From Candidatus Thorarchaeota archaeon (GTDB lineage: Archaea > Asgardarchaeota > Thorarchaeia > Thorarchaeales > Thorarchaeaceae), in contig RDNZ01000013.1 in NCBI GenBank assembly GCA_011364905.1, forward strand, positions 1-62,335: a stretch of DNA of 62,335 nucleotides. Reading direction: 5' to 3'. Positions 1 through 62,335 of this stretch are shown piece after piece. The position numbers were made by a program, and so were the translations under genes. Positions within the stretch are counted from its first letter, which is position 1. Each line of letters begins with the position of its first letter. The notes below the pieces were generated by a model that made no database searches, had not been told where the DNA came from, and saw only the letters and a program-made list of their open reading frames with translations.

Positions 1-1631
1 CTGGTCAGTTCTGGGGAGAGAATGTCTGGCAAATATCTCTCCAGGGTTTCAAACAGCGCATATCCCAGAGTGGACAGTTCAAACCTGTCATTGAGCGTAT
101 ATCCTCTGGACTTGATCGAGTCCACAATCCTCGCTCTGGTTGCCTTTGTACCCAGATTCTCTTGTTCTAGTAGCTTCAATAGACTGGCTGGATTGAATCG
201 CGGTGGCGGTTGAGTATATTTCTCCTCGGCCTCAACATGACTCAACAGGAGTGTGTCTCCCTTGGAAATCTCTGGAAGCTCCCGTTCGTCCGTCTTGGCG
301 TAGGCTCCGTAGAATGTCATCCATCCATGCTTTAGGACCCTCAACCCTCTGATGTAAAACGTATGGTCCTCATAACTGATGTCTGCTCGTAGATGCTCTT
401 TCACTGCAGGTTCGCCAAACAATGATAGGAATCTTCTCACTATGAGGTCATACAGTTTCTTCTCAGTTGGCGTGAGTCGCTTTGCTGGCTTTGATCCTGT
501 GGGATGGATTGCCGGGTGAGCAGGGTCAGTCTTCTTTCCTTGAACAGGTGTGAGATTCCCCGCCTGCATTACTTGCTTCACCATTGCGGTATAGTTCTTC
601 ATCTTTCCCAGACCATTGAGAATCTCCTTTAGGTCCAAGGTCTGAGGCAGCTTCTCACTACTTGTTCTCGGATAAGAGATGAGTGCATCCAGATAGAGGG
701 CTTGCGCAATGGCCAGTGTTCTACTTGGCTTGAAACCAAAGTGTCGATAAGCCTCAGATTGGAGTGTGCTGAGATTGAATGGCGGATGAGGCTGTTGAGT
801 AGTGGTTCTATTGTGTATTGCATCAACCAAAGATGTTTCACCATGTAGGGCCCTCACAATATTCTCAGCTTCAATCTTGGTCTCTATGCGCTTCTTTGAG
901 TATTCCAGCTCTATCTCTGTGTCCTTATGCATGGCTTTCGCTTGAATAGTCCAGAATGGATGCGGTACAAAGAGGTTGATCATTTGATCTCGGTCCGCCA
1001 CATAGGAAAGAGTAGGTCCTTGAACTCTTCCGGTGGATATAATCTTAAACCACCCTGCCGTGTTCTTCACTGCAAGAGTCAGTGCCCTTGTAAGATTAAT
1101 CCCATACAACCAGTCAATCTCGTGCCGGACTTGACCCGCCTCAATCATTGGAAAATCTAAACTGTCCGACATCTTGTCATATGCATGCTGCACCTCAGCG
1201 TCAGTAAGGGAGCTGAAGAACATCCTGTGAGCACCCTGGGGGTCCTTTCCGCAAGCATGTTTCAATGTGAGATATCCAATTAGACTCCCCTCGATATCGT
1301 AATCGGTTGCAACAACAAAGGTGTCAACATTTTTTGAGAGGCCTTTGATTAGGTTGATGATAGGTTTCGTCTGAGTCGCTTTCTTTTCAACCTCATACCT
1401 TGGGACCCAAGTCATCTCCATTCTTGGATAGGTCCACCCTTTCTCTATCTGTTTCAGTTCAAACAGGTGTCCAAGTGCATAGACGACAACCAGATTGTCA
1501 CTACCCCTCTTGCACTCATAATAGGATGCACCTCGTTTTTTCACCTCTGTGGGGGTTTTGGCATCATCCAGAGCTGTGGCTATACGTCTGGCCGCCATGG
1601 GCTTCTCTGTGATGACCATTACCTTGGACAT
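1..1631 (-). CDS. topA: DNA topoisomerase I (type IA), 3' end runs off the window
   Basis: Manual minus-strand translation (not in ORF track): starts MSKVMVITEKPMAARRIA (TOPRIM ExP) and contains PPFNLSTLQSEAYRHFGFKPSRTLAIAQALYLDALISYPRTSS with the catalytic Tyr. Confidence 0.95.
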   Translation of the reverse strand, partial: MSKVMVITEKPMAARRIATALDDAKTPTEVKKRGASYYECKRGSDNLVVVYALGHLFELKQIEKGWTYPRMEMTWVPRYEVEKKATQTKPIINLIKGLSKNVDTFVVATDYDIEGSLIGYLTLKHACGKDPQGAHRMFFSSLTDAEVQHAYDKMSDSLDFPMIEAGQVRHEIDWLYGINLTRALTLAVKNTAGWFKIISTGRVQGPTLSYVADRDQMINLFVPHPFWTIQAKAMHKDTEIELEYSKKRIETKIEAENIVRALHGETSLVDAIHNRTTTQQPHPPFNLSTLQSEAYRHFGFKPSRTLAIAQALYLDALISYPRTSSEKLPQTLDLKEILNGLGKMKNYTAMVKQVMQAGNLTPVQGKKTDPAHPAIHPTGSKPAKRLTPTEKKLYDLIVRRFLSLFGEPAVKEHLRADISYEDHTFYIRGLRVLKHGWMTFYGAYAKTDERELPEISKGDTLLLSHVEAEEKYTQPPPRFNPASLLKLLEQENLGTKATRARIVDSIKSRGYTLNDRFELSTLGYALFETLERYLPDILSPELT

Positions 1632-1779
1632 TATTTCATACCTCTTTCACAGCCACTATCCCAGATGGTTCACCCTCAAATAGCCATTACGGCAAACTGT
1701 CAAACCAAATAGTACAACATTGCATATCGCGTAAGTCTTAAAAGCAGACACAAAATGTGGACCGCTCGAGGTAAGATAG

Positions 1780-2202
1780 TTGACACCTTTATGGTCGAGA
1801 ATCATAATAAAGCCAAGAGTACGACTCAGTAGGCCTAGTTTTGGGATGCCTACGCGTCCTCCGGACACAGTCATTTTTGGGATGATGTTCGTTGCTGTAC
1901 TCTTTGTTCTCGGCGGCAACATCTATACCTTAGTTCGAACCCCGCCAGCTATTGCAGGATCTTCAAGCGGTGCTCCTATTCTGATTGCTCCTGGGATTGA
2001 CCAACAACTGGGAATGGAAGGAATTGTTGCATCGGTCATTATTTTTGTGGGTGTGATTGGCCTTGGATTGGTATACTACGCGTCTAAGTACGTTTTCCAA
2101 CCGGGATATGCAACTAGGCTCCTGATACTCGGGATGATTATGTCTGGTGTAGCATTTTTGGTCTTCAGCTACTTATGGAGCGTCAAAGCAGGATTCTTGT
2201 AG
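1780..2202 (+). CDS. OSTC/DC2-like (OST3/OST6 family) oligosaccharyltransferase accessory subunit
   Basis: Three TM segments; GGNIYTLVRTPP and QQLGMEGIVAS parallel GGIIYDVIVEPP and GQYIMEGLASS of eukaryotic OSTC/DC2 (recalled sequence). Confidence 0.75.
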   Translation: MTPLWSRIIIKPRVRLSRPSFGMPTRPPDTVIFGMMFVAVLFVLGGNIYTLVRTPPAIAGSSSGAPILIAPGIDQQLGMEGIVASVIIFVGVIGLGLVYYASKYVFQPGYATRLLILGMIMSGVAFLVFSYLWSVKAGFL

Positions 2203-2235
2203 GTTTTCTCTCTATCAGGACATGAGGGAATCAGT

Positions 2236-2955
2236 CTATGTAAGGAACAGACAGTCAACTCTAGTGGTTCTCAGGAGAGTGGTCATGAGCCCCTCGGCAA
2301 TCTCTAGTTTGATTCTTTTTCTCTCACTGGCTGGGAAATGATTCTCATGTCCTGGTTTGGACCATTTTCCCACGGTTGCACCGAAATCCATACCTGCGAG
2401 GACTATGCGCCGGGGTGAGTATTCGCACACTATATGACATGCCCTGTCACCATCTGTAAACCCGCCCCAAAGGAAGGCTCTGTCAGTTGGCTCAACCTGC
2501 GTGCTTCCTAGAATCGTTCCCAAATCGGGAACTACTGTTCTCACGCGCTCAATATTGTCGCCGTGAGCATGTACAATGAGAAGGGCGCCATTGTCTTTTG
2601 CCCTCATGATGTGCTCTATGTTTCCATCCAAATCTGTCACAACAATATCGCAATGCAATCCTAGCTCGAGAATGACTGAAACAGCACCATCTGCAGCAAC
2701 GATCACATAGTCCTTGTGGTCGGTTGAACTGAAGAATGACTTCAAGTGTTTCTCCAATGACGGACCAGCCCCGCATATGATCACGTCCTTCCCATTGATG
2801 GTTTCAGATAGTCGGTTCAACATAGGCCGTGGGTCAATCGGTTCAAGTAGTTCTGTGAGTAGTGTCGTTGCTTCTCTGTCCGCAGCTGAATCTAGGTTCA
2901 ATCTCTTCGCAATGTCCAAGTACCTCGGATACCAATCATCCCATCTCAAGATCAA
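2236..2955 (-). CDS. mptE: 6-hydroxymethyl-7,8-dihydropterin pyrophosphokinase (archaeal, DUF115)
   Basis: GAGPSL, AADGA, VTDLDG, VHAHGDN and GGFTDGDRA motifs; overlaps the folP stop. Confidence 0.9.
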   Translation of the reverse strand: MILRWDDWYPRYLDIAKRLNLDSAADREATTLLTELLEPIDPRPMLNRLSETINGKDVIICGAGPSLEKHLKSFFSSTDHKDYVIVAADGAVSVILELGLHCDIVVTDLDGNIEHIMRAKDNGALLIVHAHGDNIERVRTVVPDLGTILGSTQVEPTDRAFLWGGFTDGDRACHIVCEYSPRRIVLAGMDFGATVGKWSKPGHENHFPASERKRIKLEIAEGLMTTLLRTTRVDCLFLT

Positions 2956-3797
2956 TCGCTCCTGGTTGATACGCGGAGAATGTCACTTATCTGGACTGCA
3001 ATCTTTGTTTCTCCCACATCATGAGTTCGAACTACATTGGCTCCTCTCAAGACAGCGATAGCGGCAGCCACTAGTGAGCCAATCAGTCTATCATCCGGAT
3101 TTGGCTGGTCAAGTATATGCCCAATGAAGGCCTTCCTGGAAACACCCACCAAAAGCGGATGGCCAAGTTCTGCGAAAAGGTCCAGCTCCCTCAGTATCGT
3201 AATGTCTGTTTCTGGAGGTTTTCCAAATCCAATTCCAGGGTCTACGATGATTTTTTCAGATTCTATTCCAGCACCTTGCGCTATGCTGAAACTATCTCTC
3301 AATGATTGTAAAGCCGCTTGAACGCTGCTACAGGGTTCGCCGCAGTTTGCCATGAGCACAACTGGAGCTCCTCGATCTGCGATGAGACCTGCCATCTTGG
3401 GGTCTGCATGAAGTCCAGAAACATCATTGACCATGGAAACGCCAAGGTCCAATGCAGTTTCTGCAACTCTTGACGATGTTGTATCAATCGATAGGGGTGG
3501 ATACCCTGAGACCTTGATTGACTCCAGAGCTGAGGTCACTCTCTCAAGTTCCTCATCTATTGTGATATCAGGTGTACCATAGACATTCTTTGGGGCTGTA
3601 GATACTCCTCCAATATCAATAATGTCTGCACCCTCCTCTGCGGCCAATGTAATCATCTCATGAAACTTCTCAATACTGTCCGCAACAGTGCTCTTGTAGA
3701 ATGACTCGGGTGACAGATTGACCACACTCATCACCCGAACAGGGAGTCTTGGTCCAACCATCAGTCCACCAATGTTCACGCCTTGTAGATCATTCAA
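2952..3797 (-). CDS. folP: Dihydropteroate synthase
   Basis: VNLSPESF, DIGGVST, SIDT, NDVSG, DPGIGFGK, GVSRKAF and RTHDV motifs. Confidence 0.95.
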   Translation of the reverse strand: MNDLQGVNIGGLMVGPRLPVRVMSVVNLSPESFYKSTVADSIEKFHEMITLAAEEGADIIDIGGVSTAPKNVYGTPDITIDEELERVTSALESIKVSGYPPLSIDTTSSRVAETALDLGVSMVNDVSGLHADPKMAGLIADRGAPVVLMANCGEPCSSVQAALQSLRDSFSIAQGAGIESEKIIVDPGIGFGKPPETDITILRELDLFAELGHPLLVGVSRKAFIGHILDQPNPDDRLIGSLVAAAIAVLRGANVVRTHDVGETKIAVQISDILRVSTRSD

Positions 3798-3894
3798 GTG
3801 ACGAAACCTCTACTGTACAGCTCCATAGAAGGAAATAAAATGGTAGCTGAATCTGCCACGGCCACTTGTCAAAGCACTCTTACGGTGAGTTATC

Positions 3895-5043
3895 ATGAAT
3901 GAGACACTGAAGCGTACCCACCTCTATGATTGGCACAAGAAGAACGGCGATGTTGTCCCCTTTGCTGGCTGGGAAATGCCAGTCCGATATACCGATATTC
4001 GAGGGGAACACATGGCTGTAAGAAATAATGTCGGGATTTTTGACACAAGTCACATGTCCAGATTCATCATCAAAGGACCACAGGCTGAGGTGTTTCTTCA
4101 GACCTTGACCACAAACAACGTTAGCAAATTGGGTGTCAATGACGGACAATACACCACCTGTCTTAACGAGCATGGTGGAATTCATGATGATTTGACACTC
4201 TACAGAGTGGGCGAGGACGAGTACATTTGGATCACTAATGCCTCAAATGGCCCCAAAATCAGTGCACATCTCATGGAGCACTCACCAAACTTTGAGGTTG
4301 AGGTGCTTGACAAATCACGTGAAATCACTATGATTGCGGTCCAAGGCCCCAAGGCTCTCTCTCTCATCCAGAAGATAGCTGATCGAAGCGTCACCGAATA
4401 CAGTAGATTTTCTTCGCATAGGGTAAGACTCGCTGGATATGATTGCCATCTTTGTCGAACGGGTTATACCGGCGAAGATGGTGTTGAGATTCTAGTTGTA
4501 GACACTCCATTCACTGACGACGGCAAGAAAAAAGCAACTGCATTCTGGGAGGAACTTCTGAAACAAGGCGTAGAGTTTGGTGTAAAGCCCTGTGGACTTG
4601 GTTCGAGGGACTCACTACGATTGGAGGCCGGATTTGTTCTGTACGGCCATGAACTCGATGAGGAAACCTCTCCGATAGAAGCACGAATTCCTTATGCAGT
4701 GAAATTCAAGGTCGAGCCGAAGTACGTTGGGTATGATGTTGTTAAACGCCACAAGAATGAAGATGCAATTAGAAAGACGCGTATAGGCCTAGTCATGATT
4801 GATCGTGGAATTCCAAGAGAGCACTATCCAATACTTTTGAATGGTGAGAAAATAGGAAAAGTCACGAGTGGTGGACTGTCTCCAGTACTAAACCAAGGAA
4901 TTGCTCTTGCCTATGTCAAACCGAATTCGGTCAATGAAGGGGATACTATAGAGGTCGATATCAAGGGAAGAATAAGAAGAGCAGAGGTAAGAAAGTGGCC
5001 ATTTTATGACCCTGACCAATATGGAGCGTCACGAAGGCAATAA
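3895..5043 (+). CDS. gcvT: Glycine cleavage system T protein (aminomethyltransferase)
   Basis: PFAGWEMPVRY, FDTSHM, RTGYTGEDG and GLGSRDSLRLEAG motifs. Confidence 0.97.
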   Translation: MNETLKRTHLYDWHKKNGDVVPFAGWEMPVRYTDIRGEHMAVRNNVGIFDTSHMSRFIIKGPQAEVFLQTLTTNNVSKLGVNDGQYTTCLNEHGGIHDDLTLYRVGEDEYIWITNASNGPKISAHLMEHSPNFEVEVLDKSREITMIAVQGPKALSLIQKIADRSVTEYSRFSSHRVRLAGYDCHLCRTGYTGEDGVEILVVDTPFTDDGKKKATAFWEELLKQGVEFGVKPCGLGSRDSLRLEAGFVLYGHELDEETSPIEARIPYAVKFKVEPKYVGYDVVKRHKNEDAIRKTRIGLVMIDRGIPREHYPILLNGEKIGKVTSGGLSPVLNQGIALAYVKPNSVNEGDTIEVDIKGRIRRAEVRKWPFYDPDQYGASRRQ

Positions 5044-5093
5044 CCAAACCCATTTAAACCGCGTCAGCTTCTCGCAACGCGTAGGTGGACTAC

Positions 5094-5489
5094 ATGAGCG
5101 ACACCGATGTTAAAGATGATAGAAAATACAGCAAGGACCATGAGTGGGTAAAAGTCGAGGGTGGCTTGGTCGTTGTTGGTATCACGGACTTTGCCCAGAA
5201 CTCCCTCCATGAGATTACCTTTGTAGAAATCTCTGAAGTTGGTACTACTTTAGAGGCCAGTAACGAGTGCGGACTAGTAGAGTCCATGAAAGCATCATCT
5301 GACATCTTTTCACCTATTGGTGGCGAGATTGTCGAGGTGAATACTGAGCTAGAGGATGCTCCAGAGATTGTCAATGAGGATCCATATGGCAAGGGTTGGA
5401 TGTTCAAACTCAAACCATCAAATCTTGACGCTGACATTGCCGGTCTTATGGATGCTGCAGCTTACAAGGATTTCATCGAATCGCTCTAG
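5094..5489 (+). CDS. gcvH: Glycine cleavage system H protein
   Basis: YSKDHEWV, GITDFAQ, lipoyl-Lys ESMKASSDIFSP, VNEDPYGKGW. Confidence 0.97.
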   Translation: MSDTDVKDDRKYSKDHEWVKVEGGLVVVGITDFAQNSLHEITFVEISEVGTTLEASNECGLVESMKASSDIFSPIGGEIVEVNTELEDAPEIVNEDPYGKGWMFKLKPSNLDADIAGLMDAAAYKDFIESL

Positions 5490-5665
5490 GTTTCATGGAA
5501 TCAACAAACAGACAATGGAACTGGAGTTTCGACCCCTTCTATTGCTCTGATTCCTCATCTAGACATGTTTTTCCATATAGGACGAATTTACAATCAACAG
5601 CAACCTTTTTAGCGAATCAAAAAATGGCTGCTGCTAGTTCGAAACACTTGGAGACTGTACTCTAC

Positions 5666-8392
5666 ATGTCATTTAGCAAATTTAGAAGGTCGACTGTAAG
5701 ATTTCTACGCAAAGCAATCCATAGGCCGAAGTCCAAGATATCGCGCGGGTCTATAATGCTAGTTGTGACAGTTCTCATTATATTCACAACTGCCCTTCTG
5801 CTCCGAGTTGAGCCCCTCTTCAACTCTCAGCCCCTAGTTCGTGCGTTCGACCCCTGGTTCCAGTTAAAAGTGACAGATTACGTATCCCAGAATGGATATG
5901 GCGCTTTCTTCACTTGGTACGATCATACCACCTGGGTCCCGTTCGGCCGTGACATGGCAAGAACAAGTTATGTTGGAGTTCCGTTCACAAGTGCTTTCTT
6001 CTACTTCCTGCTCAACGCTCTTGGTATCCATATTGATGTTCTAACAGTGTCTTTACTCCTACCCGCGTTCATGGGCGCGCTGACTGCCCTTGTAGCTTTC
6101 TTCCTCGGAAAAGAACTGTCAAACAACACTGTTGGGCTTTTAACGGGACTTTTCACTGCGTTCATTCCCGCTTTCATCACAAGAACGGTGGCAGGCTTCT
6201 ATGATAATGAGTGCATTGGAGTCTTTGCAATCGTACTCACTACATTCTTATTCATACGCGGCTTGAAACGTGAATCCGTCCCATCATCTATTGGAGCTGG
6301 TCTTGCACTAGGATATCTGCTAGTCTCTTGGGGTGGTTCAGAATTCCTGCTGGGCCTCTTTGGTATGTATGGCTTCATAATGCTCCTAATGGGACGATAT
6401 AGTCGACGGCTCCTAACAAGTTATCTGTTGACTCTGCCATTAGGGATATTCATTGGAGCCCTTGCTCCCAGAAATGGATTCGGCATCCTCACAGAGTTCG
6501 TTGTTATTGTTCCTATAGGTGTTGGAGGTCTCCTTGTATTCTACGAGATCTGGACACGAATTGGGGAGTATCGTGAATCAACAGCCGCAGTTCTATCACC
6601 CTACCTCCGGCCAATACTGGCAGGTTTAATCATTCCTCTCATGGGTATTGGTGCATACTTTGTGTACAGCAGTGGGACACAGCTCGAGATCACACCATTC
6701 AACACAAACCCTGTTGTTAAGCTTGGCTCAAAGTTTCTCACTGTAATCAATCCCTTCACGCGTCTTGACCAGAGAATCCTTGCATCAGTTGCTGAACATC
6801 TTCCAAGCCCCTGGGGAAGCTTTTACAACATTCTTTTGATACTGATATTCTTCTTTCCGCTTGGAATGTACTTCCTGTTCAAGAGAGGTCGCGATGAGGA
6901 CTGGTTCCTGCTTCTTTATGGTCTAACCGCAGTCTACTTTGCAGGGAGCATGATTCGTCTGAACCTGATCCTCGCTCCTGGAGTTGCAATCCTATCTGCC
7001 GTTGCGACATACAATGTTCTTGCACCTTTTGCCAAAGTCGTCACGCAGAAGTCGGTGTTCGAGAGAAGAAGGTTCAGGATGAGCTCGTCTCTGACGTCCG
7101 AGCATGCATTGACCGCCTTTGCATTTGTTGCTTTATTGCTCTCAGTCAACATCATTCTGAGCGTGCAATATGTATCAATGCAGGTTGGAAACCCAGAGTT
7201 TGCACAATCGTCCATCTCAGACTCTGGACAAAGAACAGACTGGCAGACCGCGATGACCTACGTTCGCAATGTGTTACCAGATGATGCGATTATAGCCAGC
7301 TGGTGGGACTATGGCTATTGGATAAACAGTGCATCAGGTAAAGACACGATAGTGGATAATGCGACGTTCAACAGTACGCAGATAGCAAAAATGGGGTATG
7401 CGCTCATGGCGCTCAACCTGACGGAGTCGCTCAGAACTTTCAAGAGTTGGAATACGACACATGTCTTAGTCTACTTTGGTCACCGTATCTCTGGATTTGG
7501 TGGCGATGAAGGAAAATGGCCCTGGATGGTCAGGATTGCAGAAGACACCTTTGGCAGGAATGTCATCGATGATGCAACCTATCTGGACAGTAATGATCAA
7601 ACCCTTGAGCCCTTCTACCAGTCGACTCTGTTTAGGCTCATGGTGTATGGAGAACCAGCGAGCCAGGATGAAGCCAGTGCTCTTGGTCTCTCACAGGCCC
7701 GTCAGACTGTTGACCAGTACCTGTGGCAAGACACGAATTATGTCAATCACATGCCTGTGTCTCTCTATGGGGCATTCAAAGAGCCATACTACAGCTCAGG
7801 CTATGGGCTTGTCAAGATCTACGAGATTGACTACACTATGTATTACCAGTGGTTGAACCGTACGGAATCAGACTGGGATCTTGGTTTCGCATCAGCCAAT
7901 CTAGACATGAGCATTGATGGAAGCCTTTCTGCGACTGAAAGCGCCCTCCCAAGCTATACTGTTGCATTTGGTGGTGGCTATACAGCTACAGTCTACACGC
8001 AGTCTAACTCCACGCACATGTACTACGGAATCCAAATGAACAACTACACTTTGGGTGATGATGCTATGGGTATCCAGATAGCACCGATAAACTCACCTCA
8101 GAGTTCTGACCTTCGAATCGTGAACTATAATGGTCAAAACTTTGATGGACACATCAGGTACGATGGCTCTTGGGCTGAAGACACCACTGGGACCAACTCA
8201 TCAGAGTTTGCCACTGGCGACCATGTGGTTGAGTTTTTGGTTCCCCTGAATGGCGGAGACCCTCAAGACCTTGCCATGGCGCCTGGAATGAACTACCAAA
8301 TCAAATTGCTCTGGTGGAACAATGTGCTCAATGGTGAGCCGTCGTTCACTACTCCATGGAATACATTCTGGATTCCGGTCGAACTACACTAA
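5666..8392 (+). CDS. aglB: Oligosaccharyltransferase catalytic subunit AglB/STT3 with extra C-terminal beta-rich domain
   Basis: FDPWF, GFYDNE, SVAEH, WWDYG, DNATFN and GDEGKWPWMVRIA motifs; multi-pass N-terminal half; probable start ATG 5666 (the ORF track extends it to 5495). Confidence 0.95.
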   Translation: MSFSKFRRSTVRFLRKAIHRPKSKISRGSIMLVVTVLIIFTTALLLRVEPLFNSQPLVRAFDPWFQLKVTDYVSQNGYGAFFTWYDHTTWVPFGRDMARTSYVGVPFTSAFFYFLLNALGIHIDVLTVSLLLPAFMGALTALVAFFLGKELSNNTVGLLTGLFTAFIPAFITRTVAGFYDNECIGVFAIVLTTFLFIRGLKRESVPSSIGAGLALGYLLVSWGGSEFLLGLFGMYGFIMLLMGRYSRRLLTSYLLTLPLGIFIGALAPRNGFGILTEFVVIVPIGVGGLLVFYEIWTRIGEYRESTAAVLSPYLRPILAGLIIPLMGIGAYFVYSSGTQLEITPFNTNPVVKLGSKFLTVINPFTRLDQRILASVAEHLPSPWGSFYNILLILIFFFPLGMYFLFKRGRDEDWFLLLYGLTAVYFAGSMIRLNLILAPGVAILSAVATYNVLAPFAKVVTQKSVFERRRFRMSSSLTSEHALTAFAFVALLLSVNIILSVQYVSMQVGNPEFAQSSISDSGQRTDWQTAMTYVRNVLPDDAIIASWWDYGYWINSASGKDTIVDNATFNSTQIAKMGYALMALNLTESLRTFKSWNTTHVLVYFGHRISGFGGDEGKWPWMVRIAEDTFGRNVIDDATYLDSNDQTLEPFYQSTLFRLMVYGEPASQDEASALGLSQARQTVDQYLWQDTNYVNHMPVSLYGAFKEPYYSSGYGLVKIYEIDYTMYYQWLNRTESDWDLGFASANLDMSIDGSLSATESALPSYTVAFGGGYTATVYTQSNSTHMYYGIQMNNYTLGDDAMGIQIAPINSPQSSDLRIVNYNGQNFDGHIRYDGSWAEDTTGTNSSEFATGDHVVEFLVPLNGGDPQDLAMAPGMNYQIKLLWWNNVLNGEPSFTTPWNTFWIPVELH

Positions 8393-8457
8393 AACTAGAC
8401 AGACTGGCGGTTGATATCAGAATCAATCGCCAAGTTTTTCATTTTTTATATCTGAAG

Positions 8458-8634
8458 TCAGTCTGCTACAGACTGTTGGGTCTTCCGTTTTGCCTTTCTG
8501 CGATATTTTCCGTATTTGTCTTGAGGACTATACCTTGGTGGTTTTGGACTGAAAACAGATCCCCCACATGTTGGGCATCTTTGCTGTTCTAGTGTGTATT
8601 GGCCACATTTGCTGCATTTGAAAAGATGAGTCAT
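8458..8634 (-). CDS. nop10: H/ACA RNP protein Nop10 (58 aa)
   Basis: Manual translation MTHLFKCSKCGQYTLEQQRCPTCGGSVFSPKPPRYSPQDKYGKYRR; conserved position after aIF2alpha; below the ORF-track cutoff. Confidence 0.95.
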   Translation of the reverse strand: MTHLFKCSKCGQYTLEQQRCPTCGGSVFSPKPPRYSPQDKYGKYRRKAKRKTQQSVAD

Positions 8635-8643
8635 GACTGACCC

Positions 8644-9438
8644 CTACTTACGCAGAAAGCTGACTGTGCCTGACCCGTCCTCAACAGTCTTCGTGACGAG
8701 ATTAAGGATATCTGAGAGCAAATCCTCTGCTTCTTTGTAGTCAGGGCTCACAATTCGAAGTTTGTACCTAGGTGAGCCTAGTGTATAGATCTCAGTTGTG
8801 GACTTATCACGCTTCTTCCCCTCAACAAGTCCCTCAGACAATGCTTCCTTTATCACTTCGATTCCGTTTGGACCAGGGACTGTTATTGTCAACTCTCCAT
8901 CAATCTCCACTGATGGAATCTCAATCCGCTGCATTGCCAGGTCAGCCACCTGTTTACGCAGCTTCTTGGTCGCAACCACGTTTTCAAACACATCAACGCC
9001 GCCATCTGCGGCACGCTCTAGCCCCTTGTAGATCTCGCCAAACTCGTCCTCAATTGGCCACCCGATCTTCTCATAGACCTCTTGGAGAGTCATACCGTTC
9101 TCCTTGGCAATCAGTTCGAGAAGTTTCTCAGCCTTCTGGGCACGTTTCCACTCGTTGTTCTTTGTCCTCTTCGTTTCTGCTGACACACGTCGGAGCGAGC
9201 AATCAATGTGCATCTTGTCCGTGTCCACTTTCAGGATCTTGACCACGACACGTTGGTTCTCGTGGATATGATTACGGATGTTCCTGACCCAAGTGCTGCT
9301 CACCTCAGAGATGTGGATGAACCCCTCCTTATCTCCGTACTCTGGCAGAATGACATACGCTCCATAGTTTGCCACTTTGGTAGCAACTGCAATGGCGAAA
9401 TCGTCTGCCTGTGGCCATTCAGCACGTTTCAGGACCAT
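8644..9438 (-). CDS. eif2a: Translation initiation factor 2 alpha subunit
   Basis: S1 domain YGAYVILPEYGDKEGFIHISEVSSTWVRNIR; GSPRYKL; conserved operon. Confidence 0.97.
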   Translation of the reverse strand: MVLKRAEWPQADDFAIAVATKVANYGAYVILPEYGDKEGFIHISEVSSTWVRNIRNHIHENQRVVVKILKVDTDKMHIDCSLRRVSAETKRTKNNEWKRAQKAEKLLELIAKENGMTLQEVYEKIGWPIEDEFGEIYKGLERAADGGVDVFENVVATKKLRKQVADLAMQRIEIPSVEIDGELTITVPGPNGIEVIKEALSEGLVEGKKRDKSTTEIYTLGSPRYKLRIVSPDYKEAEDLLSDILNLVTKTVEDGSGTVSFLRK

Positions 9439-9450
9439 CTTCTCTTCTCC

Positions 9451-9660
9451 TTATGGTAGTACCTCAACCTCTCGTGCAGTTGGTTCCAGCTTGGCTTTGC
9501 CACCACTGGGCTTTGCCAGCACTTTACCGCACTTCAGGCATTTCACCTCTGTTGAGGCATATCCAAAAATAATCTGTTCATTCTCGCAGTCGAGGCATTT
9601 CACCTTCAGAAACCGCGACCTTGGTTGTTGAACGATATCACCTTTAGGCAAATCTCTCAC
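9451..9660 (-). CDS. rps27e: 30S ribosomal protein S27e
   Basis: PRSRFLKVKCLDCENEQIIF...CLKCGKVLAKPSGGKA. Confidence 0.97.
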   Translation of the reverse strand: MRDLPKGDIVQQPRSRFLKVKCLDCENEQIIFGYASTEVKCLKCGKVLAKPSGGKAKLEPTAREVEVLP

Positions 9661-9942
9661 CTACGTTCTCAGGATCTCGACCTTCTTCAGTCGCAAGCCC
9701 TTCGACTGTATCGTATGTTCGCACTCCTTGCACTTGTACTTCAGAACGGTCTTCTTTGTCGTCTTAGCGAACCTCTTCTGGATCGGTTTCGGGAATGACC
9801 CGTACCCCCGAGTCTTTCTCTTCATCCTACGTTCACCCGCAGACGCGCTCCGTCGCTTCCCTGCTTTCGAAACTGAAACGACGTGTGACGTGTACTTCTT
9901 ACATCGGGGACAATATTTGTTCAGTTCGCTCTTGATGTTCAT
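9661..9942 (-). CDS. rpl44e: 50S ribosomal protein L44e
   Basis: YCPRCKKYTSH...KTTKKTVLKYKCKEC. Confidence 0.96.
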   Translation of the reverse strand: MNIKSELNKYCPRCKKYTSHVVSVSKAGKRRSASAGERRMKRKTRGYGSFPKPIQKRFAKTTKKTVLKYKCKECEHTIQSKGLRLKKVEILRT

Positions 9943-10059
9943 CTGTTGTCACCAGTCCAGGCTGTCCGAAACGGCCTAGTGTCCTTTATAATCATTAGGG
10001 CATGTTCACTCTGAGGCCGAAAGTGGGTTCGGGATTCGAGGTTGGGGATTCGTTTGGGC

Positions 10060-10272
10060 TTATCCACTGCTTCCCGACGCCATGGCCAGTGTGATCACGT
10101 GGGCTAGCACCGTGCCTATCAGGAGCATGGCCGCTATTATCACGACCATCGTCGGCCCCACCTTGATGCCTGGCGTCTCGTCTTCGAAGAACCTTATTAG
10201 CCCAGCGCCTCCGCTTGGCATCGGGCCTTCCCCACGTTTCTTCCTTCTTTTCTTCGCGGTCTTTGGCATCAA
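10060..10272 (-). CDS. secG: Preprotein translocase subunit Sec61beta/SecG
   Basis: Basic N-terminus, GAGLIRFFEDETPGIKVGP, single TM. Confidence 0.93.
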   Translation of the reverse strand: MMPKTAKKRRKKRGEGPMPSGGAGLIRFFEDETPGIKVGPTMVVIIAAMLLIGTVLAHVITLAMASGSSG

Positions 10273-10356
10273 GTGTCACCTTACATAAAGGATACTTGCT
10301 CTCACTCTGTGAGGTTTATTAAGTCTTCCAATGGTCGAAGGTCCGTCTGCTTGTTG

Positions 10357-10818
10357 CTAAGACTCTGAGAACAGAGCCCCGACAGCCTTGTATAGATACC
10401 CCATAAGGATGAGCAGAACTGCACTAGGAATGAGTGCAAGTGTAACATATACCTCATACGTTAAAATTGGGACCAGTATCTGTGAGACTGTCAGTCCCAG
10501 GAATACATAGATACCAGTCATTACGTTCAGAATTATCCCGTGAATCAACAATCGTAGCCATGTTCCTTGCACATCCAAATCCCATAACCAATGGCAGACG
10601 GATACATTGACCCAAGCGAGTGCGATGCCGACAATAAGATAATAGATGATGGAGCTAATAACACCAAGCAAGAATCCCCCAAGAGCTAGGAACATCCAGC
10701 CAGCGAAGTGTGCTGGCCACATTGCCAGGCTAAACACGAGTCCATGAAGAAAATACTTGGCAACTATCTCTTTGCGTGATAGTTCGGATGACTGCGATTC
10801 TACGTGTGAAACTCCCAT
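10357..10818 (-). CDS. Hypothetical 4-TM membrane protein
   Basis: 153 aa hydrophobic ORF with GGTATG-type start context; no recognised motif. Confidence 0.65.
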   Translation of the reverse strand: MGVSHVESQSSELSRKEIVAKYFLHGLVFSLAMWPAHFAGWMFLALGGFLLGVISSIIYYLIVGIALAWVNVSVCHWLWDLDVQGTWLRLLIHGIILNVMTGIYVFLGLTVSQILVPILTYEVYVTLALIPSAVLLILMGYLYKAVGALFSES

Positions 10819-10903
10819 ACCTGTCCTACTGCCAATCCTGACTTTTAAAGAGTGACTTCAATCGGTGAACCAACTCAGGAACCGTACAGTGGGTGATGAT
10901 GAT

Positions 10904-11167
10904 TCATACTCTTTGAAAATCGCCCATCACCGTACACAAATCCTTCTTTGTACACCATCGTTCCAGTTTTTCATCAAGGGCTCTCATCATGAAGTCGTTG
11001 CCTATCTTATGTCTGCACCGCGCGCAGGTCCAGTCCTCGAAGACCTCATCCTCCTGCGCCAACTCAAAGGTCTGTATGTTCGTTGCCCCCTCAAACTCAA
11101 TGATTGCAACGATACCCTCTCTGAAAGTCTTGATGAACCTTCTTCGATCACAAGTGCCGCAGTACAT
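10904..11167 (-). CDS. Small putative zinc-binding protein (two CxxC)
   Basis: CGTC and CARC pairs; GAGAGG upstream. Confidence 0.55.
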   Translation of the reverse strand: MYCGTCDRRRFIKTFREGIVAIIEFEGATNIQTFELAQEDEVFEDWTCARCRHKIGNDFMMRALDEKLERWCTKKDLCTVMGDFQRV

Positions 11168-11250
11168 GGTCTTTCAGTCCTCTCAGTCCGGGTAGGAACA
11201 ACTACTCTCACTTCTCTGATTGCTGACCAGGCCTTTTGAGCACCTATGAG

Positions 11251-11592
11251 TCACTCTGCCTGCTTGTCAATCTCGAACTCTCCTAGCGTAAGAATTCCCT
11301 CAAGTGTCCTTAGAGTAATGAAAGTGACAAGTTGATGGACTAGAAGTAGACTCAGCACCACAGTCACCAGAAGGTACGCGATAAGATAAATGTAATATAA
11401 ACTGAAGAAGATTCTAGAGATGTAGGACTGAAATAAAACAGCCATCCAAGCCAACCAGAGGATGCCATATGCACTTAGTCCTCGACGGTTCTTTTTCTTT
11501 GCCTCTAGGAAGGCAGGTTCCGAAATATATCGTACTCTGTAATTAGTCAGACTCGTCACCCTCAAATACTGATAGTAATATGATGATTTCAA
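11251..11592 (-). CDS. Hypothetical 2-TM membrane protein, possibly the remnant of a longer decayed gene
   Basis: Two hydrophobic segments; the upstream 11600-11890 region reads as broken hydrophobic frames. Confidence 0.35.
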   Translation of the reverse strand: MKSSYYYQYLRVTSLTNYRVRYISEPAFLEAKKKNRRGLSAYGILWLAWMAVLFQSYISRIFFSLYYIYLIAYLLVTVVLSLLLVHQLVTFITLRTLEGILTLGEFEIDKQAE

Positions 11593-12035
11593 ACTATCTA
11601 ATGAATGACTGGTTTTTTAAAATCTAATCCAAGTAAGGTAACCCCATCTTTTTGAACACCTATGAGGTCAGAATCATGAAAGAGCCAAACAGAATGGTCA
11701 TCAATCTTGGAGTTGCGATAATTCGGTTCATATAATTGTCGACAAAACCGTTATGCCATATGACACAGGTCCGTAAAGACAACCAGAGTCTTTTCAGGTC
11801 ATGAAAAAAGTACAGCGCCTCCAAACATACCTAACAATACAATGATCAACACAATGATCATCGCCAACCAACATCTGCGTTCCATAGCCATTCTGCCCGC
11901 ATGTAGTGTGTTAGGTCTTTTCAAAATGAGCTATATCACATTATACAAGCCAAGGTAATCCATACCAAACCATATTACGCCCCGAATAACCCCAGAAGAC
12001 ATATATCAGAGTCCGCCGTTCAACCGACTGGGGTT

Positions 12036-13334
12036 ATGGGAATGCTACGCGGTCCTCGTACCAAACTATTGTTCTTGGTAGTCCTTTTACTGACACCGAT
12101 GATGTTCATTGGTAATATGGAAGTGGGCGTGATCGAATCCGTTGATAGTAGTGTGCTTAGTCAAAGCGCAGGATGGCTTGCTGGGTGGCAGTACAGGAAA
12201 TCCCACGCCATCGAAGGGTCCGTTGGAGCTGGGACCAACTACCAAGTGCGAATCACAGTCCACAGAACAACAGGACCAGACTCTGGTGAGCATGTCTACG
12301 TTGGTACCGATTGTAGAGCTGACTTTGGGGATATCAGGTTCACCGATGATGACGGAATCACTCTACTTGATTACTGGATGCAGGAGTCAAGTTCAGATAC
12401 CACCAGCTTTTGGGTTGAGATTGCTGACACTCTTGATGTCAACGCTGAGATTTTCATCTACTACGGCAATGATGTTGCAGGCAGTACTTCTGATGGGAGT
12501 TCGACATTTCCGTTATTTGATGATTTTGACAGAGTTGATAGCGATAATGTGGGAGGAGGCTGGTTTGATGATTGTGGCGATGGCGATAACGACATTGAGA
12601 ATAATATCCTGAAAACTGTGCAAAATGAAAATGAGTTTTGTCACATCGAGAAGTCCGCACCATTACTCTTGAACTTTGCAGTTCATGGGAAGTTAAAACA
12701 ACATGCTGTGGCTCCTGCGAGTTGGAAAATGGCAGTTGGTATTTATTGGGGCGCAGGAACATGGGCGAAGATAGGATGGAGGTCCAATGATAATTTCGAA
12801 GCCAATCTTTACGTTGATGGTTCATTTGATTCGGGTGCTTTATCATATACCAATCTGGATGACAGTTGGTGCTATTACAAAATTGAGGTCTCATCTACAT
12901 CAGTCGATTTCTATTATTCTCTTAATGGAGTCTCATGGGTGTTAGTTCATAGTACCAGTAGAGCTTCAGCTACCACTAACATCCCATCACTGATCATTAT
13001 TGGGAAGGGGTACGAGAACCCATCTACTGGATATTCAAATCCAGATTGGGATAATAATTATGCACTGGCCGGTTCTGAGTATACAAACTACGCTGATGAT
13101 ATATTTGTGAGAAAATTCATTGATGTTGCACCAATTCATAGTTCATGGAGTGAAGAAGAAAGCGAGAATCAAGCAACTACTCCCCCTCCTCCTCCCGGTC
13201 CTGAAGGGTCTGACTGGGTGTTTATAGTGATCATTGGTGGTGGAGGACTCGGTGTTGTGGCAATTGTCATCATTATAATTATCTCAAAGAAGCAAGGTGG
13301 GGGAGGAACCCCCGCAGGAGAATACGAGTGGTAA
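12036..13334 (+). CDS. DUF2341-domain cell-surface protein with lectin/LamG-like beta domain and C-terminal TM anchor
   Basis: Signal peptide, GWQYRK...DFGDIRFTDDDG...LDYW...FWV...YYGN (DUF2341), Pro-rich linker, TM. Confidence 0.8.
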   Translation: MGMLRGPRTKLLFLVVLLLTPMMFIGNMEVGVIESVDSSVLSQSAGWLAGWQYRKSHAIEGSVGAGTNYQVRITVHRTTGPDSGEHVYVGTDCRADFGDIRFTDDDGITLLDYWMQESSSDTTSFWVEIADTLDVNAEIFIYYGNDVAGSTSDGSSTFPLFDDFDRVDSDNVGGGWFDDCGDGDNDIENNILKTVQNENEFCHIEKSAPLLLNFAVHGKLKQHAVAPASWKMAVGIYWGAGTWAKIGWRSNDNFEANLYVDGSFDSGALSYTNLDDSWCYYKIEVSSTSVDFYYSLNGVSWVLVHSTSRASATTNIPSLIIIGKGYENPSTGYSNPDWDNNYALAGSEYTNYADDIFVRKFIDVAPIHSSWSEEESENQATTPPPPPGPEGSDWVFIVIIGGGGLGVVAIVIIIIISKKQGGGGTPAGEYEW

Positions 13335-13435
13335 CAACTAGAGTAGGACGATAGTGAACTGTCTACCTAATTGTTATGTGATTTTCCTCATTGTTTTGTC
13401 TGCATGAATCCTGTTCTACATTGATGACTTTATTG

Positions 13436-14899
13436 TCAGTCGGCTGGCTCTCTCCAAGTCTGTGTCTGGCCCTTGCTTCGTCGATATAGTCGCTTTATGT
13501 GTCGTAGAAGATTGGCCAGATATCTGTGCTCTCGATCATAGATCTGCTCAAGCACATGCTCTCTGGAGAGGAGAACTTCGCGCTCATGCTCTCTGACCTC
13601 CTTCGGAGAGAATATCACATACACTGGAATTCCTATGCCTAGAATCAGCATGCCCACCAATAGCTGGTCAAGGCTGCACTGCATGATGAGATAGATACAG
13701 AAGACAAAACCAGCGAGAGGAATCGCCAATCTGCGTAAGGGCGACTGAATCTCACCAAGTTCTCTGTCCAGTCTAGGCACAGAAACACATGTCGAAGCGT
13801 AGGCAATTGATAGGAAGAGGACTGAGACACCGATCAGGAAGTTCAGGTTGCCAAGTATCGATGCGATGAGTGCAGTGACAGACTGAAGAATTATGGATAC
13901 GTAGGGAGTTTTGTACTTGTGGTGGGTCTTTGCAAAGGCTGATGGAAACAGACCCTCGACGGCAAGGGCATATGCCAGACTGGATGACCCAATCATCCCT
14001 GACTCATCCGAACCACTCACAGATGCGAGTGCACCAATACCTAGGATGAGGCCTCCGATGATTCCAAGACTTGGGATGACACCAAAGAGAACCGTAGCGG
14101 CACTAGCAAGCGGGGCGGTTTCGACAGCAAGCTGGTCTGAGGGAACTATCCCAAACAGCACTATGTTTGTTGTTAGGTAGAATACCGTGACAATAGATAT
14201 CCCAATAATGAGCGCTCTGGGTATTGTCCTCTCGGGATTCTCAATGCTATCTGATGGGATTGTGGACACCTCGAAACCCGCAAATGCCCAGAAGATGACA
14301 ATGAGGGCTGAGCCAATGTCACCCACGCCAAATGGGGCAAAAGGAGTGTAGTTGGCAACCATTGTGGCAGGACTGAACAGGAAGAAGACTATTCCGCCAA
14401 TCGAGAACAGGATCAACGGTACGAGCTTGACGAGTGTCAGAGCGTCGTTGGTCTGACCCGCTGCCTTTGCACCTACTATGTTCGTTGTGGCTAGAACAGC
14501 TACAAATGCAATCTTGATGAGTATCTGGACCATAATGCTGAGGTTCGGGATGAAGAAGAGCAAGTACCGGACAAATGCGATAGGAAACACAGCAAGTGAG
14601 ACCCACTCTGCAATCCAGAGTGACCAACCAACAACAAAACCAGCAAATGGGCCATACGCCTCCTTTGTGTAGGCAAAAGGCCCACCGACACCTGTCACTA
14701 GCGATGCACAGCGAGCAAAGGAGAGTGCTATAATTACGGTCATCATCCCAGCTAGAGCCCAGACGACAAGTGATAGCGGTCCCATTGCGGCTGCGCCTAT
14801 TGATGAAACGACATAGATGTCTGCGCCGATAATGCCACCGATCACAAGATTCGTGACATCGAAGGTTGTCAGCTTCGATGTGAGTTCAGCTCGGGTCAT
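13436..14899 (-). CDS. APC-family amino acid permease
   Basis: GGIIGADIY, GGPFAY, FWAFAGFE; about 12 TM. Confidence 0.92.
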   Translation of the reverse strand: MTRAELTSKLTTFDVTNLVIGGIIGADIYVVSSIGAAAMGPLSLVVWALAGMMTVIIALSFARCASLVTGVGGPFAYTKEAYGPFAGFVVGWSLWIAEWVSLAVFPIAFVRYLLFFIPNLSIMVQILIKIAFVAVLATTNIVGAKAAGQTNDALTLVKLVPLILFSIGGIVFFLFSPATMVANYTPFAPFGVGDIGSALIVIFWAFAGFEVSTIPSDSIENPERTIPRALIIGISIVTVFYLTTNIVLFGIVPSDQLAVETAPLASAATVLFGVIPSLGIIGGLILGIGALASVSGSDESGMIGSSSLAYALAVEGLFPSAFAKTHHKYKTPYVSIILQSVTALIASILGNLNFLIGVSVLFLSIAYASTCVSVPRLDRELGEIQSPLRRLAIPLAGFVFCIYLIMQCSLDQLLVGMLILGIGIPVYVIFSPKEVREHEREVLLSREHVLEQIYDREHRYLANLLRHIKRLYRRSKGQTQTWREPAD

Positions 14900-15102
14900 C
14901 CGACATTCACTCCTTAGGTTCGCGTTGCCATCATGACTTCCGGTTGCTCGTTTGATAGTCTAACCTGTATTTAGAGTGACCGAATATTGCTCACCTCATC
15001 TATCAGTCAGCGCGGAACCAACACCTAAGGTTCACAAGAGAAATGTCACAACTCGTTCAGAAACAACATCCGAAAATTCCCGAATTGCTAGCTCTGCTTT
15101 AT

Positions 15103-15396
15103 TCAAAGAGTGTCACATTCGCAAGGACTCTTCTTGCATTTTGAACAAACATCAGTATACTTCTTGTAGAATGCATCAGCAACGTCGATTTCAAGAAGAT
15201 TGGCCAGAGAACAGAGCCAGGCAAAGACATCTGCGACCTCGTCTGCTATGAAATCCTTTGTTTCGGTGTTATCTATGGCTTCTCTCAACTCGTTCAGTTC
15301 GTCGAAAGTTCTGTTGAGTGTCCCGGATACCCCTCGGGCTCGGTCTCTCTCAAAGTAGGTCCTCCGCATCATGTCCTGTGCTTCTTCGATTCTCAA
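15103..15396 (-). CDS. MazG-like nucleotide pyrophosphohydrolase
   Basis: ELNELREAI...DEVADVFAWLCSLAN; C-terminal CSKCKKSPCEC. Confidence 0.9.
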   Translation of the reverse strand: MRIEEAQDMMRRTYFERDRARGVSGTLNRTFDELNELREAIDNTETKDFIADEVADVFAWLCSLANLLEIDVADAFYKKYTDVCSKCKKSPCECDTL

Positions 15397-15434
15397 TGAA
15401 TCTCCTCCAAAGAGGTCCTGTTTCTTGTCGGATT

Positions 15435-16757
15435 CTATTTGAACCTCAGGTGTGCATATGCAGGAGTCTCTGTATCGAAGGCATAGTGGACCTTCTGATA
15501 GTCCTTCCTGAACTCAGTCACCTCAGCCGCTATTTTCTTGACATCTTCGCCCTTCATCACAACACGGGTCAAGAACTCCGCGACTGCGTCCATCTCGGAC
15601 TCCTTCATGCCGAGTCTAGTCATTTCACTTGTGCCCAAACGGATTCCACCGGGTGTCCTGTAATCACGGCCTCTCTTCTTGTCCCATGGTAAGAGATTCC
15701 GGTTGATTATGATGTTGGCATCCTCTAATCTCTCTTCAACGGTTGCTCCATCTTTCATTGGCGTTTCGGTTATGTCCACCAAGATGACATGGGACTCTGT
15801 GAAACCTTTGTGTTCCCCTATCACGTGCCATCCACGTTCGTGTAGGGATTGAGCGAGTGCCTTTGCGTTCTTCATAATCTGCTTGCTGTATTCAACTCCA
15901 AACTCGGTCATCTCTGCCAGCGCGACAGCAAGTCCAGCTACATTATGCAGATGGTGATTACTAAGCAGTCCAGGGAATGAAGCTCGTTTAATCCGGTCTG
16001 CGAACTCCTCCTTTGCTAGTACGATTCCATGCTGTGGACCGGGCATCGTCTTGTGAGTGGAGGCGGTCATTATGTCAGCTCCCTCTCGCAGGGGGTCTTG
16101 GAAGAAACCAGATGCGATGAGTCCTGAAACATGCGCTGAGTCATAACCAATGATCATCCCATACTCGTCAGCTATCTCACGGAACTCCTTCACTGGGTGT
16201 GGGAACGGAAACACACTTGCTCCAAAGAGGAGAAACTTGACCTCGTCACCCCTTTCCTGAAGGTTTCTGATGAGTTTGATACTCGCATCAACATCGATGT
16301 TGAACTCCTCATCATCGAAGACCCAATTGCGCACCTTATGTCCGCGTATCTGACCAGCAGTTCCACCAAGATCTTTTCTCGCATGAGAGATATGTCCCCC
16401 ATGGGCGATGGACAGAGCCATCATTCTCTCCATGGGCTCCATCGCTGCGGTATACATGGCAAGGTTTGCAACTACTCCTGAGATTGGTCTGACATCTGCA
16501 AATTCAGCATTGTACAGTTTCTTCGCAAGGTCTATGGTGATGAGCTCCACTTGGTCTATGTATTTGCAGCCTGCATAGACCCGTTCACCCGGCCAGCCCT
16601 CTGCATACCGGTCTCTAAAGTCACAAACGATTGCAGACCGTACGGCTGGTGAACTGACATTCTCACTAGCTATTAGGTTGATGGTCTTGCTCATCCAGTT
16701 ATCATGCTTTTCCATTAAATCAAAAACTTGATCGTAAAGCTTCTTGTGCTCGCTCAA
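15435..16757 (-). CDS. glyA: Serine hydroxymethyltransferase
   Basis: LIASEN, YAEGWPGERVYAG, GGHISH, STHKT (PLP lysine), GIRLGT. Confidence 0.97.
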   Translation of the reverse strand: MSEHKKLYDQVFDLMEKHDNWMSKTINLIASENVSSPAVRSAIVCDFRDRYAEGWPGERVYAGCKYIDQVELITIDLAKKLYNAEFADVRPISGVVANLAMYTAAMEPMERMMALSIAHGGHISHARKDLGGTAGQIRGHKVRNWVFDDEEFNIDVDASIKLIRNLQERGDEVKFLLFGASVFPFPHPVKEFREIADEYGMIIGYDSAHVSGLIASGFFQDPLREGADIMTASTHKTMPGPQHGIVLAKEEFADRIKRASFPGLLSNHHLHNVAGLAVALAEMTEFGVEYSKQIMKNAKALAQSLHERGWHVIGEHKGFTESHVILVDITETPMKDGATVEERLEDANIIINRNLLPWDKKRGRDYRTPGGIRLGTSEMTRLGMKESEMDAVAEFLTRVVMKGEDVKKIAAEVTEFRKDYQKVHYAFDTETPAYAHLRFK

Positions 16758-16989
16758 ACATGAGCCTCCTTATCCTGAAGACAATGGCCGCTAGGCTGGT
16801 ATTCGTTATATGGCTTGTGTCAGCGCCATTCTATCGTAATATTTCGGTATAGTTAGGCAGTTGATTTTGTCGAGCATAACCAACTATCATACACAGAAAG
16901 AAGTTGGACAGGAATCAGTACAAACCATTTGGAATAGGATTGTTTAATGTCACTGTTGTGCCTGTCCAATCTCTCGCATCGTCAATGCA

Positions 16990-17139
16990 TTACATGTGTT
17001 TCATGTATTTCATTGGATTTTCATCGAACTTCTTCTTGCACATCTCATTGCAGAAGTAATACTTCTTGCCCATATGCTCTGACACATATTTTGCAGTCCT
17101 TTCGTCGACATCCATTCCACAAACCGGATCTTTTTCCAT
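16990..17139 (-). CDS. YHS/TRASH-domain metal (copper) chaperone-like protein, 49 aa
   Basis: Manual translation MEKDPVCGMDVDERTAKYVSEHMGKKYYFCNEMCKKKFDENPMKYMKHM; GAGGTGA SD; below the ORF-track cutoff. Confidence 0.9.
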   Translation of the reverse strand: MEKDPVCGMDVDERTAKYVSEHMGKKYYFCNEMCKKKFDENPMKYMKHM

Positions 17140-17437
17140 TACTCAGATCACCTCACTCGCGCTTGAACAGTTGGTACTTGACGTGCTCTTCTTTCAAGAA
17201 TCCTGAAGCAGTCGATATTCGATATAATACAAGAGAATCCTTTCTTGAACCACACGTATCATTTTCCAAAATATCACTGACGTAATACTACCTTGTCGGA
17301 AATTATATAAATATATCGACATAGATATATCTCACAAGATACTTACATGATTAGTTGGACTGTATTGGCAGTGCAATCATTATTGTATCATCTGCAATTC
17401 AAGTCACACTCGTATTGAAACAGGAGAACGAATAGTA

Positions 17438-17689
17438 ATGGGATGTGGAAATAAACACGGAAGACGAACCAGACGGTCCGAATGGAAACAATATCGTGCT
17501 ACTCCTAGAAGCACTAACAGAGAAACTATTCTGATGCCCCTGGTTCCAGAAAATTGTTCTAACTGCGGTGCCAGCATCATACCCGAGAAAGTCAACTGGA
17601 TTGGTCCAAATTGTGTGGAATGTCCATTCTGTGGGCAAGCACTCACAGTTCATTTTGAAAAAGTAAGTGATGAAATACGAACAGGGTGA
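17438..17689 (+). CDS. Zinc-ribbon protein, probably the C-terminal fragment of a disrupted gene
   Basis: PENCSNCGA...WIGP...ECPFCG; the N-terminus looks non-native. Confidence 0.45.
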   Translation: MGCGNKHGRRTRRSEWKQYRATPRSTNRETILMPLVPENCSNCGASIIPEKVNWIGPNCVECPFCGQALTVHFEKVSDEIRTG

Positions 17690-17693
17690 GTGG

Positions 17694-18287
17694 ATGTTTG
17701 AAGGTCTGTTTTACATAGTCCTCCTCTCAGACATTCTACTCCTTCTTGGTGTTGTTTTCAGTGTGGCTTTTCCAAAGCACCGAATCTGGCCACCTCCGAG
17801 TAAGTCTTCATGGCAGTACTGGGTATCGTGGTTCTTTATCATAATATCTTCAGTAGGAGTTCCGGTAATTGGGCTCCTAGATCTTGGAACATTGTGGCAG
17901 CTTCATTGGATATGGCTTACAGTTGGTGGTGTTTGGGTCCTAATCTCTGCAATCCTGAGCTACTGGGGGCTCAGAACACTTAGTCTTCACCAGAGCCTTG
18001 GACTTGAAGGCAAGCTCATTACCACCGGTCCTTACAGATATACACGCAATCCTCAGTATGTTGCCCTTATCCTCTTCTACCTCTCTGTGATTCTTATTAC
18101 CGGATCGTACCTAGCTCTCGTGACTGGAAGTCTATTGATCTTGATGTATGCCATAACTCCCTTTAGCGAAGAACCGTGGCTTGAGGAACAGTTTGGTACA
18201 GACTACCTGAGGTATCGCAGCGAGGTGCCCAGATTTATTGGCCTTAGGTCAATCAAACCAAAGCGATTGGTTACCAGGGGGAATTGA
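17694..18287 (+). CDS. Isoprenylcysteine carboxylmethyltransferase/PEMT family membrane methyltransferase
   Basis: LITTGPYRYTRNPQY, EEPWLEEQFG.DY..Y...VPRF. Confidence 0.9.
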   Translation: MFEGLFYIVLLSDILLLLGVVFSVAFPKHRIWPPPSKSSWQYWVSWFFIIISSVGVPVIGLLDLGTLWQLHWIWLTVGGVWVLISAILSYWGLRTLSLHQSLGLEGKLITTGPYRYTRNPQYVALILFYLSVILITGSYLALVTGSLLILMYAITPFSEEPWLEEQFGTDYLRYRSEVPRFIGLRSIKPKRLVTRGN

Positions 18288-18320
18288 AAACGAGTTTCAG
18301 TGTGAGGAGGATGATTTGTA

Positions 18321-18932
18321 CTATTCTCGAGTCTGGTGGGTCTTGGCTCGCGTTAAATACGCCCTCGCACCACCTTGGTGAATCCTCGACTCGAAAATGG
18401 TATCATGAATGTAGTCAATCCGAAATCCAGGTTCCAACGTTTTTCTGATCTTTTCTTTCGATACTCTCCTTGGGCCAAAACCCGGTGGCTCTTTATCAGA
18501 GAAGCAGAGCATGTAGTAGACACCACCGGGCCTTAGTACATGTCTGACTTGTCGGACAAACTGGTCTAGGTCTTCGGATCGAATCGAATGGAACAGTCCA
18601 GAGTCAATGACATAGTCAAAGGAGTTTGCCTCAAAGAACCGCTCCAGATCAAGAACATTCCCTTGCACGAACTCTGCGTCTACTTCATGTTGAGCTGCGC
18701 GGTCTCGGGCAATCTCAACGGCCTCTGGAGTAAAATCGATGCCAACTGCTGAGAATCCTTGCTCTGCGAGGAATATTGTGTTTTCTCCAGGACCGGATCC
18801 AATGTCGAGAACTCTAGATGGTATCAATTCTCCATGCTCAACCAGCTTGACAAAGGCCTGCTGAGGATGGCCCACATCCCATGGGGGGATGGATGAATAA
18901 GAGGCGCTCCATGTGCTCAACTTTATGACCAT
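18321..18932 (-). CDS. Class I SAM-dependent methyltransferase (TPMT-like)
   Basis: PPWDVGHPQ, VLDIGSGPG, DSGLFH, LRPGG. Confidence 0.9.
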   Translation of the reverse strand: MVIKLSTWSASYSSIPPWDVGHPQQAFVKLVEHGELIPSRVLDIGSGPGENTIFLAEQGFSAVGIDFTPEAVEIARDRAAQHEVDAEFVQGNVLDLERFFEANSFDYVIDSGLFHSIRSEDLDQFVRQVRHVLRPGGVYYMLCFSDKEPPGFGPRRVSKEKIRKTLEPGFRIDYIHDTIFESRIHQGGARAYLTRAKTHQTRE

Positions 18933-18990
18933 ACAATTATTGTATAACAATAGTTAACTATCATATGTTAGATGCAAATAACAAAACCAT

Positions 18991-20076
18991 CTAAGTCCGA
19001 AGTCTGTTATCAGCGATGCGTGAGAAGGTTTCTTCCATCGTTTCAGGTGGAACTATCTCTTTCTCTCGCTTATGAAGACTCATTGCTTGTTCGGGGCAAT
19101 TTGCAGAACAGACACCGCATCCTATGCATCTATCCATATTAACAGTCAAGAGATCATCATGGAATCCTAATGCTCTCATCTGGCAAAGATCCACGCATGT
19201 CCCACAGGAAGTGCAAAGGTCGTGGTCGACTACAGAGTAATAGTTTGTTGAGAAAAACTCCACCGGTTTAGGCATAGCTCCTTTCCCGCGAAGAAGACCA
19301 CAGCAACAGCCGCAGCAGGAACAGATGAACTCAGGTCTCTGTGAATTACTGGGCTGCAAAACTAGACCCTCGCGTTCATTCATTTCGATTATCTCAAACA
19401 GTTCATCCTTGCTTATCTCACGACCCCACCCTTGGTCAATGTACATCTGCGCAAAGACCCCAAAAGAAATACAGGTCTCTTCTCTCTCAGTAACCTTACA
19501 TGGAAACCCAGCAAGATCCTTACGCTGGCGGCAGATACAGCTAGTTACCATGAATGGTCCATCCATTGTGGAAAGCATCGTGCGAAAATCGTCATAGCTT
19601 GTTACTCCATCTTCTGGCTTGATGCTTTTCTCTATGGGGATGACTCTCAGCTGAGTTGGCCGTGCCCTGAACAAGTTCCATCCAAACGCCTCGTTGTTGT
19701 ACTGATGGATATCTTCTGAAATCTCCTTGGTCAGTTTGTTCACTTGGAACTCATAGATGCCGACGACCCATTGGGCACCGCTATAGAACTTCTGATCCGC
19801 TTCAGACTTTGAATGAATTAGTCCTTTGCGTGCCATAGTGGCAAGTCTTTCTTCCAACTCCTCAATAGAAAGACCACTTTCTTTCAGTCGATCAAAGATA
19901 CTCTGCAAGGACTCATTCGGATATGTGGAGTATTTTAGTTGGGTGGCCAATTTGGCCTCCTCCGGCGTGAAAAGCCGTTTTAGAATTCTAATCTCTACAC
20001 CAGACTCAGTGGCGGGGAATCCCGCTGGCATGCTATCGAGGTGTTGCTGCAGTGCTCTATAGACATCGGTATCCAT
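18991..20076 (-). CDS. 4Fe-4S ferredoxin-domain protein with N-terminal wHTH-like region
   Basis: CICR, ICSCCGCCC and two CxxCxxCxxxC motifs. Confidence 0.85.
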   Translation of the reverse strand: MDTDVYRALQQHLDSMPAGFPATESGVEIRILKRLFTPEEAKLATQLKYSTYPNESLQSIFDRLKESGLSIEELEERLATMARKGLIHSKSEADQKFYSGAQWVVGIYEFQVNKLTKEISEDIHQYNNEAFGWNLFRARPTQLRVIPIEKSIKPEDGVTSYDDFRTMLSTMDGPFMVTSCICRQRKDLAGFPCKVTEREETCISFGVFAQMYIDQGWGREISKDELFEIIEMNEREGLVLQPSNSQRPEFICSCCGCCCGLLRGKGAMPKPVEFFSTNYYSVVDHDLCTSCGTCVDLCQMRALGFHDDLLTVNMDRCIGCGVCSANCPEQAMSLHKREKEIVPPETMEETFSRIADNRLRT

Positions 20077-20181
20077 TACAATCTCTCCTCTAACACTCCT
20101 TAGCAATACGTATATCCTACTTAAAAGAGAGGCTTTTGAAGGTTTGATTAAAGAACTGTGATGTTTTATCTTAGAGTATTT

Positions 20182-20640
20182 TCAGGGTTTAAGCTGAGAT
20201 ACAACTTGTTTTCCAAACTCTCTACATTTAGGAAACTCGTTCTCCAAGATTGGCCCTTTCATATCCTCAACTTGAATGGATAATCCTGGAATCAATAGTT
20301 GTAGTCTCGGGGTCTTTTCGTCTATTCTCTTCTCCAGTTCCTTAACTGATTTTTCGAAGTCCTCTTTGATATATGTGTCAAAAATAGCTACTTTTGTCCC
20401 TTTTAGATCAGTTTTTCCAAGTTTATCAACGAATTTCTTAGCCCCTCTAGTTGGTCCGCCAAAATGAGTAGGACAACCAATTAAAATCGCGTCATATCCA
20501 TCTAGTTTCTTGAAATCGACTTTCTTCATGTTGCTAAGTGTGACTTCAATACCATCAACTGATCTTATGCTTTCTGCAATTGTTTTTGCTACCGTTTCCG
20601 TGTTTCCATACTTTGTGTCGAATGCTACAAGAACCTTCAT
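20182..20640 (-). CDS. Flavodoxin
   Basis: DTKYGNTETVA FMN loop; GCPTHFGG. Confidence 0.9.
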   Translation of the reverse strand: MKVLVAFDTKYGNTETVAKTIAESIRSVDGIEVTLSNMKKVDFKKLDGYDAILIGCPTHFGGPTRGAKKFVDKLGKTDLKGTKVAIFDTYIKEDFEKSVKELEKRIDEKTPRLQLLIPGLSIQVEDMKGPILENEFPKCREFGKQVVSQLKP

Positions 20641-20764
20641 TATATCTTCTCCAATGCGGCTCCAATATGAATCGCAGTGGCTGGAGCTAGCCTGTCCATA
20701 TTAAGTTCGCTTCTCCTTCATAGTACCACATCATGTTCTTGAACCAAATTTGGAAAACAAGCAA

Positions 20765-20826
20765 GAGTATTTCGAAACCTCTACAACCTGAAATGGAGCG
20801 GAGGTAAAACCACGGGTCAGTAGCTA
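20765..20826 (+). repeat. Decayed copy A of the tRNA-Lys promoter, leader and first 13 nt
   Basis: Ungapped manual alignment to 22517-22578, about 50/62 identical. Confidence 0.9.
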
Positions 20827-20893
20827 TCTACCAAAAGATTTTTACAATACGCTCAACTAATTTTAACAATTGTTAACAATGTTGGCCAATTAA

Positions 20894-21322
20894 ATGACAC
20901 AAACAACCAAATCGAATACTGAAATACAAGAAGAAAATGATCATAAGGAAATTGCTTTGGAATACTTCAAATTGGTGAGTTCAGGGAAATTCAAGGATGG
21001 ACTGCGTTTCTTTGCACCCGACTGCAAGACACACAATCCATTCGTTTCAGGTAGTATAGACACCTTGACCGATGCAATGATTTCAGCAGGTAAAGACCTA
21101 GGCTCGCAAAATTCAAACCCAGGATTTACTGTCAAACATGTTCTCGCTGACGGAAACCTTGTTGCAGTACACACAGAACTTCTGAGTTCCAAATCTGATC
21201 CCAATCAAGGGGGACTCAGACAAGTCCATCTCTTCCGTTTCATGGGCGATAAAATAGTTGAGTACTGGGATATAACACAACAAGTTCTGCCTGATATGCC
21301 CAACGCGAGTGGAGCTTTCTAA
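20894..21322 (+). CDS. SnoaL-like/NTF2-fold protein
   Basis: HNP, ADGNLVAVH, HLFRFMGDKIVEYWD. Confidence 0.88.
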   Translation: MTQTTKSNTEIQEENDHKEIALEYFKLVSSGKFKDGLRFFAPDCKTHNPFVSGSIDTLTDAMISAGKDLGSQNSNPGFTVKHVLADGNLVAVHTELLSSKSDPNQGGLRQVHLFRFMGDKIVEYWDITQQVLPDMPNASGAF

Positions 21323-21424
21323 TAGTCAAGTCCAACCTCTTTGCTCTGGAGGACCAGCTGCAGAGGTGAGCATATGAGCGGTAACGATGAGAAACCATTC
21401 CAAGATAATCTAGATGAGGTAAGA

Positions 21425-21493
21425 CGAAACCACAGGCCAGTGACTAAGCCAAGTATAGCGAAAGTACACTCAGAACCTCTCTGATGTATTGAA
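21425..21493 (+). repeat. Decayed copy B of the tRNA-Lys leader, 5' exon and intron 1 (tRNA pseudogene fragment)
   Basis: Ungapped manual alignment to 22557-22625, 62/69 identical. Confidence 0.95.
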
Positions 21494-21570
21494 CTCACAG
21501 TTCCAACAAGTGAAAAGATAGATAGGGCAAGAGTGGGAGGTATTGTAGGTATTATTGGAGGTACTTTTCA

Positions 21571-22461
21571 ATGTCAGATATTCCGTATAGCGGAGAAAAA
21601 ATGGCCAAAGTAGGCGAGGTTGAACTTGCCTACGATACATTTGGAGATCCATCATCAAGACCAATGCTACTCATCATGGGATTAGGTGCACAGATGATTA
21701 AATGGAAGGATGAATTCTGCCAGGTGATAGCATCAAAGGGTCACTATGTAATCCGTTTTGATAATCGCGATGTGGGTTTGTCAACAAAATTTGATGATGC
21801 GGGTGTTCCGGATGTTGGTTCACTAATGCAAGGAAAGCCTGTGGAAACACCATACAAACTGAAAGACATGGCTGCTGATGCAGTTGGTCTGCTGGACGTG
21901 TTAGGTATCAAATCGGCTGATGTAGTAGGCGTTTCAATGGGAGGCATGATTGCTCAGACAATGGCAATTGAGTATCCTGAGAGAGTACGGACCCTTACTT
22001 CAATTATGTCTTCAACAGGTAATCCAGAGCTACCACAACCTAAGCCTGAGGTAGGGGCACTTCTTGTTGCGCCGCCAGCAGCCAACAAGACAGACTACAT
22101 CACTAATCAGGTAGCAGCGGCTAAGATCCTACATGGAACTACATTTCAGATAGATGAGGATTACGTCCGTGATGAAGCAGACCGTGCTTATGAGAGAAAC
22201 TACAACCCCCAGGGATTCACACGGCAATTTGCAGCGATACTTGCATCTGGAAGTCGTAATGCGGACTTGCAAAAAGTAAAGATACCAACCCTCGTTCTTC
22301 ACGGTAGTGTGGACCCACTGGTTCCAATTGCTGGGGGAAAAGACACTGCTAATAGCATTCCTGGTGCAAAATTCCAAGCAATCGAGGGAATGGGACACAG
22401 CTTTCCAACTGAGAGAGTTCCAGAGATACTTCAAGCTATTCTACAACACACCTCACAGTAG
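21571..22461 (+). CDS. Alpha/beta hydrolase (esterase)
   Basis: RFDNRDVGLS, GVSMGG nucleophile, HGSVDPLVP, GMGH. Confidence 0.93.
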   Translation: MSDIPYSGEKMAKVGEVELAYDTFGDPSSRPMLLIMGLGAQMIKWKDEFCQVIASKGHYVIRFDNRDVGLSTKFDDAGVPDVGSLMQGKPVETPYKLKDMAADAVGLLDVLGIKSADVVGVSMGGMIAQTMAIEYPERVRTLTSIMSSTGNPELPQPKPEVGALLVAPPAANKTDYITNQVAAAKILHGTTFQIDEDYVRDEADRAYERNYNPQGFTRQFAAILASGSRNADLQKVKIPTLVLHGSVDPLVPIAGGKDTANSIPGAKFQAIEGMGHSFPTERVPEILQAILQHTSQ

Positions 22462-22565
22462 ATGACCATAAGTAAGGTAGACACTGATAGAAGTCAGTAT
22501 ACTACTTTGATTGAGCGAATATTCCGAAAGCTCTATAACATAAAACGGAGCAGAGGCGAAACCAC

Positions 22566-22701
22566 GGGCCAGTGGCTAAGCCAGGTATAGCGACAGTACA
22601 TTCAGAATCTCTCTGATGTGTTGAAGCTCTTAACTTGTTGGTCGAGGGTTCGTAGAATCTGAATACCGGATTCTAGCCCAAAAATCCCTCCTGGCCCGCC
22701 A
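22566..22701 (+). tRNA. tRNA-Lys(CUU) with two non-canonical introns (22597-22625 at 30/31; 22652-22681 at 56/57) and encoded CCA
   Basis: Acceptor GGGCCAG/CTGGCCC + G73 + CCA; D stem GCTA/TAGC; after splicing, anticodon arm ACAGG-CTCTTAA-CTTGT and T arm GAGGG-TTCAAAT-CCCTC; both introns have a 4-bp central helix and bulge/cut positions matching BHB rules. Confidence 0.93.
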
Positions 22702-22760
22702 ATTCTTCTACTAATTGCTAAGTGATTTTGGAGAAGGCGACTTCTAACTTCGTTACTAGT

Positions 22761-23459
22761 CTACCCTAACTCAGGTCCACGAAATGCTCTTCCGCATCTG
22801 GAGCAGAATCCTGCATTGGAATCGACTCGCGGTGCTCCACAATACGGACAGTATCCTCCCTGTTGCGTTTGCCTAGGAATTGGAGTGGCATGACCTTGAG
22901 TCTGTCCATATACAGACTGCTGACCAGAAAATGCATTTTGTTTCTTCTGATACTCACGCGATATCACTCCTACAACAAGAACGATGAAGACAAGAAAGGC
23001 AGCTCCTTCAATAATGCCATCCGTCGAAAGATCATTTGGTACGTAGGGTGCGCTGACTGTCACTGTTCCCTCAATATGCCTGCTAAATAACCAATCATTA
23101 TTGATGAAAAGCATGTGCCATTCGCCAGAGCTGGGAACGGTAAACGATTCCGAGATACTTCCAATACTCTCTTTGATGACCTCCGCATATGCATCCTGAT
23201 TATTATGCCATAGATCATAGTTCTCCTCATCAAGGATATAGAAATCAATGTCAGTACCATAAGTCACATCAAAGTCAATATGGATGGTATAGCCCTCTTC
23301 GATGTTATTCCAATAGTAGTTATGCGACCCAAGAGGATCGACCCAAATATCTATTGTAGCATTAGGATGGATATCTCGAGGTCTTGGGGTGGCAGCATCT
23401 ACCCCAATTGGAAGTAAGATACCCAGAATCACCAAGAAGATGAAACCACGACGATTCAA
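22761..23459 (-). CDS. Type I membrane protein: signal peptide, GOLD/emp24-like beta domain, TM, cytoplasmic zinc ribbon (cassette 1)
   Basis: DFDVTYGTDIDFYILD...FTVPSSGEWHMLFIN; CPYCG...CSRCG. Confidence 0.7.
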   Translation of the reverse strand: MNRRGFIFLVILGILLPIGVDAATPRPRDIHPNATIDIWVDPLGSHNYYWNNIEEGYTIHIDFDVTYGTDIDFYILDEENYDLWHNNQDAYAEVIKESIGSISESFTVPSSGEWHMLFINNDWLFSRHIEGTVTVSAPYVPNDLSTDGIIEGAAFLVFIVLVVGVISREYQKKQNAFSGQQSVYGQTQGHATPIPRQTQQGGYCPYCGAPRVDSNAGFCSRCGRAFRGPELG

Positions 23460-23586
23460 CTACTTGTTCCCACCATTCTATCGGATGAATGTTAAGCATA
23501 TTTAATTTCTTCCAACAGATTCTGGAAGCTTCAGCCTACAGAAGTGCATCATTTCTCAATGATACAAGTCATACCTCTGCACCGAA

Positions 23587-23607
23587 CAAATCCCTTCTGG
23601 CCCGCCA
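23587..23607 (+). repeat. tRNA-Lys 3'-end direct repeat R1
   Basis: caaatcccttctggcccgcca, 20/21 to the spliced tRNA 3' end. Confidence 0.95.
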
Positions 23608-23647
23608 TCTCTATATTTGTGGATTCTTTCAGTAAGAGTATCTAGTT

Positions 23648-23962
23648 TTATTGCTTGATTGGAATACAGCAGGAGATTCCTGAGATTAGACCACCAATGG
23701 CAGCGACCAGAGTCAAGATGACAACATCCCCGATAGTCAATGGAATCAAAGAAGTCAATACTATATACCCATACCAAGTCAATCCAGTAGCTATTATCAT
23801 CAGACCTAGCAGGATCCCACCTGCCCGGCTCATTCTTACTCTCTTGGAATAATCGGTCTTTTCCATTAGACCGAGGACTAACAATACAATGGCAATCACA
23901 AACCCAAAACCTAGAAACCCTACTATACTGAAGCTAAACATCTGTTGCACTTGTGTTTGCAA
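23648..23962 (-). CDS. Hypothetical 3-TM membrane protein (cassette 2)
   Basis: 104 aa hydrophobic ORF; TATAAA-like box upstream. Confidence 0.65.
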   Translation of the reverse strand: MQTQVQQMFSFSIVGFLGFGFVIAIVLLVLGLMEKTDYSKRVRMSRAGGILLGLMIIATGLTWYGYIVLTSLIPLTIGDVVILTLVAAIGGLISGISCCIPIKQ

Positions 23963-24029
23963 TACGAACGCCCCAGTATCGCTCTATCTTTTCCAGAGTT
24001 ATAGTTATCGGATTTTGAAAGAAGGCCTA

Positions 24030-24045
24030 CCCGTCTGACCCGCCA
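24030..24045 (+). repeat. tRNA-Lys 3'-end direct repeat R2 (degenerate)
   Basis: cccgtctgacccgcca, 13/16 to ccctcctggcccgcca; sits in the expected intergenic position. Confidence 0.65.
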
Positions 24046-24074
24046 TACATCCTTTTCCATGGCGTCTTTACAAC

Positions 24075-24749
24075 TCACTGAATAAATATGCTACCTGCTA
24101 TCATTATCAGAAACGGGAGATTCACGAGATACATAACAAAATCATAGAGTGTTTCAAAAGCTGGCTCCTTACAAACCAGCTTGGCATAGTCTTGCGTTTC
24201 TTCCTTATTAGAAAAAAGAGAGATCAATTCAAGTCGATAACTTACAGCATTCATTCTATTCTGTTCTCTTTCAAATCTATGTCGTCGTCTCCATACCGAC
24301 ACTGGTAATACCATCACGGAAAAAAAGAAGCAGCTCAAGGTTATAGTATACAAGGTACCAAATGGAGAGAGTAGAAAGACAAAGTACAGAGCTGCAATAA
24401 GAATGATTAATGGATAGAGGAACGGAATGAAGAAATCAAGAATGATAATCTCACGAAATGACTCCAATTCTTTTTCCCTCTCAATGTGGTTCACAGTTTT
24501 TGCAAAGTATAATTTCACACCTGAAAGGAGGTCTGTATCTCTTAACCTAATTTTTAGTAATCCATTATCATCAATGCTTGAAGAACACGTGCGTCGCCGA
24601 GAAGAATCAGTTTCTTCGAATTTGATCTCAACTCTCTCTAGAACAACATTGCTATATTCTTCTGTATAAAGCCCAGGACTCTTTTCAAGTATCAACTTCT
24701 CTGCCCGTCTTATTTCGTCCGCACTATGATTCAGGCTCATTGTTTTCAA
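24075..24749 (-). CDS. Hypothetical membrane protein (cassette 3)
   Basis: 224 aa; soluble N-terminus and three TM segments. Confidence 0.65.
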   Translation of the reverse strand: MKTMSLNHSADEIRRAEKLILEKSPGLYTEEYSNVVLERVEIKFEETDSSRRRTCSSSIDDNGLLKIRLRDTDLLSGVKLYFAKTVNHIEREKELESFREIIILDFFIPFLYPLIILIAALYFVFLLSPFGTLYTITLSCFFFSVMVLPVSVWRRRHRFEREQNRMNAVSYRLELISLFSNKEETQDYAKLVCKEPAFETLYDFVMYLVNLPFLIMIAGSIFIQ

Positions 24750-24817
24750 TCCGTCATTGCAACCTCATTATCTTATCATACAACAAGAATCGAGATAATT
24801 ATTATTGAACGATCTTT

Positions 24818-24845
24818 GAGAATTCAAATCCCCCCTGGCCTGCCA
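24818..24845 (+). repeat. tRNA-Lys 3'-end direct repeat R3 (intron-less form)
   Basis: gagaattcaaatcccccctggcctgcca, 24/28 to spliced gagggttcaaatccctcctggcccgcca. Confidence 0.92.
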
Positions 24846-24854
24846 TCAGTTTTC

Positions 24855-25109
24855 CTACCCTCTTGAATCCATCTGAAATGCCTCCTCAGCATGCCAACCA
24901 ATGAATACTAACAGACTACCAATACCACTCCCAATCGCGCCTCCTTGAACTGCCACACCAATGTACAAATTGGTATCTATATACTGGGGAGAGTATGCAA
25001 TCAGATATGCTGCTGATAAAACAACACTGAAAACTGAGAAGAGCAGAATTGCCATTCCTAAGGCAAATATAATAGCTCTTACTATGAAGGGGATATTTCT
25101 ACCACTCAA
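24855..25109 (-). CDS. Small 2-TM hypothetical protein (cassette 4)
   Basis: 84 aa; GGAGGGTGG SD-like element and AT-rich TATA-like box upstream. Confidence 0.65.
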   Translation of the reverse strand: MSGRNIPFIVRAIIFALGMAILLFSVFSVVLSAAYLIAYSPQYIDTNLYIGVAVQGGAIGSGIGSLLVFIGWHAEEAFQMDSRG

Positions 25110-25164
25110 TCTACCACCCTCCAGACTGAGAAAAGATGTTCTATTAAATACATACTACTGAATA

Positions 25165-25188
25165 GTTCAAATCCCCTCTGGTCCGCCG
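25165..25188 (+). repeat. tRNA-Lys 3'-end direct repeat R4 (intron-less form)
   Basis: gttcaaatcccctctggtccgccg, 20/24. Confidence 0.9.
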
Positions 25189-25191
25189 ACT

Positions 25192-26367
25192 CTATTTCCT
25201 TCGAATCACAATGAATACAACGATTACAATCACAGCTATGGTTCCGATAATCAACAAAATGAGCATCACCGGAGTTTCAGGTGGTAGAAAGGTATCCGTA
25301 GTTGTTTCTGTGGAAGTCGTTGTTCCAGTTGTAGTGGGTGGAGTAGTCATTGTGGTCGACTCCCCCAGAACGGTGATGATAACAGTATCGACCAAACTGT
25401 ATCCAGACACATCGTTCACAACAAGAGTCAGATTATACATTCCAACTGTCAAACCATCTATTGCCTTTGACAGATGATCCAAGGATGTATTTAATGGGCC
25501 CTGAGTGAAAATTGCATCATTCCAAAACATCGCATAAGAATGAGGATTTGGTAATCTCACATCCCATGCGACTGAGGGGACAGATGAACCAAAAACATAC
25601 TCAACATCAGTTGGCTTACTGAGAAATCCTCGAGGATAGTTGTCTTCACCAACTCCCGAAATTGAATAGGCACCTACTCCGGAATAGTCCGACCAGATAT
25701 TCCCTGTACTGCTTCCGTCATCCCAGTCATTGAACATTCCTTGGTCGTTAGCATTTCCTGCAGAGTTGAAACCTATCATGTTGTCGTAAATCTCAGAATA
25801 CAGAGTATATGAATAAACATTCAAACCAAGATTGGCATTTCCATAGACCTTGTTACCCACTATGATAACACCTGATGTGTATATCATGTATATCCCGTCA
25901 GCTGAGCATCCATAGATCTTGTTTTCCATGATCTCCAGATAGTTAACAACATAGAGCCGTATAGAATACTGCTTATCATGAATAGTGTTGTTGTAAATCA
26001 ATCCATTGTTTACATTTGAAACATAGATGCCTCTGCCTGAATCTTGGGATTGTGAGTACAATAAACAATTACTGATGATAAAATGAACATCGGTATTTGC
26101 TATGCTGACACAAGTGCCGTCAGTCACGATTTCAAGTGAGTCAATGACATAAGGCGATTGCTCTGTGCCATTACCCGGCCAACCCTGTGCTGCAAAATCC
26201 GCGTTGCTTGATATTGTAATTGCGGCATGAGGAGTGAGCGATGATAATCTAAACGAGGTGTTCTGAAACTCATTCGAATCCATGGGCAAGGAAATGAAAC
26301 TAATGCTAGCGCAGGACATGACCAGTATAATACTCAATACTAATGGAAAAGATGTCTTCTTCACCAA
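25192..26367 (-). CDS. Cell-surface right-handed beta-helix (NosD/CASH) protein with Thr-rich linker and TM anchor (cassette 5)
   Basis: GWPGNGTEQSPYVI, repeated NxIxxN/GIY units, GNIWSDY; TTTATATA box upstream. Confidence 0.85.
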   Translation of the reverse strand: MVKKTSFPLVLSIILVMSCASISFISLPMDSNEFQNTSFRLSSLTPHAAITISSNADFAAQGWPGNGTEQSPYVIDSLEIVTDGTCVSIANTDVHFIISNCLLYSQSQDSGRGIYVSNVNNGLIYNNTIHDKQYSIRLYVVNYLEIMENKIYGCSADGIYMIYTSGVIIVGNKVYGNANLGLNVYSYTLYSEIYDNMIGFNSAGNANDQGMFNDWDDGSSTGNIWSDYSGVGAYSISGVGEDNYPRGFLSKPTDVEYVFGSSVPSVAWDVRLPNPHSYAMFWNDAIFTQGPLNTSLDHLSKAIDGLTVGMYNLTLVVNDVSGYSLVDTVIITVLGESTTMTTPPTTTGTTTSTETTTDTFLPPETPVMLILLIIGTIAVIVIVVFIVIRRK

Positions 26368-26446
26368 TCTCCCCAGACCAGATGGGCAAATCCACTATAT
26401 AAAGAAGAGCAGTGTTCCATTTACTTTTTTATAACGGGACTTCAAT

Positions 26447-26465
26447 AATCCCTCCTGGCCCGCCA
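26447..26465 (+). repeat. tRNA-Lys 3'-end direct repeat R5
   Basis: aatccctcctggcccgcca, perfect 19/19 to 22683-22701; the pyrimidine-rich flank is also similar. Confidence 0.97.
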
Positions 26466-26472
26466 ACTCTTT

Positions 26473-26964
26473 CTAAGTTCTTCTTTCTATAGTCCTTGTT
26501 CTTAAGACCTGATGCGCTCCAACCAGTAATAGTAATGGAGTTGGCACAAACAATCTTAGATTGACATCCGGTGCTAAAATTGATATGAGGACTCCTGGCA
26601 GTGTTCCATAAATCACGTTGCCAGACATCAATACCAAACAAATGATAATCTCAATTCCGATGAGGATTAATCCAAAGGTCCGAACAAGATTCAGACCAAC
26701 TCTATCTAGGTTGAATCCAATCAGCGTGATCACAAACAATACCCTTGGTATCAACACTATAATGTTCGGTAATAAGATGATTAGCCAATCATTGAGATAC
26801 CAGTCAGAGTATAGAATTGCCCACGTTGATCCCATAACTCCAAAGAAGAGATGACTTGAATCACGCCACTCCAGATATTGAAATCCTATTACCGCAGGAG
26901 TGAATAATGCTAATACTAGGAGTAGAATGAGATTCCGAACCGTATTTGCAGAATTGAATCTCAA
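26473..26964 (-). CDS. Hypothetical 4-TM membrane protein (cassette 6)
   Basis: 163 aa hydrophobic ORF. Confidence 0.65.
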   Translation of the reverse strand: MRFNSANTVRNLILLLVLALFTPAVIGFQYLEWRDSSHLFFGVMGSTWAILYSDWYLNDWLIILLPNIIVLIPRVLFVITLIGFNLDRVGLNLVRTFGLILIGIEIIICLVLMSGNVIYGTLPGVLISILAPDVNLRLFVPTPLLLLVGAHQVLRTRTIERRT

Positions 26965-27064
26965 ATTGCCTTGCTCCTATCACACAACCTACCGTTATTG
27001 CGCTCTTTTGATAGAAATGTCTATCCATTACCAAAGAAATGTACGAGGACCTCTGCTCTGTCCT

Positions 27065-27083
27065 AATCCCTCCTGGTCCGCCA
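27065..27083 (+). repeat. tRNA-Lys 3'-end direct repeat R6
   Basis: aatccctcctggtccgcca, 18/19. Confidence 0.95.
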
Positions 27084-27091
27084 TCTTGATT

Positions 27092-27838
27092 TTACTGATT
27101 TCTGAAAATGTATATTCCCCAGCTGATGGTATCTCTACCCCATTTTAGGTAGATATCTTTTGCAGTCTTTGTTTTCTCGAGAAGCTCCTGATTATCGGGA
27201 TCATCAGTATGCGACTGAATATAATTTTCAACAGCCCACCACTGAAGAGTTTCATAGTGGTCCCAATCATCTTTGTTAGACACAAGTGTATAGAGGCATG
27301 TGAGTCCCATTTCTTCACCTTGATACACATTATCTTCATGCGGTCGAAAAGAATTACGAGTCATTTTGGTCACCTCAAGATATTCAGTATCAGGCTCTTT
27401 CAACCAAAAAGGTTCACCAACAATCGCAAGACCTCCAGGTTTTATCATCTGCTTGAGTGCTCTCAATGTTCCAGCATGATCTTCAAAGACCCAGCTTGCT
27501 CCTAAACACATTGCAACATCAAATAGTCCTCCTGATTCAGGTCGATACTTAGCACCATCCAACTCAATGAAGGTTAAATCGGATTCAGGAACTCTCTCGA
27601 GATGTTTCTTCTTACAATCATTGATACAAAATGGAGATAGATCAACTCCCACGCCTGAAATTCCATATTTCTCTGCTAGTCTGACTAAGACCTCCCCCTT
27701 TCCACATGCGATATCAAGAATTCGAGTATCTTTTGGCAGGTTGAGAAGTTGACAGAATCGTTCGAATTTCTCTTCACTCATTGGATTACAGAGTACATGA
27801 TGCTTGTGTGTAATGTCATAATACTTCCATTTGTCCAT
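27092..27838 (-). CDS. Class I SAM-dependent methyltransferase, YjhP-like (cassette 7)
   Basis: ILDIACGKGE, GVDLS, CLGASW, KPGG..IVGEPFW. Confidence 0.88.
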   Translation of the reverse strand: MDKWKYYDITHKHHVLCNPMSEEKFERFCQLLNLPKDTRILDIACGKGEVLVRLAEKYGISGVGVDLSPFCINDCKKKHLERVPESDLTFIELDGAKYRPESGGLFDVAMCLGASWVFEDHAGTLRALKQMIKPGGLAIVGEPFWLKEPDTEYLEVTKMTRNSFRPHEDNVYQGEEMGLTCLYTLVSNKDDWDHYETLQWWAVENYIQSHTDDPDNQELLEKTKTAKDIYLKWGRDTISWGIYIFRNQ

Positions 27839-27889
27839 CTACATCATCTCCATACCTGTTGACTCGAAGATACTCTTGGAAATAAATAT

Positions 27890-27918
27890 TCGAGGGTTCA
27901 AATCACCCTAGCCGGCTA
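27890..27918 (+). repeat. tRNA-Lys 3'-end direct repeat R7 (intron-less form)
   Basis: tcgagggttcaaatc is a perfect 15-nt match across the intron-2 splice junction, followed by degenerate accctagccggcta. Confidence 0.88.
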
Positions 27919-28066
27919 CTCTTTCCCGATTCTATCAAACATCTCGATAGGATGAACGTCATACTTTGCTGCAATAATCTTGTAACTTATATAAATCAGG
28001 TTTATACGAAGACGTATGGCCCAAGATCATCTTGAACGCATTGAGAGATTAGTGGGAGCTGAATAG

Positions 28067-29800
28067 GTGATGGCTGTTGCTTTCATGGCTTCGCTTGAAC
28101 AATCACCTGAAACTTACGAACAGGAGTTTGATGATGTACTTGAGGGAAGAAGTAGACGTATCCGGGAACGTATTCTCGAGCTTGTCAAACCCGGAATGAA
28201 AGTGCTTGACCTTGGATGTGGTCCTGGGCAGTTTGCAATTGAGGCGTCAAAAAAAGGAGCCTCGGTTATCGGTGTCGACTCTAACATGGGCATGATAACA
28301 TTTGCTAAGACGAGCGCTTCAACACTTGAAAAAGCCCCCGACTTTGTTTGTTCTGATGTATTGGCAATTCATGATGAATTGCAGGTTGAGGACATAGAAG
28401 CATCTCCCAGCTTAATTCCTGACCATAAGTTTGACCTCATTGTTAGTACTTTTCTCTTATCGGAGCTTAAACCTGTTCAACGTGATTTGCTCTTGCGGAA
28501 TATGAGAAAAATGCTTTCAGATGAAGGCGCTTTCGTAATTGCTGCAGAAACACTTCCTGAGTCATCGTCTGATAGGAAAACATTCTGGAAGAACAGAGGG
28601 CTGGTTGAGAAGGAAGCTCGAGTTCGACTTGCACCACCTATTGTTTCCCTTGAAGATCTGATTCAGAAGGCTGGTTTTGTCATTAAGGAATCCGAAAGAT
28701 ATGGTCCTGAAATAGTGTATCTTACTGGAACTAAGAGTCTCATTGAACCTCCGAATGAATATCAGAGCAGAGTTAGACCAATCTTTGGAGGCGTCGCGAG
28801 AACAAGAATTTGGTACTGTCATATCACTGGTGGCTGGCGCGGAATATCAATAACACCCGGTCTTTATCGAGCAGGGACTCCAAACTCAGAAAGCCCTGTC
28901 TTGGTGACAGCTAACTATGAACTCACATATTATACAGTGATGAGAGCATTAGCAAAGGATAGTATCGATGCATGGGTGCTTGTCTGTGATACTGATGGCA
29001 TCAATGTCTGGTGCGCTGCACGAGGAACCCACTTCAATAGCGATGATGTTGTTAATATGGTGCGTTTAACTGGTCTAACTGATATAGTGAATCATAGAGA
29101 ATTGATCCTACCACAGTTATCAGCTGCTGGAATGGACCCATCAGAAATTCGTAGACGAACGGGGTTTAGAGTTCGATATGGTCCTGTCAGAGTCTATGAT
29201 CTCTCTGAGTGGTTTGAACTCGGAAAACCAAGGCCTAAGCCAAGAGGAATGGCAACCGTCACATTCAATCTGAGGGAGCGGATGGAGCAGACTGTTGCCC
29301 ACGTGCCATTTCTGTTTGCGGTTCTACTTGGCAAGCCTCTTGTTGCTATTCTTGGAATGATTGCACTCATCAATTTACTAGCCTCGATGTTCCCAATCGC
29401 GCTTGCAGCGACTTATCCAACATCTCTTCAGATTCTCTCACTTATTGGCGAGTTTGTTTTTGCTCTCGCTGCCAATTCTCTCGTACTTGGCTTATTGTTC
29501 CCTATTCTGCCTTCGAAAGGAAACTCATTCTGGCGTCGGGGCCTTGGTCTTTCAGCTATTACACTGCCTATTGCAGCGATAATCATGATACTTATGGGAG
29601 TGCACTGGACTGATATGACCTCGTGGATGATAATCCAATTCGTTCTTGTGATATCTTTGACCATGGACTGGTCGGGGATGACATCAGTGAGCGATCCAAA
29701 GGTAATAAGAAGGGAGTATCCATACCTAATACTGACATTAAAAACAGGAGCCATGTTTCTGGTGGTTTTCAACCTAATCGTTATAATCATGGGCTGGTGA
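28067..29800 (+). CDS. hgcA: Fusion of a class I SAM-methyltransferase domain with an HgcA-type corrinoid-binding domain and TM region
   Basis: KVLDLGCGPG (motif I); PGLYRAGTPNSESPVLVTANYELT, DTDGINVWCAARG cap helix, LILPQL, YGPVR; C-terminal TM helices. Confidence 0.8.
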   Translation: MMAVAFMASLEQSPETYEQEFDDVLEGRSRRIRERILELVKPGMKVLDLGCGPGQFAIEASKKGASVIGVDSNMGMITFAKTSASTLEKAPDFVCSDVLAIHDELQVEDIEASPSLIPDHKFDLIVSTFLLSELKPVQRDLLLRNMRKMLSDEGAFVIAAETLPESSSDRKTFWKNRGLVEKEARVRLAPPIVSLEDLIQKAGFVIKESERYGPEIVYLTGTKSLIEPPNEYQSRVRPIFGGVARTRIWYCHITGGWRGISITPGLYRAGTPNSESPVLVTANYELTYYTVMRALAKDSIDAWVLVCDTDGINVWCAARGTHFNSDDVVNMVRLTGLTDIVNHRELILPQLSAAGMDPSEIRRRTGFRVRYGPVRVYDLSEWFELGKPRPKPRGMATVTFNLRERMEQTVAHVPFLFAVLLGKPLVAILGMIALINLLASMFPIALAATYPTSLQILSLIGEFVFALAANSLVLGLLFPILPSKGNSFWRRGLGLSAITLPIAAIIMILMGVHWTDMTSWMIIQFVLVISLTMDWSGMTSVSDPKVIRREYPYLILTLKTGAMFLVVFNLIVIIMGW

Positions 29801-29806
29801 CAAATA

Positions 29807-30133
29807 ATGACCGTTGTAACGCAGCAAGTCGATCTTGAGATAGAGTATGACCCACATCGGTGCAACCGTTGTGGAATGTGCCTTGAGGTCTGTCCATTTA
29901 ACGTCTGGGAGCTGCCAGTTGACGGTCCCGCAGTCATTGCAAGACCTGAAGACTGTACTAATTGTACTGCATGTGCCAAGAACTGCTTAGGCAATGCCAT
30001 AAATGTAAGAAACATAGGTTGCGGATGTATCTGGAACGAGTCCGCACGACGGAGTGGAAAGGTCGAGGAGTCAGTAATCGGCAAAAATCAAGATAGTTGC
30101 TCACCAACAGAAGGTAAATCCTGTTGTGAATGA
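29807..30133 (+). CDS. hgcB: HgcB-like 2[4Fe-4S] ferredoxin with Cys-rich tail
   Basis: CNRCGMCLEVCP, CTNCTACAKNC, GCGC and terminal CC; 6 bp after the hgcA-like gene. Confidence 0.7.
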   Translation: MTVVTQQVDLEIEYDPHRCNRCGMCLEVCPFNVWELPVDGPAVIARPEDCTNCTACAKNCLGNAINVRNIGCGCIWNESARRSGKVEESVIGKNQDSCSPTEGKSCCE

Positions 30134-30400
30134 CTACCTTCTCAATCCAATTCGCTACCACAATTATCGACCATATTCGTAGTTTAGTATATTTTACTGG
30201 ACACCACGAAATGATGAATCGTGCACTGATTCATCTAATTGAAGTTTTCATGGAAGATATGTAGAATGCAAACGATCTCTTTTCTCAAGTCTTTTGATGG
30301 CATTAAGCTAGAGTTCTCAGCTGAACTTGCAGCAAGAGAACTTGGAGTTAATATCGAACTCTATCACCACACTTGGGATGATTATCTCTCTTGCTAATGC

Positions 30401-30420
30401 CAAATTCCCCTAGCCCGTCA
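30401..30420 (+). repeat. tRNA-Lys 3'-end direct repeat R8 (degenerate)
   Basis: caaattcccctagcccgtca followed by tctctttcc, as after R5 and R7. Confidence 0.7.
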
Positions 30421-30486
30421 TCTCTTTCCACTCAATTCTTCTATTAATATAAACACCTATAGGCTACTTAGAGTCGCGAAAAGCCT

Positions 30487-30960
30487 ATGAGTCTCTCAAT
30501 CAAGAAGGGGATTAGTTTTGGAACCACATCCGGAGTTATTACAACGCTAGGAATGATTGTGGGAGTAAATGCAAGTACAAGCTCTCGTCTTGCTGTAATT
30601 GCAGCGATAGTGGCAATCGCGATAGCCGACGCTTTCTCCGACGCTGTTGCAATGCATGTATCAGAGGAATCTGAGGGTGTTCATTCACGAAACGACGTCT
30701 TGGAGGCTACTCTGACTACATTCTTTACAAAATTCATTTTTGCCTTGAGTTTCGTGGTCCCAATCTGGTTCTTGGCCCTTGATATTGCAGTCGTAGTGGA
30801 CATTATTTGGGGCTTATTGATTATGACTGTTTTCAACATCCTCCTAGCTCGTTCACAGAAAGAAGGAGTATTACGAGTTGTTTTCGAACATCTTACAATT
30901 GCAGTCGCTGTTGTTCTAATAACCTACATCGTTGGTTCGTTCCTATCAACAGTCGTCTAA
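30487..30960 (+). CDS. VIT1/CCC1-family metal transporter
   Basis: FGTTSGVITTLG, AIADAFSDAVAMHVSEESE; five TM. Confidence 0.85.
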   Translation: MSLSIKKGISFGTTSGVITTLGMIVGVNASTSSRLAVIAAIVAIAIADAFSDAVAMHVSEESEGVHSRNDVLEATLTTFFTKFIFALSFVVPIWFLALDIAVVVDIIWGLLIMTVFNILLARSQKEGVLRVVFEHLTIAVAVVLITYIVGSFLSTVV

Positions 30961-30984
30961 GAAGCAAGACCATAATTGACACCT

Positions 30985-31012
30985 TCGGGATTCAAATCCT
31001 TCTTGGCCGCCA
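30985..31012 (+). repeat. tRNA-Lys 3'-end direct repeat R9 (intron-less form)
   Basis: tcgggattcaaatccttcttggccgcca versus spliced tcgagggttcaaatccctcctggcccgcca. Confidence 0.85.
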
Positions 31013-31057
31013 TCTCACTGAACCTTGCTTCAATCTTGTCACTAATATATCACAAGC

Positions 31058-31939
31058 GTGAGGACCATCCGGTTAATCGACATGGAAGGGATACTCAGAA
31101 CAGGCACAGGAGAAATCCGCTTCTTATGGAAACTTGCTGTGACCTTCATACTGCTTATTGTGTTGATTGTCATTAGCAGGCTCAGTTTGATACTTATGGT
31201 CCAACAAGTTCTCATCTTCCAAGGGACACTACCTTCTGCTGCTTTTGAGAACGCGCAAATCTTTGTAGCCGAATCATCAGAGGGTCAAGCGATTGCGAGT
31301 TCGCTGGATTTAGCGTTGATACTCCTACTCGTTTTCCTCCTAGTTACTCGCATCGAAAAACATGAGTTTCACTTGGCTGACATTGGTCTTAATCTGCAGC
31401 GCGATACTCTGCCCCTCGTTGTGTTTGGAATCGTTATTGGATGTGGTCTTTTTCTCGGAGCAGTGATGTTTGGAGTGCTTCTCCACACGATTGGACTTCC
31501 TGTGTATCCCCATCTTGAACAGTGGCCACTTTTAATCACACTAATAGCATCAGTAATCTTCTACGGTCTGAATAGCTTCTGGCAAGAGATTGTGTTTCGA
31601 GGGTATTTGCAGACCCAGGCGGTTGAAGAATATGGCGGGCTACTCGGAATTTCTACTGTTACAGTAGCCTTTGTTCTCTTTCACGGACTAGTTCAGACTC
31701 TAACACCAATAGGAATCATCTCAGGTCTGTTGCTATTCGGCTACATAGGACTCCTATACGAAAAGACCAGATCGCTCTACCTTGTGGGTGTGATTCATGC
31801 AGTTCTCAACTTCTTACCAGTTCTTTTCAACCTATCATGGCAAGGGTTAGAGAGTGTCATAACATATGGCATTGCGCTTGTACTACTGATTCTGTTGATA
31901 CGCAGAACCGAGCAATCAGCATCAACCGATTCGCAGTAG
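31058..31939 (+). CDS. CPBP/Abi (CAAX protease-like) membrane protein
   Basis: QEIVFRGY (EExxxR variant), FVLFH, HAVLN. Confidence 0.85.
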   Translation: MRTIRLIDMEGILRTGTGEIRFLWKLAVTFILLIVLIVISRLSLILMVQQVLIFQGTLPSAAFENAQIFVAESSEGQAIASSLDLALILLLVFLLVTRIEKHEFHLADIGLNLQRDTLPLVVFGIVIGCGLFLGAVMFGVLLHTIGLPVYPHLEQWPLLITLIASVIFYGLNSFWQEIVFRGYLQTQAVEEYGGLLGISTVTVAFVLFHGLVQTLTPIGIISGLLLFGYIGLLYEKTRSLYLVGVIHAVLNFLPVLFNLSWQGLESVITYGIALVLLILLIRRTEQSASTDSQ

Positions 31940-32262
31940 TTCCAGTTATACCAATTGTTTTGATACTGCCCTGTCTGCTCCGACATTACATCCTAGTGAT
32001 GACGAAGAACTCTTGGAGACCGCTTTCTCCTCCTCACAGATTTCCGGGTGCCATCATTAATCACCCAAGGCATTGCAGGTCGGTCCTTCCCAGTCCATAT
32101 ACTATTGACTCTCAACTGGCTACTGCGAAGGAGAGTCCATAGCCGCCTCTTCTTCTCTCTCCTATTTTTGGCTGTCATCTTCCTTTTCAAATATGAACCT
32201 GAAGACCTTTCATCTTTTAGGTCAGAAGGATGCTTCAGTTCAGACCTTTCCTTTCCACTATC

Positions 32263-33237
32263 CTATTTCGCTATTTTGCCAAGTTTCGAAATCACTTCTT
32301 CGGCTTCACTCATTATTCTATCAAGCAATTCCTTCACAGTGGGAATATCCTTTATCAGACCTACACCTTGACCGCAACTCACGACTCCAAGGTCAATGTC
32401 CCCTTCCCTATACATCTTCTCTGATTTTTCCCCAGAGGCTGCCTGAATAAGGGTGTACAAGGGCACTTTTTGAGCCTCTAGTTCGAGTACTATCTGTGCA
32501 GCCTTATTATTCCAGAACCTGTGGGTATTTCCAACCGACCGCAGAGCCAAGACTGTATCAACTTCCCTTGCCTGTACAAAAGCTTGCTTCAGGTTGTCAT
32601 GAATGGGACACTCCTTTGTAGCCATCATCCTTGTGCCCATGATCACCCCTTCCGCACCCAGGGCAAAGGCTGCAGCAACACCTCTACCATCTGTTATTCC
32701 TCCCCCTGCAATCACAGGGACATTTAGAGCATCAACTACAGAAGGAGTCATCACCATTGTTCCTATGTCCAGAATCCCAGTGGCTCCGCCGTTCTCATAC
32801 CCAACCACTGTTATGATATCGGCTCCCAGCGATGCTCCTTTGAGCGCGTATCTCACGCCTGCACACTTGTGAATCCAGACTGCGCCTCCGTCCTTGAATT
32901 TTGGAACCAGGTCCTCCGGAGCCTTGTGACCACTTGTTTCAATGATCTTCACGTCCTCAGCCAATGTGGCATCGACATAGTCTTCCAGCTTTTCCTGGGG
33001 CATCAACGCGGGGAAGAGATTGATATTTACGGCAAATGGCTGGTCTGTGAGAGACTGTGTCTTCTTGATGGCATCACGCAACGCATCAGGAGTCTTGTAG
33101 TTCGCACTGGCTAAAACAGCACAGGCACCAGCATTACTTGCTGCCGCAACGAACTCAGGATTAGAGATCCTTGCCATGGTCCCTGCTATAATCGGGTATT
33201 TGCATCCCAACATTTCAGTTACTCTTGTCTTTATCAT
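32263..33237 (-). CDS. Nitronate monooxygenase/FabK-family flavoenzyme
   Basis: YPIIAGTM, PFAVNI, GYENGG, PVIAGGGITDGRG, GTRM, GQGVGLI. Confidence 0.92.
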   Translation of the reverse strand: MIKTRVTEMLGCKYPIIAGTMARISNPEFVAAASNAGACAVLASANYKTPDALRDAIKKTQSLTDQPFAVNINLFPALMPQEKLEDYVDATLAEDVKIIETSGHKAPEDLVPKFKDGGAVWIHKCAGVRYALKGASLGADIITVVGYENGGATGILDIGTMVMTPSVVDALNVPVIAGGGITDGRGVAAAFALGAEGVIMGTRMMATKECPIHDNLKQAFVQAREVDTVLALRSVGNTHRFWNNKAAQIVLELEAQKVPLYTLIQAASGEKSEKMYREGDIDLGVVSCGQGVGLIKDIPTVKELLDRIMSEAEEVISKLGKIAK

Positions 33238-33320
33238 TGGCTTACACCCACATCCTTTGACCATTGATTTGATTCTCACAGATAAGTCTCATTATCAGAT
33301 TCGGTAATCACTACAGAACG

Positions 33321-34166
33321 TTACTTCCTAGTGCTGTCAACAACCTCAGATAGTATTGTGTTGTTTCCCTCCCACCTGCGTAGTTTGGGCCAGATTACTG
33401 CCCAGATTATCGCCATTAACAGTAACAGATTAGACGGCTGAACAATCGGGCTCACCAATGAGGTAGGTGCGTTACCCAAGGCGTGCACCATCATTACGAA
33501 GAAAAGGTTCTCTGTTCGTAAATAAAGAAGGCCATAGATGATTCCATTCAAAAACACGCTGAACAGGAGTTCTTGAACCACTACCATTGTCCATCCATCA
33601 TTAAACACTCTCCAGGGGACATGGAGCACAGTGAAGAGCGCTTGGGACAGAAGCAGAGCAACGGCCACTTGCAGATATCTGTTTTCAAACGAGTCCTTCA
33701 GCTTAATCCTGAACTGGATGAGGAAAAACCCTCTAAATCCAATTTCTTCATACAAGGCGGTACCAAAGAGCATTCCTATTAATAGACCAATTATGGAAAG
33801 ACTTTCCGTGCTCCATTGTCCGTTGAGTTCAACACTTCCTGTTCCGATTTGGCTTATTGCCGCTTCGGCTATCTGAACAAGAATCCAAGTTATCAGACCT
33901 ATAACAGCAGCAAGTGGCAGTTTTCTAGTCACTAGTCCAATATCTCTTCCCTGAAGTTTACCGTATAAGATCAGGGTTCCGTAGACTGCAATCGTCAGTA
34001 GGAGCAGATTCAGTATCAGCGAACGGTCGATTAGTCCCGAACTGGCAGTCTCTACAGATTGAACTATTCCTACTACGTACAAGCCCAAATACAGAATGAC
34101 GAGAACAATACTCACAGCGAAAAACAGAGCCATTGTTTTGTAGTTTGACTCCTTAGACTCAATCAT
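33321..34166 (-). CDS. CPBP/Abi (CAAX protease-like) membrane protein
   Basis: EEIGFRG, FTVLH, HALGN. Confidence 0.88.
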   Translation of the reverse strand: MIESKESNYKTMALFFAVSIVLVILYLGLYVVGIVQSVETASSGLIDRSLILNLLLLTIAVYGTLILYGKLQGRDIGLVTRKLPLAAVIGLITWILVQIAEAAISQIGTGSVELNGQWSTESLSIIGLLIGMLFGTALYEEIGFRGFFLIQFRIKLKDSFENRYLQVAVALLLSQALFTVLHVPWRVFNDGWTMVVVQELLFSVFLNGIIYGLLYLRTENLFFVMMVHALGNAPTSLVSPIVQPSNLLLLMAIIWAVIWPKLRRWEGNNTILSEVVDSTRK

Positions 34167-34429
34167 TTTGAAACCACTCATCCGTCGATGATTTAGAATC
34201 AATTCAAATCCGAATTCCTCATTGTCTTGGAACATCCTCCTTATATTTTCAATCCAAACCAACCTTCAATTATGGATTCTCCCTGTTTTGCACGAGAAAA
34301 CCCAGGTATGACTGTCTTACATCACTCACAGAAATCAAGTTGGATACTCCCATGTACTTGTATGCACATCCGACATATGATGGCTATAGAGCCAAATAGA
34401 ATTGGTCCTCAAACTACGTTAATGAAAGA

Positions 34430-35200
34430 GTGGTGATGAGCATGACTTCTTTAACAGAGCATTTGAAACAATTAGCACTTGAAGTTGGTTTCGCATCGGT
34501 GGGCATATCTCGTCCAGATTTGCTTGAGGATTTGCCCTATGGACCCGTTGGTCAGGTGACAACACTGCGACCCCCTATACAGGAGCTACTAGAAACAAAG
34601 TCGGTCATACTCCTTGTGTTTCATACTTGGGACAAGATATTCAGCCTCTCAGTGGATCCTCCTGAATGGAGGGGCTATGGCCTTCACTCTCCGGAAGAAG
34701 AGTTTGAGAGTTACTATCTCCCATATGAGATAATGAAGAATAAAGCATGGGAGATTGTTGATTTTCTCCGAAGAGAAGGATATGAGGCTAAATACTCGTT
34801 AAGAATTCCTCTGAAGACAACGGCAATCAAGTGTGGTCTTGGCTGTCAGGGGAAGAATACGTTATTGGTCACCCCAAAACATGGGCCCCGAGTGAATCTA
34901 ATCTCGATACTCACAAATGCTGAACTGGAAGTAAACGAGCCCTTCAAGGAGGATCTTTGTGGCGACTGCAATCTCTGTGTCACAGCGTGCCCGACAAAAG
35001 CGCTTGCACCATACTCAATCACAATCGAGAAATGTATGACATACTCTGCTGAGACTCCGTGTTCAACGGATGTTTCTCAGCATGTACGCGAGATGGAGAA
35101 GAAACTCGTTTCACGACCAACAGAGAACAGCTATATTGAGTGTGCAAGGTGTATGGAGGTCTGTCCGATAGGAAAGAAACCTAAGTCCAATTCGAAATGA
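34430..35200 (+). CDS. Epoxyqueuosine reductase (QueG)/reductive dehalogenase-like cobalamin 4Fe-4S protein
   Basis: GLGCQGKNTLLVTPKHGP, CGDCNLCVTACP, CARCMEVCP. Confidence 0.85.
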   Translation: MVMSMTSLTEHLKQLALEVGFASVGISRPDLLEDLPYGPVGQVTTLRPPIQELLETKSVILLVFHTWDKIFSLSVDPPEWRGYGLHSPEEEFESYYLPYEIMKNKAWEIVDFLRREGYEAKYSLRIPLKTTAIKCGLGCQGKNTLLVTPKHGPRVNLISILTNAELEVNEPFKEDLCGDCNLCVTACPTKALAPYSITIEKCMTYSAETPCSTDVSQHVREMEKKLVSRPTENSYIECARCMEVCPIGKKPKSNSK

Positions 35201-35202
35201 GT

Positions 35203-36120
35203 TCAAAGTCTCTTCTTCAGATAATACTCCTTTATAGGATCAGGATATCCGTCAGAAACCCCGAAGACCTCATACCCGCACTTTTGGAAGAACTCAGGAG
35301 AATTGAATGATAGTACCCATGTCAGTCCTGAGACCGCTCCCTTCTCCTTTGCTATCTTCTCTGCTTCAGTCAGGAGATGCCTTCCAAGTCCTTGCCCACG
35401 AAATCTCTCATCAACCCACATCAGCTCAATGTGCAACACACCAATAGCTGTGAATGCACTAAGGCCTCCAATTATCTGATCATCATCTTTGACGACGAGT
35501 TTCACTCTGATGCCTGGATATTTCTTCAAAGACTCTCCCGCCTGCTCCTTGACATATCCACCTAACCCTTTATCCAATACTTTCATTGCATCTTCTGATT
35601 TGTCCTCAGAGATAGTGAATCCTTTGAACTTGTCATCTGGCCTTGTTCTATCCTTTCTCTCCAAGCCCCGCCATGTGTCGTCCAGTTTCTTCATGAACAC
35701 AAATTCTGTAATATTATCAGGATACACATCACATATTCCTATGACATTGTACCCTATTGCTTTGTAAAACTCAGGTCCTTGGAACGAGAAGGTCCAAGTC
35801 TGCGCCGCAGTGTATCCTTTTGCCTTTCCAATCCTCTCTGCTTCTAGTACGAGGTTTCTTCCATAGCCCAACCCACGATATTTCTTATCTATCCAAAGGA
35901 TTTCAAGATGCATGACTCCAGTCTTCATGCTGGTGACCACTCCCCCGACAACGTTTCCATCTTGGTCCCGCAAGACCAGGTTGATATCATTGTAGGGGAC
36001 ATCTAGATCACCATATGGCTGTTGAGCGTCATAGACCCTAAGGCCTTCACTAATGACTTCCATCTCCTCCTCGGTTGGATTATCAATTATGACAAATCGA
36101 TTGGGCTCTTTATGGTCCAT
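35203..36120 (-). CDS. Tandem GNAT acetyltransferase
   Basis: Two internal repeats, each with LWxD..RG.G.GR and FY/FF.K.GY. Confidence 0.9.
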   Translation of the reverse strand: MDHKEPNRFVIIDNPTEEEMEVISEGLRVYDAQQPYGDLDVPYNDINLVLRDQDGNVVGGVVTSMKTGVMHLEILWIDKKYRGLGYGRNLVLEAERIGKAKGYTAAQTWTFSFQGPEFYKAIGYNVIGICDVYPDNITEFVFMKKLDDTWRGLERKDRTRPDDKFKGFTISEDKSEDAMKVLDKGLGGYVKEQAGESLKKYPGIRVKLVVKDDDQIIGGLSAFTAIGVLHIELMWVDERFRGQGLGRHLLTEAEKIAKEKGAVSGLTWVLSFNSPEFFQKCGYEVFGVSDGYPDPIKEYYLKKRL

Positions 36121-36236
36121 CGTATTTCCGGCTCCTGATGATTTGTTGAAAAATACGCTTGCATTAATTGTCTTTCTAGAAGCGCAGAAAACTAATTTGA
36201 AAACTCGGAATGTGTAACTCGTACTATAAAGAAACC

Positions 36237-36270
36237 ACCGACATTAGTCGGTACAGTCAAGCGTCGGTAC
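36237..36270. promoter_or_regulatory. Palindromic operator ACCGAC-N4-GTCGGT plus extra half site, just downstream of a TATAAA box
   Basis: accgacattagtcggt at 36237-36252; gtcggtac at 36263-36270; same motif at 37385. Confidence 0.7.
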
Positions 36271-36313
36271 AAAGATTATGCTTCTTTTTGAGTCAGTAGA
36301 GTTGGTGATAAAA

Positions 36314-36529
36314 ATGGCTTGCACAACAGAACAACAAACAATCGCTCTCATCGACCTGCCTGGACCAATCGAGAGTGAAAAGAAGAGCGCTTCAAAAGAG
36401 GTTGATGCCTATGACGTCAAGGCTAGAAACTACCGAAAGCACTTGGCACAACAAGAAGCACTGCGCCAGCTCGAGAGGAACAGAACATATGCTCTGGCAG
36501 TAGCTCGTGGAGTATCGCTTTACAGGTAG
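36314..36529 (+). CDS. Small hypothetical protein (71 aa)
   Basis: TATA box, GGTGAT SD and a downstream T-tract. Confidence 0.6.
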   Translation: MACTTEQQTIALIDLPGPIESEKKSASKEVDAYDVKARNYRKHLAQQEALRQLERNRTYALAVARGVSLYR

Positions 36530-36636
36530 AACTAGGAGGCGTACATGCATTGATATCGAATTATCTATGCCAGTGCCAAGTAAGGCACCGCCTCTATCTT
36601 TTCTTTTTTTAATATCAGAATAATGTAGTTGGTCTA

Positions 36637-37350
36637 TCAAACAACAGCCATGGTTTCTCTTCGATCCTTCGGGATCCGCCTGAACAACTGGATGTGTGGA
36701 ATGAGCGCAGTGATGATTTTGTTCTCTGCTTTTTTCAGGTGCTCCAGAAAGGTGGTCCTGGATATCTTCTCCTTGGATGCGATAGTCTGAAGGTCTGCTC
36801 CTCGTGGGAACCTGAAATATCCCTGCGCAAATGCTGTCAAGAGAGCATCCACTTGTTTGTCAGTCAATCCCGAGAAGAGAGCATCTGTTGTGAGTGTTAG
36901 AGAACTCGCTATGTACCCATCAAACGGTTTCTTTCTAAGAATCTCCACCTCAAATCCATCTTCTTTCAGCTTTGCAAGAAGTTTCTTGACATTCTCATGT
37001 TTAAAGGCAATCAACCTGAGGTGTTCCCATCCCTCCTCGTATGCAATTGGAGGTATCAGTAGGAGGGTTGGATCATTGAGATAGTGCTGAACTGTGCCGG
37101 GTCCTCCGCATGCGCACATTCTGGTGATGACATGAGTGTTTCCACCATTGTGCATCTCATCAATTATCTCGACAGACTTTGTAAAGTCCTTACGTATCTC
37201 GCCATAGTCTTCCTGTTTCTGTAGAACCAGCTCCATGATGTCGTACTCATCATTACACCATTGAAAGATCTTAGCTGATGGATGTTCTTTGGTTATTAGG
37301 CCAAAGGGATTCTGATATCTTGCTCTGAAAACGACTTCGAATAATGGCAT
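36637..37350 (-). CDS. Bat-like (HTH_10) transcriptional regulator
   Basis: LTDKQVDALLTAFAQGYFRFPR...ISRTTFLEHLKKAENKI. Confidence 0.9.
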   Translation of the reverse strand: MPLFEVVFRARYQNPFGLITKEHPSAKIFQWCNDEYDIMELVLQKQEDYGEIRKDFTKSVEIIDEMHNGGNTHVITRMCACGGPGTVQHYLNDPTLLLIPPIAYEEGWEHLRLIAFKHENVKKLLAKLKEDGFEVEILRKKPFDGYIASSLTLTTDALFSGLTDKQVDALLTAFAQGYFRFPRGADLQTIASKEKISRTTFLEHLKKAENKIITALIPHIQLFRRIPKDRRETMAVV

Positions 37351-37384
37351 ACTTTATCTCACTCCAATAGACATATATGAACTC

Positions 37385-37402
37385 TACCGACATATGTCGG
37401 TA
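37385..37402. promoter_or_regulatory. Perfect 18-bp palindrome upstream of the HTH_10 regulator
   Basis: taccgacatatgtcggta. Confidence 0.75.
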
Positions 37403-37539
37403 TCGTGTTAATCTTTGCTATTCTGACCACTGTGCCTTCATTGATAAAGAGGGGATTGAGACTTCTCAGAGAAGCATGTCCCCCTCTATTGGACTGAGGT
37501 TTCCTCTGTACTCTAAGTGATTTTAGGTTGATTTAGGAT

Positions 37540-37836
37540 TTAGTCTGCATAACGCATTGTCGTGTAACCATCAATGATACGCCATAAACCATGCACGACT
37601 ACGAACGCTAACACACCTAGTATTATCATATTCCAATAGACACTTGATGTGAGTAGCGAGCCACCAAGCTCATTCACATATGGTATCACAGCAAAGATCA
37701 CAACGATTTCCAGAATCCCCATGATTAGCTGGCCTACGAAACGCGGTTTTGCCACACCTTTCTTCATTTCCCTGAAACTCTCCAAATTAGGTACACATGC
37801 GTTGCGCAGCTTGCATATAATACATTTCATCCACAA
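37540..37836 (-). CDS. Small 2-TM hypothetical protein
   Basis: Two hydrophobic segments; start uncertain. Confidence 0.5.
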   Translation of the reverse strand: MWMKCIICKLRNACVPNLESFREMKKGVAKPRFVGQLIMGILEIVVIFAVIPYVNELGGSLLTSSVYWNMIILGVLAFVVVHGLWRIIDGYTTMRYAD

Positions 37837-37952
37837 TTTGGATGCCCTGGAATCAAGAATTAATTCACATTGGAAACTATTTATGGTGTTACTGCCTCTG
37901 GGACGAAACCATCAAGCCCTCGACCCTCTTGATTTCAGAAGCGTGAACCTCA

Positions 37953-39590
37953 ATGTCGCATGTACTCAAACAGAACAAGTTCGTGATCGCTGCACTTTTA
38001 ATCACAGTAGTGTTTGCAGGTCTTACGTTTGGAAACCTGCCAGCTCCACCAGTGCCATTGGGCGTTCAGACAATTGATGGGACCACATTCAACTTTGCAG
38101 ACTATCCAGCATTGACTCATGAGCAGATTGCGATTATTAACTACTTCAATCGCCTTGTGACAGAACAATCCGTCGTTTCATGGGATGGTTGGAATGCTGA
38201 GAACTACATGTGGGCAATCCAATATGTCAACGCATTTCTCGCATACGCTTTTGCTGCCCTTGCTGAAACAACATCAGGTTACAGAACAGACTTCTATGAA
38301 AACTTTACACGCTCGCAAATTCTGAGAATGAACACAACAGTCGCTGAGTATGGGAATAAGTCCATGGAATACTATGAGTGGGACTCTATTCCGGGATTCA
38401 CTGAGTACCACTACCCCAACGCCACCAACCCGGCTGATGTGTATACGGGAGGGTTCAGAGGACCGGCTAACATCATGTGGACTGGGCATTATGCCTTAAT
38501 GCTAGAGCTCTATGAAAGAAACTTCAATGAAGGAGCAGTTGTGGACGAGCTGAGCTCGTACATCAATCAATGGAATTCTTCAGTGACAACTGATGGTTTT
38601 GGACATCCTAAACCTGGGGGGATCTGGGGTGTGGGACTCATTCCATGCGAACCTTATGTCGTATTCACTCAATGTAATAGTATCCCCATCTTTACAACTG
38701 AGCTCTACGATAACCTGTATGGTACGAGCTACATGGACAGTGGGATGTGGGACTATGGGTTGGCTTTCATGAATGAGAACATCACAGATGATTATGGGCT
38801 TTATACAAACAGCTACTTTGTCCAAAGGCCTATTGGCTGGGGACCAAATTCAGACCTTGTTCCCCAAAAGATACCCGGTCAGGGAGTTGACCCTCTGGTC
38901 GGAGGTCCAAGTCTTAGCTCATATGCGACAGCATGGACGCTGACCTTCTTGGAGTACACAATCCCTGATACCACTATTCCAAAATACCCAACATTCATTG
39001 ACGCCTACAGCAGAGAGCTTTCTGGGAATATGATGTACATGCTTGGCTCGTACAATCACCCAACATCTTTTGGCGATGTGTTTGGAATACTTGGTACGCT
39101 CTTCACTGCGGGTTTGGCAAACCAAAGAGGTGACTATAACACAAGAAACCGTATTCTCAATCTACTGCGAGATATGATGAATGTGGTGTGGTCACCTGAC
39201 GGTCGAGAGATGTTCTATGACGCCTCCTCGTTGGACCCATTTCTATCAGGAGTGTTTTCTTTGTGCTCTGTGTGGTCAACATTGCCAGTTACAGTACGTG
39301 ATCTTGCTGATGCCCGTCCAGCCGAGTTCTGGAATTATCCATACATCAGCGCCGCTGATGATCAGAATATCTGGGTGTACCAAGCTAAGTGGGATCCAGC
39401 CAAGTCTGGATTCATCCTGAATATTAGGGTGGACAGTCCTGCGGAACTGACATTCAGCAACTTCCAAAATGTCCCCACTGCCTTCTCAAGAGGTGTATCA
39501 ATTGGAGAACTCACCGCTGGTTCCGGTGGCGACTATATCCTGTCATTACAACCAGGAACGTATCAACTAGTGATAATGGAGGGGACCTAA
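37953..39590 (+). CDS. Linalool dehydratase/isomerase-family protein, membrane-anchored or secreted
   Basis: NIMWTGHYALM, GLIPCEPYVVFTQCNS and SSYATAWTL match recalled Ldi motifs NIMYKGHLNLM, GIVCEPDNYFVQCNS and SAYTTAWTL. Confidence 0.8.
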   Translation: MSHVLKQNKFVIAALLITVVFAGLTFGNLPAPPVPLGVQTIDGTTFNFADYPALTHEQIAIINYFNRLVTEQSVVSWDGWNAENYMWAIQYVNAFLAYAFAALAETTSGYRTDFYENFTRSQILRMNTTVAEYGNKSMEYYEWDSIPGFTEYHYPNATNPADVYTGGFRGPANIMWTGHYALMLELYERNFNEGAVVDELSSYINQWNSSVTTDGFGHPKPGGIWGVGLIPCEPYVVFTQCNSIPIFTTELYDNLYGTSYMDSGMWDYGLAFMNENITDDYGLYTNSYFVQRPIGWGPNSDLVPQKIPGQGVDPLVGGPSLSSYATAWTLTFLEYTIPDTTIPKYPTFIDAYSRELSGNMMYMLGSYNHPTSFGDVFGILGTLFTAGLANQRGDYNTRNRILNLLRDMMNVVWSPDGREMFYDASSLDPFLSGVFSLCSVWSTLPVTVRDLADARPAEFWNYPYISAADDQNIWVYQAKWDPAKSGFILNIRVDSPAELTFSNFQNVPTAFSRGVSIGELTAGSGGDYILSLQPGTYQLVIMEGT

Positions 39591-39592
39591 TC

Positions 39593-40150
39593 GTGAGCGA
39601 GCGACTCAGAGTGCAAGATTGGAGATCCGCACTCATCACTATCATTTTTGGATTTGTCGGGGCCACTGTTTTTGTTCTAGTCAATGCCGTACCCATGCCC
39701 TTCAGAATGGTATCCCTGTTGAAATTCGGTTTCGTACCAGCTCTAGCCATCATCGCGGTGGTGGGAGGAATACGTGGACCTCTTGCAGGGCTCATCACAG
39801 GTTATCTGGGAGTTATTACCTACGACCTGTTGATACACAATGTCATTGTCCTTCTAACACTCCCTGCCCTGGCATATGGAGTTCTTGGACTTGTTGTTGG
39901 GATGGCATCCTACGACTTCTCAAGAGGTCGGTCACTGGGGAAACTATCCCTCTTGTCTGCCATTGGTCTTGTGTTCACAGCATTGCTATTGGTGGCCTTT
40001 GGCTTGTTTGTCGGACAGATCTCTGCCCTTGCAGAAATTGGGTTTGTCATGCTCCCTTTGCTCACGACTGGTCTTCCATCAGTCATTCTACTGACTCCCA
40101 TTCTGGCCCGGCTCTGGCTCGTTCTTAGTCAAAGGGTCCAACTACCGTAG
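39593..40150 (+). CDS. ECF transporter substrate-specific (S) component
   Basis: About six TM; PALAIIAVVGGIRGPLAGLITGYLG...DL pattern. Confidence 0.75.
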   Translation: MSERLRVQDWRSALITIIFGFVGATVFVLVNAVPMPFRMVSLLKFGFVPALAIIAVVGGIRGPLAGLITGYLGVITYDLLIHNVIVLLTLPALAYGVLGLVVGMASYDFSRGRSLGKLSLLSAIGLVFTALLLVAFGLFVGQISALAEIGFVMLPLLTTGLPSVILLTPILARLWLVLSQRVQLP

Positions 40151-40312
40151 CAACCTGTTTGAACCTGACTGGTCATGACATGCATGTTCCCTCTCATAGC
40201 ATAGTCAGGTCAAGAAGAAGCCATCTTGTATGTCTTAATCTCTCTAGAATTCATGAAACTTATAGGTCAGTTTGCTGTGTACCTTTAGAATCTTCTAAGG
40301 AGGAAAAATCAA

Positions 40313-41116
40313 ATGGTGTTTAACCCTCTACCCGGTTGGGGTTGGGCCTGGGACATTGTTGCATTCATTATCTCGTTTATCGTGATTATGTTGCTTGTCC
40401 AGATCAATGCCCGAATCGAGAAAAGCGGTGCGCTTTCAACTACTGTAACACGGAAAGTCATTCACACGTTTGCGGCCCCATTGTGGGTGCTTACATGGAT
40501 GCTCTTCTCCGGTGGTATATTCAGTCGCTGGCTGGCCATAATAGTCCCTCTCATATTCGTTCTTCAGTTCGTGATGATAGGGACTGGGAAAAGTCAGAAC
40601 GAGGATTTTGTGCGTTCAATGTCGAGAAGCGGAGACCCCAGGGAACTTCTTGGAGGCACATTGTACTATGCCTTCTTGATGGTCGTCATTGGGATTCTCT
40701 GGTTCTATGTCCCACCTGATGGGAATCTGGCTGCTGCAACTCCTCTGGCACTTATTGTCTTTGGTTGTCTGGCTGGCGGAGATGGCTTTGCAGATGTCAT
40801 TGGCAGGAAGTATGGTGGCGACAAGAAGTTTGGCATAGGTGGAGCAGAGAAGACCCTCGCTGGAGTGATCGGGATGTTCATCGGGTCATTCCTCTTTAGC
40901 TTTGTCTTGGTCTTTCTCTTCTCGATAGAGGTGGCTACATTCTCTATCGTCGGTTTGTTGATACCTATCCTCATTGTAAGTATCGTATCTACCATTGTTG
41001 AGGCAATTACTCCAAAGGGTCTTGACAACCTGACAATCACCATTGTAGCAATCATTGTGATACTGATATTGCCCTACCTTGGACTGTGGCCATACCCAAT
41101 GTTCAGTCTGTTCTAA
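40313..41116 (+). CDS. Phytol/farnesol/dolichol kinase family (CTP-dependent prenol kinase)
   Basis: RKVIH, SMSRSGDPRELLGGTLYY, GGDGFADVIGRKYG, EKTLAG, DNLT. Confidence 0.88.
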   Translation: MVFNPLPGWGWAWDIVAFIISFIVIMLLVQINARIEKSGALSTTVTRKVIHTFAAPLWVLTWMLFSGGIFSRWLAIIVPLIFVLQFVMIGTGKSQNEDFVRSMSRSGDPRELLGGTLYYAFLMVVIGILWFYVPPDGNLAAATPLALIVFGCLAGGDGFADVIGRKYGGDKKFGIGGAEKTLAGVIGMFIGSFLFSFVLVFLFSIEVATFSIVGLLIPILIVSIVSTIVEAITPKGLDNLTITIVAIIVILILPYLGLWPYPMFSLF

Positions 41117-41134
41117 ATCATCTGGTGCTGCAAG

Positions 41135-41953
41135 ATGGTCAAAGAACTAACTGTCATGAAGCTCGGTGGGTCGCTGCTCACGGATAAGACGAAGCCGTAT
41201 ACCTACAGAAAAGAAGTGCTGCAGTCTGTGGCCCGAGAGATTGCAGAATGTCTAGATGAAGGTCTTATTCAGTCCCTCGTCTTGTTGCATGGCGTCGGTT
41301 CTTATGGCCATCCTCCAGTCCTGAAATACAACCTGCACAAGGGATTCTTGGGGCCTGAACAGCTCCTACAGTTGTCAAAAACACAGGAAGGTGTTGCAAC
41401 TCTCCGTCACATCATTGTAAAGGAGCTGCAGAATGCTGGTATTCCTGTTTGTCTGATGTACCCATCATCAATGGTGACCTCAGAGAAGATGCAGATGACT
41501 AGCTACTTCTTGGAGCCACTGAAGGGTTTCGTATCAGTTGGCATGATACCCCTATTAGGTGGGGACATTCTGATTGACTCAGTCATGGGATGGAGTGTGG
41601 GCAGCGGAGATCAACTTGCTGTCATCATTGCGAAGGAGCTAGGTGCCAAACGTTTATTGTTTGCATCCGATGTGGCCGGAATCTATGAGCATGATCCGAA
41701 GCTAAAACCTGACGCAGCTCCTATAGATACAATCAACCTGAACGATCTTGAGGCGGCACTCAAGAGAATGGGTGCATCATCCATTGATGACGCAAGTGGA
41801 GGAATGAAGGGGAAGCTCAAGTCCATAGTCGCAGATAAACAGCTCATCAAAGATGGTCTGGAGGTCGGACTACTCTCCATGATGGAGTATGGCGCACTGA
41901 AGGCGTTACTCAAGAATGAAAAGTGTCAGTGCACTCGAGTAGTTGTAGAATAG
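41135..41953 (+). CDS. Isopentenyl phosphate kinase family
   Basis: KLGGSLLTDK, HGVGSYGH, SGDQ, SDVAGIY, DASGGMKGK. Confidence 0.88.
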   Translation: MVKELTVMKLGGSLLTDKTKPYTYRKEVLQSVAREIAECLDEGLIQSLVLLHGVGSYGHPPVLKYNLHKGFLGPEQLLQLSKTQEGVATLRHIIVKELQNAGIPVCLMYPSSMVTSEKMQMTSYFLEPLKGFVSVGMIPLLGGDILIDSVMGWSVGSGDQLAVIIAKELGAKRLLFASDVAGIYEHDPKLKPDAAPIDTINLNDLEAALKRMGASSIDDASGGMKGKLKSIVADKQLIKDGLEVGLLSMMEYGALKALLKNEKCQCTRVVVE

Positions 41954-41987
41954 TATCAACGGTGGGGCTCCTCTGAGTCCCACATGC

Positions 41988-43205
41988 TCATTTTTTCTGT
42001 TTCTCAATCAGGTCCTGATAGATTGTTAATAGTTGCTTGGCATAATCCCTAATGTCGTACTTCTGAGCTGACTTGAGAGCAGTCTTTGCAATCTTCTCTC
42101 TGAGTTCTCTGTCCGATAGGAGCGAGTCCACTGCATCAGCCAGTGCGTTCGCATCATCAGGTGACACTGCAATCCCATCATAGTCAGGACGAATTATCTC
42201 ACCGGGGCCAAACACGTTCGTGGTTATTACAGGAACTCCACATGCCATTGCCTCAATAATGGAGAGGCCAAACGGCTCCTGCCGTGAAGGGTAGAGAAAG
42301 ATGCGACTCTTGTTGAGCAAGAGTGGAACATCATCTGTTTCAACAACTCCTTTGTATTCTATCATTGATGAAACGTTTCTCTCCTCGAACTCTTTGAAAA
42401 GCCAGCTTTTTAGAGAACCCTCGCCAGTCATCATCATCTTCAATCTAGGGAATCTTGGTCTGAGAATGCTCAACATCTCTGGAAACAAATCGACAGCTTT
42501 CATTGTTTCCAAGCGTCCCATGAATGCCACGTCCCATTGTTTCTCAACATCTGGCAGTGGTCTGAAGGCTGACAAATCAATACCACTGTATACCACTCGT
42601 ATTCTATCATGAACCTCAGACTTGAGATACTTCCTGAGGGCCTCAGCAACGTTCTCGCTGACTGCAAGAACAAGACCGAAGTCGAAGTTCGAAGCAAACT
42701 CATCATAATCGGTTGATTCTCGACCGTCAGGAAGGATGATGGACTTGGGTAACCCATGAATGGTGACGATTACAGGAATCTCCAGTTGGGCCGACAGACG
42801 CAATTTCTTGATTACTCTGTTGAAGATTATGTATGTACTGTGGGCATGGATTATGTCCGGTTGAATCTCTTCGATAAGTCCAGCAAGTTGTTCTGCAAGA
42901 GTGTCCACATTCTCTGCGATGTCAGAGGGGTTGAACAACTCTCCAGCAGCTTCTGCTCTCTCCTCCTCTGGAAGCGCGTAAAACTCCCACTTTCGAGCCT
43001 CAAGATGATTCCCCCCCAAGTAATAGATTGTATAGTGAGGATGTTTGATTGACTCTGGGGATTGTCGATAGGGCGACTGAGTGATGACAAACGACTTGTG
43101 TCCCAGCTCTGCCATTGTGCCTGACAGATAATGGATGATGGACTCATACCCTCCGAGACCGGCAGGATTAAGGCTATCACATAGATGGAGAATCTTCATC
43201 AGCAC
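41988..43205 (-). CDS. GT4 family glycosyltransferase
   Basis: GGYE, IIHAH, GRL..KAV, PSRQEPFGLSIIEAMACGVPV. Confidence 0.93.
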   Translation of the reverse strand: MLMKILHLCDSLNPAGLGGYESIIHYLSGTMAELGHKSFVITQSPYRQSPESIKHPHYTIYYLGGNHLEARKWEFYALPEEERAEAAGELFNPSDIAENVDTLAEQLAGLIEEIQPDIIHAHSTYIIFNRVIKKLRLSAQLEIPVIVTIHGLPKSIILPDGRESTDYDEFASNFDFGLVLAVSENVAEALRKYLKSEVHDRIRVVYSGIDLSAFRPLPDVEKQWDVAFMGRLETMKAVDLFPEMLSILRPRFPRLKMMMTGEGSLKSWLFKEFEERNVSSMIEYKGVVETDDVPLLLNKSRIFLYPSRQEPFGLSIIEAMACGVPVITTNVFGPGEIIRPDYDGIAVSPDDANALADAVDSLLSDRELREKIAKTALKSAQKYDIRDYAKQLLTIYQDLIEKQKK

Positions 43206-43277
43206 TACTCCGAAGTGTTCACCTAGTTCTTGTGTGGACCATCTAATCTATCTAGCTGTCAAATGCAGAGTAATGTC

Positions 43278-44360
43278 ATGTTCGAGGTTGATGAATTGAA
43301 CGATCCAGCATGCATCGATTTGCCCCCTCACGTACGGGACCGTGACATTTTCCATGATACAGCTGGTCGGGTCTTTGTCGTTCTCGGACATATTCAGCCT
43401 TCTGACCGGATTCTCTCTTTCCTCAAGTATGTTCCTGACCCATCAGGTGATTGGCAGTCCGGTGCTGTCAAGTACAAGAGAATCTTCTGGGGGAGCGTGA
43501 GCTCGACCGTGGATGGTATGAATCTGCTCCCGTCCGACTATATTATCTCAGATGCGCATTTTGGCACTGAACTACTAGAACCCCCAAGAGAGAGTGTTGC
43601 AAAGTACTTCAGCCCTGAGTTTCGGTTGAGAGAGATCATTGAACAGGGTCCTCGTGATCCTCTTGAGAGACTAGCAAAAAGGGGAGCTGACACACTCCAT
43701 GATGAACTTGGTCTACCTTACGAACGCATTGGAGTTGCAGGAAGCATACTATGGAAGGGACACAGCCTAGAACGGTCAGACATCAATATGAACCTCTATG
43801 GGTTCGATGCCTCTTGGATTCTCGAGGACCACTATGAGTCACTAGCAGAGGGGAGAACTGACACACGTCTTCGTGAACTTGTTGACTGGCGACATGCCAT
43901 GGCCCGGATCCATGAGAGGGTCCCTATCATGAAGACTGAGGACCTTGAGAGCCTGTTTACTCGTCGGAAGGCATTATGCCTGGATGATGTCTGCATTGGG
44001 ATTACGCCCATTCTTCTCCCAGATGAAGCTCCTATCCGTTATGCAAGCGAGTCATACACTTCAGTTTCTTCCAAGCCCGTCACTATCACAATGGATATTG
44101 AAGATGCTGACTATGGTCTCTTCCATCCAGCCATCTATGGTGTGACTACGCAGTCCCTCGATGTAATTGATGGTGCCTCTGTGAGTCGAGTCATGGTGTA
44201 CGATGGCGCCTTTGGAGGTCTTCTTAGAACTGGTGATCATGTGGAGGTCACGGGCACCATTCAACGTGTGTCCTCAGCCTCAGATGCCCCCCCCTTCTAT
44301 CAAGTCATGGTCGGCACAAAAACTGGGGCTGGACTGGAATATATCCGGCTATTAGTCTAG
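43278..44360 (+). CDS. Predicted archaeal nucleotidyltransferase (COG1665-like)
   Basis: RDRD, FLKY.P, IGVAGSIL...SDINM Pol-beta-type motif. Confidence 0.7.
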   Translation: MFEVDELNDPACIDLPPHVRDRDIFHDTAGRVFVVLGHIQPSDRILSFLKYVPDPSGDWQSGAVKYKRIFWGSVSSTVDGMNLLPSDYIISDAHFGTELLEPPRESVAKYFSPEFRLREIIEQGPRDPLERLAKRGADTLHDELGLPYERIGVAGSILWKGHSLERSDINMNLYGFDASWILEDHYESLAEGRTDTRLRELVDWRHAMARIHERVPIMKTEDLESLFTRRKALCLDDVCIGITPILLPDEAPIRYASESYTSVSSKPVTITMDIEDADYGLFHPAIYGVTTQSLDVIDGASVSRVMVYDGAFGGLLRTGDHVEVTGTIQRVSSASDAPPFYQVMVGTKTGAGLEYIRLLV

Positions 44361-44403
44361 CATGCAATCACAACTATCTTAGGTCTGCGCGTACTTTTCA
44401 AAG

Positions 44404-45459
44404 ATGATGTCCCCAAAGAGACCCTTCCTGAAAGTAGCTGCAGACAAAGGAGAGGGGGTCAGGAAGGCACTACTGGAGTCAGGTCTTCTTGATGTGGACT
44501 ACAAGATAGTGTTTCAGGATGGAACACTCTCCTTACCACTCTGCCAGACGGTCCAAAGAGAACACCTCGATTCTATTCTTGGACCTATTGACTATACAAC
44601 TGGAGAGATGGATTTTGATTCTCAGTCTGGCGGCCCTAAGACCCTGCTAGAAGCACTGGAACACCGCCTTAGTCCGGAGGAGCTTGAGCTTGTTCCTCGA
44701 GCGTATGACTTGATCGGTGATATCGCAGTCTTAGAGATACCCGAAGAACTCTCGGGTCAGAGTGAGACTATTGGACAGGCCTTCCATGAGGTTCACAGAC
44801 ACTTCTCTACGGTGCTTGCCAAGAAAGGGGCAATATCGGGGACAACCAGGGTCAGAGAGTACCAGTACCTGGCTGGTGAAGATAAGACTGACACAATTCA
44901 CACTGAATATGGTTGCCGTTTCGCTGTCGACCTGTCCAAGGCATATTTCAGCCCAAGACTCCTTGAAGAACACAACAGAATTGCTCAGCTTGTGGGGAAT
45001 GGCGAGTTTGTCGTAGACATGTTCTGCGGTGTAGGCCCCTTTCCAATACATATAGCGCGACAACACGCAGCTCACATTGTGGCTATAGACATCAATCCTG
45101 ATGCGATTGCCCTTCTAAACAAGAGCATAGCTTTGAACAAGCTCGTTGGGACGATTGAGCCCATCGTTGGAGATGCCAGGGACTATCCCAAAAATCATGT
45201 CGCTGATCGTGTCATTATGAACCACCCATCAGGTGCCTTTGACTTCATCCCTGATGCCTGTCGAATCCTAAAACCGGGGTCCTCACTGCATTATTATGAT
45301 TTCATTGGGAATGAGAACCCTGAGGGAACGATTACCGACAAGCTCACGCATCTTGTCGAGACTGCTGGTCACTCTGTCACCAGAATTGACCTTGTGAGAA
45401 GAGTGAGAGACAGCGCACCGTACGAGTATCAGATGGTGGTCGATGCAATCATAGAGTGA
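44404..45459 (+). CDS. trm5: tRNA (guanine37-N1)-methyltransferase Trm5 family
   Basis: YDLIGDIA, YFSPRL, DMFCGVGPF, DINPDA, IMNHP. Confidence 0.92.
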   Translation: MMSPKRPFLKVAADKGEGVRKALLESGLLDVDYKIVFQDGTLSLPLCQTVQREHLDSILGPIDYTTGEMDFDSQSGGPKTLLEALEHRLSPEELELVPRAYDLIGDIAVLEIPEELSGQSETIGQAFHEVHRHFSTVLAKKGAISGTTRVREYQYLAGEDKTDTIHTEYGCRFAVDLSKAYFSPRLLEEHNRIAQLVGNGEFVVDMFCGVGPFPIHIARQHAAHIVAIDINPDAIALLNKSIALNKLVGTIEPIVGDARDYPKNHVADRVIMNHPSGAFDFIPDACRILKPGSSLHYYDFIGNENPEGTITDKLTHLVETAGHSVTRIDLVRRVRDSAPYEYQMVVDAIIE

Positions 45460-45874
45460 CATAGGTCAACTCACACTTGATGAGAGCACCATTTACTTTC
45501 AGTCTATCAATGAAGTTACGATTGAGGTCAGACGCAGCCTTATCGGCGTTGATCATAAGAGTGCGCCCACAGGTGTAAGTGCTGGTTCTTGCAACCATGC
45601 TTGTTGGGTCTGTGTAAGTCAGTCCAGGACTTCCTGTGCCAGTCACCTCTTCCTTCAGTCCGTTCACCCACATTCTCAGAGTGATTCTAGTGCTAGGAGA
45701 CGAGGCCAGTCGTCTGATCCGTTCGTCTAGTTGATCCAGCGTAATGTCTGCAGACACGCCAACTATGCAGGTCCCCCGTCTGGTGAGATAATCCTCTGAG
45801 GTAAGTTCAACTGTTGTCTTATGTTCCCCAATGACATTTTCATGTCCATAAGCATTGAACTTGACTCTCTGCAT
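45449..45874 (-). CDS. DUF371 family protein
   Basis: GHENV.G.HKTT.ELT....LT.RGTCIVGV; ADKAASDL. Confidence 0.88.
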   Translation of the reverse strand: MQRVKFNAYGHENVIGEHKTTVELTSEDYLTRRGTCIVGVSADITLDQLDERIRRLASSPSTRITLRMWVNGLKEEVTGTGSPGLTYTDPTSMVARTSTYTCGRTLMINADKAASDLNRNFIDRLKVNGALIKCELTYVTL

Positions 45875-45933
45875 AACTAATGTACTGCGGCCAATCCTTT
45901 TATGAATCCATATCCTTTCTAGGTGTGATTCCG

Positions 45934-46611
45934 ATGCACACGGACCACTTCAAACAGGAGATTGACAATTTAGTCCGTCGACTCCGGAACAGTGGTTACA
46001 TGCAGAGTGACGAGATGGAACGAGCGTTCCGGACTGTTCCAAGAGAAGAGTTTGTCCACCCCGACAACCGAAGACACGCGTACCGTGACTCTCCTCTTCC
46101 CATTGGACTCGGTCAGACAATATCCGCTCCGCACATGTGCGTAATAATGTGCGAAGCCCTACAACTGAGCCCTGGACTGAAGGTACTAGAGGTTGGCGCA
46201 GGATCAGGCTACCATGCTGCTCTATGTGCAGAAATTGTCGCTCCGAAGTCCACTCAGACACCCGGCCATGTCTATACAATTGAGATAGTTGAGGGTCTGA
46301 TTGACTTTGCAAGAGGTAATCTTGAACGCAGCGGATACGCGGAACGTGTGACACTCATTCATGCAGATGGAGGAGTTGGGCTACCTGAGCATGCTCCTTT
46401 TGACCGAATACTTGTTGCTGCTGCAGCCCCCGATGTTCCAGATCCACTAATCGCCCAGCTCAGTCCCGGGGGCATCATGCTGATTCCAGTGGGCGGAAAA
46501 GGGTTTTTCCAAGAACTAATGAAGGTAGAGAAAGACAAGAATGGCAATGTCGTTAAGAAACGCTGGGGAGGAGTTGCCTTCGTTCCTCTCACAGGTAAAT
46601 ATGGACATTGA
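45934..46611 (+). CDS. pcm: Protein-L-isoaspartate O-methyltransferase
   Basis: VPREEF, GQTISAPHM, LEVGAGSGY, APFDRI, FVPL. Confidence 0.96.
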   Translation: MHTDHFKQEIDNLVRRLRNSGYMQSDEMERAFRTVPREEFVHPDNRRHAYRDSPLPIGLGQTISAPHMCVIMCEALQLSPGLKVLEVGAGSGYHAALCAEIVAPKSTQTPGHVYTIEIVEGLIDFARGNLERSGYAERVTLIHADGGVGLPEHAPFDRILVAAAAPDVPDPLIAQLSPGGIMLIPVGGKGFFQELMKVEKDKNGNVVKKRWGGVAFVPLTGKYGH

Positions 46612-46612
46612 G

Positions 46613-47296
46613 TCATGTCGCTTGATGCAGGGGAATGACTTTCAGAGTCACTTCATCCTCATCATCGAGGTCAAGAGCACGCCTGATATTGACTGGAGCC
46701 ACAACCTCCAAAATCCCTTCACTGTGATGAGTACGTTGAGCAATTACAATGGCTGATTCTATCCTCTCGTTCACTTTGACCCTATAACAAATCACATCAC
46801 CAAAAGTTCGCCCTTCATAAGTGAAACCTCTCAACACCAAAGGCGGGGTGTTCTTCATTCTGGCCACGGCCTTACGCGACTCGTCATCCGTTATTTTGAC
46901 ATTCAGAGTACCAAGATGCGGTCTAAAGCCTAGAGCCTCCTGTAGCTTTGACGAGTAGACATCGACATAGTAAGCACCTTCTCCCAGACCTGTGACAACG
47001 ACTCCCTTAATCACAATATCATCTTCCGGTGGCGTGAATGCAATCTCCAGGTTTGAGAAGACATGCATTAGTTCCTCACGTCCTCGATTGGTGACCTGAA
47101 GCGACATTCCCTCAACTGTATGTATCCGGTCCAAGTAACCTTGCTCAACGCATTGAGTAATTCTTCTGGATGCAGTCTGTTGACTGACGTCCAAAATCTC
47201 CCCCAGTTCTCTTGTAGTTATGGTCATCTTTCTGTGGAGTGCACCCTTTCTCGCCAAGGAATAGAGTGTGAACCAAATATCTGGAATAATCATCAT
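46613..47296 (-). CDS. ribK: CTP-dependent riboflavin kinase with N-terminal wHTH (RbkR-type)
   Basis: SQQTASR HTH; GLGEGAYY, GTLNV, RTHH, LEVVAP. Confidence 0.92.
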   Translation of the reverse strand: MMIIPDIWFTLYSLARKGALHRKMTITTRELGEILDVSQQTASRRITQCVEQGYLDRIHTVEGMSLQVTNRGREELMHVFSNLEIAFTPPEDDIVIKGVVVTGLGEGAYYVDVYSSKLQEALGFRPHLGTLNVKITDDESRKAVARMKNTPPLVLRGFTYEGRTFGDVICYRVKVNERIESAIVIAQRTHHSEGILEVVAPVNIRRALDLDDEDEVTLKVIPLHQAT

Positions 47297-47298
47297 AA

Positions 47299-47928
47299 TC
47301 AGTCCTTCAGCCGCTCTTCGACTTTGTCGAGTTTCTTCATTAGCTTGCTTTGCCCAACAGCTCTTGTTAGGTCTCCCCGCGTTCGCTCAATCAGCGACCT
47401 GCCGACATCGCACTTTCTTCTCAGATCGGGGACCACGGCATTGGGATAGTCAAATGTCTGTAGTTCCTCCAGAATCTCTTCCATAAAGCCAAGAAAGGTT
47501 TCCGCTCTCTCAACTTCATCATGTCGCAAAAGATCCAATGCTGCTCTTCTCAACTCACCTACCGTGTCGGCAAGACCATTTAGATATGGTCTGGCTGGAA
47601 TACCAAAGTCCTCAGGAGTTGTGAACGTGTCATGCTCTATAAGGGAGAGCAGGTTTGTAGCCTCTGCTAACTCCTGATACGCCACATCAAGGCTCTTTGA
47701 CCTTTGCAGGAATTCGCTTTCAGATATCTCTTGAGCTGCCTTAGAGATGATCTGGCTTGCCTCAATAATCAGGGTTTTTGCTTCATCGAACTTCCTACGA
47801 TGCGTCATCTTGATAGATTCACTGCACTTGCGGACTGCTGTCCGGCCTAGTGGTAGAGTCTTCTCACGTACTGAGTCATCGTTGTCAATCTCATCCCGCA
47901 GCGGTGTGAGGATATCTGATAGTTTCAT
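47299..47928 (-). CDS. Translin/TRAX-family protein
   Basis: YQELAEA, YLNGLADTVGELRR, LRRKCD. Confidence 0.88.
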   Translation of the reverse strand: MKLSDILTPLRDEIDNDDSVREKTLPLGRTAVRKCSESIKMTHRRKFDEAKTLIIEASQIISKAAQEISESEFLQRSKSLDVAYQELAEATNLLSLIEHDTFTTPEDFGIPARPYLNGLADTVGELRRAALDLLRHDEVERAETFLGFMEEILEELQTFDYPNAVVPDLRRKCDVGRSLIERTRGDLTRAVGQSKLMKKLDKVEERLKD

Positions 47929-47947
47929 ATTCTTCGGTTTTCCCCTT

Positions 47948-48910
47948 TCATAGCTTCTTAATTTGTTTACTGCGTGACAGCAAGACGACCCGACTCTCGA
48001 CCTGTTCATCCAGTAGGTGGTAGCCTGTCAACGCTGCAAGGTTTTCGGAAAAGGCCCGAATCTCACGATGTGATGGGGCATTACCATGGTCTAGACGATT
48101 ACGTGACGATCCGAGAAACATATACCCCTTCACCTCAATGAAATCTGGTTCACCCAAATCGACGAGTTTCGAGTATGCTCGCACATCATGCATATTGCGA
48201 TTGGCTACCATTGTCAATCGATTGACAGTCCTCGTACTGAGCGACTGCAATGTTTCTTGTGACTTCAGGATGCTTTCCCATCCATTTTTGATGCCTGGTC
48301 TGCACAGGAGTTTGTAGGTGGTTTCATCAGGGGCAGCTAGAGTCACGTAGAGTTGTGTCGGCAAGGACATAGTTGATAGCACGTCTGGCCTTGTCCCATT
48401 AGTGACGAGGAATGAGGTCATCCCTCTGTGGTGTATCTCATCAATCAGGTCACTGATCATCGGATAGAGGGTTGGCTCACCAGCTAAGGAGATGGCCACA
48501 TGCTTTGGGTCTCTCGCTTCTTTGTATTTCTTCTCAGATACATCAGCACCTGCGCTTGGATTATATCCTCCAAGAGACCTTAGATTAGCCATAAGTACTG
48601 CGTCCATCAGTTCATTGACTGGAATCAAATCAGTGTCTTCAACATCAATCTGGTTCCAATTGACGCCTATGTCTGATGGAGTGACCCGCCAGCAGAACTC
48701 GCAACTCTGTGTACACTTATCCACCATAGGGGTCATTTGTAGACATCGATGCGACTGGATACCATAGAACCTCTGCTTGTAGCAGGAAGTATCATGGAGA
48801 AGCGCCTTTTTCTGCCACTGACATGCTTTGTAAGCACCTCTTCTGCCTAGTAGATGGTATCCCTGTTTCTCGAGCTTCTCTACAAGCTCTAGTGGCATAT
48901 CTGAGTTCAA
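47948..48910 (-). CDS. taw1: 4-demethylwyosine synthase (radical SAM)
   Basis: CYKQRFYGIQSHRCLQMTP, CTQSCEFCWR, HVAISLAGEPTLYP, EVKGYM. Confidence 0.96.
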   Translation of the reverse strand: MNSDMPLELVEKLEKQGYHLLGRRGAYKACQWQKKALLHDTSCYKQRFYGIQSHRCLQMTPMVDKCTQSCEFCWRVTPSDIGVNWNQIDVEDTDLIPVNELMDAVLMANLRSLGGYNPSAGADVSEKKYKEARDPKHVAISLAGEPTLYPMISDLIDEIHHRGMTSFLVTNGTRPDVLSTMSLPTQLYVTLAAPDETTYKLLCRPGIKNGWESILKSQETLQSLSTRTVNRLTMVANRNMHDVRAYSKLVDLGEPDFIEVKGYMFLGSSRNRLDHGNAPSHREIRAFSENLAALTGYHLLDEQVESRVVLLSRSKQIKKL

Positions 48911-48975
48911 ACTGAATCGAGAGCATATCTGATGTGCGTCTTATCAGGTTTTGGCAATATCAATCCAACTCACGA

Positions 48976-50229
48976 TTATCGCGATGACAGACTCTCTGCC
49001 AAGCTCTCCTGCAAGCTCCAAGAGCCCGTGAGGAGTTTCTTTCTTGATAACTCGCCCAGCAGCTTCCTGCTCTCTGCATCAAGTTTTCCCGGAGGCTTAT
49101 TCTCATAGGCGCTACCCGGGAGGGGCATGAAAACGTGCCCGTGAGTCTTCGCCCCCATGTCCGCCAATGTGTAGCAGAGGTCTATACTCTCATGTAGTTC
49201 CTTCTTGGTTTCACCTGGGAGTCCAAATATCATGTCCACATGCGGTACAAACCCAGCATCACTAGCTCTAGCAATTGCTGCAAGTCCCTCCTCTACTGTG
49301 TGGTGTCGATTGGCAAGCTTGAGAACCCGGTTGCTGCTGGACTGAAGACCTATCTGAAGCGTTTCATTAGCCACATACCCCCTCATCATATCAAGGATGG
49401 GCTTAGTGACAAACTCTGGCCTTACCTCCGATGGAAACGAACCAAAGAAGATCTCTTCTAGTCCCTCAATCTTTGCCACTGCTTTCAACAGACCCTCAAG
49501 TTTGTCAGGCTCTGCTTTGTGTCCGCGACCACCATAAGATAGAGCGTTGGGAGAGAGAAACCATGTTCGATTGAATCCGCTCTTTTCGACAGCTTCTGTC
49601 AGCCAGCGCACTATGGTGTCAATGGACCGATTTCGTACTCGCCCACCAGTCAGAAAGGGAGTGCAACAGAATTTACACGAGTAGGGACAACCGCGTGTGA
49701 CCTCAACAGGTCCCACAATGTTCATTCCCAAAGCAAAAGGCGGATAGTCATCAAGATTGACCATTTCAAGGTCTCTTGGCTGAGGGCATTCCAACGTTGC
49801 TTCCCCAATAACTCCTGGAATCTCAAGAGGGTCCTTATTGTTCATCAGGCACCACAGCAGCTCAGGAAATATCCTTTCGCCTTCCCCGACTACTGCATAA
49901 TCAAACCCATTCTCAAGAAGATCCAACGGTCGGGCGCTAGCATGCGGTCCTCCACCGATGATGGTCACAGAGTCACCGAATCTCTCTCTGACCCATTTCA
50001 ACTCTTTATAGACCCTATCCGTCTGTGTACTCATGACAGAGTAGGCCAGAAAGGTGGGTCCATTTGCGACACATCTCTCCACGCCCTTGTCTGATATTTC
50101 CACAGGTGCCTCCACGCTGAGTTCGGTCATTCTGCGGTCAGATTCAACTGAACCTACAAGAGCTGCTAGACTGTACCTTGATGAGGAATGAGCATTAAAG
50201 ATGAGGGTATGCGAAGCCACCTGCTGCAC
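48976..50229 (-). CDS. B12-binding domain/radical SAM protein (TIGR04013-like)
   Basis: GGPHAS, VGEGE, EVTRGCPYSCKFC, FGSFPSEVRPE. Confidence 0.88.
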   Translation of the reverse strand: MQQVASHTLIFNAHSSSRYSLAALVGSVESDRRMTELSVEAPVEISDKGVERCVANGPTFLAYSVMSTQTDRVYKELKWVRERFGDSVTIIGGGPHASARPLDLLENGFDYAVVGEGERIFPELLWCLMNNKDPLEIPGVIGEATLECPQPRDLEMVNLDDYPPFALGMNIVGPVEVTRGCPYSCKFCCTPFLTGGRVRNRSIDTIVRWLTEAVEKSGFNRTWFLSPNALSYGGRGHKAEPDKLEGLLKAVAKIEGLEEIFFGSFPSEVRPEFVTKPILDMMRGYVANETLQIGLQSSSNRVLKLANRHHTVEEGLAAIARASDAGFVPHVDMIFGLPGETKKELHESIDLCYTLADMGAKTHGHVFMPLPGSAYENKPPGKLDAESRKLLGELSRKKLLTGSWSLQESLAESLSSR

Positions 50230-50234
50230 GCGCT

Positions 50235-50825
50235 CTAGCTGATAGTTCTCTCAGAGATGCCGCTCTCGGTCACACTCATGACGCAGATATCGCCACCTGA
50301 TTGAGCATCTCTGGCAATTCCTGCTCTGACTGCATTAATCGCGACTTCTTCAGCTTCCTTTACAGTTATGCCTGGTTTATAGCTGTCTTCAAGAACACCG
50401 TATGCTGGCGCTGTTCCAGTGCCAGTTGCTGTGAACTGGTCCGGGATAAGCGAACCTCCCATATCCAGTGAGAAGAGTTGAGGTCCATCGCTGTCCACTC
50501 CAACCACAATGCTTTGAACATACAGTGGTGCCATTCGTCTTGAATAGAGGGTATTGGCCAGCATTTTTGCGAGTGCCTTTACAGAAATCGATTTCTTCTG
50601 ATTCAGTTCATAGAGCTTAATCTGCGCTTGAAGTCTATTGACCAGAATCTGATAGTCTGAAGTGAGGCCAGCAGACGCAAGCACGATTGAGTCTGTGAGC
50701 TTGAAGGCCTTCACACCTTTTTCAGTGAGGACAAATGTGCCCCAAGTGATCAGCGAGTCGGTGGCCACCACTACACCATCATTGCACTTAATCCCGACAA
50801 CAGTTGCACCGGTTGGAAATGACAT
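50235..50825 (-). CDS. psmB: Proteasome beta subunit, probably non-catalytic
   Basis: TGATVVGIKCNDGVVVATD, ATGTG, RDAQSG; Ala at the Thr1 position. Confidence 0.93.
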   Translation of the reverse strand: MSFPTGATVVGIKCNDGVVVATDSLITWGTFVLTEKGVKAFKLTDSIVLASAGLTSDYQILVNRLQAQIKLYELNQKKSISVKALAKMLANTLYSRRMAPLYVQSIVVGVDSDGPQLFSLDMGGSLIPDQFTATGTGTAPAYGVLEDSYKPGITVKEAEEVAINAVRAGIARDAQSGGDICVMSVTESGISERTIS

Positions 50826-50857
50826 TATCAATAAGCCTCCTTAATGGGAGTTAGTCT

Positions 50858-51982
50858 GTGTTGGTCACGTCCGGTCGTTTTAAAACGTTTGCGAACTGTC
50901 CCATCTTGTCCTCATGGAGCCTGATTGAATTGCGTAGACTCAATCCCTTTGCAAACATCCCAACTATCATGACCGCAGAGGAGATTATCGAGTTTGCGCA
51001 TAATCGTTCTATCAGACTGAGCATGAAGAGCTCGCTCAGAATGAAGAAGATTGAACGCACCCGTATTAGAGAGATCTCACGACTTCAGGAGTTCACAAAG
51101 CAGGTCAAGACAAAACTCTCTGAGGCTGTGGAGCAGTTTCCCTCAGTAGAACGATTGCATCCTTTCTATGTGGAACTATCGGAGATTCTTGTGGGTAATG
51201 ATAAACTGAAGCAGTCGCTTGGGGCTGTCTATAACTGCATACCCCCAATAAATGACATCACGGATAAACATCTCCAAGCTATCAAGCTAGCAGATGATTT
51301 TCGCCAGATGAAGAAGTCTAGGAGCGCAGCAAAGGGAAGGATCTCCTCAATCCTTCGAGCAACAGCGAAGAATCTGGACTTCATAATTGAGGCCAAAAAC
51401 ATCCTCTCAAAACTCCCAGGGATTGCTCCCGACTCTCCGACAATAGTCTGTGCTGGGTTCCCCAACGTTGGGAAATCAACACTCGTGAAAGCGGTTTCCA
51501 CAGCAGAACCAGAGGTTGCTTACTACCCCTTCACCACAAAGAGTGTCATTATTGGACACCTGAGAATAAGGAACCATAGCGTGCAGGTTGTAGACACTCC
51601 TGGAGTACTTGACAGACCAATGGCCAAGCGGAATGAAATCGAACGAGAGGCCATTGCTGCATTGAAATATCTCGCACATGTCATAATCTTCATGATCGAC
51701 CCGTCTGAAACATGCGGATGGACATTTGAACAACAGCTGAATTTACTCAGCGAGGTTCAAAAGATGTTCCCTCTCAACCCGATTCTGATAGTTCTAAACA
51801 AAGTAGATATCACCCCTCCCGACAAACTTCAGGTTGCCAGAGCGAAGCTACCTAAATGCCATGAGATTATTGCAATCGACGGAACAGGAGTCGAGAAACT
51901 GATGAACGACGCTGTTGAAGAGGTCGACTTGAAATCCCTTCAGGAGTCCGTTGACGACTATCTGGCATCCTTGTCAGAGTGA
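50858..51982 (+). CDS. nog1: NOG1-family GTP-binding protein
   Basis: LHPFY, GFPNVGKS, YPFTTK, DTPGVLDRP, NKVD; the true start is probably downstream. Confidence 0.92.
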   Translation: MLVTSGRFKTFANCPILSSWSLIELRRLNPFANIPTIMTAEEIIEFAHNRSIRLSMKSSLRMKKIERTRIREISRLQEFTKQVKTKLSEAVEQFPSVERLHPFYVELSEILVGNDKLKQSLGAVYNCIPPINDITDKHLQAIKLADDFRQMKKSRSAAKGRISSILRATAKNLDFIIEAKNILSKLPGIAPDSPTIVCAGFPNVGKSTLVKAVSTAEPEVAYYPFTTKSVIIGHLRIRNHSVQVVDTPGVLDRPMAKRNEIEREAIAALKYLAHVIIFMIDPSETCGWTFEQQLNLLSEVQKMFPLNPILIVLNKVDITPPDKLQVARAKLPKCHEIIAIDGTGVEKLMNDAVEEVDLKSLQESVDDYLASLSE

Positions 51983-53047
51983 CAGTCCCACTCCTTTGAC
52001 CAAGACTGTTCCTGGCTCTCCGATTCTACCATCTAACTCTATTTCTGCCCCAAGAATCCGCTCTACTGCCCAGATGTTTGTGACCAGATGCGATGTGACT
52101 TTCGTCACACCAATCCTGCTATTGCCTGACGCTATGGCAAGATAGGGCATTAACATGTCACAGAGATGTGAGTCTATCGCCATTCCAGATGAAACCTCTT
52201 CTACAAGTTGGGAGGCGGCCTCAGTACCAACGCTCTCTGCGCTCTTACCACGTTCTCCAAGAGCATCCATACCCATCCTGATTCCATGTTCTGACTCAGC
52301 CCAAATCACTATTCCACTCCCTGGGCCCAAGTGTGGATCGTTACCCTTGTGATATGACTCACGGACTATTTCCGCTTTGATGTTCAGATGTCTGAGAATA
52401 ACATCTTCGGCAGCTGCTGCCTGTCTCTCTGCAATGTGGCTTGGCAGTCGTACACAATGGGATATTCCTCCAATCTTACTGAGGCCACCAAATTGAACTG
52501 CCTCCAAGAAGTTGACATTTCTTACAGGCGTAACATCACAGACCACCTCGCCACCACCTCTAGGATAGTGGCCCCGCTTCTTCTGAAGAACTTCTATCCT
52601 CGGCCCTAAGTGTTTCAGTGTGTGTGCAAAAACATCTCTCATATAATCCACAGGTGGACTCCACTTCACATCAGTTCCGCCTTTGAGGCTGAAACTGATG
52701 GGTTCATGTGAAAGAATTGCTGGCAGGAGCGCTGCTTGAAGAACAAGTGAGATCGAGCCTGCTGTACCCACATCGTAGCTTATTGTACCGCCTTTGCGGT
52801 CATTTGGAATGAATTCCACAGCTGTGCTACCTACTGTCAGACCCTTGATTTTAGCATCAACAATTTTTCCAGTGACCTCGATTCCAGCAATATGCTGCCT
52901 CTTGAGACCCGGTTTTGATCGACCTGCTCGGATTTTGGTAATCCGGACTGCCTTCATGGTTAAAGCAGATAGGGAAACTGCAGTTCGAAGAATCTGTCCA
53001 CCACCTTCGCCATATGAACCATCAATCTCAATCATACGCAGAACCAA
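51974..53047 (-). CDS. rtcA: RNA 3'-terminal phosphate cyclase
   Basis: GEGGGQILR, PGLKRQH, GGTDV, YPRGGG, SHLVTN. Confidence 0.96.
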   Translation of the reverse strand: MVLRMIEIDGSYGEGGGQILRTAVSLSALTMKAVRITKIRAGRSKPGLKRQHIAGIEVTGKIVDAKIKGLTVGSTAVEFIPNDRKGGTISYDVGTAGSISLVLQAALLPAILSHEPISFSLKGGTDVKWSPPVDYMRDVFAHTLKHLGPRIEVLQKKRGHYPRGGGEVVCDVTPVRNVNFLEAVQFGGLSKIGGISHCVRLPSHIAERQAAAAEDVILRHLNIKAEIVRESYHKGNDPHLGPGSGIVIWAESEHGIRMGMDALGERGKSAESVGTEAASQLVEEVSSGMAIDSHLCDMLMPYLAIASGNSRIGVTKVTSHLVTNIWAVERILGAEIELDGRIGEPGTVLVKGVGLSL

Positions 53048-53161
53048 TGTGACGATTCGTTCACACAGTTATGAACTTCTTCCTTCAGGACGCTTGATTC
53101 AGATTTTTGCGTCTCTTGACAATCCTTATTTGTTCCTCGCCACCCACCAAGAACGATAGCA

Positions 53162-53686
53162 ATGAGGTCACTATTCATTGGGCGCTTTCAACCAATCCAC
53201 AAAGGTCACATCCATACAATCAAGCAGATCCTAGCTAAAGATGAAGACATTATCATAATTGTTGGCAGCTCTCAGTACTCTCACACACCCGACAACCCAT
53301 TCACAGGTGGGGAGAGAGTGATGCTCATTCGACAAGCACTGCTTGATGAGAAGCTCCCCCTAGAACGCATCACAATAATTCCACTTTCAGACATAAACAT
53401 CCATCCCCTCTGGGTCAGTCATTTGCGCTCGTTCTCTCCTTACTTTGACAAGGCATATAGTCACAATCCCCTCGTCAAAAGACTTCTAGAAGAGGGGGGT
53501 ATCAAGACAGACTCAACAAAGCTACTTGAGCGGTCAACATATAGCTCCAGTCATATCAGAGACCTGATGCGTTGGGGAAATGATGAATGGGAGAGCCTCG
53601 TTCCTAAGGGAGTCGTGAAGTTGATCAAGAAACACAAGCTTGATGAACGTGTCCGCGACATCGGCGAAACCCGTACCAAAAGATAA
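53162..53686 (+). CDS. nadM: Nicotinamide-nucleotide adenylyltransferase
   Basis: GRFQPIHKGH, NPFTGGER, WESLVP. Confidence 0.94.
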   Translation: MRSLFIGRFQPIHKGHIHTIKQILAKDEDIIIIVGSSQYSHTPDNPFTGGERVMLIRQALLDEKLPLERITIIPLSDINIHPLWVSHLRSFSPYFDKAYSHNPLVKRLLEEGGIKTDSTKLLERSTYSSSHIRDLMRWGNDEWESLVPKGVVKLIKKHKLDERVRDIGETRTKR

Positions 53687-53837
53687 CTTTCCTTGCCCAA
53701 CTCTTTAAATAGCGAAGCAAGAAGCAAAGATTTGGTGAACGTTTATGCTAGGTGAATGCGTTCCGAAACTTCATTAACCGACTAATTCTCTGTCCTAGCC
53801 AGTTCCATGTATCACATATCAAGCAGAGGATGACATC

Positions 53838-55316
53838 ATGAACGTTGCGAACAGCGATACAAAACAGGCCATATTTGACATGGACAAAGAGAACAACTTT
53901 CCTGACTGGTACACCGAAATCTGTCGAGTTGCCGAACTTGCAGATGTCCGGTACGGAGTGAAAGGATTTACACCATTTCTGCCATGGAGCTATATGAGCA
54001 TGGACCTGATGTTCAACATCTTGGAAGAGGTTCTCAGACGAAAGGACCATCTGCCCATGCTGTTTCCTACCGTGATTCCGGAGAGTAATCTCACAAGGGA
54101 GGCTGACCATGTTGAAGGTTTCACTCCTCAAGTCTTTTGGATAGAGGAGATTGGCTCTGGAGAGAAGCTCGAGGAACGACTGGCTCTGAGACCCACAAGT
54201 GAAACGGCCATCTATCCTCTGTACTCCCTCTGGGTACGGAGCTGGAGAGATCTCCCTCTGAAGAGATACCAGCGATGTTCTGTCTTTAGGTCAGAGGTCA
54301 AAAGTACTCGACCCTTTCTCAGAGGACGAGAATTCCTTTGGATTGAGAGTCACAATGTCTACTCCACACATGAGGAAGCGATAGCACAGGTCATGGAAGA
54401 CCTTGAGACCTCAAAGGAAGTATGCACTGATAACTTCGGACTCCCAGTCATGGTCTTCCGGAGAACCCAGTGGGATAAGTTTCCTGGCGGCCTGAACACA
54501 TATGCGGCTGATACATTGATGCCTGATGGGAAGGTAATCCAGTTACCCTCCACCCATGACTTGGGCGACAACTTTGCAAAGGCATTCAACATTACATATC
54601 TGAATAAGGACAACGAAACAGTCCCTGCGTGGCAGACCTGCTACGGTCCTGCAATCTCTAGAATCTATGGTGCGATGATCTCAGTTCATGGTGACAATAA
54701 GGGGCTCAGACTGCCCTTCAAGGTGTCTCCCTATCAGGTTGTAATTGTACCTATCTTCAAGGGAAAGAATATTGAAACTGTGCTAGAGTACTGCAAGGGC
54801 ATCGAAAAAGTTCTGAAGAAGGCGGGAATTCGTGTCCACCTCGATGATACAGATACGACTCCTGGATGGAAGTACAATTACTGGGAGATGAAGGGCGTTC
54901 CCATTCGAGTAGAGGCTGGTCCTCGCGATATAAAGAAGAACAGTGCAGTCCTATTCCGTAGAGACACGCTGAAGCGTGAGACCATAGACCTGAAGGATTT
55001 GAAGAAGAGAGTCGCAGCTCTTGGGAAAGAGATTGATCAGAACCTCCTCAAGATGGCTGAGGCCAAGTTCGAGGGACTAATAGTCGATACGGAACGACTT
55101 GGTGAGGTTGACGATGCCTTAGACCATGGGAAAATTGCGCGCGTTCCATTCTGTTCTATAGAGATGGATGCTTATTCATGTGCTGAAGAGATTGAGAAAA
55201 ACACACGTGGCGAGATTCGTGGAACTCGAATCGATATAGACGAAAAGCCTGAGGGCGTCTGTGTCGTGTGCGGAAAAGTTGCTAAAGAGGTCGTTTATAT
55301 AGCAAGGTCCTATTAG
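53838..55316 (+). CDS. proS: Proline--tRNA ligase (archaeal/eukaryotic type)
   Basis: EADHVEGF, RPTSET, PFLRGREFLW, WEMKGVPIR, C-terminal ARSY. Confidence 0.97.
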   Translation: MNVANSDTKQAIFDMDKENNFPDWYTEICRVAELADVRYGVKGFTPFLPWSYMSMDLMFNILEEVLRRKDHLPMLFPTVIPESNLTREADHVEGFTPQVFWIEEIGSGEKLEERLALRPTSETAIYPLYSLWVRSWRDLPLKRYQRCSVFRSEVKSTRPFLRGREFLWIESHNVYSTHEEAIAQVMEDLETSKEVCTDNFGLPVMVFRRTQWDKFPGGLNTYAADTLMPDGKVIQLPSTHDLGDNFAKAFNITYLNKDNETVPAWQTCYGPAISRIYGAMISVHGDNKGLRLPFKVSPYQVVIVPIFKGKNIETVLEYCKGIEKVLKKAGIRVHLDDTDTTPGWKYNYWEMKGVPIRVEAGPRDIKKNSAVLFRRDTLKRETIDLKDLKKRVAALGKEIDQNLLKMAEAKFEGLIVDTERLGEVDDALDHGKIARVPFCSIEMDAYSCAEEIEKNTRGEIRGTRIDIDEKPEGVCVVCGKVAKEVVYIARSY

Positions 55317-55354
55317 GGCGAAAGTCCCTTTCTAGACATGACCCTTAGAGAATC

Positions 55355-56362
55355 ATGAACATTTCCGGAGTTGAGTGGATGAAAGTACTAGTTCCCTATC
55401 CAGATGAACTTGTCAAGATATTCAAAGACATACTCGGTGATAACGCTGAGATTGTTCAATCAGAACGGACAGCAGAGGCAATGATTGCAAATGGTGGCGA
55501 TGTGAAGATTGTCGCATCTGTCAATGTCCCAGGGGATTTCATTCGGAAGGCAACGAACCTCCGGATGATTCAGACCTTTGGAGCAGGGATTGATGGTGTC
55601 GACCTAGATGCAGTGAGAGAACGCGGTGATGTCATTGTCTGTAACAATCATGTCAACTCTGCAGAAGTAGCTGAATTTGCGATATCATTGCTCCTTGCTG
55701 TTGCAAAGAATCTCATTCCAAGTGATAGGGAACTCAGGACAGGGAGTTGGATTCATAGGTGGGGCGGCCCTGTTCCAAACCTTGAGATTCGAGGAAAGAA
55801 GGTGCTCATCATTGGACTGGGCCATATCGGTGCAGATATAGCTAGGAGATTGAAGTCATTTGATGTCGCTATCACAGCTGCGACTCGTAGCGGAACTTCG
55901 AGCAATCGTGACCTTGTGGACCAGATTGTGAGCATTGGTGAAATACAGTCCTATGTTAAGGACGCTGATTTTGTCATTCTTTCCCTACCTCTGACCGATG
56001 AGTCAGCAGGTCTTGTCAACAGGGAGTTTCTTTCCTGGATGAAACCGACCTCCGTCTTGGTGAACATATCCCGTGCTGAGATAGTAGATGAGCAAGCACT
56101 GTATGACGCATTAAAAGAGAAACGGATTCATGGAGCAGGTATTGATGTGTGGTGGAGATATCCTCGCAGATGGCGCGAAACAGTCAGTCTACCAGCTGAT
56201 GTACCATTTCATGAGCTCGATAATATTGTGATCACTCCGCATAGAGCTGCTTATTCCGCCCATATAGAGCGGGAACTGTTCCTCTTTGCAGCAAGAAACA
56301 TACTCAACTTCATTCATGGTGAAACACCGCTGAACATAGTGGACCTTGAACGAGGCTATTAA
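55355..56362 (+). CDS. D-isomer-specific 2-hydroxyacid dehydrogenase
   Basis: GLGHIG, LPLTDES, VNISR, GIDVWW, TPHRA. Confidence 0.92.
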   Translation: MNISGVEWMKVLVPYPDELVKIFKDILGDNAEIVQSERTAEAMIANGGDVKIVASVNVPGDFIRKATNLRMIQTFGAGIDGVDLDAVRERGDVIVCNNHVNSAEVAEFAISLLLAVAKNLIPSDRELRTGSWIHRWGGPVPNLEIRGKKVLIIGLGHIGADIARRLKSFDVAITAATRSGTSSNRDLVDQIVSIGEIQSYVKDADFVILSLPLTDESAGLVNREFLSWMKPTSVLVNISRAEIVDEQALYDALKEKRIHGAGIDVWWRYPRRWRETVSLPADVPFHELDNIVITPHRAAYSAHIERELFLFAARNILNFIHGETPLNIVDLERGY

Positions 56363-56531
56363 CAATCCTGAATGAAAAATGTAGGAGAACTTCTATCTCC
56401 CTGTCGTATCAGATTGTAACAGGGAGTAGTGTCTTATGGAGCGTACATTATTCATCGGAGAGTCAGAGAGTCAAGACTTTAAGGAAAGCCTTAATCATCG
56501 CAGAAGCAGTCAATATTCGGGGGACTACGAA

Positions 56532-58721
56532 TTGACCCTAGAGAGTCTTTCAGATGTGCCTGGTATAGGCAACAAAGTCAAGGAAACACTGATCGAGCAC
56601 TTTGGTAGCGAAGCATTAGCCCTCAAGGTGATTCATGATTCACGAGTTGATCTAATAGCAGCTGTACCAGGAATCGGATCTAGACAGGCTGTCAACCTTG
56701 TCAAGGGTGCCTTTGAGAAGGAATTTGGCGCAAGCTCAAACATGCTCCTGCGCAGTCAGGACATTCGGAAAATCTACGAGTCCAGCCTTGATATTATACG
56801 AGGCTACGCAAACACCACCTATGCAAAGGACAAGCTATTCCTCTACTACCCATTACCCCCAGAAAAGATTAGTGTCATTCTTGAGAGACAAAAATACTTT
56901 GCAGACGCATTAGAGATGGCACGAGGACTCAGCAGTGACCAGCGTGAAAAGCTCAAGACACTTTTGAGCCAAGTGAGGGGTCTCTATCGTAGAGTCCAGC
57001 CGCGCAGACTAGAGGGTCGTGTGGTCATCACAAATGACGACAAGGTGTTTGACACACTGATTAAGGAAGGCGTAGACAGATGGTGTCCTGTCTATGTGCT
57101 TTCTGAGGGTGAAAGTGGAGCAGACTATGCCCAGGGCTATGACCTAGTCCTATACATATCCCCGCTAGGCATCTATGATGAATCCATCGACATGCTTGAC
57201 AATGTTGAGATATTGGGTAAGGACTGGTGTCTGGAAGATATTCTACCTGAAAAGACTGTGAGTTTCTATGCTCGTAATTACCGGGTGATTGATGCGGCCT
57301 GTCAGATTGTAGAGATATTCAATCAAATCCCCTCAAATGAATCTGTATCTACTTTTACTTCAGGCCTAGACTTTGACCAGCTCACCAAGGTGGGTGAGAT
57401 TCTAAAGAATTTGGATGAAAATGGGGACTTAGCTCAGCGGATTGATGCAGACCTTGACCGGTATCGCAATGCAGTAAAATCGTTCCCAACAGCATTAGCT
57501 GAAACTGAAGCTTGGCTGAATGAGGAGATTACTACCCGCATCTCGAAGAGTCAGGTTACCCTGGGCGGTCAACAAATCATCAGCATCCTCCAATCAGCTG
57601 ACATGGAGGGAGCTGATGGAAATGCCTTGCGGAGCATGCTACCTGCCGAGATTGTTGAAACCTTCACCACAACAATACAGGAAGCTGAGGACAAACTTGT
57701 CCAGATGCTTAGTCTTACTGTTCGAGAGGCTGATTGGGTCACGGGCATCATCAGTGAAGAGATCTCTCTACCCGTGAAGATGGAAACCATGCAGATCAAT
57801 AATCTTGAAGACAGACTAAGACGCATCTTTGCTGACAAGCAGTTCAGACTCATCAAGAAATTTGCGAACGACCTTGACCAATTAAAGGGAGTAGTGATGC
57901 AGGCCGTGCAGACTATTCTAGAGTTTGACCTGTTTTTGGCTGTTGGTCTGTTCTCAGTCGACTACTCGTTGCATACGCCTGACATCTCAGGGGAATATGC
58001 TGGGGTCGGTGTTCAGAGCGCTACAAACCTATTCCTCACAGAGAGCTATCTCAAGGGGAAACATAGTGTTGTCGAACCAATTGATTATGCCATCGGAAAG
58101 ACACCCTTCCAACCTGCGGGTACGAATGGAGAGAATTGTGCAATTCTATCCGGTGCAAATAGCGGCGGAAAGACCACTACGATTCAGACACTTGCTCAGA
58201 TCGTCACGTTGGCGCAATCTGGTTTTCCAGTCCCAGCAGAAAAGGCATTTCTCCCAGTCTTCGAGGAGCTATACTTTTTCTACAAGAGTAGAGGCATGGT
58301 GAGTGCCGGTGCCTTTGAAACAACTCTCAAGCAGTTTGCGGATATTGTTGTGTCCAGCAAGGCGAAGCTGGCGCTATTTGATGAGGTTGAGGCGATCACT
58401 GAACCTGGGAGCGCGGCAAATGTCATTGCGGGTCTCATAGAGATTCTTCAAAGCGACCCCAAAACATCTACGGTCATATGCAGTCACCTTGCCAGGGAGA
58501 TTAAAGATGTCACAGACGCGCCCATCAGGGTCGACGGAATAGAGGCTAAGGGACTGGACGAGAATCTTGACCTTATTGTCGATCGGACTCCCAAGTTTGG
58601 TGTCCTTGCCCGAAGTACACCTGAACTCATTGTCGAACGGCTATCCAAACTGGCCAAAAGTCCCAAGAAAGAGGTCTATGGTAAGATCTTAGATAACCTC
58701 AGTAAGGTACGAACCAGATGA
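56532..58721 (+). CDS. Archaeal MutS-like ATPase (MutS domain V with N-terminal HhH)
   Basis: VPGIG HhH motifs; GANSGGKTT Walker A; SAGAFE; FDEVE; SHL; probable TTG start at 56532. Confidence 0.85.
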   Translation: MTLESLSDVPGIGNKVKETLIEHFGSEALALKVIHDSRVDLIAAVPGIGSRQAVNLVKGAFEKEFGASSNMLLRSQDIRKIYESSLDIIRGYANTTYAKDKLFLYYPLPPEKISVILERQKYFADALEMARGLSSDQREKLKTLLSQVRGLYRRVQPRRLEGRVVITNDDKVFDTLIKEGVDRWCPVYVLSEGESGADYAQGYDLVLYISPLGIYDESIDMLDNVEILGKDWCLEDILPEKTVSFYARNYRVIDAACQIVEIFNQIPSNESVSTFTSGLDFDQLTKVGEILKNLDENGDLAQRIDADLDRYRNAVKSFPTALAETEAWLNEEITTRISKSQVTLGGQQIISILQSADMEGADGNALRSMLPAEIVETFTTTIQEAEDKLVQMLSLTVREADWVTGIISEEISLPVKMETMQINNLEDRLRRIFADKQFRLIKKFANDLDQLKGVVMQAVQTILEFDLFLAVGLFSVDYSLHTPDISGEYAGVGVQSATNLFLTESYLKGKHSVVEPIDYAIGKTPFQPAGTNGENCAILSGANSGGKTTTIQTLAQIVTLAQSGFPVPAEKAFLPVFEELYFFYKSRGMVSAGAFETTLKQFADIVVSSKAKLALFDEVEAITEPGSAANVIAGLIEILQSDPKTSTVICSHLAREIKDVTDAPIRVDGIEAKGLDENLDLIVDRTPKFGVLARSTPELIVERLSKLAKSPKKEVYGKILDNLSKVRTR

Positions 58722-59293
58722 GTCAACAAGTCTTAGTCTTTGGAGACACACACATTCCCTCTCGGAGAAACTCCATCCCAGAGGCATTCTTTAAACACAT
58801 AGAATCAACCACTTATGACCTAGCACTAGTGACTGGTGATCTTGTTCGAGAGTCAGAGATGCGGGCGGCGCTCCCGTCCCTACCACGGAGCTTTATTGTT
58901 GTTGGAAACATGGACTACGGCAGCCAGTACAATTTTCACGAACAGATACAACTTGATGAATTCAGTGTTCTTCTTCTTCATGGTACTCAGCTTCGACCCA
59001 GAGGGAATATCAAGCAGCTCTGCGAGATTGCAGAGAAGATTGGCGCAGACATAGCCATTCACGGGCACACACATGTAGCCTCTATCGAGCTCCACAAAGA
59101 CCGGTTGTTTCTTAATCCTGGAACCATCTCAGGAGCTACCGGCGGATGGGCAGGTCGGACTGATGCCAGTTTCATCGAGCTTGAGGTTGATAAGAATGAA
59201 CTTCAAGTCAAGCTTCATCAGACTGACTGGAAGGTCCTGAAAGAATCTGAAGTGAGTTTTCAAAAAGTGGGGGGTCGGGTCCTTCGACCCTAA
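58718..59293 (+). CDS. MJ0936/YfcE-family metallophosphoesterase, Vps29-like
   Basis: GDTHIP, GD, GNMD, HG, GHTH, NPG. Confidence 0.9.
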   Translation: MSQQVLVFGDTHIPSRRNSIPEAFFKHIESTTYDLALVTGDLVRESEMRAALPSLPRSFIVVGNMDYGSQYNFHEQIQLDEFSVLLLHGTQLRPRGNIKQLCEIAEKIGADIAIHGHTHVASIELHKDRLFLNPGTISGATGGWAGRTDASFIELEVDKNELQVKLHQTDWKVLKESEVSFQKVGGRVLRP

Positions 59294-59907
59294 TATTCCC
59301 CCCAGGGATCTGGACTCAAGAGCCTCATGTATATCCGCTTCAAGATATTAGAGCTCTCAAGTATTGCGGCCTTAGTCGTTTCTTGTCTATCAACTGTCTT
59401 GGATGTTCCCTTAGCAGACCCGATGATTCTTCCAGCCAGACCTTTCTTTGCCCCGCTTTTTCCAGAGAATTTCACACTTTCAGGAGCAGCTTTTCCAATC
59501 TCTTCCTGTGGGAAGATGTCCCGAGTGAATCTCAGCTCAGAGAAAAATGTTGAGAGAGTTTCCTTGATGGCAAGTTTTTCTGGGGACCCCTCTGGCATTC
59601 TAGAAACCAATTCCAGCGCTCTTTTTCTGAGATTACTGGAAAGAATTGCCTGTATCTCCTCCGCGAGTTCCCGATTCACTGCGCATGCAATTCCAATGTT
59701 AATCATCAGAATCCTAATCCGGTCGAGAAGGACTCCTATGCCACTGCCCACGACCGATTTTCCTCTCATGGATACCAACCAATCTTCATAGGTCTGATTC
59801 ACCGAAAGTAGGTCATCCTCGAACTCAATCAGTTTCCCAATCTCCTCTGGTGGAATCAGTGTACACCAGACTCTCATTGAGACATGGTCGTTTGTTTCAA
59901 CGGGCAT
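59290..59907 (-). CDS. Hypothetical helical protein
   Basis: 205 aa ORF filling the gap; no recognised motif. Confidence 0.65.
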   Translation of the reverse strand: MPVETNDHVSMRVWCTLIPPEEIGKLIEFEDDLLSVNQTYEDWLVSMRGKSVVGSGIGVLLDRIRILMINIGIACAVNRELAEEIQAILSSNLRKRALELVSRMPEGSPEKLAIKETLSTFFSELRFTRDIFPQEEIGKAAPESVKFSGKSGAKKGLAGRIIGSAKGTSKTVDRQETTKAAILESSNILKRIYMRLLSPDPWGEY

Positions 59908-60014
59908 GCATTAGAGAACAGATTTGCCCGTTTTTCAGTATTACGTGTCTAGGCATTTGCGCTGGTGGATTCCCTCTAATACCTAAAAGACCAACTAATG
60001 ATGGTTGTATAGTC

Positions 60015-60284
60015 ATGGTGAAGTATGAAGTCACAATAGAAGTAGTCGATATATTGGGAGAAGGAAACTGTTCAATGGACCAGAAAGTAGGAGACACCTA
60101 TAGATACCCTCAAGACAGAGGGAAGATGTGTCCAAGCTCTTTCTACATTCTGTTTCCATGGATAATGGTGATGGAGTCAGGTGGCAGGTTCTACGGTTCG
60201 GATGAGGACTTCATGACAACTGGCTGTCCGGACTATAGACATCAAGTCGTCTATAAAATCTCTCGAAGGGCTATTGAAGGATGA
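60015..60284 (+). CDS. TIGR04076-family protein
   Basis: GNC...KVGD...MCP...GCPD pattern. Confidence 0.75.
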   Translation: MVKYEVTIEVVDILGEGNCSMDQKVGDTYRYPQDRGKMCPSSFYILFPWIMVMESGGRFYGSDEDFMTTGCPDYRHQVVYKISRRAIEG

Positions 60285-60365
60285 TTCCGAAATGCGTTCG
60301 ATAGTTGGAGAGAACATCCCCTAAGCATCGAATTCAAAAGACCAACGTACCGAGTAGTAAACGCG

Positions 60366-61232
60366 ATGGAAGACCTTCGACCGCTTCGGTCATCTGACAA
60401 GGAAGATGTCCTTGAGATTGCAAAACTCACTTGGGAAGGACATGACTATTTACCTTACTTCTTTGATTCATGGGTCCAGGACAAAGAATCTCATCCTACT
60501 GCTATAGAGAAAAACGGGCATGTTGTTGCGCTTGCGAACCTTAGAGTGATAGACAACGGAAGAACGGGGTGGATGGAGGGACTTCGTGTTCATCCTGACT
60601 ATAGGGGACAGGGTTTCGCTTCCATTCTTACGCACCATGTTGTGAAGCTGGCTAGGGAGATTCCGGTAGAGCGTATCCGGTACACGACAGCCGTTGACAA
60701 CGAGACCTCTCTCCATCTGGGGGGATCTGTTGGAATGCAGAGGAAGTTTGATCTTGCAGTGCATTGGCAGGACAGAGTTGATGAGATCACATGGTCCACA
60801 CCAGGTCACTCAATTAAGGAGGCCTCTGTAGAGGACCTGTATCCACAACTTCTCGACTCTCGACTACTCCCTCTCAATGTAGTAGTCTACGACTGGAAAG
60901 CCCTGGATGTGACTCGTGACGCACTTGAAAAAATCGGGGCAGTGGCAAAGTTTTGGGTTCAGAAATTACAGGAGGACATTGTATCATTCTCACTCGGGTT
61001 TGCTCGTGAGGATAGTTCGGGTCCTCAGTGGAGTTTCACCATCTACGCAAGGGACGACTCATCATTCCTTGACCAGCTATCACATCATTTGAAGATGGCT
61101 TCCGATGCGGATTGCAAGACCATCTTCATGACGTATCAGACTGGGTTTGACAGGACATTTCACTCACTTGACTGGGTTGTGACAGTCGAAGACAACGAGC
61201 TTGTGCTCACTCTTATGGAAAAGACCTTCTGA
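60366..61232 (+). CDS. GNAT acetyltransferase
   Basis: W.GHDYLP, WMEGLRVHPDYRGQG. Confidence 0.88.
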   Translation: MEDLRPLRSSDKEDVLEIAKLTWEGHDYLPYFFDSWVQDKESHPTAIEKNGHVVALANLRVIDNGRTGWMEGLRVHPDYRGQGFASILTHHVVKLAREIPVERIRYTTAVDNETSLHLGGSVGMQRKFDLAVHWQDRVDEITWSTPGHSIKEASVEDLYPQLLDSRLLPLNVVVYDWKALDVTRDALEKIGAVAKFWVQKLQEDIVSFSLGFAREDSSGPQWSFTIYARDDSSFLDQLSHHLKMASDADCKTIFMTYQTGFDRTFHSLDWVVTVEDNELVLTLMEKTF

Positions 61233-61296
61233 AACAACTTGACTGAGAACTCCTTAAATCGTCATCACTCCAGCCAGGAATAATGAGGTTGAAAGG

Positions 61297-61668
61297 ATGG
61301 ATCCAGAATCTCGTTACTCGATCAGCACCACAATTGAGTTTGGACCTTTGAAACTCATTGATATTCCGAAACTGATTGAAGTAAGTAAGAAGGACTGGCA
61401 GAACTACTCACTCTGCGAAGTCAATGACTGCGTTCTCCGGCTTGGAGTCATTCACGGAGAGTTTCACTGGCATAAACACGACAACGAAGACGAGGTCTTC
61501 TATGTTGTTGATGGTCTGCTGCACATTGACATCGATGACAAGGTCCACACAGTCCAAACTGGACAAGCCTTTATGGTACCAAAAGGAGTCCTCCATCGAA
61601 CCAGAGCGCCCCAACGTACAGCGATCTTAATGGTTGAAGGCAAGACAGTGACTCCGACTGGTGATTAG
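61297..61668 (+). CDS. Cupin-domain protein
   Basis: GEFHWHKHDNEDEVF, VPKGVLHRTRA. Confidence 0.92.
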   Translation: MDPESRYSISTTIEFGPLKLIDIPKLIEVSKKDWQNYSLCEVNDCVLRLGVIHGEFHWHKHDNEDEVFYVVDGLLHIDIDDKVHTVQTGQAFMVPKGVLHRTRAPQRTAILMVEGKTVTPTGD

Positions 61669-61720
61669 GGACAGGCCACAATCAACATATGGAGTATCTT
61701 GACTCATTCACCTGAGGAAA

Positions 61721-62335
61721 ATGAGCGATTTCATGGTGGTTCTAGCTAGTGGTGCTGAGCATCTGAAACCGAAATTCTCTCAGCTTGGTTTCAAAGTCTT
61801 TACCTCTGAACCAAACTTTGATGAAAAGCGGTTCTTTCCTAATTCGGACATCTACGTGAAACTTGCCAACATCGAGGAATTCGCTGACCAGAGAGTTGTA
61901 GTCATTCAGAGCTGCACCGGGTCAACAACATCCACAGAGTACTTCACCACATCAGACCGTGTTCAAGAACTAATTCTCATATTGGATACCTTGAAACATC
62001 CTTGTAGAGTCGAAAAGATAGGACACAAGAAATACAAGACTCACTCCCTCAAACCGCCAAGGCAAATTGATGTTGTGCTTACTTTTCAGCCATTTGCGCT
62101 TCAGGACAAAGCGTTCGGCACTGGTGAGGCAGTTTCTAGTCGGTCCGCAATGAACTCCATAGCTGATCTCTGTGATAATCTATGGCTCGTTGAACCCATT
62201 GTACATGAAGCTCTTTCTTGGGTCAAAGAACTGGCAGCACGAGGAAAGTATCATGTGATCAAAGTCACTCAGGAGATGATTGAGTTTGCCGCGGCAAAAT
62301 TCGGGTTTGAAACATATGTCCTGACAGCGCCTGAT
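61721..62335 (+). CDS. Divergent ribose-phosphate pyrophosphokinase-like protein, 3' end runs off the window
   Basis: Manual translation: RFFPNSDIYVKL, VVVIQS, QELILILDTL, PFALQDKAF.TGEAVS, TAPD. Confidence 0.7.
   Translation, partial: MSDFMVVLASGAEHLKPKFSQLGFKVFTSEPNFDEKRFFPNSDIYVKLANIEEFADQRVVVIQSCTGSTTSTEYFTTSDRVQELILILDTLKHPCRVEKIGHKKYKTHSLKPPRQIDVVLTFQPFALQDKAFGTGEAVSSRSAMNSIADLCDNLWLVEPIVHEALSWVKELAARGKYHVIKVTQEMIEFAAAKFGFETYVLTAPD

Follow-up and report, generated by a model that had tools for sequence, protein, structure and literature searches.

A tRNA-Lys gene of Thorarchaeota as a candidate collecting site for single-gene cassettes bounded by copies of the tRNA 3' end

Tandem accretion of DNA at tRNA and tmRNA genes is known from the tycheposon islands of Prochlorococcus (10.1101/2020.12.28.424599), the ssrA islands of Dehalococcoides (PMC3146451) and the cis-mobilizable elements (CIMEs) of streptococci (reviewed in PMC5704250). 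The array described here, on a tRNA-Lys gene of a Candidatus Thorarchaeota archaeon, resembles these systems in that its units are bounded by direct repeats of the 3' end of an RNA gene that is rebuilt at each insertion, that new units appear to enter beside the tRNA with older ones pushed outward, and that some units of the known systems also have no integrase of their own; with CIMEs in particular it shares att-type sites on both sides and units free of recombination or transfer genes. However, the Thorarchaeota units are single genes (median 0.8 kb) and not multi-kb elements, an integrase occurs in 0 of about 90 intervals with no helper integrase found, the sites are still recognisable at junctions conserved between genera, and each genome has many anchors, including the 16S trailer. 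Integrons, archaeal ones included, offer a second comparison (PMC9668308), since they too consist of cassettes that mostly hold one ORF and are delimited by recombination sites, in shuffled order and common to several species, with small accessory enzymes (GNAT, DinB, methyltransferases) and defence genes as cargo. Unlike integrons, whose cassettes are promoterless, co-oriented and served by a common Pc, the Thorarchaeota array has no IntI, attI or attC hairpin, its site is a copy of a host-gene end, its anchor is a functional tRNA, and its cassettes have their own predicted promoter regions and lie in both orientations. Archaeal viruses and plasmids with SSV-type or pNOB8-type tyrosine integrases likewise target tRNA genes, with crossovers in the anticodon loop and at the 3' end, but no integrase halves or genes lie at the Thorarchaeota boundaries, and the cargo is one gene (PMC7253208). 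No paper on this single-gene cassette architecture was found in the literature.

The window analyzed is the whole 62,335-nt stretch of contig RDNZ01000013.1. Its array is anchored on a tRNA-Lys(CTT) gene with introns of 29 nt in the anticodon stem and 29-30 nt in the T loop; because of these two introns the gene was missed by both ARAGORN and Rfam in the raw window, and splicing in silico restored the ARAGORN call. The features, with their strand, are as follows.

21436-21496 (+): decayed copy of the tRNA-Lys 5' part (exon 1 and intron 1), by blastn against the G008 and G018 tRNA and alignment
21571-22461 (+): alpha/beta-hydrolase gene (Pfam Abhydrolase_1), with tRNA 5' repeats on both flanks
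22566-22701 (+): tRNA-Lys(CTT) gene with two introns (anticodon stem, T loop), the array anchor
22761-23459 (-): cassette 1, 232-aa membrane protein with a C-terminal zinc ribbon
23585-23610 (+): repeat 1, 37.9 bits
23648-23962 (-): cassette 2, 104-aa protein
24030-24045 (+): repeat 2, weak, score 21.5, at the 95% level of the null
24075-24749 (-): cassette 3, 224-aa protein
24823-24848 (+): repeat 3, 33.0 bits
24855-25109 (-): cassette 4, 84-aa protein
25166-25191 (+): repeat 4, 27.1 bits
25192-26367 (-): cassette 5, NosD/beta-helix protein (Pfam)
26443-26468 (+): repeat 5, 31.6 bits
26473-26964 (-): cassette 6, 163-aa protein
27061-27086 (+): repeat 6, 30.9 bits
27092-27838 (-): cassette 7, SAM methyltransferase (Pfam)
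27886-27918 (+): repeat 7, by gapped alignment; intron-less T arm kept, acceptor part decayed
28067-30133 (+): two-gene cassette, methyltransferase::HgcA-like membrane protein and HgcB-like ferredoxin (Pfam)
30398-30423 (+): repeat 8, weak, local alignment score 23.5
30487-30960 (+): VIT1 cassette (Pfam VIT1 at 27.8 bits, slightly below the 28.1-bit cut-off)
30987-31015 (+): repeat 9, by gapped local alignment
31058-31939 (+): CPBP (Rce1-like) cassette (Pfam)
32263-33279 (-): NMO gene

The nine same-strand (+) repeats that follow the tRNA gene are colinear copies of the last 20-30 nt of its 3' end and grade into five strong, two clear when gaps are allowed, and two weaker ones. The strong repeats score 27-38 bits against the profile, and four of the five lie within 3 mismatches of the 20-mer (0 in 100 shuffles); the gapped repeats at 27886-27918 and 30987-31015 reach a local alignment score of 28, above the maximum of 26.5 in 300 shuffled controls; and the weak ones at 30398-30423 and 24030-24045 each sit precisely within an intergenic gap, that at 24030 matching a T-stem variant found in congeners. 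Distal repeats are more decayed than tRNA-proximal ones, and past 31015 neither profile nor local alignment recognises any. Many repeats have no 5' T-stem strand, so that no hairpin could form there. The Lys motif has no further occurrence across the 3.08-Mb genome and is therefore not a generic terminator.

A first-pass annotation of this DNA had claimed the nine repeats, which profile, shuffle controls and local alignment now confirm, and also one minus-strand gene in each of the first seven intervals, with stop codons 3-59 nt from the preceding tRNA end or repeat. That arrangement is indeed found: each interval has a single minus-strand ORF, the stop codons lying 59, 40, 28, 9, 3, 7 and 8 nt from the preceding tRNA or repeat and the start codons 51-125 nt from the next repeat. 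The TATA-like box claimed before 26367, TTTATATA, is present there, some cassettes have TATA-like boxes, and the later cargo (hgcAB-like pair, VIT1, CPBP) is as described, with Pfam support; the HgcA-like protein is a methyltransferase fusion with a cap-helix-like motif and transmembrane segments. Each cassette is a minimal unit of a short T-rich trailer, one gene, a predicted promoter region of ~50-125 nt and an arm that is often T-arm-like, and the array has a GC content of 42.3% compared with 46-47% in its flanks. From the integron-like reading of that annotation the discrete, repeat-bounded one-gene modules in variable order stand; its suggestion that cassettes share the tRNA terminator is not supported, as every cassette has a T-rich trailer of its own right behind the CCA and roughly a third lie in the other orientation (60 opposite to the repeat direction and 33 with it). 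The checks run against the refuting conditions set by that annotation all favour its reading: gene order varies, the repeat is confined to this locus, more than 60 independent assemblies share the layout, and integrase remnants are absent.

Upstream of the tRNA-Lys gene, the similarity of 21436-21496 to tRNA-Lys stops in the anticodon loop, and 3' of the hydrolase gene come a fresh promoter and then the tRNA-Lys 5' part. Contig C75 of G018 shows the same junction with 96% identity. The hydrolase gene, newly recognised here in this role, is thus a cassette on the tRNA 5' side with its left boundary at 21436-21496, and is proposed to have been placed by a second type of event that crossed over in the anticodon loop; the array begins upstream of the tRNA, a point overlooked by the earlier annotation. 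The tRNA 3' end and the anticodon loop, which are the two crossover positions here, are reportedly the classical sublocations of integrases (Williams, in 2002).

Relatives show the same layout with different contents. In all mapped tRNA-Lys/NMO loci of congeneric species and in 43 metagenome contigs, Lys repeats delimit one-gene units; across the window, the congeners and the metagenome contigs, 94 repeat-to-repeat intervals have a median length of 810 bp, and just one ORF lies in each of 76 of them. Cassette content and order vary, the tRNA-to-NMO gap being cassette-free in one species, and a given one-gene unit turns up with unchanged boundaries in many different surroundings. The tRNA-proximal cassettes 1, 2 and 4 are rare or unique: the nearest congeneric homologue of cassette 1 (49% identical) is located elsewhere, and none of its homologues in congeners adjoins recognisable repeats; cassette 2 has a paralogue on contig C92 (50% identity over 64 aa); and cassette 4 has 55-61% homologues within arrays of two metagenome contigs (L078, L092). 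Cassette 3 has a 73% aa homologue at a different array position in G005, cassette 5 is the tRNA-proximal cassette of G005 and G003, and cassette 6 has 34-66% homologues in the G017, G001, G188 and L089 arrays. The distal CPBP, VIT1 and NMO genes are widespread; CPBP has repeats on both flanks in G005, G003, G014 and L079, VIT1 is found on either side of NMO, and in the shortest arrays (L131, L155) NMO directly adjoins tRNA-Lys, while in some relatives repeats flank NMO itself.

The methyltransferase cassette 7 is the best-documented mobile unit, and is the most recently exchanged though distal to cassettes 1-6. Its homology between contigs begins directly after CCA and stops before the acceptor strand at the other side, and the T-stem variant there tracks the left neighbour or the resident tRNA. 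Since the homology of shared cassettes breaks inside the repeat, the crossover would fall in the 11 nt with which the tRNA gene ends, made up of the 3' strand of the acceptor, the discriminator base and CCA; mismatches elsewhere in the repeat could mimic this pattern. Cassettes are thus probably joined to the tRNA and to each other by recombination in these 11 nt, and a crossover there means that each insertion would leave a spare tRNA tail and rebuild an intact tRNA. The cassette is 79-97% identical between contigs, compared with 78-81% for the linked NMO, and the two identities are hardly correlated (r = 0.11 over 91 pairs); this comparison of sequences supports movement of at least one module between species independently of its neighbours, and cassettes in general have been exchanged between species and reordered. 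At orthologous methyltransferase/NMO junctions the repeat retains 71% identity compared with 29-33% in the next 20-30 nt, which suggests that the sites are maintained, and the adjacency of the two genes with the repeat in between is conserved into another genus.

The tRNA-Lys array is one of several in the host genome, which the earlier annotation also overlooked. At least four other anchors, including the 16S trailer, have arrays with unrelated repeat sequences, and a paralogous HgcA-like/HgcB-like pair adjoins the 16S-trailer array on contig C24. Repeat length spans 13 to about 90 nt and differs even within arrays. Reverse transcription primed by tRNA was considered because the repeats have an intron-less T arm and CCA, and was rejected: tRNA-Ser and 16S repeats contain trailer DNA missing from the mature RNA, the repeats have no sharp stop at T-loop position 58, promoter regions are included in the cassettes, and tRNA-Lys alleles free of the T-loop intron are present in the population. 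Beyond the genus, a stricter family-level pattern scan found local clusters in several other genera, and the two inspected individually (G188, G177) were both confirmed as arrays; a loose phylum-wide pattern count was uninformative because other tRNAs match it too. No viral contig has a T-loop-to-CCA Lys site, and the nine viral-contig matches to a shorter pattern fall by chance in coding DNA or in an unrelated tRNA.

The window had been described as having no integrase, and this extends to the genome and the cassettes examined. In the 81%-complete genome none of seven classical recombinase and transposase families was found (tyrosine recombinase (PF00589), serine recombinase, IS110, Y1-HUH, Cas1, rve and DDE transposase); PF00589 is absent from the whole genome, window included, and from all cassette ORFs scanned, and the 53 cassette protein families include no recombinase. 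In the genus tyrosine recombinases are sporadic (PF00589 in 8 of 28 congeners, one beside a tRNA end), and none of the PF00589-bearing contigs of those eight carries the Lys site. Because several anchors have unrelated repeats, sequence-specific integrases would need several specificities. The agent of insertion could be a trans-acting recombinase or host short-homology recombination.

The reading put forward here, tentatively and with its chance judged somewhat short of even, is that the locus is a gene-collecting site on tRNA-Lys run by a site-specific recombinase supplied in trans. New cassettes would enter beside the tRNA, pushing older ones outward; excision between two repeats would give a circle with one hybrid site, able to insert again at the tRNA of any relative. 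The gene for the recombinase might lie elsewhere or on an unbinned element, or the enzyme might be of an unrecognised family; it would need only a simple, core-only site, as for Xer, Cre and IntI. The same architecture and mobility might instead arise with no dedicated enzyme, by the host's homologous or short-homology recombination once cells have exchanged DNA, the gene-end copies of 13-90 nt acting as portable homology for loop-out of circles and single-crossover re-insertion at the anchor. This account is possible but rather doubtful. It agrees with the failure to find any of the seven families in the genome, the many unrelated anchors (16S trailer included), the variation in repeat length even within arrays, and the 5'-side duplications of roughly 100 nt, which cover the tRNA 5' part, the intron and apparently a decayed promoter too; likewise, both contig ends of G018 that match the window do so at ~96% identity, which would fit the exchange of a block of several kb that ends at repeat 7. 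However, it leaves unexplained more than 50 unrelated, tightly trimmed genes with a gene-end copy at the edge; the junctions examined fall in one narrow region (subject to the same mimicry by repeat mismatches); homology of 11-26 nt is a poor substrate; and arrays should be eroded if their repeats often recombine homologously with one another.

That the repeats are scars of serial multi-kb elements with integrases (viruses, plasmids, islands), since decayed to single genes, is improbable. Tandem accretion with partial tRNAs is well known, as in the tycheposon islands (10.1101/2020.12.28.424599), and one 4.2-kb interval in G014 holds AbiTii and HEPN-like defence genes, but most intervals (76 of 94) have one ORF and almost no spare DNA, no integrase fragment was found in any interval scanned, and independent decay would not give recurring one-gene units with identical boundaries; on these comparisons it is largely refuted. 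Least credible of all is a static, vertically inherited array in which the repeats, as regulatory or terminator elements, were copied together with the genes, or else an assembly artefact. The methyltransferase/NMO adjacency, repeat included, is conserved into another genus, as such an array would predict; against this stand the permuted order, the decoupled divergence of cassette and neighbour, the absence of the motif elsewhere in the genome, recurrence of the layout in more than 60 independent assemblies, and repeats probably shorter than typical assembly k-mers, by which both versions are refuted.

In a wider setting, the arrays may together represent a lineage-wide gene-capture system of Thorarchaeota, an independently arisen archaeal analogue of the integron that uses conserved host-gene ends (tRNAs, the 16S trailer and protein-gene ends) as attachment sites for single-gene cassettes and works with an undescribed recombinase family or none; this too is held with a little less than even confidence. 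The 11-nt crossover region and the methyltransferase cassette, nearly identical across species, provide an experimental handle, either for an enzyme search or for a test of recombinase-free capture. Both tRNA-Lys introns lie at edges of duplicated segments, which bears on the odd intron positions in archaeal tRNA genes. If the proposal is true, the integron principle of collecting single-gene cassettes at a fixed site would reach to a different site chemistry and domain of life, and in these relatives of eukaryotes, whose genomes otherwise seem to contain hardly any transposases or integrases, the system would be a main route by which accessory genes are gained, lost and swapped one at a time.

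The tRNA-Lys gene that anchors the array is called by neither ARAGORN nor Rfam at 22566-22701 in the raw window; it carries two introns, of 29 nt in the anticodon stem and 29-30 nt in the T loop, and when these are removed in silico the remaining 78 nt are folded by ARAGORN as tRNA-Lys(CTT).

21436-21496: decayed copy of the tRNA-Lys first exon and first intron (5' relic)
21571-22461: hydrolase gene, between the 5' relic and the live tRNA-Lys
22566-22701, +: tRNA-Lys(CTT), as folded by ARAGORN after in-silico intron removal
22595-22623 and 22651-22680: tRNA-Lys introns

As proposed in the first-pass annotation, the 3' end of this gene is directly repeated, its last 20 nt recurring on the same strand in nine copies. 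With up to 3 mismatches allowed, four copies are found against zero expected (100 shuffles); the remainder came from repeat finding, a profile scan and gapped alignment. Five copies are strong, two (27886 and 30987) become clear with gaps allowed, and the weaker ones at 30398 and 24030 lie exactly within intergenic gaps. The logo (49 copies) runs from the T loop through CCA, then TCT and a T-rich tail; the motif was not found elsewhere in the source genome (3.08-Mb assembly including this contig, 95 contigs, 81% complete). A repeat-like inverted match of 19.5 bits within the CPBP coding region (31630-31655, minus strand) could be a chance similarity or what is left of an inverted site.

Each of the first seven intervals indeed holds one minus-strand ORF, its stop codon 3-59 nt from the repeat before it and its start separated from the next repeat by 51-125 nt; because all seven have homologues somewhere they are real genes. 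Their products are a zinc-ribbon membrane protein, a NosD-like beta-helix protein, a SAM methyltransferase (cassette 7; 27092-27838, minus strand) and four small or unassigned proteins (cassettes 2, 3, 4 and 6). The cargo described past cassette 7 was likewise recovered: at 28067-30133 one gene joins a SAM methyltransferase to an HgcA-like corrinoid/membrane protein with a cap-helix-like NVWCAA motif and the next encodes an HgcB-like ferredoxin whose tail is Cys-rich; VIT1 and CPBP come after it. GC content is 42.3% in the array vs 46-47% in the flanks.

Identical gene content and order in relatives, which would have spoken against repeated insertion, is not what is seen: when 18 congeneric species were searched at the DNA level and 20 loci, drawn from 16 of these species, were mapped, tRNA-Lys 3'-end repeats bounded mostly single genes in the stretches covering the array, and both content and order differed, as in these congeners (NMO being the gene beyond the array, 32263-33279, minus strand in the window):

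G005: tRNA, NosD, NosD, CPBP, cassette 3, ..., NMO
G003: tRNA, NosD, CPBP, methyltransferase, NMO
G014: tRNA, 4.2-kb defence block, methyltransferase, CPBP
G017: CPBP, VIT1, NMO
G007: tRNA, NMO, with zero cassettes between

A metagenome scan with the methyltransferase as query gave 43 loci, in which the cassette occupies positions from the first, abutting the tRNA, to the seventh, its place in the window; copies of at least 78% identity are repeat-flanked in nearly all cases having flanking DNA, the exceptions being L108, L113 and one side of L075. In L108 (1061-1591) and L113 (900-1184) the gene, 93-97% identical, lacks its usual promoter arm and repeat and stands in a different context, with a GC-rich hairpin and unrelated genes upstream. 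Among species representatives, scanned with NMO as query, the distance from tRNA to NMO spans zero cassettes to many, and NMO orthologues of at most 81% identity, in records mostly labelled other Promethearchaeota, show no such repeats; tRNA-Lys arrays are present in two further genera of the family. Pooled over window, congener and metagenome loci, repeat-to-repeat intervals (n=94) have a median of 810 bp and 76 contain exactly one ORF (at least 60 aa), with 60 cassettes oriented against the tRNA direction and 33 with it. Between them the ORFs represent 53 protein families, which include enzymes (GNATs, DinB, PEMT/ICMT-like methyltransferases, peptidases, arginase-like and beta-lactamase-like proteins, an old-yellow-enzyme-type oxidoreductase, Oxidored_FMN), an HTH regulator and defence-like proteins (SMC/AAA, AbiTii, HEPN).

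The crossover point was mapped by aligning the methyltransferase cassette of the window with copies from five genomes and comparing both junctions over ~30 loci. On the stop-codon side cassette-specific sequence starts directly after CCA, and on the promoter side it stops after a T-arm-like block; those T-stem bases that vary in the left repeat track the left neighbour and, where that neighbour is the tRNA, match its 5' T-stem strand. This pattern places the exchange point in the final 11 nt of the tRNA gene, CTGGCCCGCCA. Each cassette is thus the source of a new trailer for whatever stands to its left, which explains the pyrimidine-rich tail, so that the earlier suggestion of a tRNA terminator shared by the cassettes is not needed.

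On the 5' side, tRNA similarity in the relic stops in the anticodon loop, and the live tRNA-Lys downstream of the hydrolase gene has its own promoter. Comparable relics occur in G004, in G188 (another genus) and on two metagenome contigs, and a contig of the congener G018 (C75) terminates in the same hydrolase-side junction at 96% identity. The ends of C75 and C17 of that genome (L183, L021) match window 21435-21749 and 27451-27935 at 95-96% identity, against ~80% for core genes, as would be expected if a block of hydrolase, tRNA and methyltransferase had been shared recently and the window's lineage had then acquired cassettes 1-6. The locus is a break point in many assemblies. Both introns lie at edges of duplicated segments, the end of intron 1 being where similarity to the relic stops and the end of the T-loop intron coinciding with the start of the 3' repeat core; alleles lacking the T-loop intron occur in L027, L080 and L083. 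The introns could be leftovers of insertions, or a shield for the gene against insertion. Two unrelated promoter/leader types precede the tRNA in different populations (L081, L110 and L027 vs the window), and both L081 and L110 retain, 700 nt upstream of one type, a relic of the other that includes 14 nt of the tRNA, which points to replacement events at the 5' end of the gene.

As to the enzyme, no tyrosine or serine recombinase, IS110, Y1-HUH, Cas1, rve or DDE_Tnp_1 was detected in the source genome (81% complete), where TnpB-like matches fell below cut-off, and none of the 53 cassette families is a recombinase; positive controls for seven recombinase/transposase families gave matches in well-known genomes for each. 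The main rival to a recombinase is host short-homology recombination. PF00589 matches occur in just 8 of the 28 congeners; most of the contigs that carry them are short, and none has the Lys site. With zero matches in the other 20 genomes, this lineage appears to lack a XerA-type chromosome-dimer resolvase or to have a highly divergent one. MAGs under-sample mobile elements, so a helper may yet act in trans.

The one-ORF-per-interval layout recurs in the source genome behind at least four other anchors:

C31:24000-30000: array behind tRNA-Ala(GGC)
C31:5500-9000: array behind tRNA-Val(GAC)
C74:1-4000: array behind tRNA-Ser(TGA)
C24:4000-23900: array behind a 16S trailer element

The tRNA-Ser repeat is short, made up of the final 6 nt of the tRNA and 7 nt of trailer. 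The 16S-trailer array contains a CPBP paralogue, and a paralogous HgcAB-like pair (C24:24979-26847) lies ~4 kb past its last confirmed repeat. The literature searched, on Asgard mobile elements, integron-like tRNA arrays, CIME accretion and archaeal integrons, yielded no account from Asgard archaea of single-gene arrays that sit at gene ends and are free of integrases; the nearest known relatives are tycheposons, ssrA islands, CIMEs and archaeal integrons.

Identity of the methyltransferase cassette to the window is 79-97% at the nucleotide level (13 loci) and that of NMO on the contigs they share is 78-81%, the two being uncorrelated (r = 0.11 over 91 locus pairs). At orthologous methyltransferase/NMO junctions from different species and genera (a small sample, n=4, compared without gaps) the repeat has a mean identity of 71%, and the next 20-30 nt are at 29-33%, near random. 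The comparison of these four junctions suggests that the repeat sites are maintained or refreshed and are not passive scars.

Follow-up and report, generated by a model that had tools for sequence, protein, structure and literature searches.

The stretch of DNA analysed here, called the window, comprises 62,335 nt of a genome of Candidatus Thorarchaeota (GCA_011364905.1, RDNZ01000013.1). It contains a tRNA-Lys(CUU) gene with an encoded CCA (22566-22701, plus strand), followed by an array of small gene cassettes that are separated by copies of the 3' end of this tRNA. A nitronate monooxygenase (NMO) gene (32263-33279, minus strand) forms the conserved right flank of the array. ARAGORN and Rfam called no tRNA anywhere in the window, and missed this gene because it has two non-canonical introns. 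We found it by hand and confirmed it by its orthologues in relatives, which have identical exons and introns that are variable or absent. Intron 1 was read from the sequence at about 22597-22625 (plus strand). The other intron, gtagaatctgaataccggattctagcccaa, occupies 30 nt of the T-loop (22652-22681, plus strand, position 56/57) between GGGTTC (ending at 22651) and AAATCCC (starting at 22682), as the preliminary description had proposed: the gene folds into a clean cloverleaf once both introns are taken out, and the same exons run uninterrupted, with zero insert at the 56/57 point, in three relatives (G008, G009, and G021). It is by prediction an archaeal BHB tRNA intron, which interrupts a canonical tRNA, is absent or replaced in orthologues, and would form a helix with flanking bulges; fold prediction gives the 30 nt a hairpin of their own. 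Upstream of the gene, two partial copies of the tRNA promoter and 5' exon (20765-20826 and 21422-21493, plus strand) are each followed by one gene, and the second copy includes intron 1.

The repeats of the array are all on the plus strand and are numbered R1 to R9; in what follows, a slash within a motif marks the splice junction. R1 (23558-23607), at the distal end of cassette C1, consists of a complete copy of a foreign T-loop intron (23558-23587) and of the 3' exon (23588-23607). R2 (24030-24045), CCCGTCTGACCCGCCA, lies between two small ORF cassettes and is probably a repeat that has decayed; read from the sequence, it matches the 3' end of the G003/G017 allele at 15/16 positions, a weak indication. 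The ggccta upstream of R2 is a possible intron tail. R3 (24818-24845) closes a cassette with a 224-aa ORF (24075-24749, minus strand) and joins the intron-less arm GAGAATTC, with 6/8 of the T-arm, to a 3'-exon copy beginning AAATCC. R4 (25161-25188) closes a cassette with an 84-aa ORF and joins the arm AATAGTTC to AAATCC in the same manner; its diverged homologue in G023 reads AGTTG/AATTCC. R5 (26446-26465) is a 3'-exon copy found after a NosD/beta-helix cassette (25192-26367, minus strand), and its arm is ambiguous (gggacttcaa/TAATCC). R6 (27064-27083) is a 3'-exon copy with a decayed TTC-type arm, ctgtcc/TAATCC. The homologous arm in G011_C130 ends in cctgttc/AAATCC, the decay being from tgttc/AAAT to tgtcc/TAAT. 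The flank of R6 shares ACCTCTGC with R1, and its reading as an intron tail was dropped, the G011 homologue having a TTC end.

The remaining repeats follow larger cassettes. R7 (27890-27918) joins the arm TCGAGGGTTC, which is part of cassette C6 and matches the spliced tRNA at 15/15 positions (27890-27904), to a divergent right part, AAATCACCCTAGCCGGCTA. R8 (30402-30420) is a decayed repeat, AAATTCCCCTAGCCCGTCA, without T-arm flank, located after a methyltransferase-HgcA-like/ferredoxin cassette (28067-30133); its CTAGCCC variant is similar to the allele of the G035 genus. R9 (30985-31012) closes a VIT1-like cassette (30487-30960) and joins the arm TCGGGATTC, directly followed by AAATCC, to AAATCCTTCTTGGCCGCCA. 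The array extends past the end given in the preliminary description. Its last unit (31058-32147, plus strand) contains a CAAX protease gene (31058-31939), which is a cassette elsewhere (flanked by repeats in G003, G005, G023, and G024). A decayed repeat near 32136-32147 terminates the unit and precedes tcttcttctctc; the flank found after the tRNA in G025 matches this terminal flank. It had been stated earlier that R7, R3, R4, and R9 read across the splice junction, and all four indeed contain TTC/AAATC uninterrupted. It had also been stated that R1, R5, and R6 start at or just after the junction, which does not hold for R1, with its 30-nt intron copy upstream, nor for R6, with its decayed TTC arm, and is ambiguous for R5.

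At least nine 3'-end copies lie downstream of the tRNA, with 6 matches to the core pattern versus 0.18 expected. A TTC, whose frequency is 0.024, is found directly 5' of the 3'-exon copy in four of eight repeats (R3, R4, R7, and R9; binomial P = 2e-5). The 11-mer GGGTTCAAATC is not enriched alone (2 found versus 1.39 expected, with one mismatch allowed), and owes its significance to its placement directly before 3'-exon copies. TTC arms are the largest class over all arrays, with 42 of the 72 listed repeats, or 39 of about 69 when three other tRNA genes scored as repeats are removed; the binomial test on TTC arms was done at 39/66. The T-arm GGTTCAAATCC is common to many tRNAs, and the read-through repeats might have come from another intron-less tRNA of the genome: tRNA-Ala and tRNA-Thr share 18/19 T-arm bases, and R4 matches a tRNA-Met as well as it matches tRNA-Lys(CUU). 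We consider this origin extremely unlikely, as none of the 32 tRNAs found in the genome matches any repeat better than the spliced tRNA-Lys(CUU), because of the acceptor strand CTGGCCCGCCA, R4 being the only tie, and tRNA-Lys(CUU) anchors the array in every relative. A pattern search of the present genome (G000, 81% complete) found no tRNA-Lys(UUU), which is consequently absent from the comparison with the 32 tRNAs.

We compared the T-loop intron of tRNA-Lys(CUU) across 60 relatives. Most of these are fragmented MAGs whose contigs are often broken at the tRNA-Lys locus, and related genomes are non-independent samples. The alleles of this tRNA are polymorphic for the T-loop intron, even within the genus. 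The 56/57 intron is present in at least 12 genomes of the genus (G000, G004, G005, G007, G010, G016, G020, G022, G023, G024, G025, and G027) and also in two other genera. Three genomes have a 53/54 intron instead (G003, G006, and G017), and at least five have no T-loop intron (G008, G009, G011, G014, and G021). In at least 11 genomes of the genus, the place of the resident intron is taken by 30-nt sequences unrelated to it, and at least nine unrelated sequences occur at 56/57 within one genus. Most of the inserts end in GCCCAA or GCCTAA, and a few in CCGAAC. The 5' boundaries of the repeats do not follow the state of the resident intron, a correlation whose check had been suggested: TTC arms lie beside intron-bearing, 53/54, and intron-less tRNAs alike.

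Repeat arms are instead linked to the cassette in front of them across genomes. Cassette C6, a SAM-methyltransferase gene by Pfam (27092-27838, minus strand; 21 loci), is common to many Thorarchaeota genomes, at differing positions in the arrays. Its distal flank, aaataaatattcgagggttc directly followed by AAATC, is kept in at least eight genomes, including G000, G021, G022, G023, G018, G014, G010, and further MAGs. The tRNA next to this flank lacks the intron in G021 and has one in G022 and G023, and the end of C6 is conserved regardless of the form of the resident tRNA. Likewise, the cassette of R3 ends in GAGAGTTC/AAAT in G005, where the R3 arm is kept, and the VIT1-like cassette of R9 ends in gattc/AAAT in G026 and G010_C11, where the R9 arm is kept, and in ccttc/AAAT in G027.

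The array has the organization of a variable island. The intact tRNA closes it on one side and a direct repeat of the tRNA 3' part on the other, like an attL/attR pair. In G007, the NMO gene, which lies at the end of the array elsewhere, directly follows the tRNA (within about 40 nt), as in the empty site of an integrative scar; in G024, it follows the last repeat. The content in cassettes differs between close strains, and the same cassettes are found in other positions and genomes, as in additive islands. The presence of cassettes also varies between co-occurring strains. Among the population contigs, one of X2 joins the C6 arm to the right part of R3, X2 has a variant of the array without two cassettes, and contigs of X1 and X2 part exactly after 27904. 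In X4, an intron-less tRNA is directly followed by C6. The X4 joint (22651>27065) was considered as an excision product of the present array and was taken instead as a co-occurring G021-like strain. Three other joints in population contigs (22596>24823, 24847>27166, and 24846>25543), with short sides of 24-25 letters, were left out.

Copies of the intron are also found inside repeats. The 30 upstream bases of R1 (23558-23587) match the tRNA-Lys intron of G022 at 24/30 positions, with an alignment score of 18 versus a null maximum of 9, and the same end of cassette C1 in G020 keeps tcgagggttc, the intron, and the exon. A repeat of G017, at locus position 10383, has an intron-copy score of 16, and the first repeat in G004 has a G000-type intron. 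Overall, seven repeats contain copies of T-loop introns, and the best-matching resident intron is always in another genome. The mature tRNA cannot be the source of these repeats. This weighs heavily against the first option of the preliminary description, an RNA/cDNA route in which the mature spliced tRNA-Lys would serve as primer or template when cassettes are made or inserted by reverse transcription. Four repeats cross the splice junction and the repeats include CCA, which would fit this option, but CCA is already encoded in the tRNA gene, intron-less alleles are present in genomes of the genus, and the arms carry allele-specific DNA variants of other lineages. The upstream partial copy that retains intron 1 again indicates copying at the DNA level. 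Of 28 genomes of the genus, a single one has the reverse transcriptase domain RVT_1, and G000 (81% complete) lacks it. Neither of the marks of cDNA copies, a reverse transcriptase in the genome and spliced-only copies, is thus found, and the repeats are not limited to processed RNA. We give this route a negligible probability; the tempting idea of a cDNA-mediated formation of cassettes in an Asgard archaeon is a wrong reading and is now removed.

These observations make it very probable that the repeats are att junctions between small cassettes without integrase, in an array that varies among strains and extends from tRNA-Lys(CUU) to the NMO gene, and that their left arms are DNA copies of tRNA-Lys(CUU) alleles. 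Each junction would be a hybrid, in which the left arm (5' of the T-loop) is inherited with the preceding cassette and everything from the 3' strand of the T-stem and the acceptor strand onward is linked to the sequence that comes next. From about tRNA position 47, each left arm would copy the T-arm region of some tRNA-Lys(CUU) allele. Intron-less arms (..GGTTC/AAATCC) would make the majority, as in R3, R4, R7, and R9, and intron-bearing arms, as in R1 with its whole foreign intron, would be rarer. There would be two kinds of arms because tRNA-Lys(CUU) is polymorphic for the T-loop intron in the genus. Hence, the repeats that look spliced would be copies of intron-less genomic alleles moved with cassettes, not products of RNA. 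This corresponds to the second option put forward earlier, that donor sites come from intron-less tRNA-Lys alleles, which is supported by the presence of such alleles in the same genus and by the inheritance of read-through flanks with cassettes. The option has to be widened, since other repeats, such as R1, copy intron-bearing alleles.

As no recombinase was found, we can only infer that cassettes move by site-specific recombination. The exchange would occur within AAATC(C)..CCNNC, immediately 3' of the intron, and would be catalysed by a recombinase encoded elsewhere. Position-wise entropy on the junctions of the methyltransferase cassette, in a table that includes two false hits, puts the exchange zone at tRNA positions 54-62. 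Judging from a few cassette families, the exchange would map to the T-loop and the 3' strand of the T-stem, adjoining the intron site, as a zone and not as one base. No recombinase domains were identified in the cassette ORFs of the window, nor any recombinase among 19 large ORFs from six arrays. G000 (81% complete) and the array contigs lack PF00589 and PF00239, each of which occurs in only 8 of 28 genomes of the genus; the search for these profiles in the genome, the genus, and the family gave no candidate recombinase. Two scans of IMG/VR virus contigs for the att site identified none with the site, and no complete autonomous element (integrase and replication module) was found at the same att site in the genomes searched or in IMG/VR. 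The 25 metagenome contigs with the att site contain only further arrays.

Two other readings concern what the arms record. According to the third option of the preliminary description, the gene gained its T-loop intron once the older insertions were in place, such that old scars cross the junction and those made later begin with the downstream exon. The premise of this option holds, since the intron is neither ancestral and universal nor fixed: its sequence and position turn over fast in the genus, where gains and losses occur. The scheme itself is unsupported in this form, and we find it very unlikely. The 5' boundary of each repeat comes with the cassette before it and keeps no record of the state of the resident tRNA at insertion, and arms are inherited with cassettes across genomes of differing resident alleles. 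The types of arms are interleaved along the array (R1 intron, R3 and R4 TTC, R5 and R6 unclear or decayed, R7 TTC, R8 none, R9 TTC), and of the repeats supposed to be limited by the junction, R1 has a copy of an intron and R6 a TTC arm that has decayed.

The other reading is a swap of alleles at insertion, of the type put forward for the tRNA-Thr of Caldiarchaeum (PMC3293823). The exchange would then lie 5' of the intron point and the copy brought by the cassette would replace the T-loop and 3' part of the gene, which we regard as improbable. We are equally doubtful that the former resident part, including its intron, was pushed to the far end of the cassette, such that repeats would keep a trace of alleles once resident. 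In favor of this reading, the repeat nearest to the tRNA carries a foreign intron in three genomes (G000, G004, and G005) and an intron tail in a fourth (G023), and tRNA-like homology starts at about position 47 in both kinds of arms. However, near-identical copies of C6 lie behind resident tRNAs with different introns (G022 and G027) or none (G021), which indicates that introns segregate with the left side and not with the following cassette. The intron copy also stays with cassette C1 in two genomes, although such cases are few.

The array shares traits with several known systems. Archaeal integrative elements leave attL/attR direct repeats in tRNA genes, such as the 44-bp repeat of the tRNA-Arg 3' end left by SSV1, or those of the pNOB8 type (PMC3293823). 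Here too, the inserted DNA is bounded by an intact tRNA and a direct repeat of its 3' part, and mismatches between the copies of element and host are inherited in the junctions. In contrast, the units of the array are of 0.3-3 kb, with one or two genes and no integrase or fragment thereof, and about ten of them are in tandem, the same cassettes recurring in other genomes in other orders. The tycheposons of Prochlorococcus (bioRxiv 10.1101/2020.12.28.424599) and the additive flexible genomic islands of Alteromonas (PMC4898812) are also tRNA-anchored hotspots of cassettes with partial-tRNA repeats, whose content varies among close strains and where identical cassettes occur in distant backgrounds. 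These are bacterial and have integrase-carrying elements, whereas the present array is from an Asgard archaeon, has no recombinase that we could find, and targets a tRNA with polymorphic introns that are mirrored in the repeats. As in integrons, including the archaeal ones (bioRxiv 10.1101/2022.02.06.479319), the cassettes are mostly single-gene and promoter-poor, each has a terminal recombination site, and they are shuffled between genomes. Unlike integrons, there is no IntI (array contigs and G000 lack PF00589), a tRNA gene serves as the anchor, and the sites are copies of the tRNA 3' end instead of attC hairpins, the strands of the T-stem being non-complementary (such as GAGGG with CCCGC, CCCAC, or CACCC). 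The closest precedent for the polymorphism is the heterogeneity of tRNA-Thr(GGU) in Caldiarchaeum subterraneum, with three variants of one locus and a recombinase-bearing insertion (Sugahara et al. 2012, PMC3293823). In both cases, versions of one tRNA att region with and without an intron are found side by side in the population, but here there are dozens of junctions in about 30 genomes, with both kinds of copies, and the intron adjoins the mapped exchange zone.

A hypothesis by Randau and Soll (EMBO Rep 2008), as cited in PMC3293823, links tRNA introns to the integration of mobile elements. Archaeal tRNA introns have been proposed since 2008 to exist in part to break the attachment sites of such elements, according to PMC3293823 without direct evidence. 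In about 30 related Asgard genomes, the introns of one tRNA gene are highly polymorphic at and next to the putative recombination site of cassettes, which makes the question answerable with sequence available in public metagenomes. The T-loop intron would lie at the 5' edge of the exchange zone of a candidate cassette-shuffling system, and we tentatively suggest that a running conflict with this system may underlie the rapid turnover of the intron (sequences, shifts to 53/54, and losses). If so, the arms of cassettes would be a dated fossil record of past tRNA alleles, introns might even pass between lineages on these arms, and the locus would be the first population-scale test bed for tRNA introns guarding attachment sites. 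The intron does not simply abolish the hotspot: the array persists beside intron-bearing and intron-less alleles, and its junction repeats keep copies of both.

The window belongs to a metagenome-assembled genome of Thorarchaeota (Asgard) of 3.08 Mb in 95 contigs, estimated to be 81% complete. Neither ARAGORN nor Rfam called a tRNA in it. The tRNA-Lys(CUU) gene lies at 22566-22701 and has two interruptions: intron 1 in the anticodon stem (~22597-22625) and a 30-nt T-loop intron (22652-22681) between GGGTTC and AAATCCC, which corresponds to position 56/57. Copies of its 3' exon recur downstream at 23588, 24826, 25169, 26446, 27064, 27900, 30402, and 30994, with decayed copies near 24030 and 32136; 0.18 matches to the core repeat pattern were expected and 6 were found. 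The units between copies hold one or two genes each: a zinc-ribbon membrane protein gene, small ORFs, and genes of a NosD-like beta-helix protein, a methyltransferase, a methyltransferase-HgcA-like fusion accompanied by a ferredoxin, a VIT1-like protein, and a CAAX protease. In the fusion cassette (28067-30133), a SAM-methyltransferase and a corrinoid domain resembling CdhD/HgcA, with membrane helices, form one protein, and the gene behind it encodes a small 4Fe-4S ferredoxin. Five relatives have copies elsewhere, at 65-67% identity (G013:C4, G021:C33, G017:C26, G002:C27, G004:C87). ARAGORN and Infernal identify only 32-33 tRNA genes in the source genome, none of them for Lys, Asn, Asp, Phe, or Tyr. 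As in tRNA-Lys, several non-canonical introns probably interrupt many of the organism's tRNAs.

The preliminary description had reported that several repeats match the spliced tRNA, and this observation largely holds. The repeat closing the methyltransferase cassette (R7) is identical to spliced tRNA-Lys(CUU) at 15 of 15 positions (27890-27904), and three others (R3, R4, R9) have TTC immediately before AAATCC, with T-arm matches of 6/8, 5/8, and 8/9 with one gap, respectively. TTC precedes the 3'-exon copy in four of eight repeats, compared with a TTC frequency of 0.024 (P = 2e-5). Compared with the 32 detectable tRNAs of the genome, spliced tRNA-Lys(CUU) was the best or equal-best match of every repeat, so the repeats do not originate from another tRNA. 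Two repeats thought to begin at the junction do not: the 30 nt upstream of R1 represent a full-length copied T-loop intron from another allele, and R6 is flanked by a decayed TTC-type arm.

The tRNA region served as query against 60 related genomes, and the loci it retrieved were read. The exons of tRNA-Lys(CUU) are near-invariant across relatives, and its introns are strikingly variable. At least 12 genomes of the genus have an intron at 56/57, represented by at least nine unrelated 30-nt sequences, most ending in GCCCAA or GCCTAA, while three genomes have a 53/54 intron in its place. Introns also vary in presence at positions 30/31 and 37/38 and within the variable loop. At least five genomes (G008, G009, G011, G014, G021) lack a T-loop intron and read GGGTTCAAATCC or GGGTTCGAATCC, and on a contig of a co-occurring strain from the source study, the methyltransferase cassette lies directly behind an intron-less tRNA. 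The proposal that the repeats are DNA copies of intron-less tRNA-Lys alleles is right, and the data are richer than it supposed. Intron sequences also appear to be common to different tRNA genes, judging by a CAT-anticodon tRNA (L057, G003:C153, reverse strand 5212) whose intron is closely related to tRNA-Lys intron 1 (78% identity over the 5' part).

To find intron copies within repeats, we aligned the 30 nt preceding each non-tRNA repeat with every resident intron allele (null: 99th percentile 6, maximum 9). Seven cases were significant. R1 scores 18 against the allele of G022, and at the homologous cassette end in G020, tcgagggttc is still followed by the intron and the 3' exon. A repeat of G017 scores 16 with a 56/57-type intron, although the resident tRNA there is interrupted at 53/54. 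In G004, the first repeat contains the intron type resident in the source genome. The suggestion that spliced-looking repeats arose through RNA or cDNA was therefore rejected: mature tRNA cannot template these seven copies, upstream partial copies keep intron 1, and reverse transcriptase (RVT_1) is missing from the source genome and occurs in 1 of 28 genus genomes. The intron-less alleles of close relatives, which the preliminary description had named as a result that would count against it, further weaken it.

Similar arrays lie behind tRNA-Lys(CUU) in many relatives, with common cassettes at differing positions. The methyltransferase cassette (27092-27838) occurs at 21 loci, and its distal end, ..cttggaaataaatattcgagggttc followed by AAATC, is kept in at least eight genomes; the cassette adjoins an intron-less tRNA in G021 and has the same end in G022 and G023, where the resident tRNAs contain the 56/57 intron. 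In G005, the cassette closed by R3 keeps its arm (gagagttc before AAAT); the VIT1 cassette of G026 and G010 likewise keeps the R9 arm (gattc before AAAT). Among contigs from public runs, one fuses the methyltransferase arm to the right half of R3 and the next cassette, others diverge from the window exactly after 27904, and one lacks two cassettes. Hence, the left arm travels together with the cassette before it, and the right part with the sequence behind it. TTC precedes AAATCC in ~39 of the ~69 non-tRNA repeats (72 listed, minus three other tRNA genes; the binomial test was run at 39/66). These TTC arms are found whether the resident tRNA is intron-bearing, of the 53/54 type, or intron-less, so that arm type is independent of the resident allele, and arm types are interleaved along the window. 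Intron gain and loss, the premise of the idea that the intron arrived after the older insertions, is clearly true; the independence and interleaving of the arms argue against reading them as a temporal record.

Behind the invariant methyltransferase arm (..gagggttc), the 3' strand of the T-stem varies by genome (CCCGC, CCCCC, CCCTC, CCCAC, CACCC) and pairing with GAGGG is lost, which would place the exchange between tRNA positions 53 and 62. Near-identical methyltransferase cassettes follow resident tRNAs with different introns or none, and the intron copy stays with the cassette ending in R1 in two genomes. Introns thus segregate with the left side, from which we infer an exchange zone in AAATC(C)..CCNNC, directly on the 3' side of the intron point. 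Such a zone would fit the T-loop class of tRNA integration sites that Williams reportedly described in 2002. An allele swap at insertion, with exchange 5' of the intron point as put forward for Caldiarchaeum (PMC3293823), would be consistent with the foreign intron often seen in the first repeat behind the tRNA; given this segregation, we consider it unlikely. The window junctions behave like attL and attR of tRNA-targeting integrative elements. Such elements are ordinarily defined by an integrase, whereas this array lacks one, and, unlike integrons, it has neither IntI nor an attC hairpin. In its behaviour, the complete locus resembles tycheposon islands or additive genomic islands (PMC4898812). 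Two features are new: the interplay of a cassette array with a T-loop intron that is hyper-polymorphic, and cassette arms in which allele copies of both kinds, intron-less and intron-bearing, are preserved. With these data, the idea that introns guard att sites becomes open to direct testing.

We found no recombinase among the cassette products of the window or the 19 larger ORFs of six arrays. PF00589 and PF00239 are missing from the source genome, each occurs in only 8 of 28 genus genomes, and neither was ever found on their array contigs. No IMG/VR contig has the repeat site; 25 metagenome contigs with it revealed more arrays, with both arm types. Tyrosine recombinases (PF00589) are wholly missing in 20 of the 28 genus genomes, some 95-97% complete, which would mean that a XerA-type chromosome resolvase is likewise undetectable in these.

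Upstream of the tRNA (20765-22565), the arrangement is a mirror image: the promoter and 5' exon are partially copied twice, the second time with all of intron 1, and a single gene lies behind each copy (one for a SnoaL-like protein, the other for an alpha/beta hydrolase). In G004 (L002, 426), an upstream tRNA copy is truncated in the T-loop. These copies suggest a further group of insertions bringing their own 5' part of the gene. Inverted partial tRNA-Lys copies with inverted arrays, on the contig of the resident gene, point to inversions between att copies at loci of G020 (L026, G020:C435) and G014 (L025/L091, G014:C69). The order tRNA-Lys, array, nitronate monooxygenase, and linalool-dehydratase-like gene is conserved between three loci (L095, L115, L023) and the window (32263-41953). 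Since L115 has further repeats past the nitronate monooxygenase, this gene may sit inside the array in some genomes.

Follow-up and report, generated by a model that had tools for sequence, protein, structure and literature searches.

The window (the whole stretch of DNA analyzed, 62,335 nucleotides) carries on its forward strand two closely spaced genes, here designated A and B, encoding a methyltransferase-corrinoid fusion protein and a ferredoxin. The features of the pair are as follows.

28067-29800, forward strand: fusion gene A, an open reading frame of 577 amino acids with CpaM-like SAM methyltransferase, HgcA-like corrinoid and membrane domains
28079-28705, forward strand: class I SAM methyltransferase domain of A (amino acids 5-213), best family match CpaM (NF043040, 128.8 bits)
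28202-28228, forward strand: GxGxG SAM motif in A (motif scan)
28823-29218, forward strand: corrinoid-binding domain of A (amino acids 253-384), Cys-capped
28907-28918, forward strand: TANY in A (motif scan)
28997-29026, forward strand: cap helix in A, NVWCAARG, with the GINVWCAA part at 28997-29020
29102-29119, forward strand: LILPQL in A (motif scan)
29177-29191, forward strand: YGPVR in A (motif scan)
29291-29797, forward strand: membrane domain of A (amino acids ~409-577), about five helices (hydrophobicity scan and AF2 model)
29807-30133, forward strand: ferredoxin gene B, an open reading frame of 108 amino acids, HgcB-like with 2x[4Fe-4S], GCGC and a C-terminal CC
30017-30028, forward strand: GCGC in B (motif scan)
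within 30119-30130, forward strand: terminal CC in B (motif scan)

The probable start of A is the ATG at 28070, which is conserved across homologues and gives a protein of 576 amino acids. At the junction with B the TGA stop of A is followed by six bases (CAAATA) and then by the ATG of B. Five Pfam methyltransferase families match amino acids 27-206 of A and CdhD matches amino acids 261-371 (74 bits), all within a single protein. The hydrophobicity scan identifies four hydrophobic stretches in the region of amino acids 409-577, and the AF2 model (pLDDT 88.5, pTM 0.83) has five long helices spanning amino acids 401-574. The compactness of the model suggests that the domains pack together. Foldseek places the complete model closest to 9a0b_A, a deposited HgcAB model (E 4e-13); for the methyltransferase domain taken alone, the nearest structures are those of generic methyltransferases of small molecules. 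Among the 56 family members compared, the SAM motif and the cap-helix cysteine of A (amino acid 316) are invariant; the family alignment also shows a nearly invariant acidic residue after strand 2 of the methyltransferase domain, and the only nearly invariant cysteine of that domain sits within the SAM motif. B contains two CxxCxxCxxxC motifs with all eight cluster cysteines conserved, and its further cysteines align with Cys-73 of canonical HgcB (GVGC) and with the C-terminal pair.

The same architecture is repeated in more than 60 full-length homologues of A at 52-74% identity and in more than 100 at 30-36%, which rules out an assembly error as its origin. An initial reading of the DNA (the sequence-only reading) had described a methyltransferase continuous with an HgcA-type corrinoid domain and transmembrane helices, followed six base pairs later by a ferredoxin carrying GCGC and, at its terminus, CC; the single open reading frame, its motifs, its homologues and the positions of the ferredoxin and its cysteines all bear this out. 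The Asgard host that it named agrees with the closest homologues of A, which are labeled Thorarchaeota.

Scores against curated family models place the pair near HgcAB and outside its cut-offs. A reaches 193.7 bits against HgcA (NF040863, cut-off 275), where canonical HgcA representatives score 386-446 bits, and B reaches 52.2 bits against HgcB (NF040864, cut-off 99), with all named HgcB cysteine features present and alignable. The CpaM match of A is also below its cut-off (180); it covers positions 3-205 of the 216 in the model and exceeds the runner-up methyltransferase family (~41 bits) by about 90 bits. Against the HgcAB-like fusion protein model (NF043039, cut-off 285) A scores 208 bits from the A part only, B being a separate gene here so that A and B do not form one polypeptide as in that model. 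The cap helix reads NVWCAARG in A compared with N(V/I)WCA(A/G)GK in canonical HgcA, retaining the cysteine ligand and replacing GK by RG. The replacement is found in 118 of 140 proteins in which a methyltransferase (MT) is fused to A (MT-A), and the GK form occurs in 69 of 111 unfused proteins.

In the HgcA tree, A groups with the HgcAB-like paralogues in a clade of 38 rows, apart from canonical HgcA (SH-aLRT 99). The tree is read as an unrooted split only; the split is well supported and outgroup rooting is unreliable. Rooting by CdhD and CdhE of the same genome was dropped, as the long-branch CdhE fell inside the ingroup. The HgcAB-like clade takes in all the MT-A, A-B and MT-A-B forms, and three of its members (P0164, P0131 and P0208) pass NF043039. 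By these sequence comparisons the pair is not canonical HgcAB, and the low NF040863 score and the RG of the cap helix do not support a canonical-type HgcA; it is a distinct relative of HgcA and belongs to an Asgard-wide branch of the CpaM/HgcAB-like family. With that family it shares the position in the HgcA tree and the coupling of three parts, namely a methyltransferase of CpaM type, a corrinoid/membrane protein with a Cys cap and a ferredoxin module with two clusters. It differs in that A and B are fused there, whereas here it is the methyltransferase that is fused to A, with the ferredoxin encoded by a gene of its own, and in that most A-B tails are without GCGC and the terminal CC, both of which are present in B. 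It also departs from that family in scoring under the curated cut-offs, in its NVWCAARG cap helix and in its linkage to ArsR.

The association of the two families is already on record in NCBIfam through CpaM (NF043040) and the HgcAB-like fusion protein (NF043039); a literature search found no paper on a methyltransferase-HgcA fusion. CpaM is rated a hypothetical equivalog in NCBIfam. Contig C24 of the same genome encodes a genuine triple fusion that passes both models (CpaM 247.6-250.9 bits against the cut-off of 180, HgcAB-like 364 against 285). CdhD and CdhE are both encoded in the genome, which indicates that corrinoid proteins are in use.

The fusion family is Asgard-wide, with a match in 206 of 400 genomes, and a ferredoxin lies 3' of the fusion gene in 29 of 29 and 37 of 40 orthologous loci. 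Among 80 HgcAB-like metagenomic loci, the CpaM-type methyltransferase is the adjacent upstream gene, in the same orientation, in 54, is fused in 10 and lies within 450 nucleotides in 5. It is thus fused or adjacent in 69 of the 80, and 7 of the other 11 are truncated too near the gene to judge. A methyltransferase open reading frame, even a weak one, is found near canonical hgcAB in just 3 of 80 loci. HgcA itself is detected above its cut-off in 1 of the 400 Asgard genomes.

Two further features lie immediately 5' of A.

27987-27995, forward strand: TATA-like box TTATATAAA, an invariant block 5' of the arsR start in the DNA alignment of G000, G374 and G376, presumed operon promoter
28016-28066, forward strand: what is left of a repressor gene of the ArsR/SmtB type, namely 16 codons and the original stop

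Alignment with the gene of ~130 amino acids in G374 and G376 shows that the arsR stub results from an internal deletion of ~340 nucleotides that preserves the start and the stop. Of 19 Thor-clade loci, 11 have an intact arsR with a CVC motif abutting the fusion gene, and the ancestral operon order would have been arsR, MT-hgcA-like and hgcB-like. With the presumed promoter, the start and the stop all retained around an internally deleted repressor gene, expression of the pair in the source genome is probably constitutive. The orthologous ArsR matches Pfam HTH_5 (28.6 bits, cut-off 22) and NCBIfam HTH_metalloreg (56.1 bits, cut-off 55). Its CVC aligns to the CVC of Lmo1102, the best-matching solved ArsR-family regulator, and its other PDB matches include CadC and an ArsR chain. 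Of the 40 loci in the Loki-type tier, 21 contain an ArsR gene and 13 have an ACR3-type pump gene immediately upstream in the same orientation. The window locus has the stub for arsR and no pump gene, the arsenic link being seen in the orthologues; the sole ACR3 of the genome is found on C24, 1.9 kb upstream of the paralogue there. ArsR-family proteins are also able to sense S-adenosylhomocysteine or other metals, and for this reason arsenic is not proven.

The pair is located toward the end of an array of eight copies of a ~35-nucleotide repeat resembling a tRNA 3' end, which extends over 22675-31016 with the first copy at 22675-22710. The copies closest to the pair are the following.

27058-27092, forward strand: tRNA-3'-end-like repeat, nearest strong upstream copy (nhmmer E 1.8e-7; 18-mer with 1 mismatch, chance expectation 0.04 per window)
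30401-30427, forward strand: degenerate copy between the hgcB-like and VIT1-like genes, marginal (nhmmer E 0.85)
30990-31016, forward strand: degenerate copy upstream of a CAAX-protease-like gene, T-loop-like part kept (nhmmer E 0.038)

The repeat family emerged from a whole-window search and an nhmmer profile; a search restricted to 26500-31500 gave pairs at chance level only. The copy at 30401-30427 has the orientation and intergenic position of the other copies. A suspected degenerate copy at ~27897-27930, in the gap between the fusion gene and a 248-amino acid methyltransferase gene, was rejected (nhmmer E > 10). ARAGORN detects no tRNA in the window and none in 32 loci, and Rfam gives no match in G374:C65. 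The repeats bounding the pair in the sequence-only reading are real, although the upstream copy lies beyond another gene, the 248-amino acid methyltransferase gene on the opposite strand (27092-27838), and the downstream copies are weak. This gene and the VIT1-like, CAAX and NosD-like neighbors are not conserved beside orthologues and are therefore left out of the system.

It is conceivable, if doubtful, that the arsR/MT-hgcA/hgcB unit is a cassette moved by recombination at these repeats and acquired horizontally here. Besides the eight copies in the window, G374 has 3-4 repeats, with the repeat-VIT1 and repeat-CAAX units swapped in order relative to the hgc unit. The MT-HgcA protein is 72% identical to those of genus g12 (G374 and G376) and 59-60% identical to those of the same-genus genomes G353 and G355, whereas aEF-2 shows the opposite trend (88-89% and 92%, respectively), and presence within the genus is patchy (any match in 9 of 27 genomes). 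The discordant identities are explicable also by old paralogy and differential loss, however, and the pair occurs without repeats in G376, G320 and G353. No tyrosine recombinase (PF00589) is found in the whole 81%-complete genome, the repeat segment contains extra genes, another gene parts the pair from its nearest strong repeat, and the pair itself is an old phylum-wide family. Of the earlier suggestion of a possibly mobile cassette, the reordered array and the discordance with aEF-2 stand, and the lack of a recombinase match and the age of the family count against it. The repeats support a plastic array; mobility is not proven.

The reading favored here, with a probability of about 0.5, is that the pair constitutes a SAM- and corrinoid-dependent membrane-bound methyl-transfer enzyme that acts on a soft metalloid rather than primarily on Hg(II). 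The HgcB-like ferredoxin would reduce the Cys-capped corrinoid of the HgcA-like domain to Co(I), and the fused class I methyltransferase domain would bind SAM and place its methyl on Co(I). The resulting methyl-Co(III) would hand the methyl to a thiophilic metal(loid) at the membrane, where it would sit on the Cys-rich tail of the ferredoxin formed by GCGC and the terminal CC. The substrate class would be a soft metalloid, for example arsenite or antimonite. What the sequence comparisons show is how the pair is built, which family it belongs to, how conserved it is and what it is linked to in genomes; the chemical steps and the substrate are all inferred. The proposal of the sequence-only reading that the fused domain feeds the methyl of SAM to the corrinoid is consistent with the comparative data, in which the methyltransferase accompanies the HgcAB-like protein so regularly. 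We know of no demonstrated case of a class I methyltransferase methylating a protein-bound corrinoid cobalt.

A biochemical precedent is HgcA/HgcB of Pseudodesulfovibrio mercurii ND132. Like the pair studied here, it combines a corrinoid domain carrying a cap-helix cysteine with a membrane domain of some five helices; a 2x[4Fe-4S] ferredoxin that has cysteines at the Cys-73 equivalent and the C terminus follows downstream, and an ArsR-type regulator lies upstream. Canonical HgcA differs in having neither a methyltransferase domain nor a methyltransferase neighbor, in a cap helix ending in GK and in its separate clade. The methyl source of HgcAB is likewise SAM, since the purified protein takes the methyl from SAM via methylcob(III)alamin in a stoichiometric manner, and Cys-73 and the C-terminal cysteine pair of HgcB are reported to be crucial for methylation (PMC11588087). 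Canonical HgcAB uses SAM without a methyltransferase domain, which counts against a loading role for that domain.

The homology of the corrinoid domain to the corrinoid iron-sulfur protein CFeSP (AcsC/AcsD, CdhE/CdhD; PDB codes 2h9a and 4djd, PDB matches E 5e-12) raises a different role for SAM. CFeSP is soluble, receives its methyl from methyl-tetrahydrofolate through MeTr, and has neither a Cys cap nor a fused SAM methyltransferase. In MetH, the cobalamin-dependent methionine synthase, a low-potential carrier makes Co(I), which is then methylated by SAM. MetH resembles A in combining a corrinoid domain and a SAM-binding domain in one polypeptide; its SAM domain is of another fold and serves repair only, the enzyme is soluble and acts on homocysteine and methyl-tetrahydrofolate. 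The SAM domain of A might by analogy only reactivate oxidized Co(II) reductively, as the MetH AdoMet domain does with flavodoxin, with another turnover methyl donor such as a Wood-Ljungdahl methyl-pterin. Such a role would follow the logic of MetH, in which a low-potential electron donor serves a corrinoid domain and a SAM-binding domain, and it is favored further by the methyl branch implied by CdhD and CdhE and by the methyl-pterin origin of the CFeSP methyl. We nevertheless consider it unlikely, as no methyl-pterin:corrinoid methyltransferase (MeTr/MtrH-like) was noticed beside the pair in the neighborhoods of ~70 Asgard loci examined and purified HgcAB uses SAM stoichiometrically (PMC11588087).

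A native reaction other than metal(loid) methylation appears very improbable. It could be reductive dehalogenation of halomethanes or demethylation of a methylated metalloid, with the methyltransferase acting on another small molecule. Heterologously expressed HgcAB is reported to dechlorinate CCl4 (2026 preprint, bioRxiv 10.64898/2026.04.26.720869), and the structural proximity of the methyltransferase domain to generic small-molecule enzymes would fit such a division of labor. However, a methyltransferase so strictly fused or adjacent to the corrinoid protein suggests that the two carry out a single coupled reaction, the setting of ArsR and ACR3 argues for a metalloid, and no dehalogenase-type genes were noticed in the neighbor clusters scanned.

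Within methyl transfer to a metal(loid), the remaining choice concerns the substrate. Were the pair a true mercury methylase, the fused domain would give the methyl of SAM to the corrinoid and methylmercury would be made as by canonical HgcAB. The homology to HgcA and HgcB, the cap-helix cysteine, the membrane domain and the HgcB-type cysteines at the Cys-73 equivalent and C terminus are all compatible with this, as is the use of SAM as methyl donor by HgcAB (PMC11588087), and CVC-type ArsR/CadC sensors could answer Hg(II) too. Set against these are the scores under the HgcA and HgcB cut-offs, the widespread RG in place of GK, the placement of A in the HgcAB-like clade, and the operon pump of the relatives, which is ACR3 (arsenite), with no mer gene. 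Pyrococcus furiosus and M. methylutens, the two tested organisms with fused hgcAB, produce no methylmercury (PMC5893877, PMC10083202). The earlier proposal of mercury as the substrate is not supported, since A groups with the non-canonical HgcAB-like paralogues, an outcome that the sequence-only reading had itself counted toward refutation, and since these two organisms were negative; we regard a mercury methylase as quite unlikely. The alternative of another metal(loid) draws support from the ArsR and ACR3 linkage of the orthologous loci. The arsenic-type regulators and pumps that accompany the pair in relatives make arsenic or another metalloid a more likely methylation substrate than mercury.

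For arsenic, a possible functional analogue of the favored metalloid enzyme is ArsM/AS3MT, likewise a class I SAM methyltransferase and found in ars operons under ArsR control. ArsM binds As(III) by its own conserved cysteines and needs neither corrinoid nor ferredoxin; ArsM-type NCBIfam models match A weakly (about 21 bits). In its methylation arsenite normally acts as the nucleophile and takes the methyl from SAM, as with ArsM, and this makes a need for a corrinoid less evident. We put forward as a tentative extension, and one that we think more probably wrong than right, that the Asgard pair works specifically as a corrinoid-dependent methylase of metalloids. The methyl would travel from SAM through methyl-Co(III) to arsenite or antimonite held by three or four thiolates in the tail of the ferredoxin, forming an anaerobic alternative to ArsM, and metalloid handling in place of mercury methylation would be ancestral to the whole HgcAB family.

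What HgcAB does natively and where its methyl comes from are long-standing questions, and SAM as the donor was shown only in 2024, when it was termed unexpected. That a SAM methyltransferase is naturally fused to an HgcA-like protein across the phylum offers independent genomic support for a SAM-to-cobalt route, and the wiring to ArsR and ACR3 provides a concrete substrate hypothesis in arsenic or antimony. Nearly all Asgard hgcA-like genes are of the non-canonical type, a single genome of the 400 passing the HgcA cut-off. Surveys in which Asgard archaea figure as putative mercury methylators therefore probably over-call.

The two open reading frames proposed in the sequence-only reading are confirmed in coordinates, strand and 6-base gap, and all of the motifs named there are present, each at or within 6 nt of its reported position. 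The features of the gene pair and its immediate surroundings are as follows.

27092-27838, minus strand: separate 248-aa class I SAM methyltransferase gene, divergent from the operon
28016-28066: arsR remnant of 16 codons, with ~340 nt missing compared with G374 and G376 (two Asgard genomes of genus g12)
28067-29800, plus strand: ORF A (MT-HgcA), 577 aa, TGA stop
29807-30133, plus strand: ORF B (HgcB-like ferredoxin), 108 aa, six bases after the ORF A TGA

The true start of ORF A is probably the ATG at 28070, judging by a three-genome alignment and by the protein's database copy. Pfam matches place methyltransferase families (residues 27-206) and CdhD (residues 261-371) in one protein, followed by a hydrophobic tail (residues 409-577) containing five long helices in the AlphaFold2 model, which is confident overall (pLDDT 88.5, pTM 0.83, alignment of 56 homologues). 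In Foldseek the model matches the deposited HgcAB model 9a0b_A best (E 4e-13) and generic class I methyltransferases next, and a sequence search of solved structures with ORF A returned no HgcA chain, the nearest being CFeSP large subunits. The 248-aa methyltransferase has its best NCBIfam match in the DVU_1556 family (44 bits), and this gene is beside none of 29 orthologous loci.

The MT-HgcA fusion is a real, large family. A word-index search finds more than 60 full-length homologues of ORF A at 52-74% identity; among those with a name Thorarchaeota predominate, beside one record each from Sif- and Odinarchaeota and a few labelled "Promethearchaeota". Loki-, Heimdall-, Hod-, Hermod- and Thorarchaeota supply a second tier, at 30-34% identity. 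All homologues of both tiers have the methyltransferase and CdhD domains, and CpaM is the NCBI name for some. Matches occur in 206 of 400 genomes of the phylum (E <= 1e-20); most of those listed extend over almost all of the query and lie in open frames of 550-600 aa. Across 56 aligned members there is no variation in the GxGxG motif, TANY, PQL or the cap helix with its cysteine. The association of CpaM with HgcAB-like proteins is already known in the form of NCBIfam models; its arrangement at 80 metagenomic loci with an HgcAB-like gene is listed below.

CpaM-type methyltransferase at 80 HgcAB-like loci
Directly upstream, same strand: 54
Fused: 10
Within 450 nt: 5
No strong match, contig end too near the gene to judge: 7
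Weak (24-44 bit) match just downstream only: 4

In named bacterial genomes, 80 canonical hgcAB loci were compared; a methyltransferase ORF lies within 2.5 kb in only 3, with a weak score (19-23 bits). The methyltransferase goes with the HgcAB-like clade and not with canonical hgcAB.

The proposal that the pair is a mercury-methylating hgcAB is not borne out by the NCBIfam models, as both genes fall under the cut-offs for HgcA (NF040863, ORF A 193.7 bits, cut-off 275) and HgcB (NF040864, ORF B 52.2 bits, cut-off 99). ORF A is likewise below those for CpaM (NF043040, 128.8 bits, cut-off 180) and HgcAB-like (NF043039, 208 bits, cut-off 285). In a maximum-likelihood tree restricted to the HgcA-like part (96 rows), the unfused proteins, with cap helix NVWCAAGK, separate from a clade holding every MT-A, A-B and MT-A-B form (MT, CpaM-type methyltransferase; A, HgcA-like; B, HgcB-like) with an SH-aLRT of 99, and ORF A groups with these fused forms, apart from unfused HgcA. 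It belongs to a Thor group of eight rows (support 100), with a Loki-type MT-A group as sister (support 96); 118 of 140 MT-A proteins have NVWCAARG as their cap helix. NCBIfam spot checks put the unfused proteins above the HgcA cut-off (386-446 bits) and the A-B and MT-A-B proteins above the HgcAB-like one (346-371 bits), with the MT-A proteins below both. Among the 400 Asgard genomes HgcA exceeds its cut-off in one (G397, 9% contamination; 436 bits, 347-aa frame), the remaining hgcA-like matches being of the methyltransferase-fused type. Asgard sequences also fall within the fused-hgcAB subtree of Lin et al. 2023 (PMC10083202), where the first 327 alignment columns were cut as poorly aligned and the text nowhere mentions an N-terminal methyltransferase domain. 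A rival reading, that the pair is a true mercury methylase, has against it this placement and the two cultured and tested fused-hgcAB organisms, P. furiosus and M. methylutens, which made no methylmercury (PMC5893877).

An HgcB-like gene follows MT-HgcA in all 29 loci reaching past the 3' end of the fusion and, in the Loki-type tier (the more distant Asgard orthologues), in 37 of a further 40; downstream of it, 13 of these 40 have a conserved ~127-aa ORF with no Pfam match (e.g. L226:6304-6726). Of the 29 sequences aligned, at least 80% keep the eight cluster cysteines and a GCGC-hydrophobic-W motif, and most have a C-terminal cysteine, usually as a CC pair. The GCGC and terminal CC align with the GVGC (C73 position) and terminal CC of canonical HgcB, cysteines reported as crucial for methylation (PMC11588087) and shared by the window's ferredoxin. 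Most A-B fusion tails stop just past the second cluster, without GCGC or terminal cysteines; in its tail cysteines the separate-ferredoxin pair is more HgcB-like than the fused A-B forms. In six canonical bacterial loci (L054, L061, L065, L074, L077, L081) the hgcB frame ends right after GVG, at Cys73, which fits the selenocysteine-containing HgcB cited in PMC11588087.

The claim of a mobile cassette bounded by repeats stands in part. Eight same-strand copies of one ~35-nt unit lie within 22675-31016.

22675, 23580, 24818, 25161, 26437, 27058: repeat copies, nhmmer E <= 2e-7
30401: repeat copy, nhmmer E 0.85
30990: repeat copy, nhmmer E 0.04

Most copies directly follow a minus-strand gene stop or precede a plus-strand gene, and ARAGORN called no tRNA in the whole window, including at the first copy (22675-22710). 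G374, which has the closest MT-HgcA orthologue (72% identity), carries 3-4 copies, which lie to the same side of its unit; the order of repeat-VIT1 and repeat-CAAX is reversed. The swap lies at 10792-13286 of its locus L045 relative to the arsR/MT-hgcA/hgcB unit, with a PCMT gene and a DNA-methylase fragment in between, and the copy beside the NMO gene on that contig (C65) is a 3' fragment only, not a whole tRNA. No repeats were seen in G376, G320 or G353. The MT-HgcA identities are discordant with those of aEF-2: G374 and G376 share 72% with the window (aEF-2 88-89%), and G353 and G355, of the window's own genus, 59-60% (aEF-2 92%). Repeats, reordered units and discordant identities speak for mobility; against it are the weak downstream copies, the divergent 248-aa methyltransferase gene enclosed with the pair at 27058-30401, and the lack of any PF00589 tyrosine recombinase match in the window's own genome (3.08 Mb, 81% complete), this family being present in 14 of 14 control genomes. 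The comparison supports a plastic, possibly exchanged locus but falls short of proving a mobile cassette; the MT-HgcA/HgcB pair itself is ancient in Asgard archaea.

The genes around the orthologues hint at a metalloid. In 11 of 19 loci of the Thor-clade (the closer orthologues) with enough upstream DNA, a ~130-aa same-strand gene abuts the MT-HgcA start. It encodes an ArsR/SmtB metalloregulator (Pfam HTH_5 28.6, cut-off 22; NCBIfam HTH_metalloreg 56.1, cut-off 55) with additional N-terminal cysteines and a CVC motif aligning with that of Lmo1102, the best-matching solved ArsR-family regulator; its other PDB matches include CadC and an ArsR chain. The window's remnant keeps the TATA-like box, start codon and stop codon, and this arsR loss suggests that the operon is expressed constitutively. 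A paralogue elsewhere in the genome (C36:84703-85173, L250:1348-1818), 53% identical to the G374 regulator and sharing the CVC motif, might act on it in trans; it adjoins a radical-SAM-like gene and a Cys-rich 4Fe-4S protein. Among the 40 Loki-type-tier loci, 21 have a divergent upstream ArsR gene (HTH_5 61 bits) and 13 a same-strand ACR3-type arsenite pump directly upstream (TIGR00832 257-276 bits over the full model, slightly below the cut-off of 282.8). The one ACR3 of the genome (C24:22067-23056, 428 bits) is 1.9 kb upstream of a second paralogue, a 642-aa CpaM/HgcA-like/HgcB triple fusion (C24:24979-26907, L005:1498-3426) above both NCBIfam cut-offs (CpaM 247.6, HgcAB-like 364). A GNAT-like gene and an opposite-strand ORF lie between the two, and the cap helix of the fusion is NVWCSSCG. 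An ArsR link is already on record for canonical hgcAB: that of ND132 has an upstream ArsR-like regulator, co-transcribed and responding to arsenic and SAH (bioRxiv 10.1101/2022.10.17.512643; see also PMC10349881). We found no paper on the fusion of the methyltransferase to HgcA, on how universal it is in the clade or on its Asgard ArsR/ACR3 wiring; particular to the window are its Thor-clade form, a repressor lost by deletion, an array of putative tRNA fragments and the triple-fused paralogue near the only ACR3.

The coupling of methyltransferase, corrinoid protein and ferredoxin is obligate, with the architecture and cofactor motifs conserved. The ferredoxin would reduce cobalt to Co(I), the fused domain would pass the SAM methyl group to it, and the Cys-on methyl-Co(III) would give the methyl to a thiophilic substrate held on the ferredoxin tail. 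Purified HgcAB uses SAM via methylcob(III)alamin (PMC11588087); alternatively, SAM could serve repair only, as in MetH, or the pair could have a non-methylating role such as dehalogenation (bioRxiv 10.64898/2026.04.26.720869). For methyl transfer by the MT-HgcA pair, our best guess at the substrate is a metalloid, because an arsenic-type regulator and pump occur beside its orthologues.
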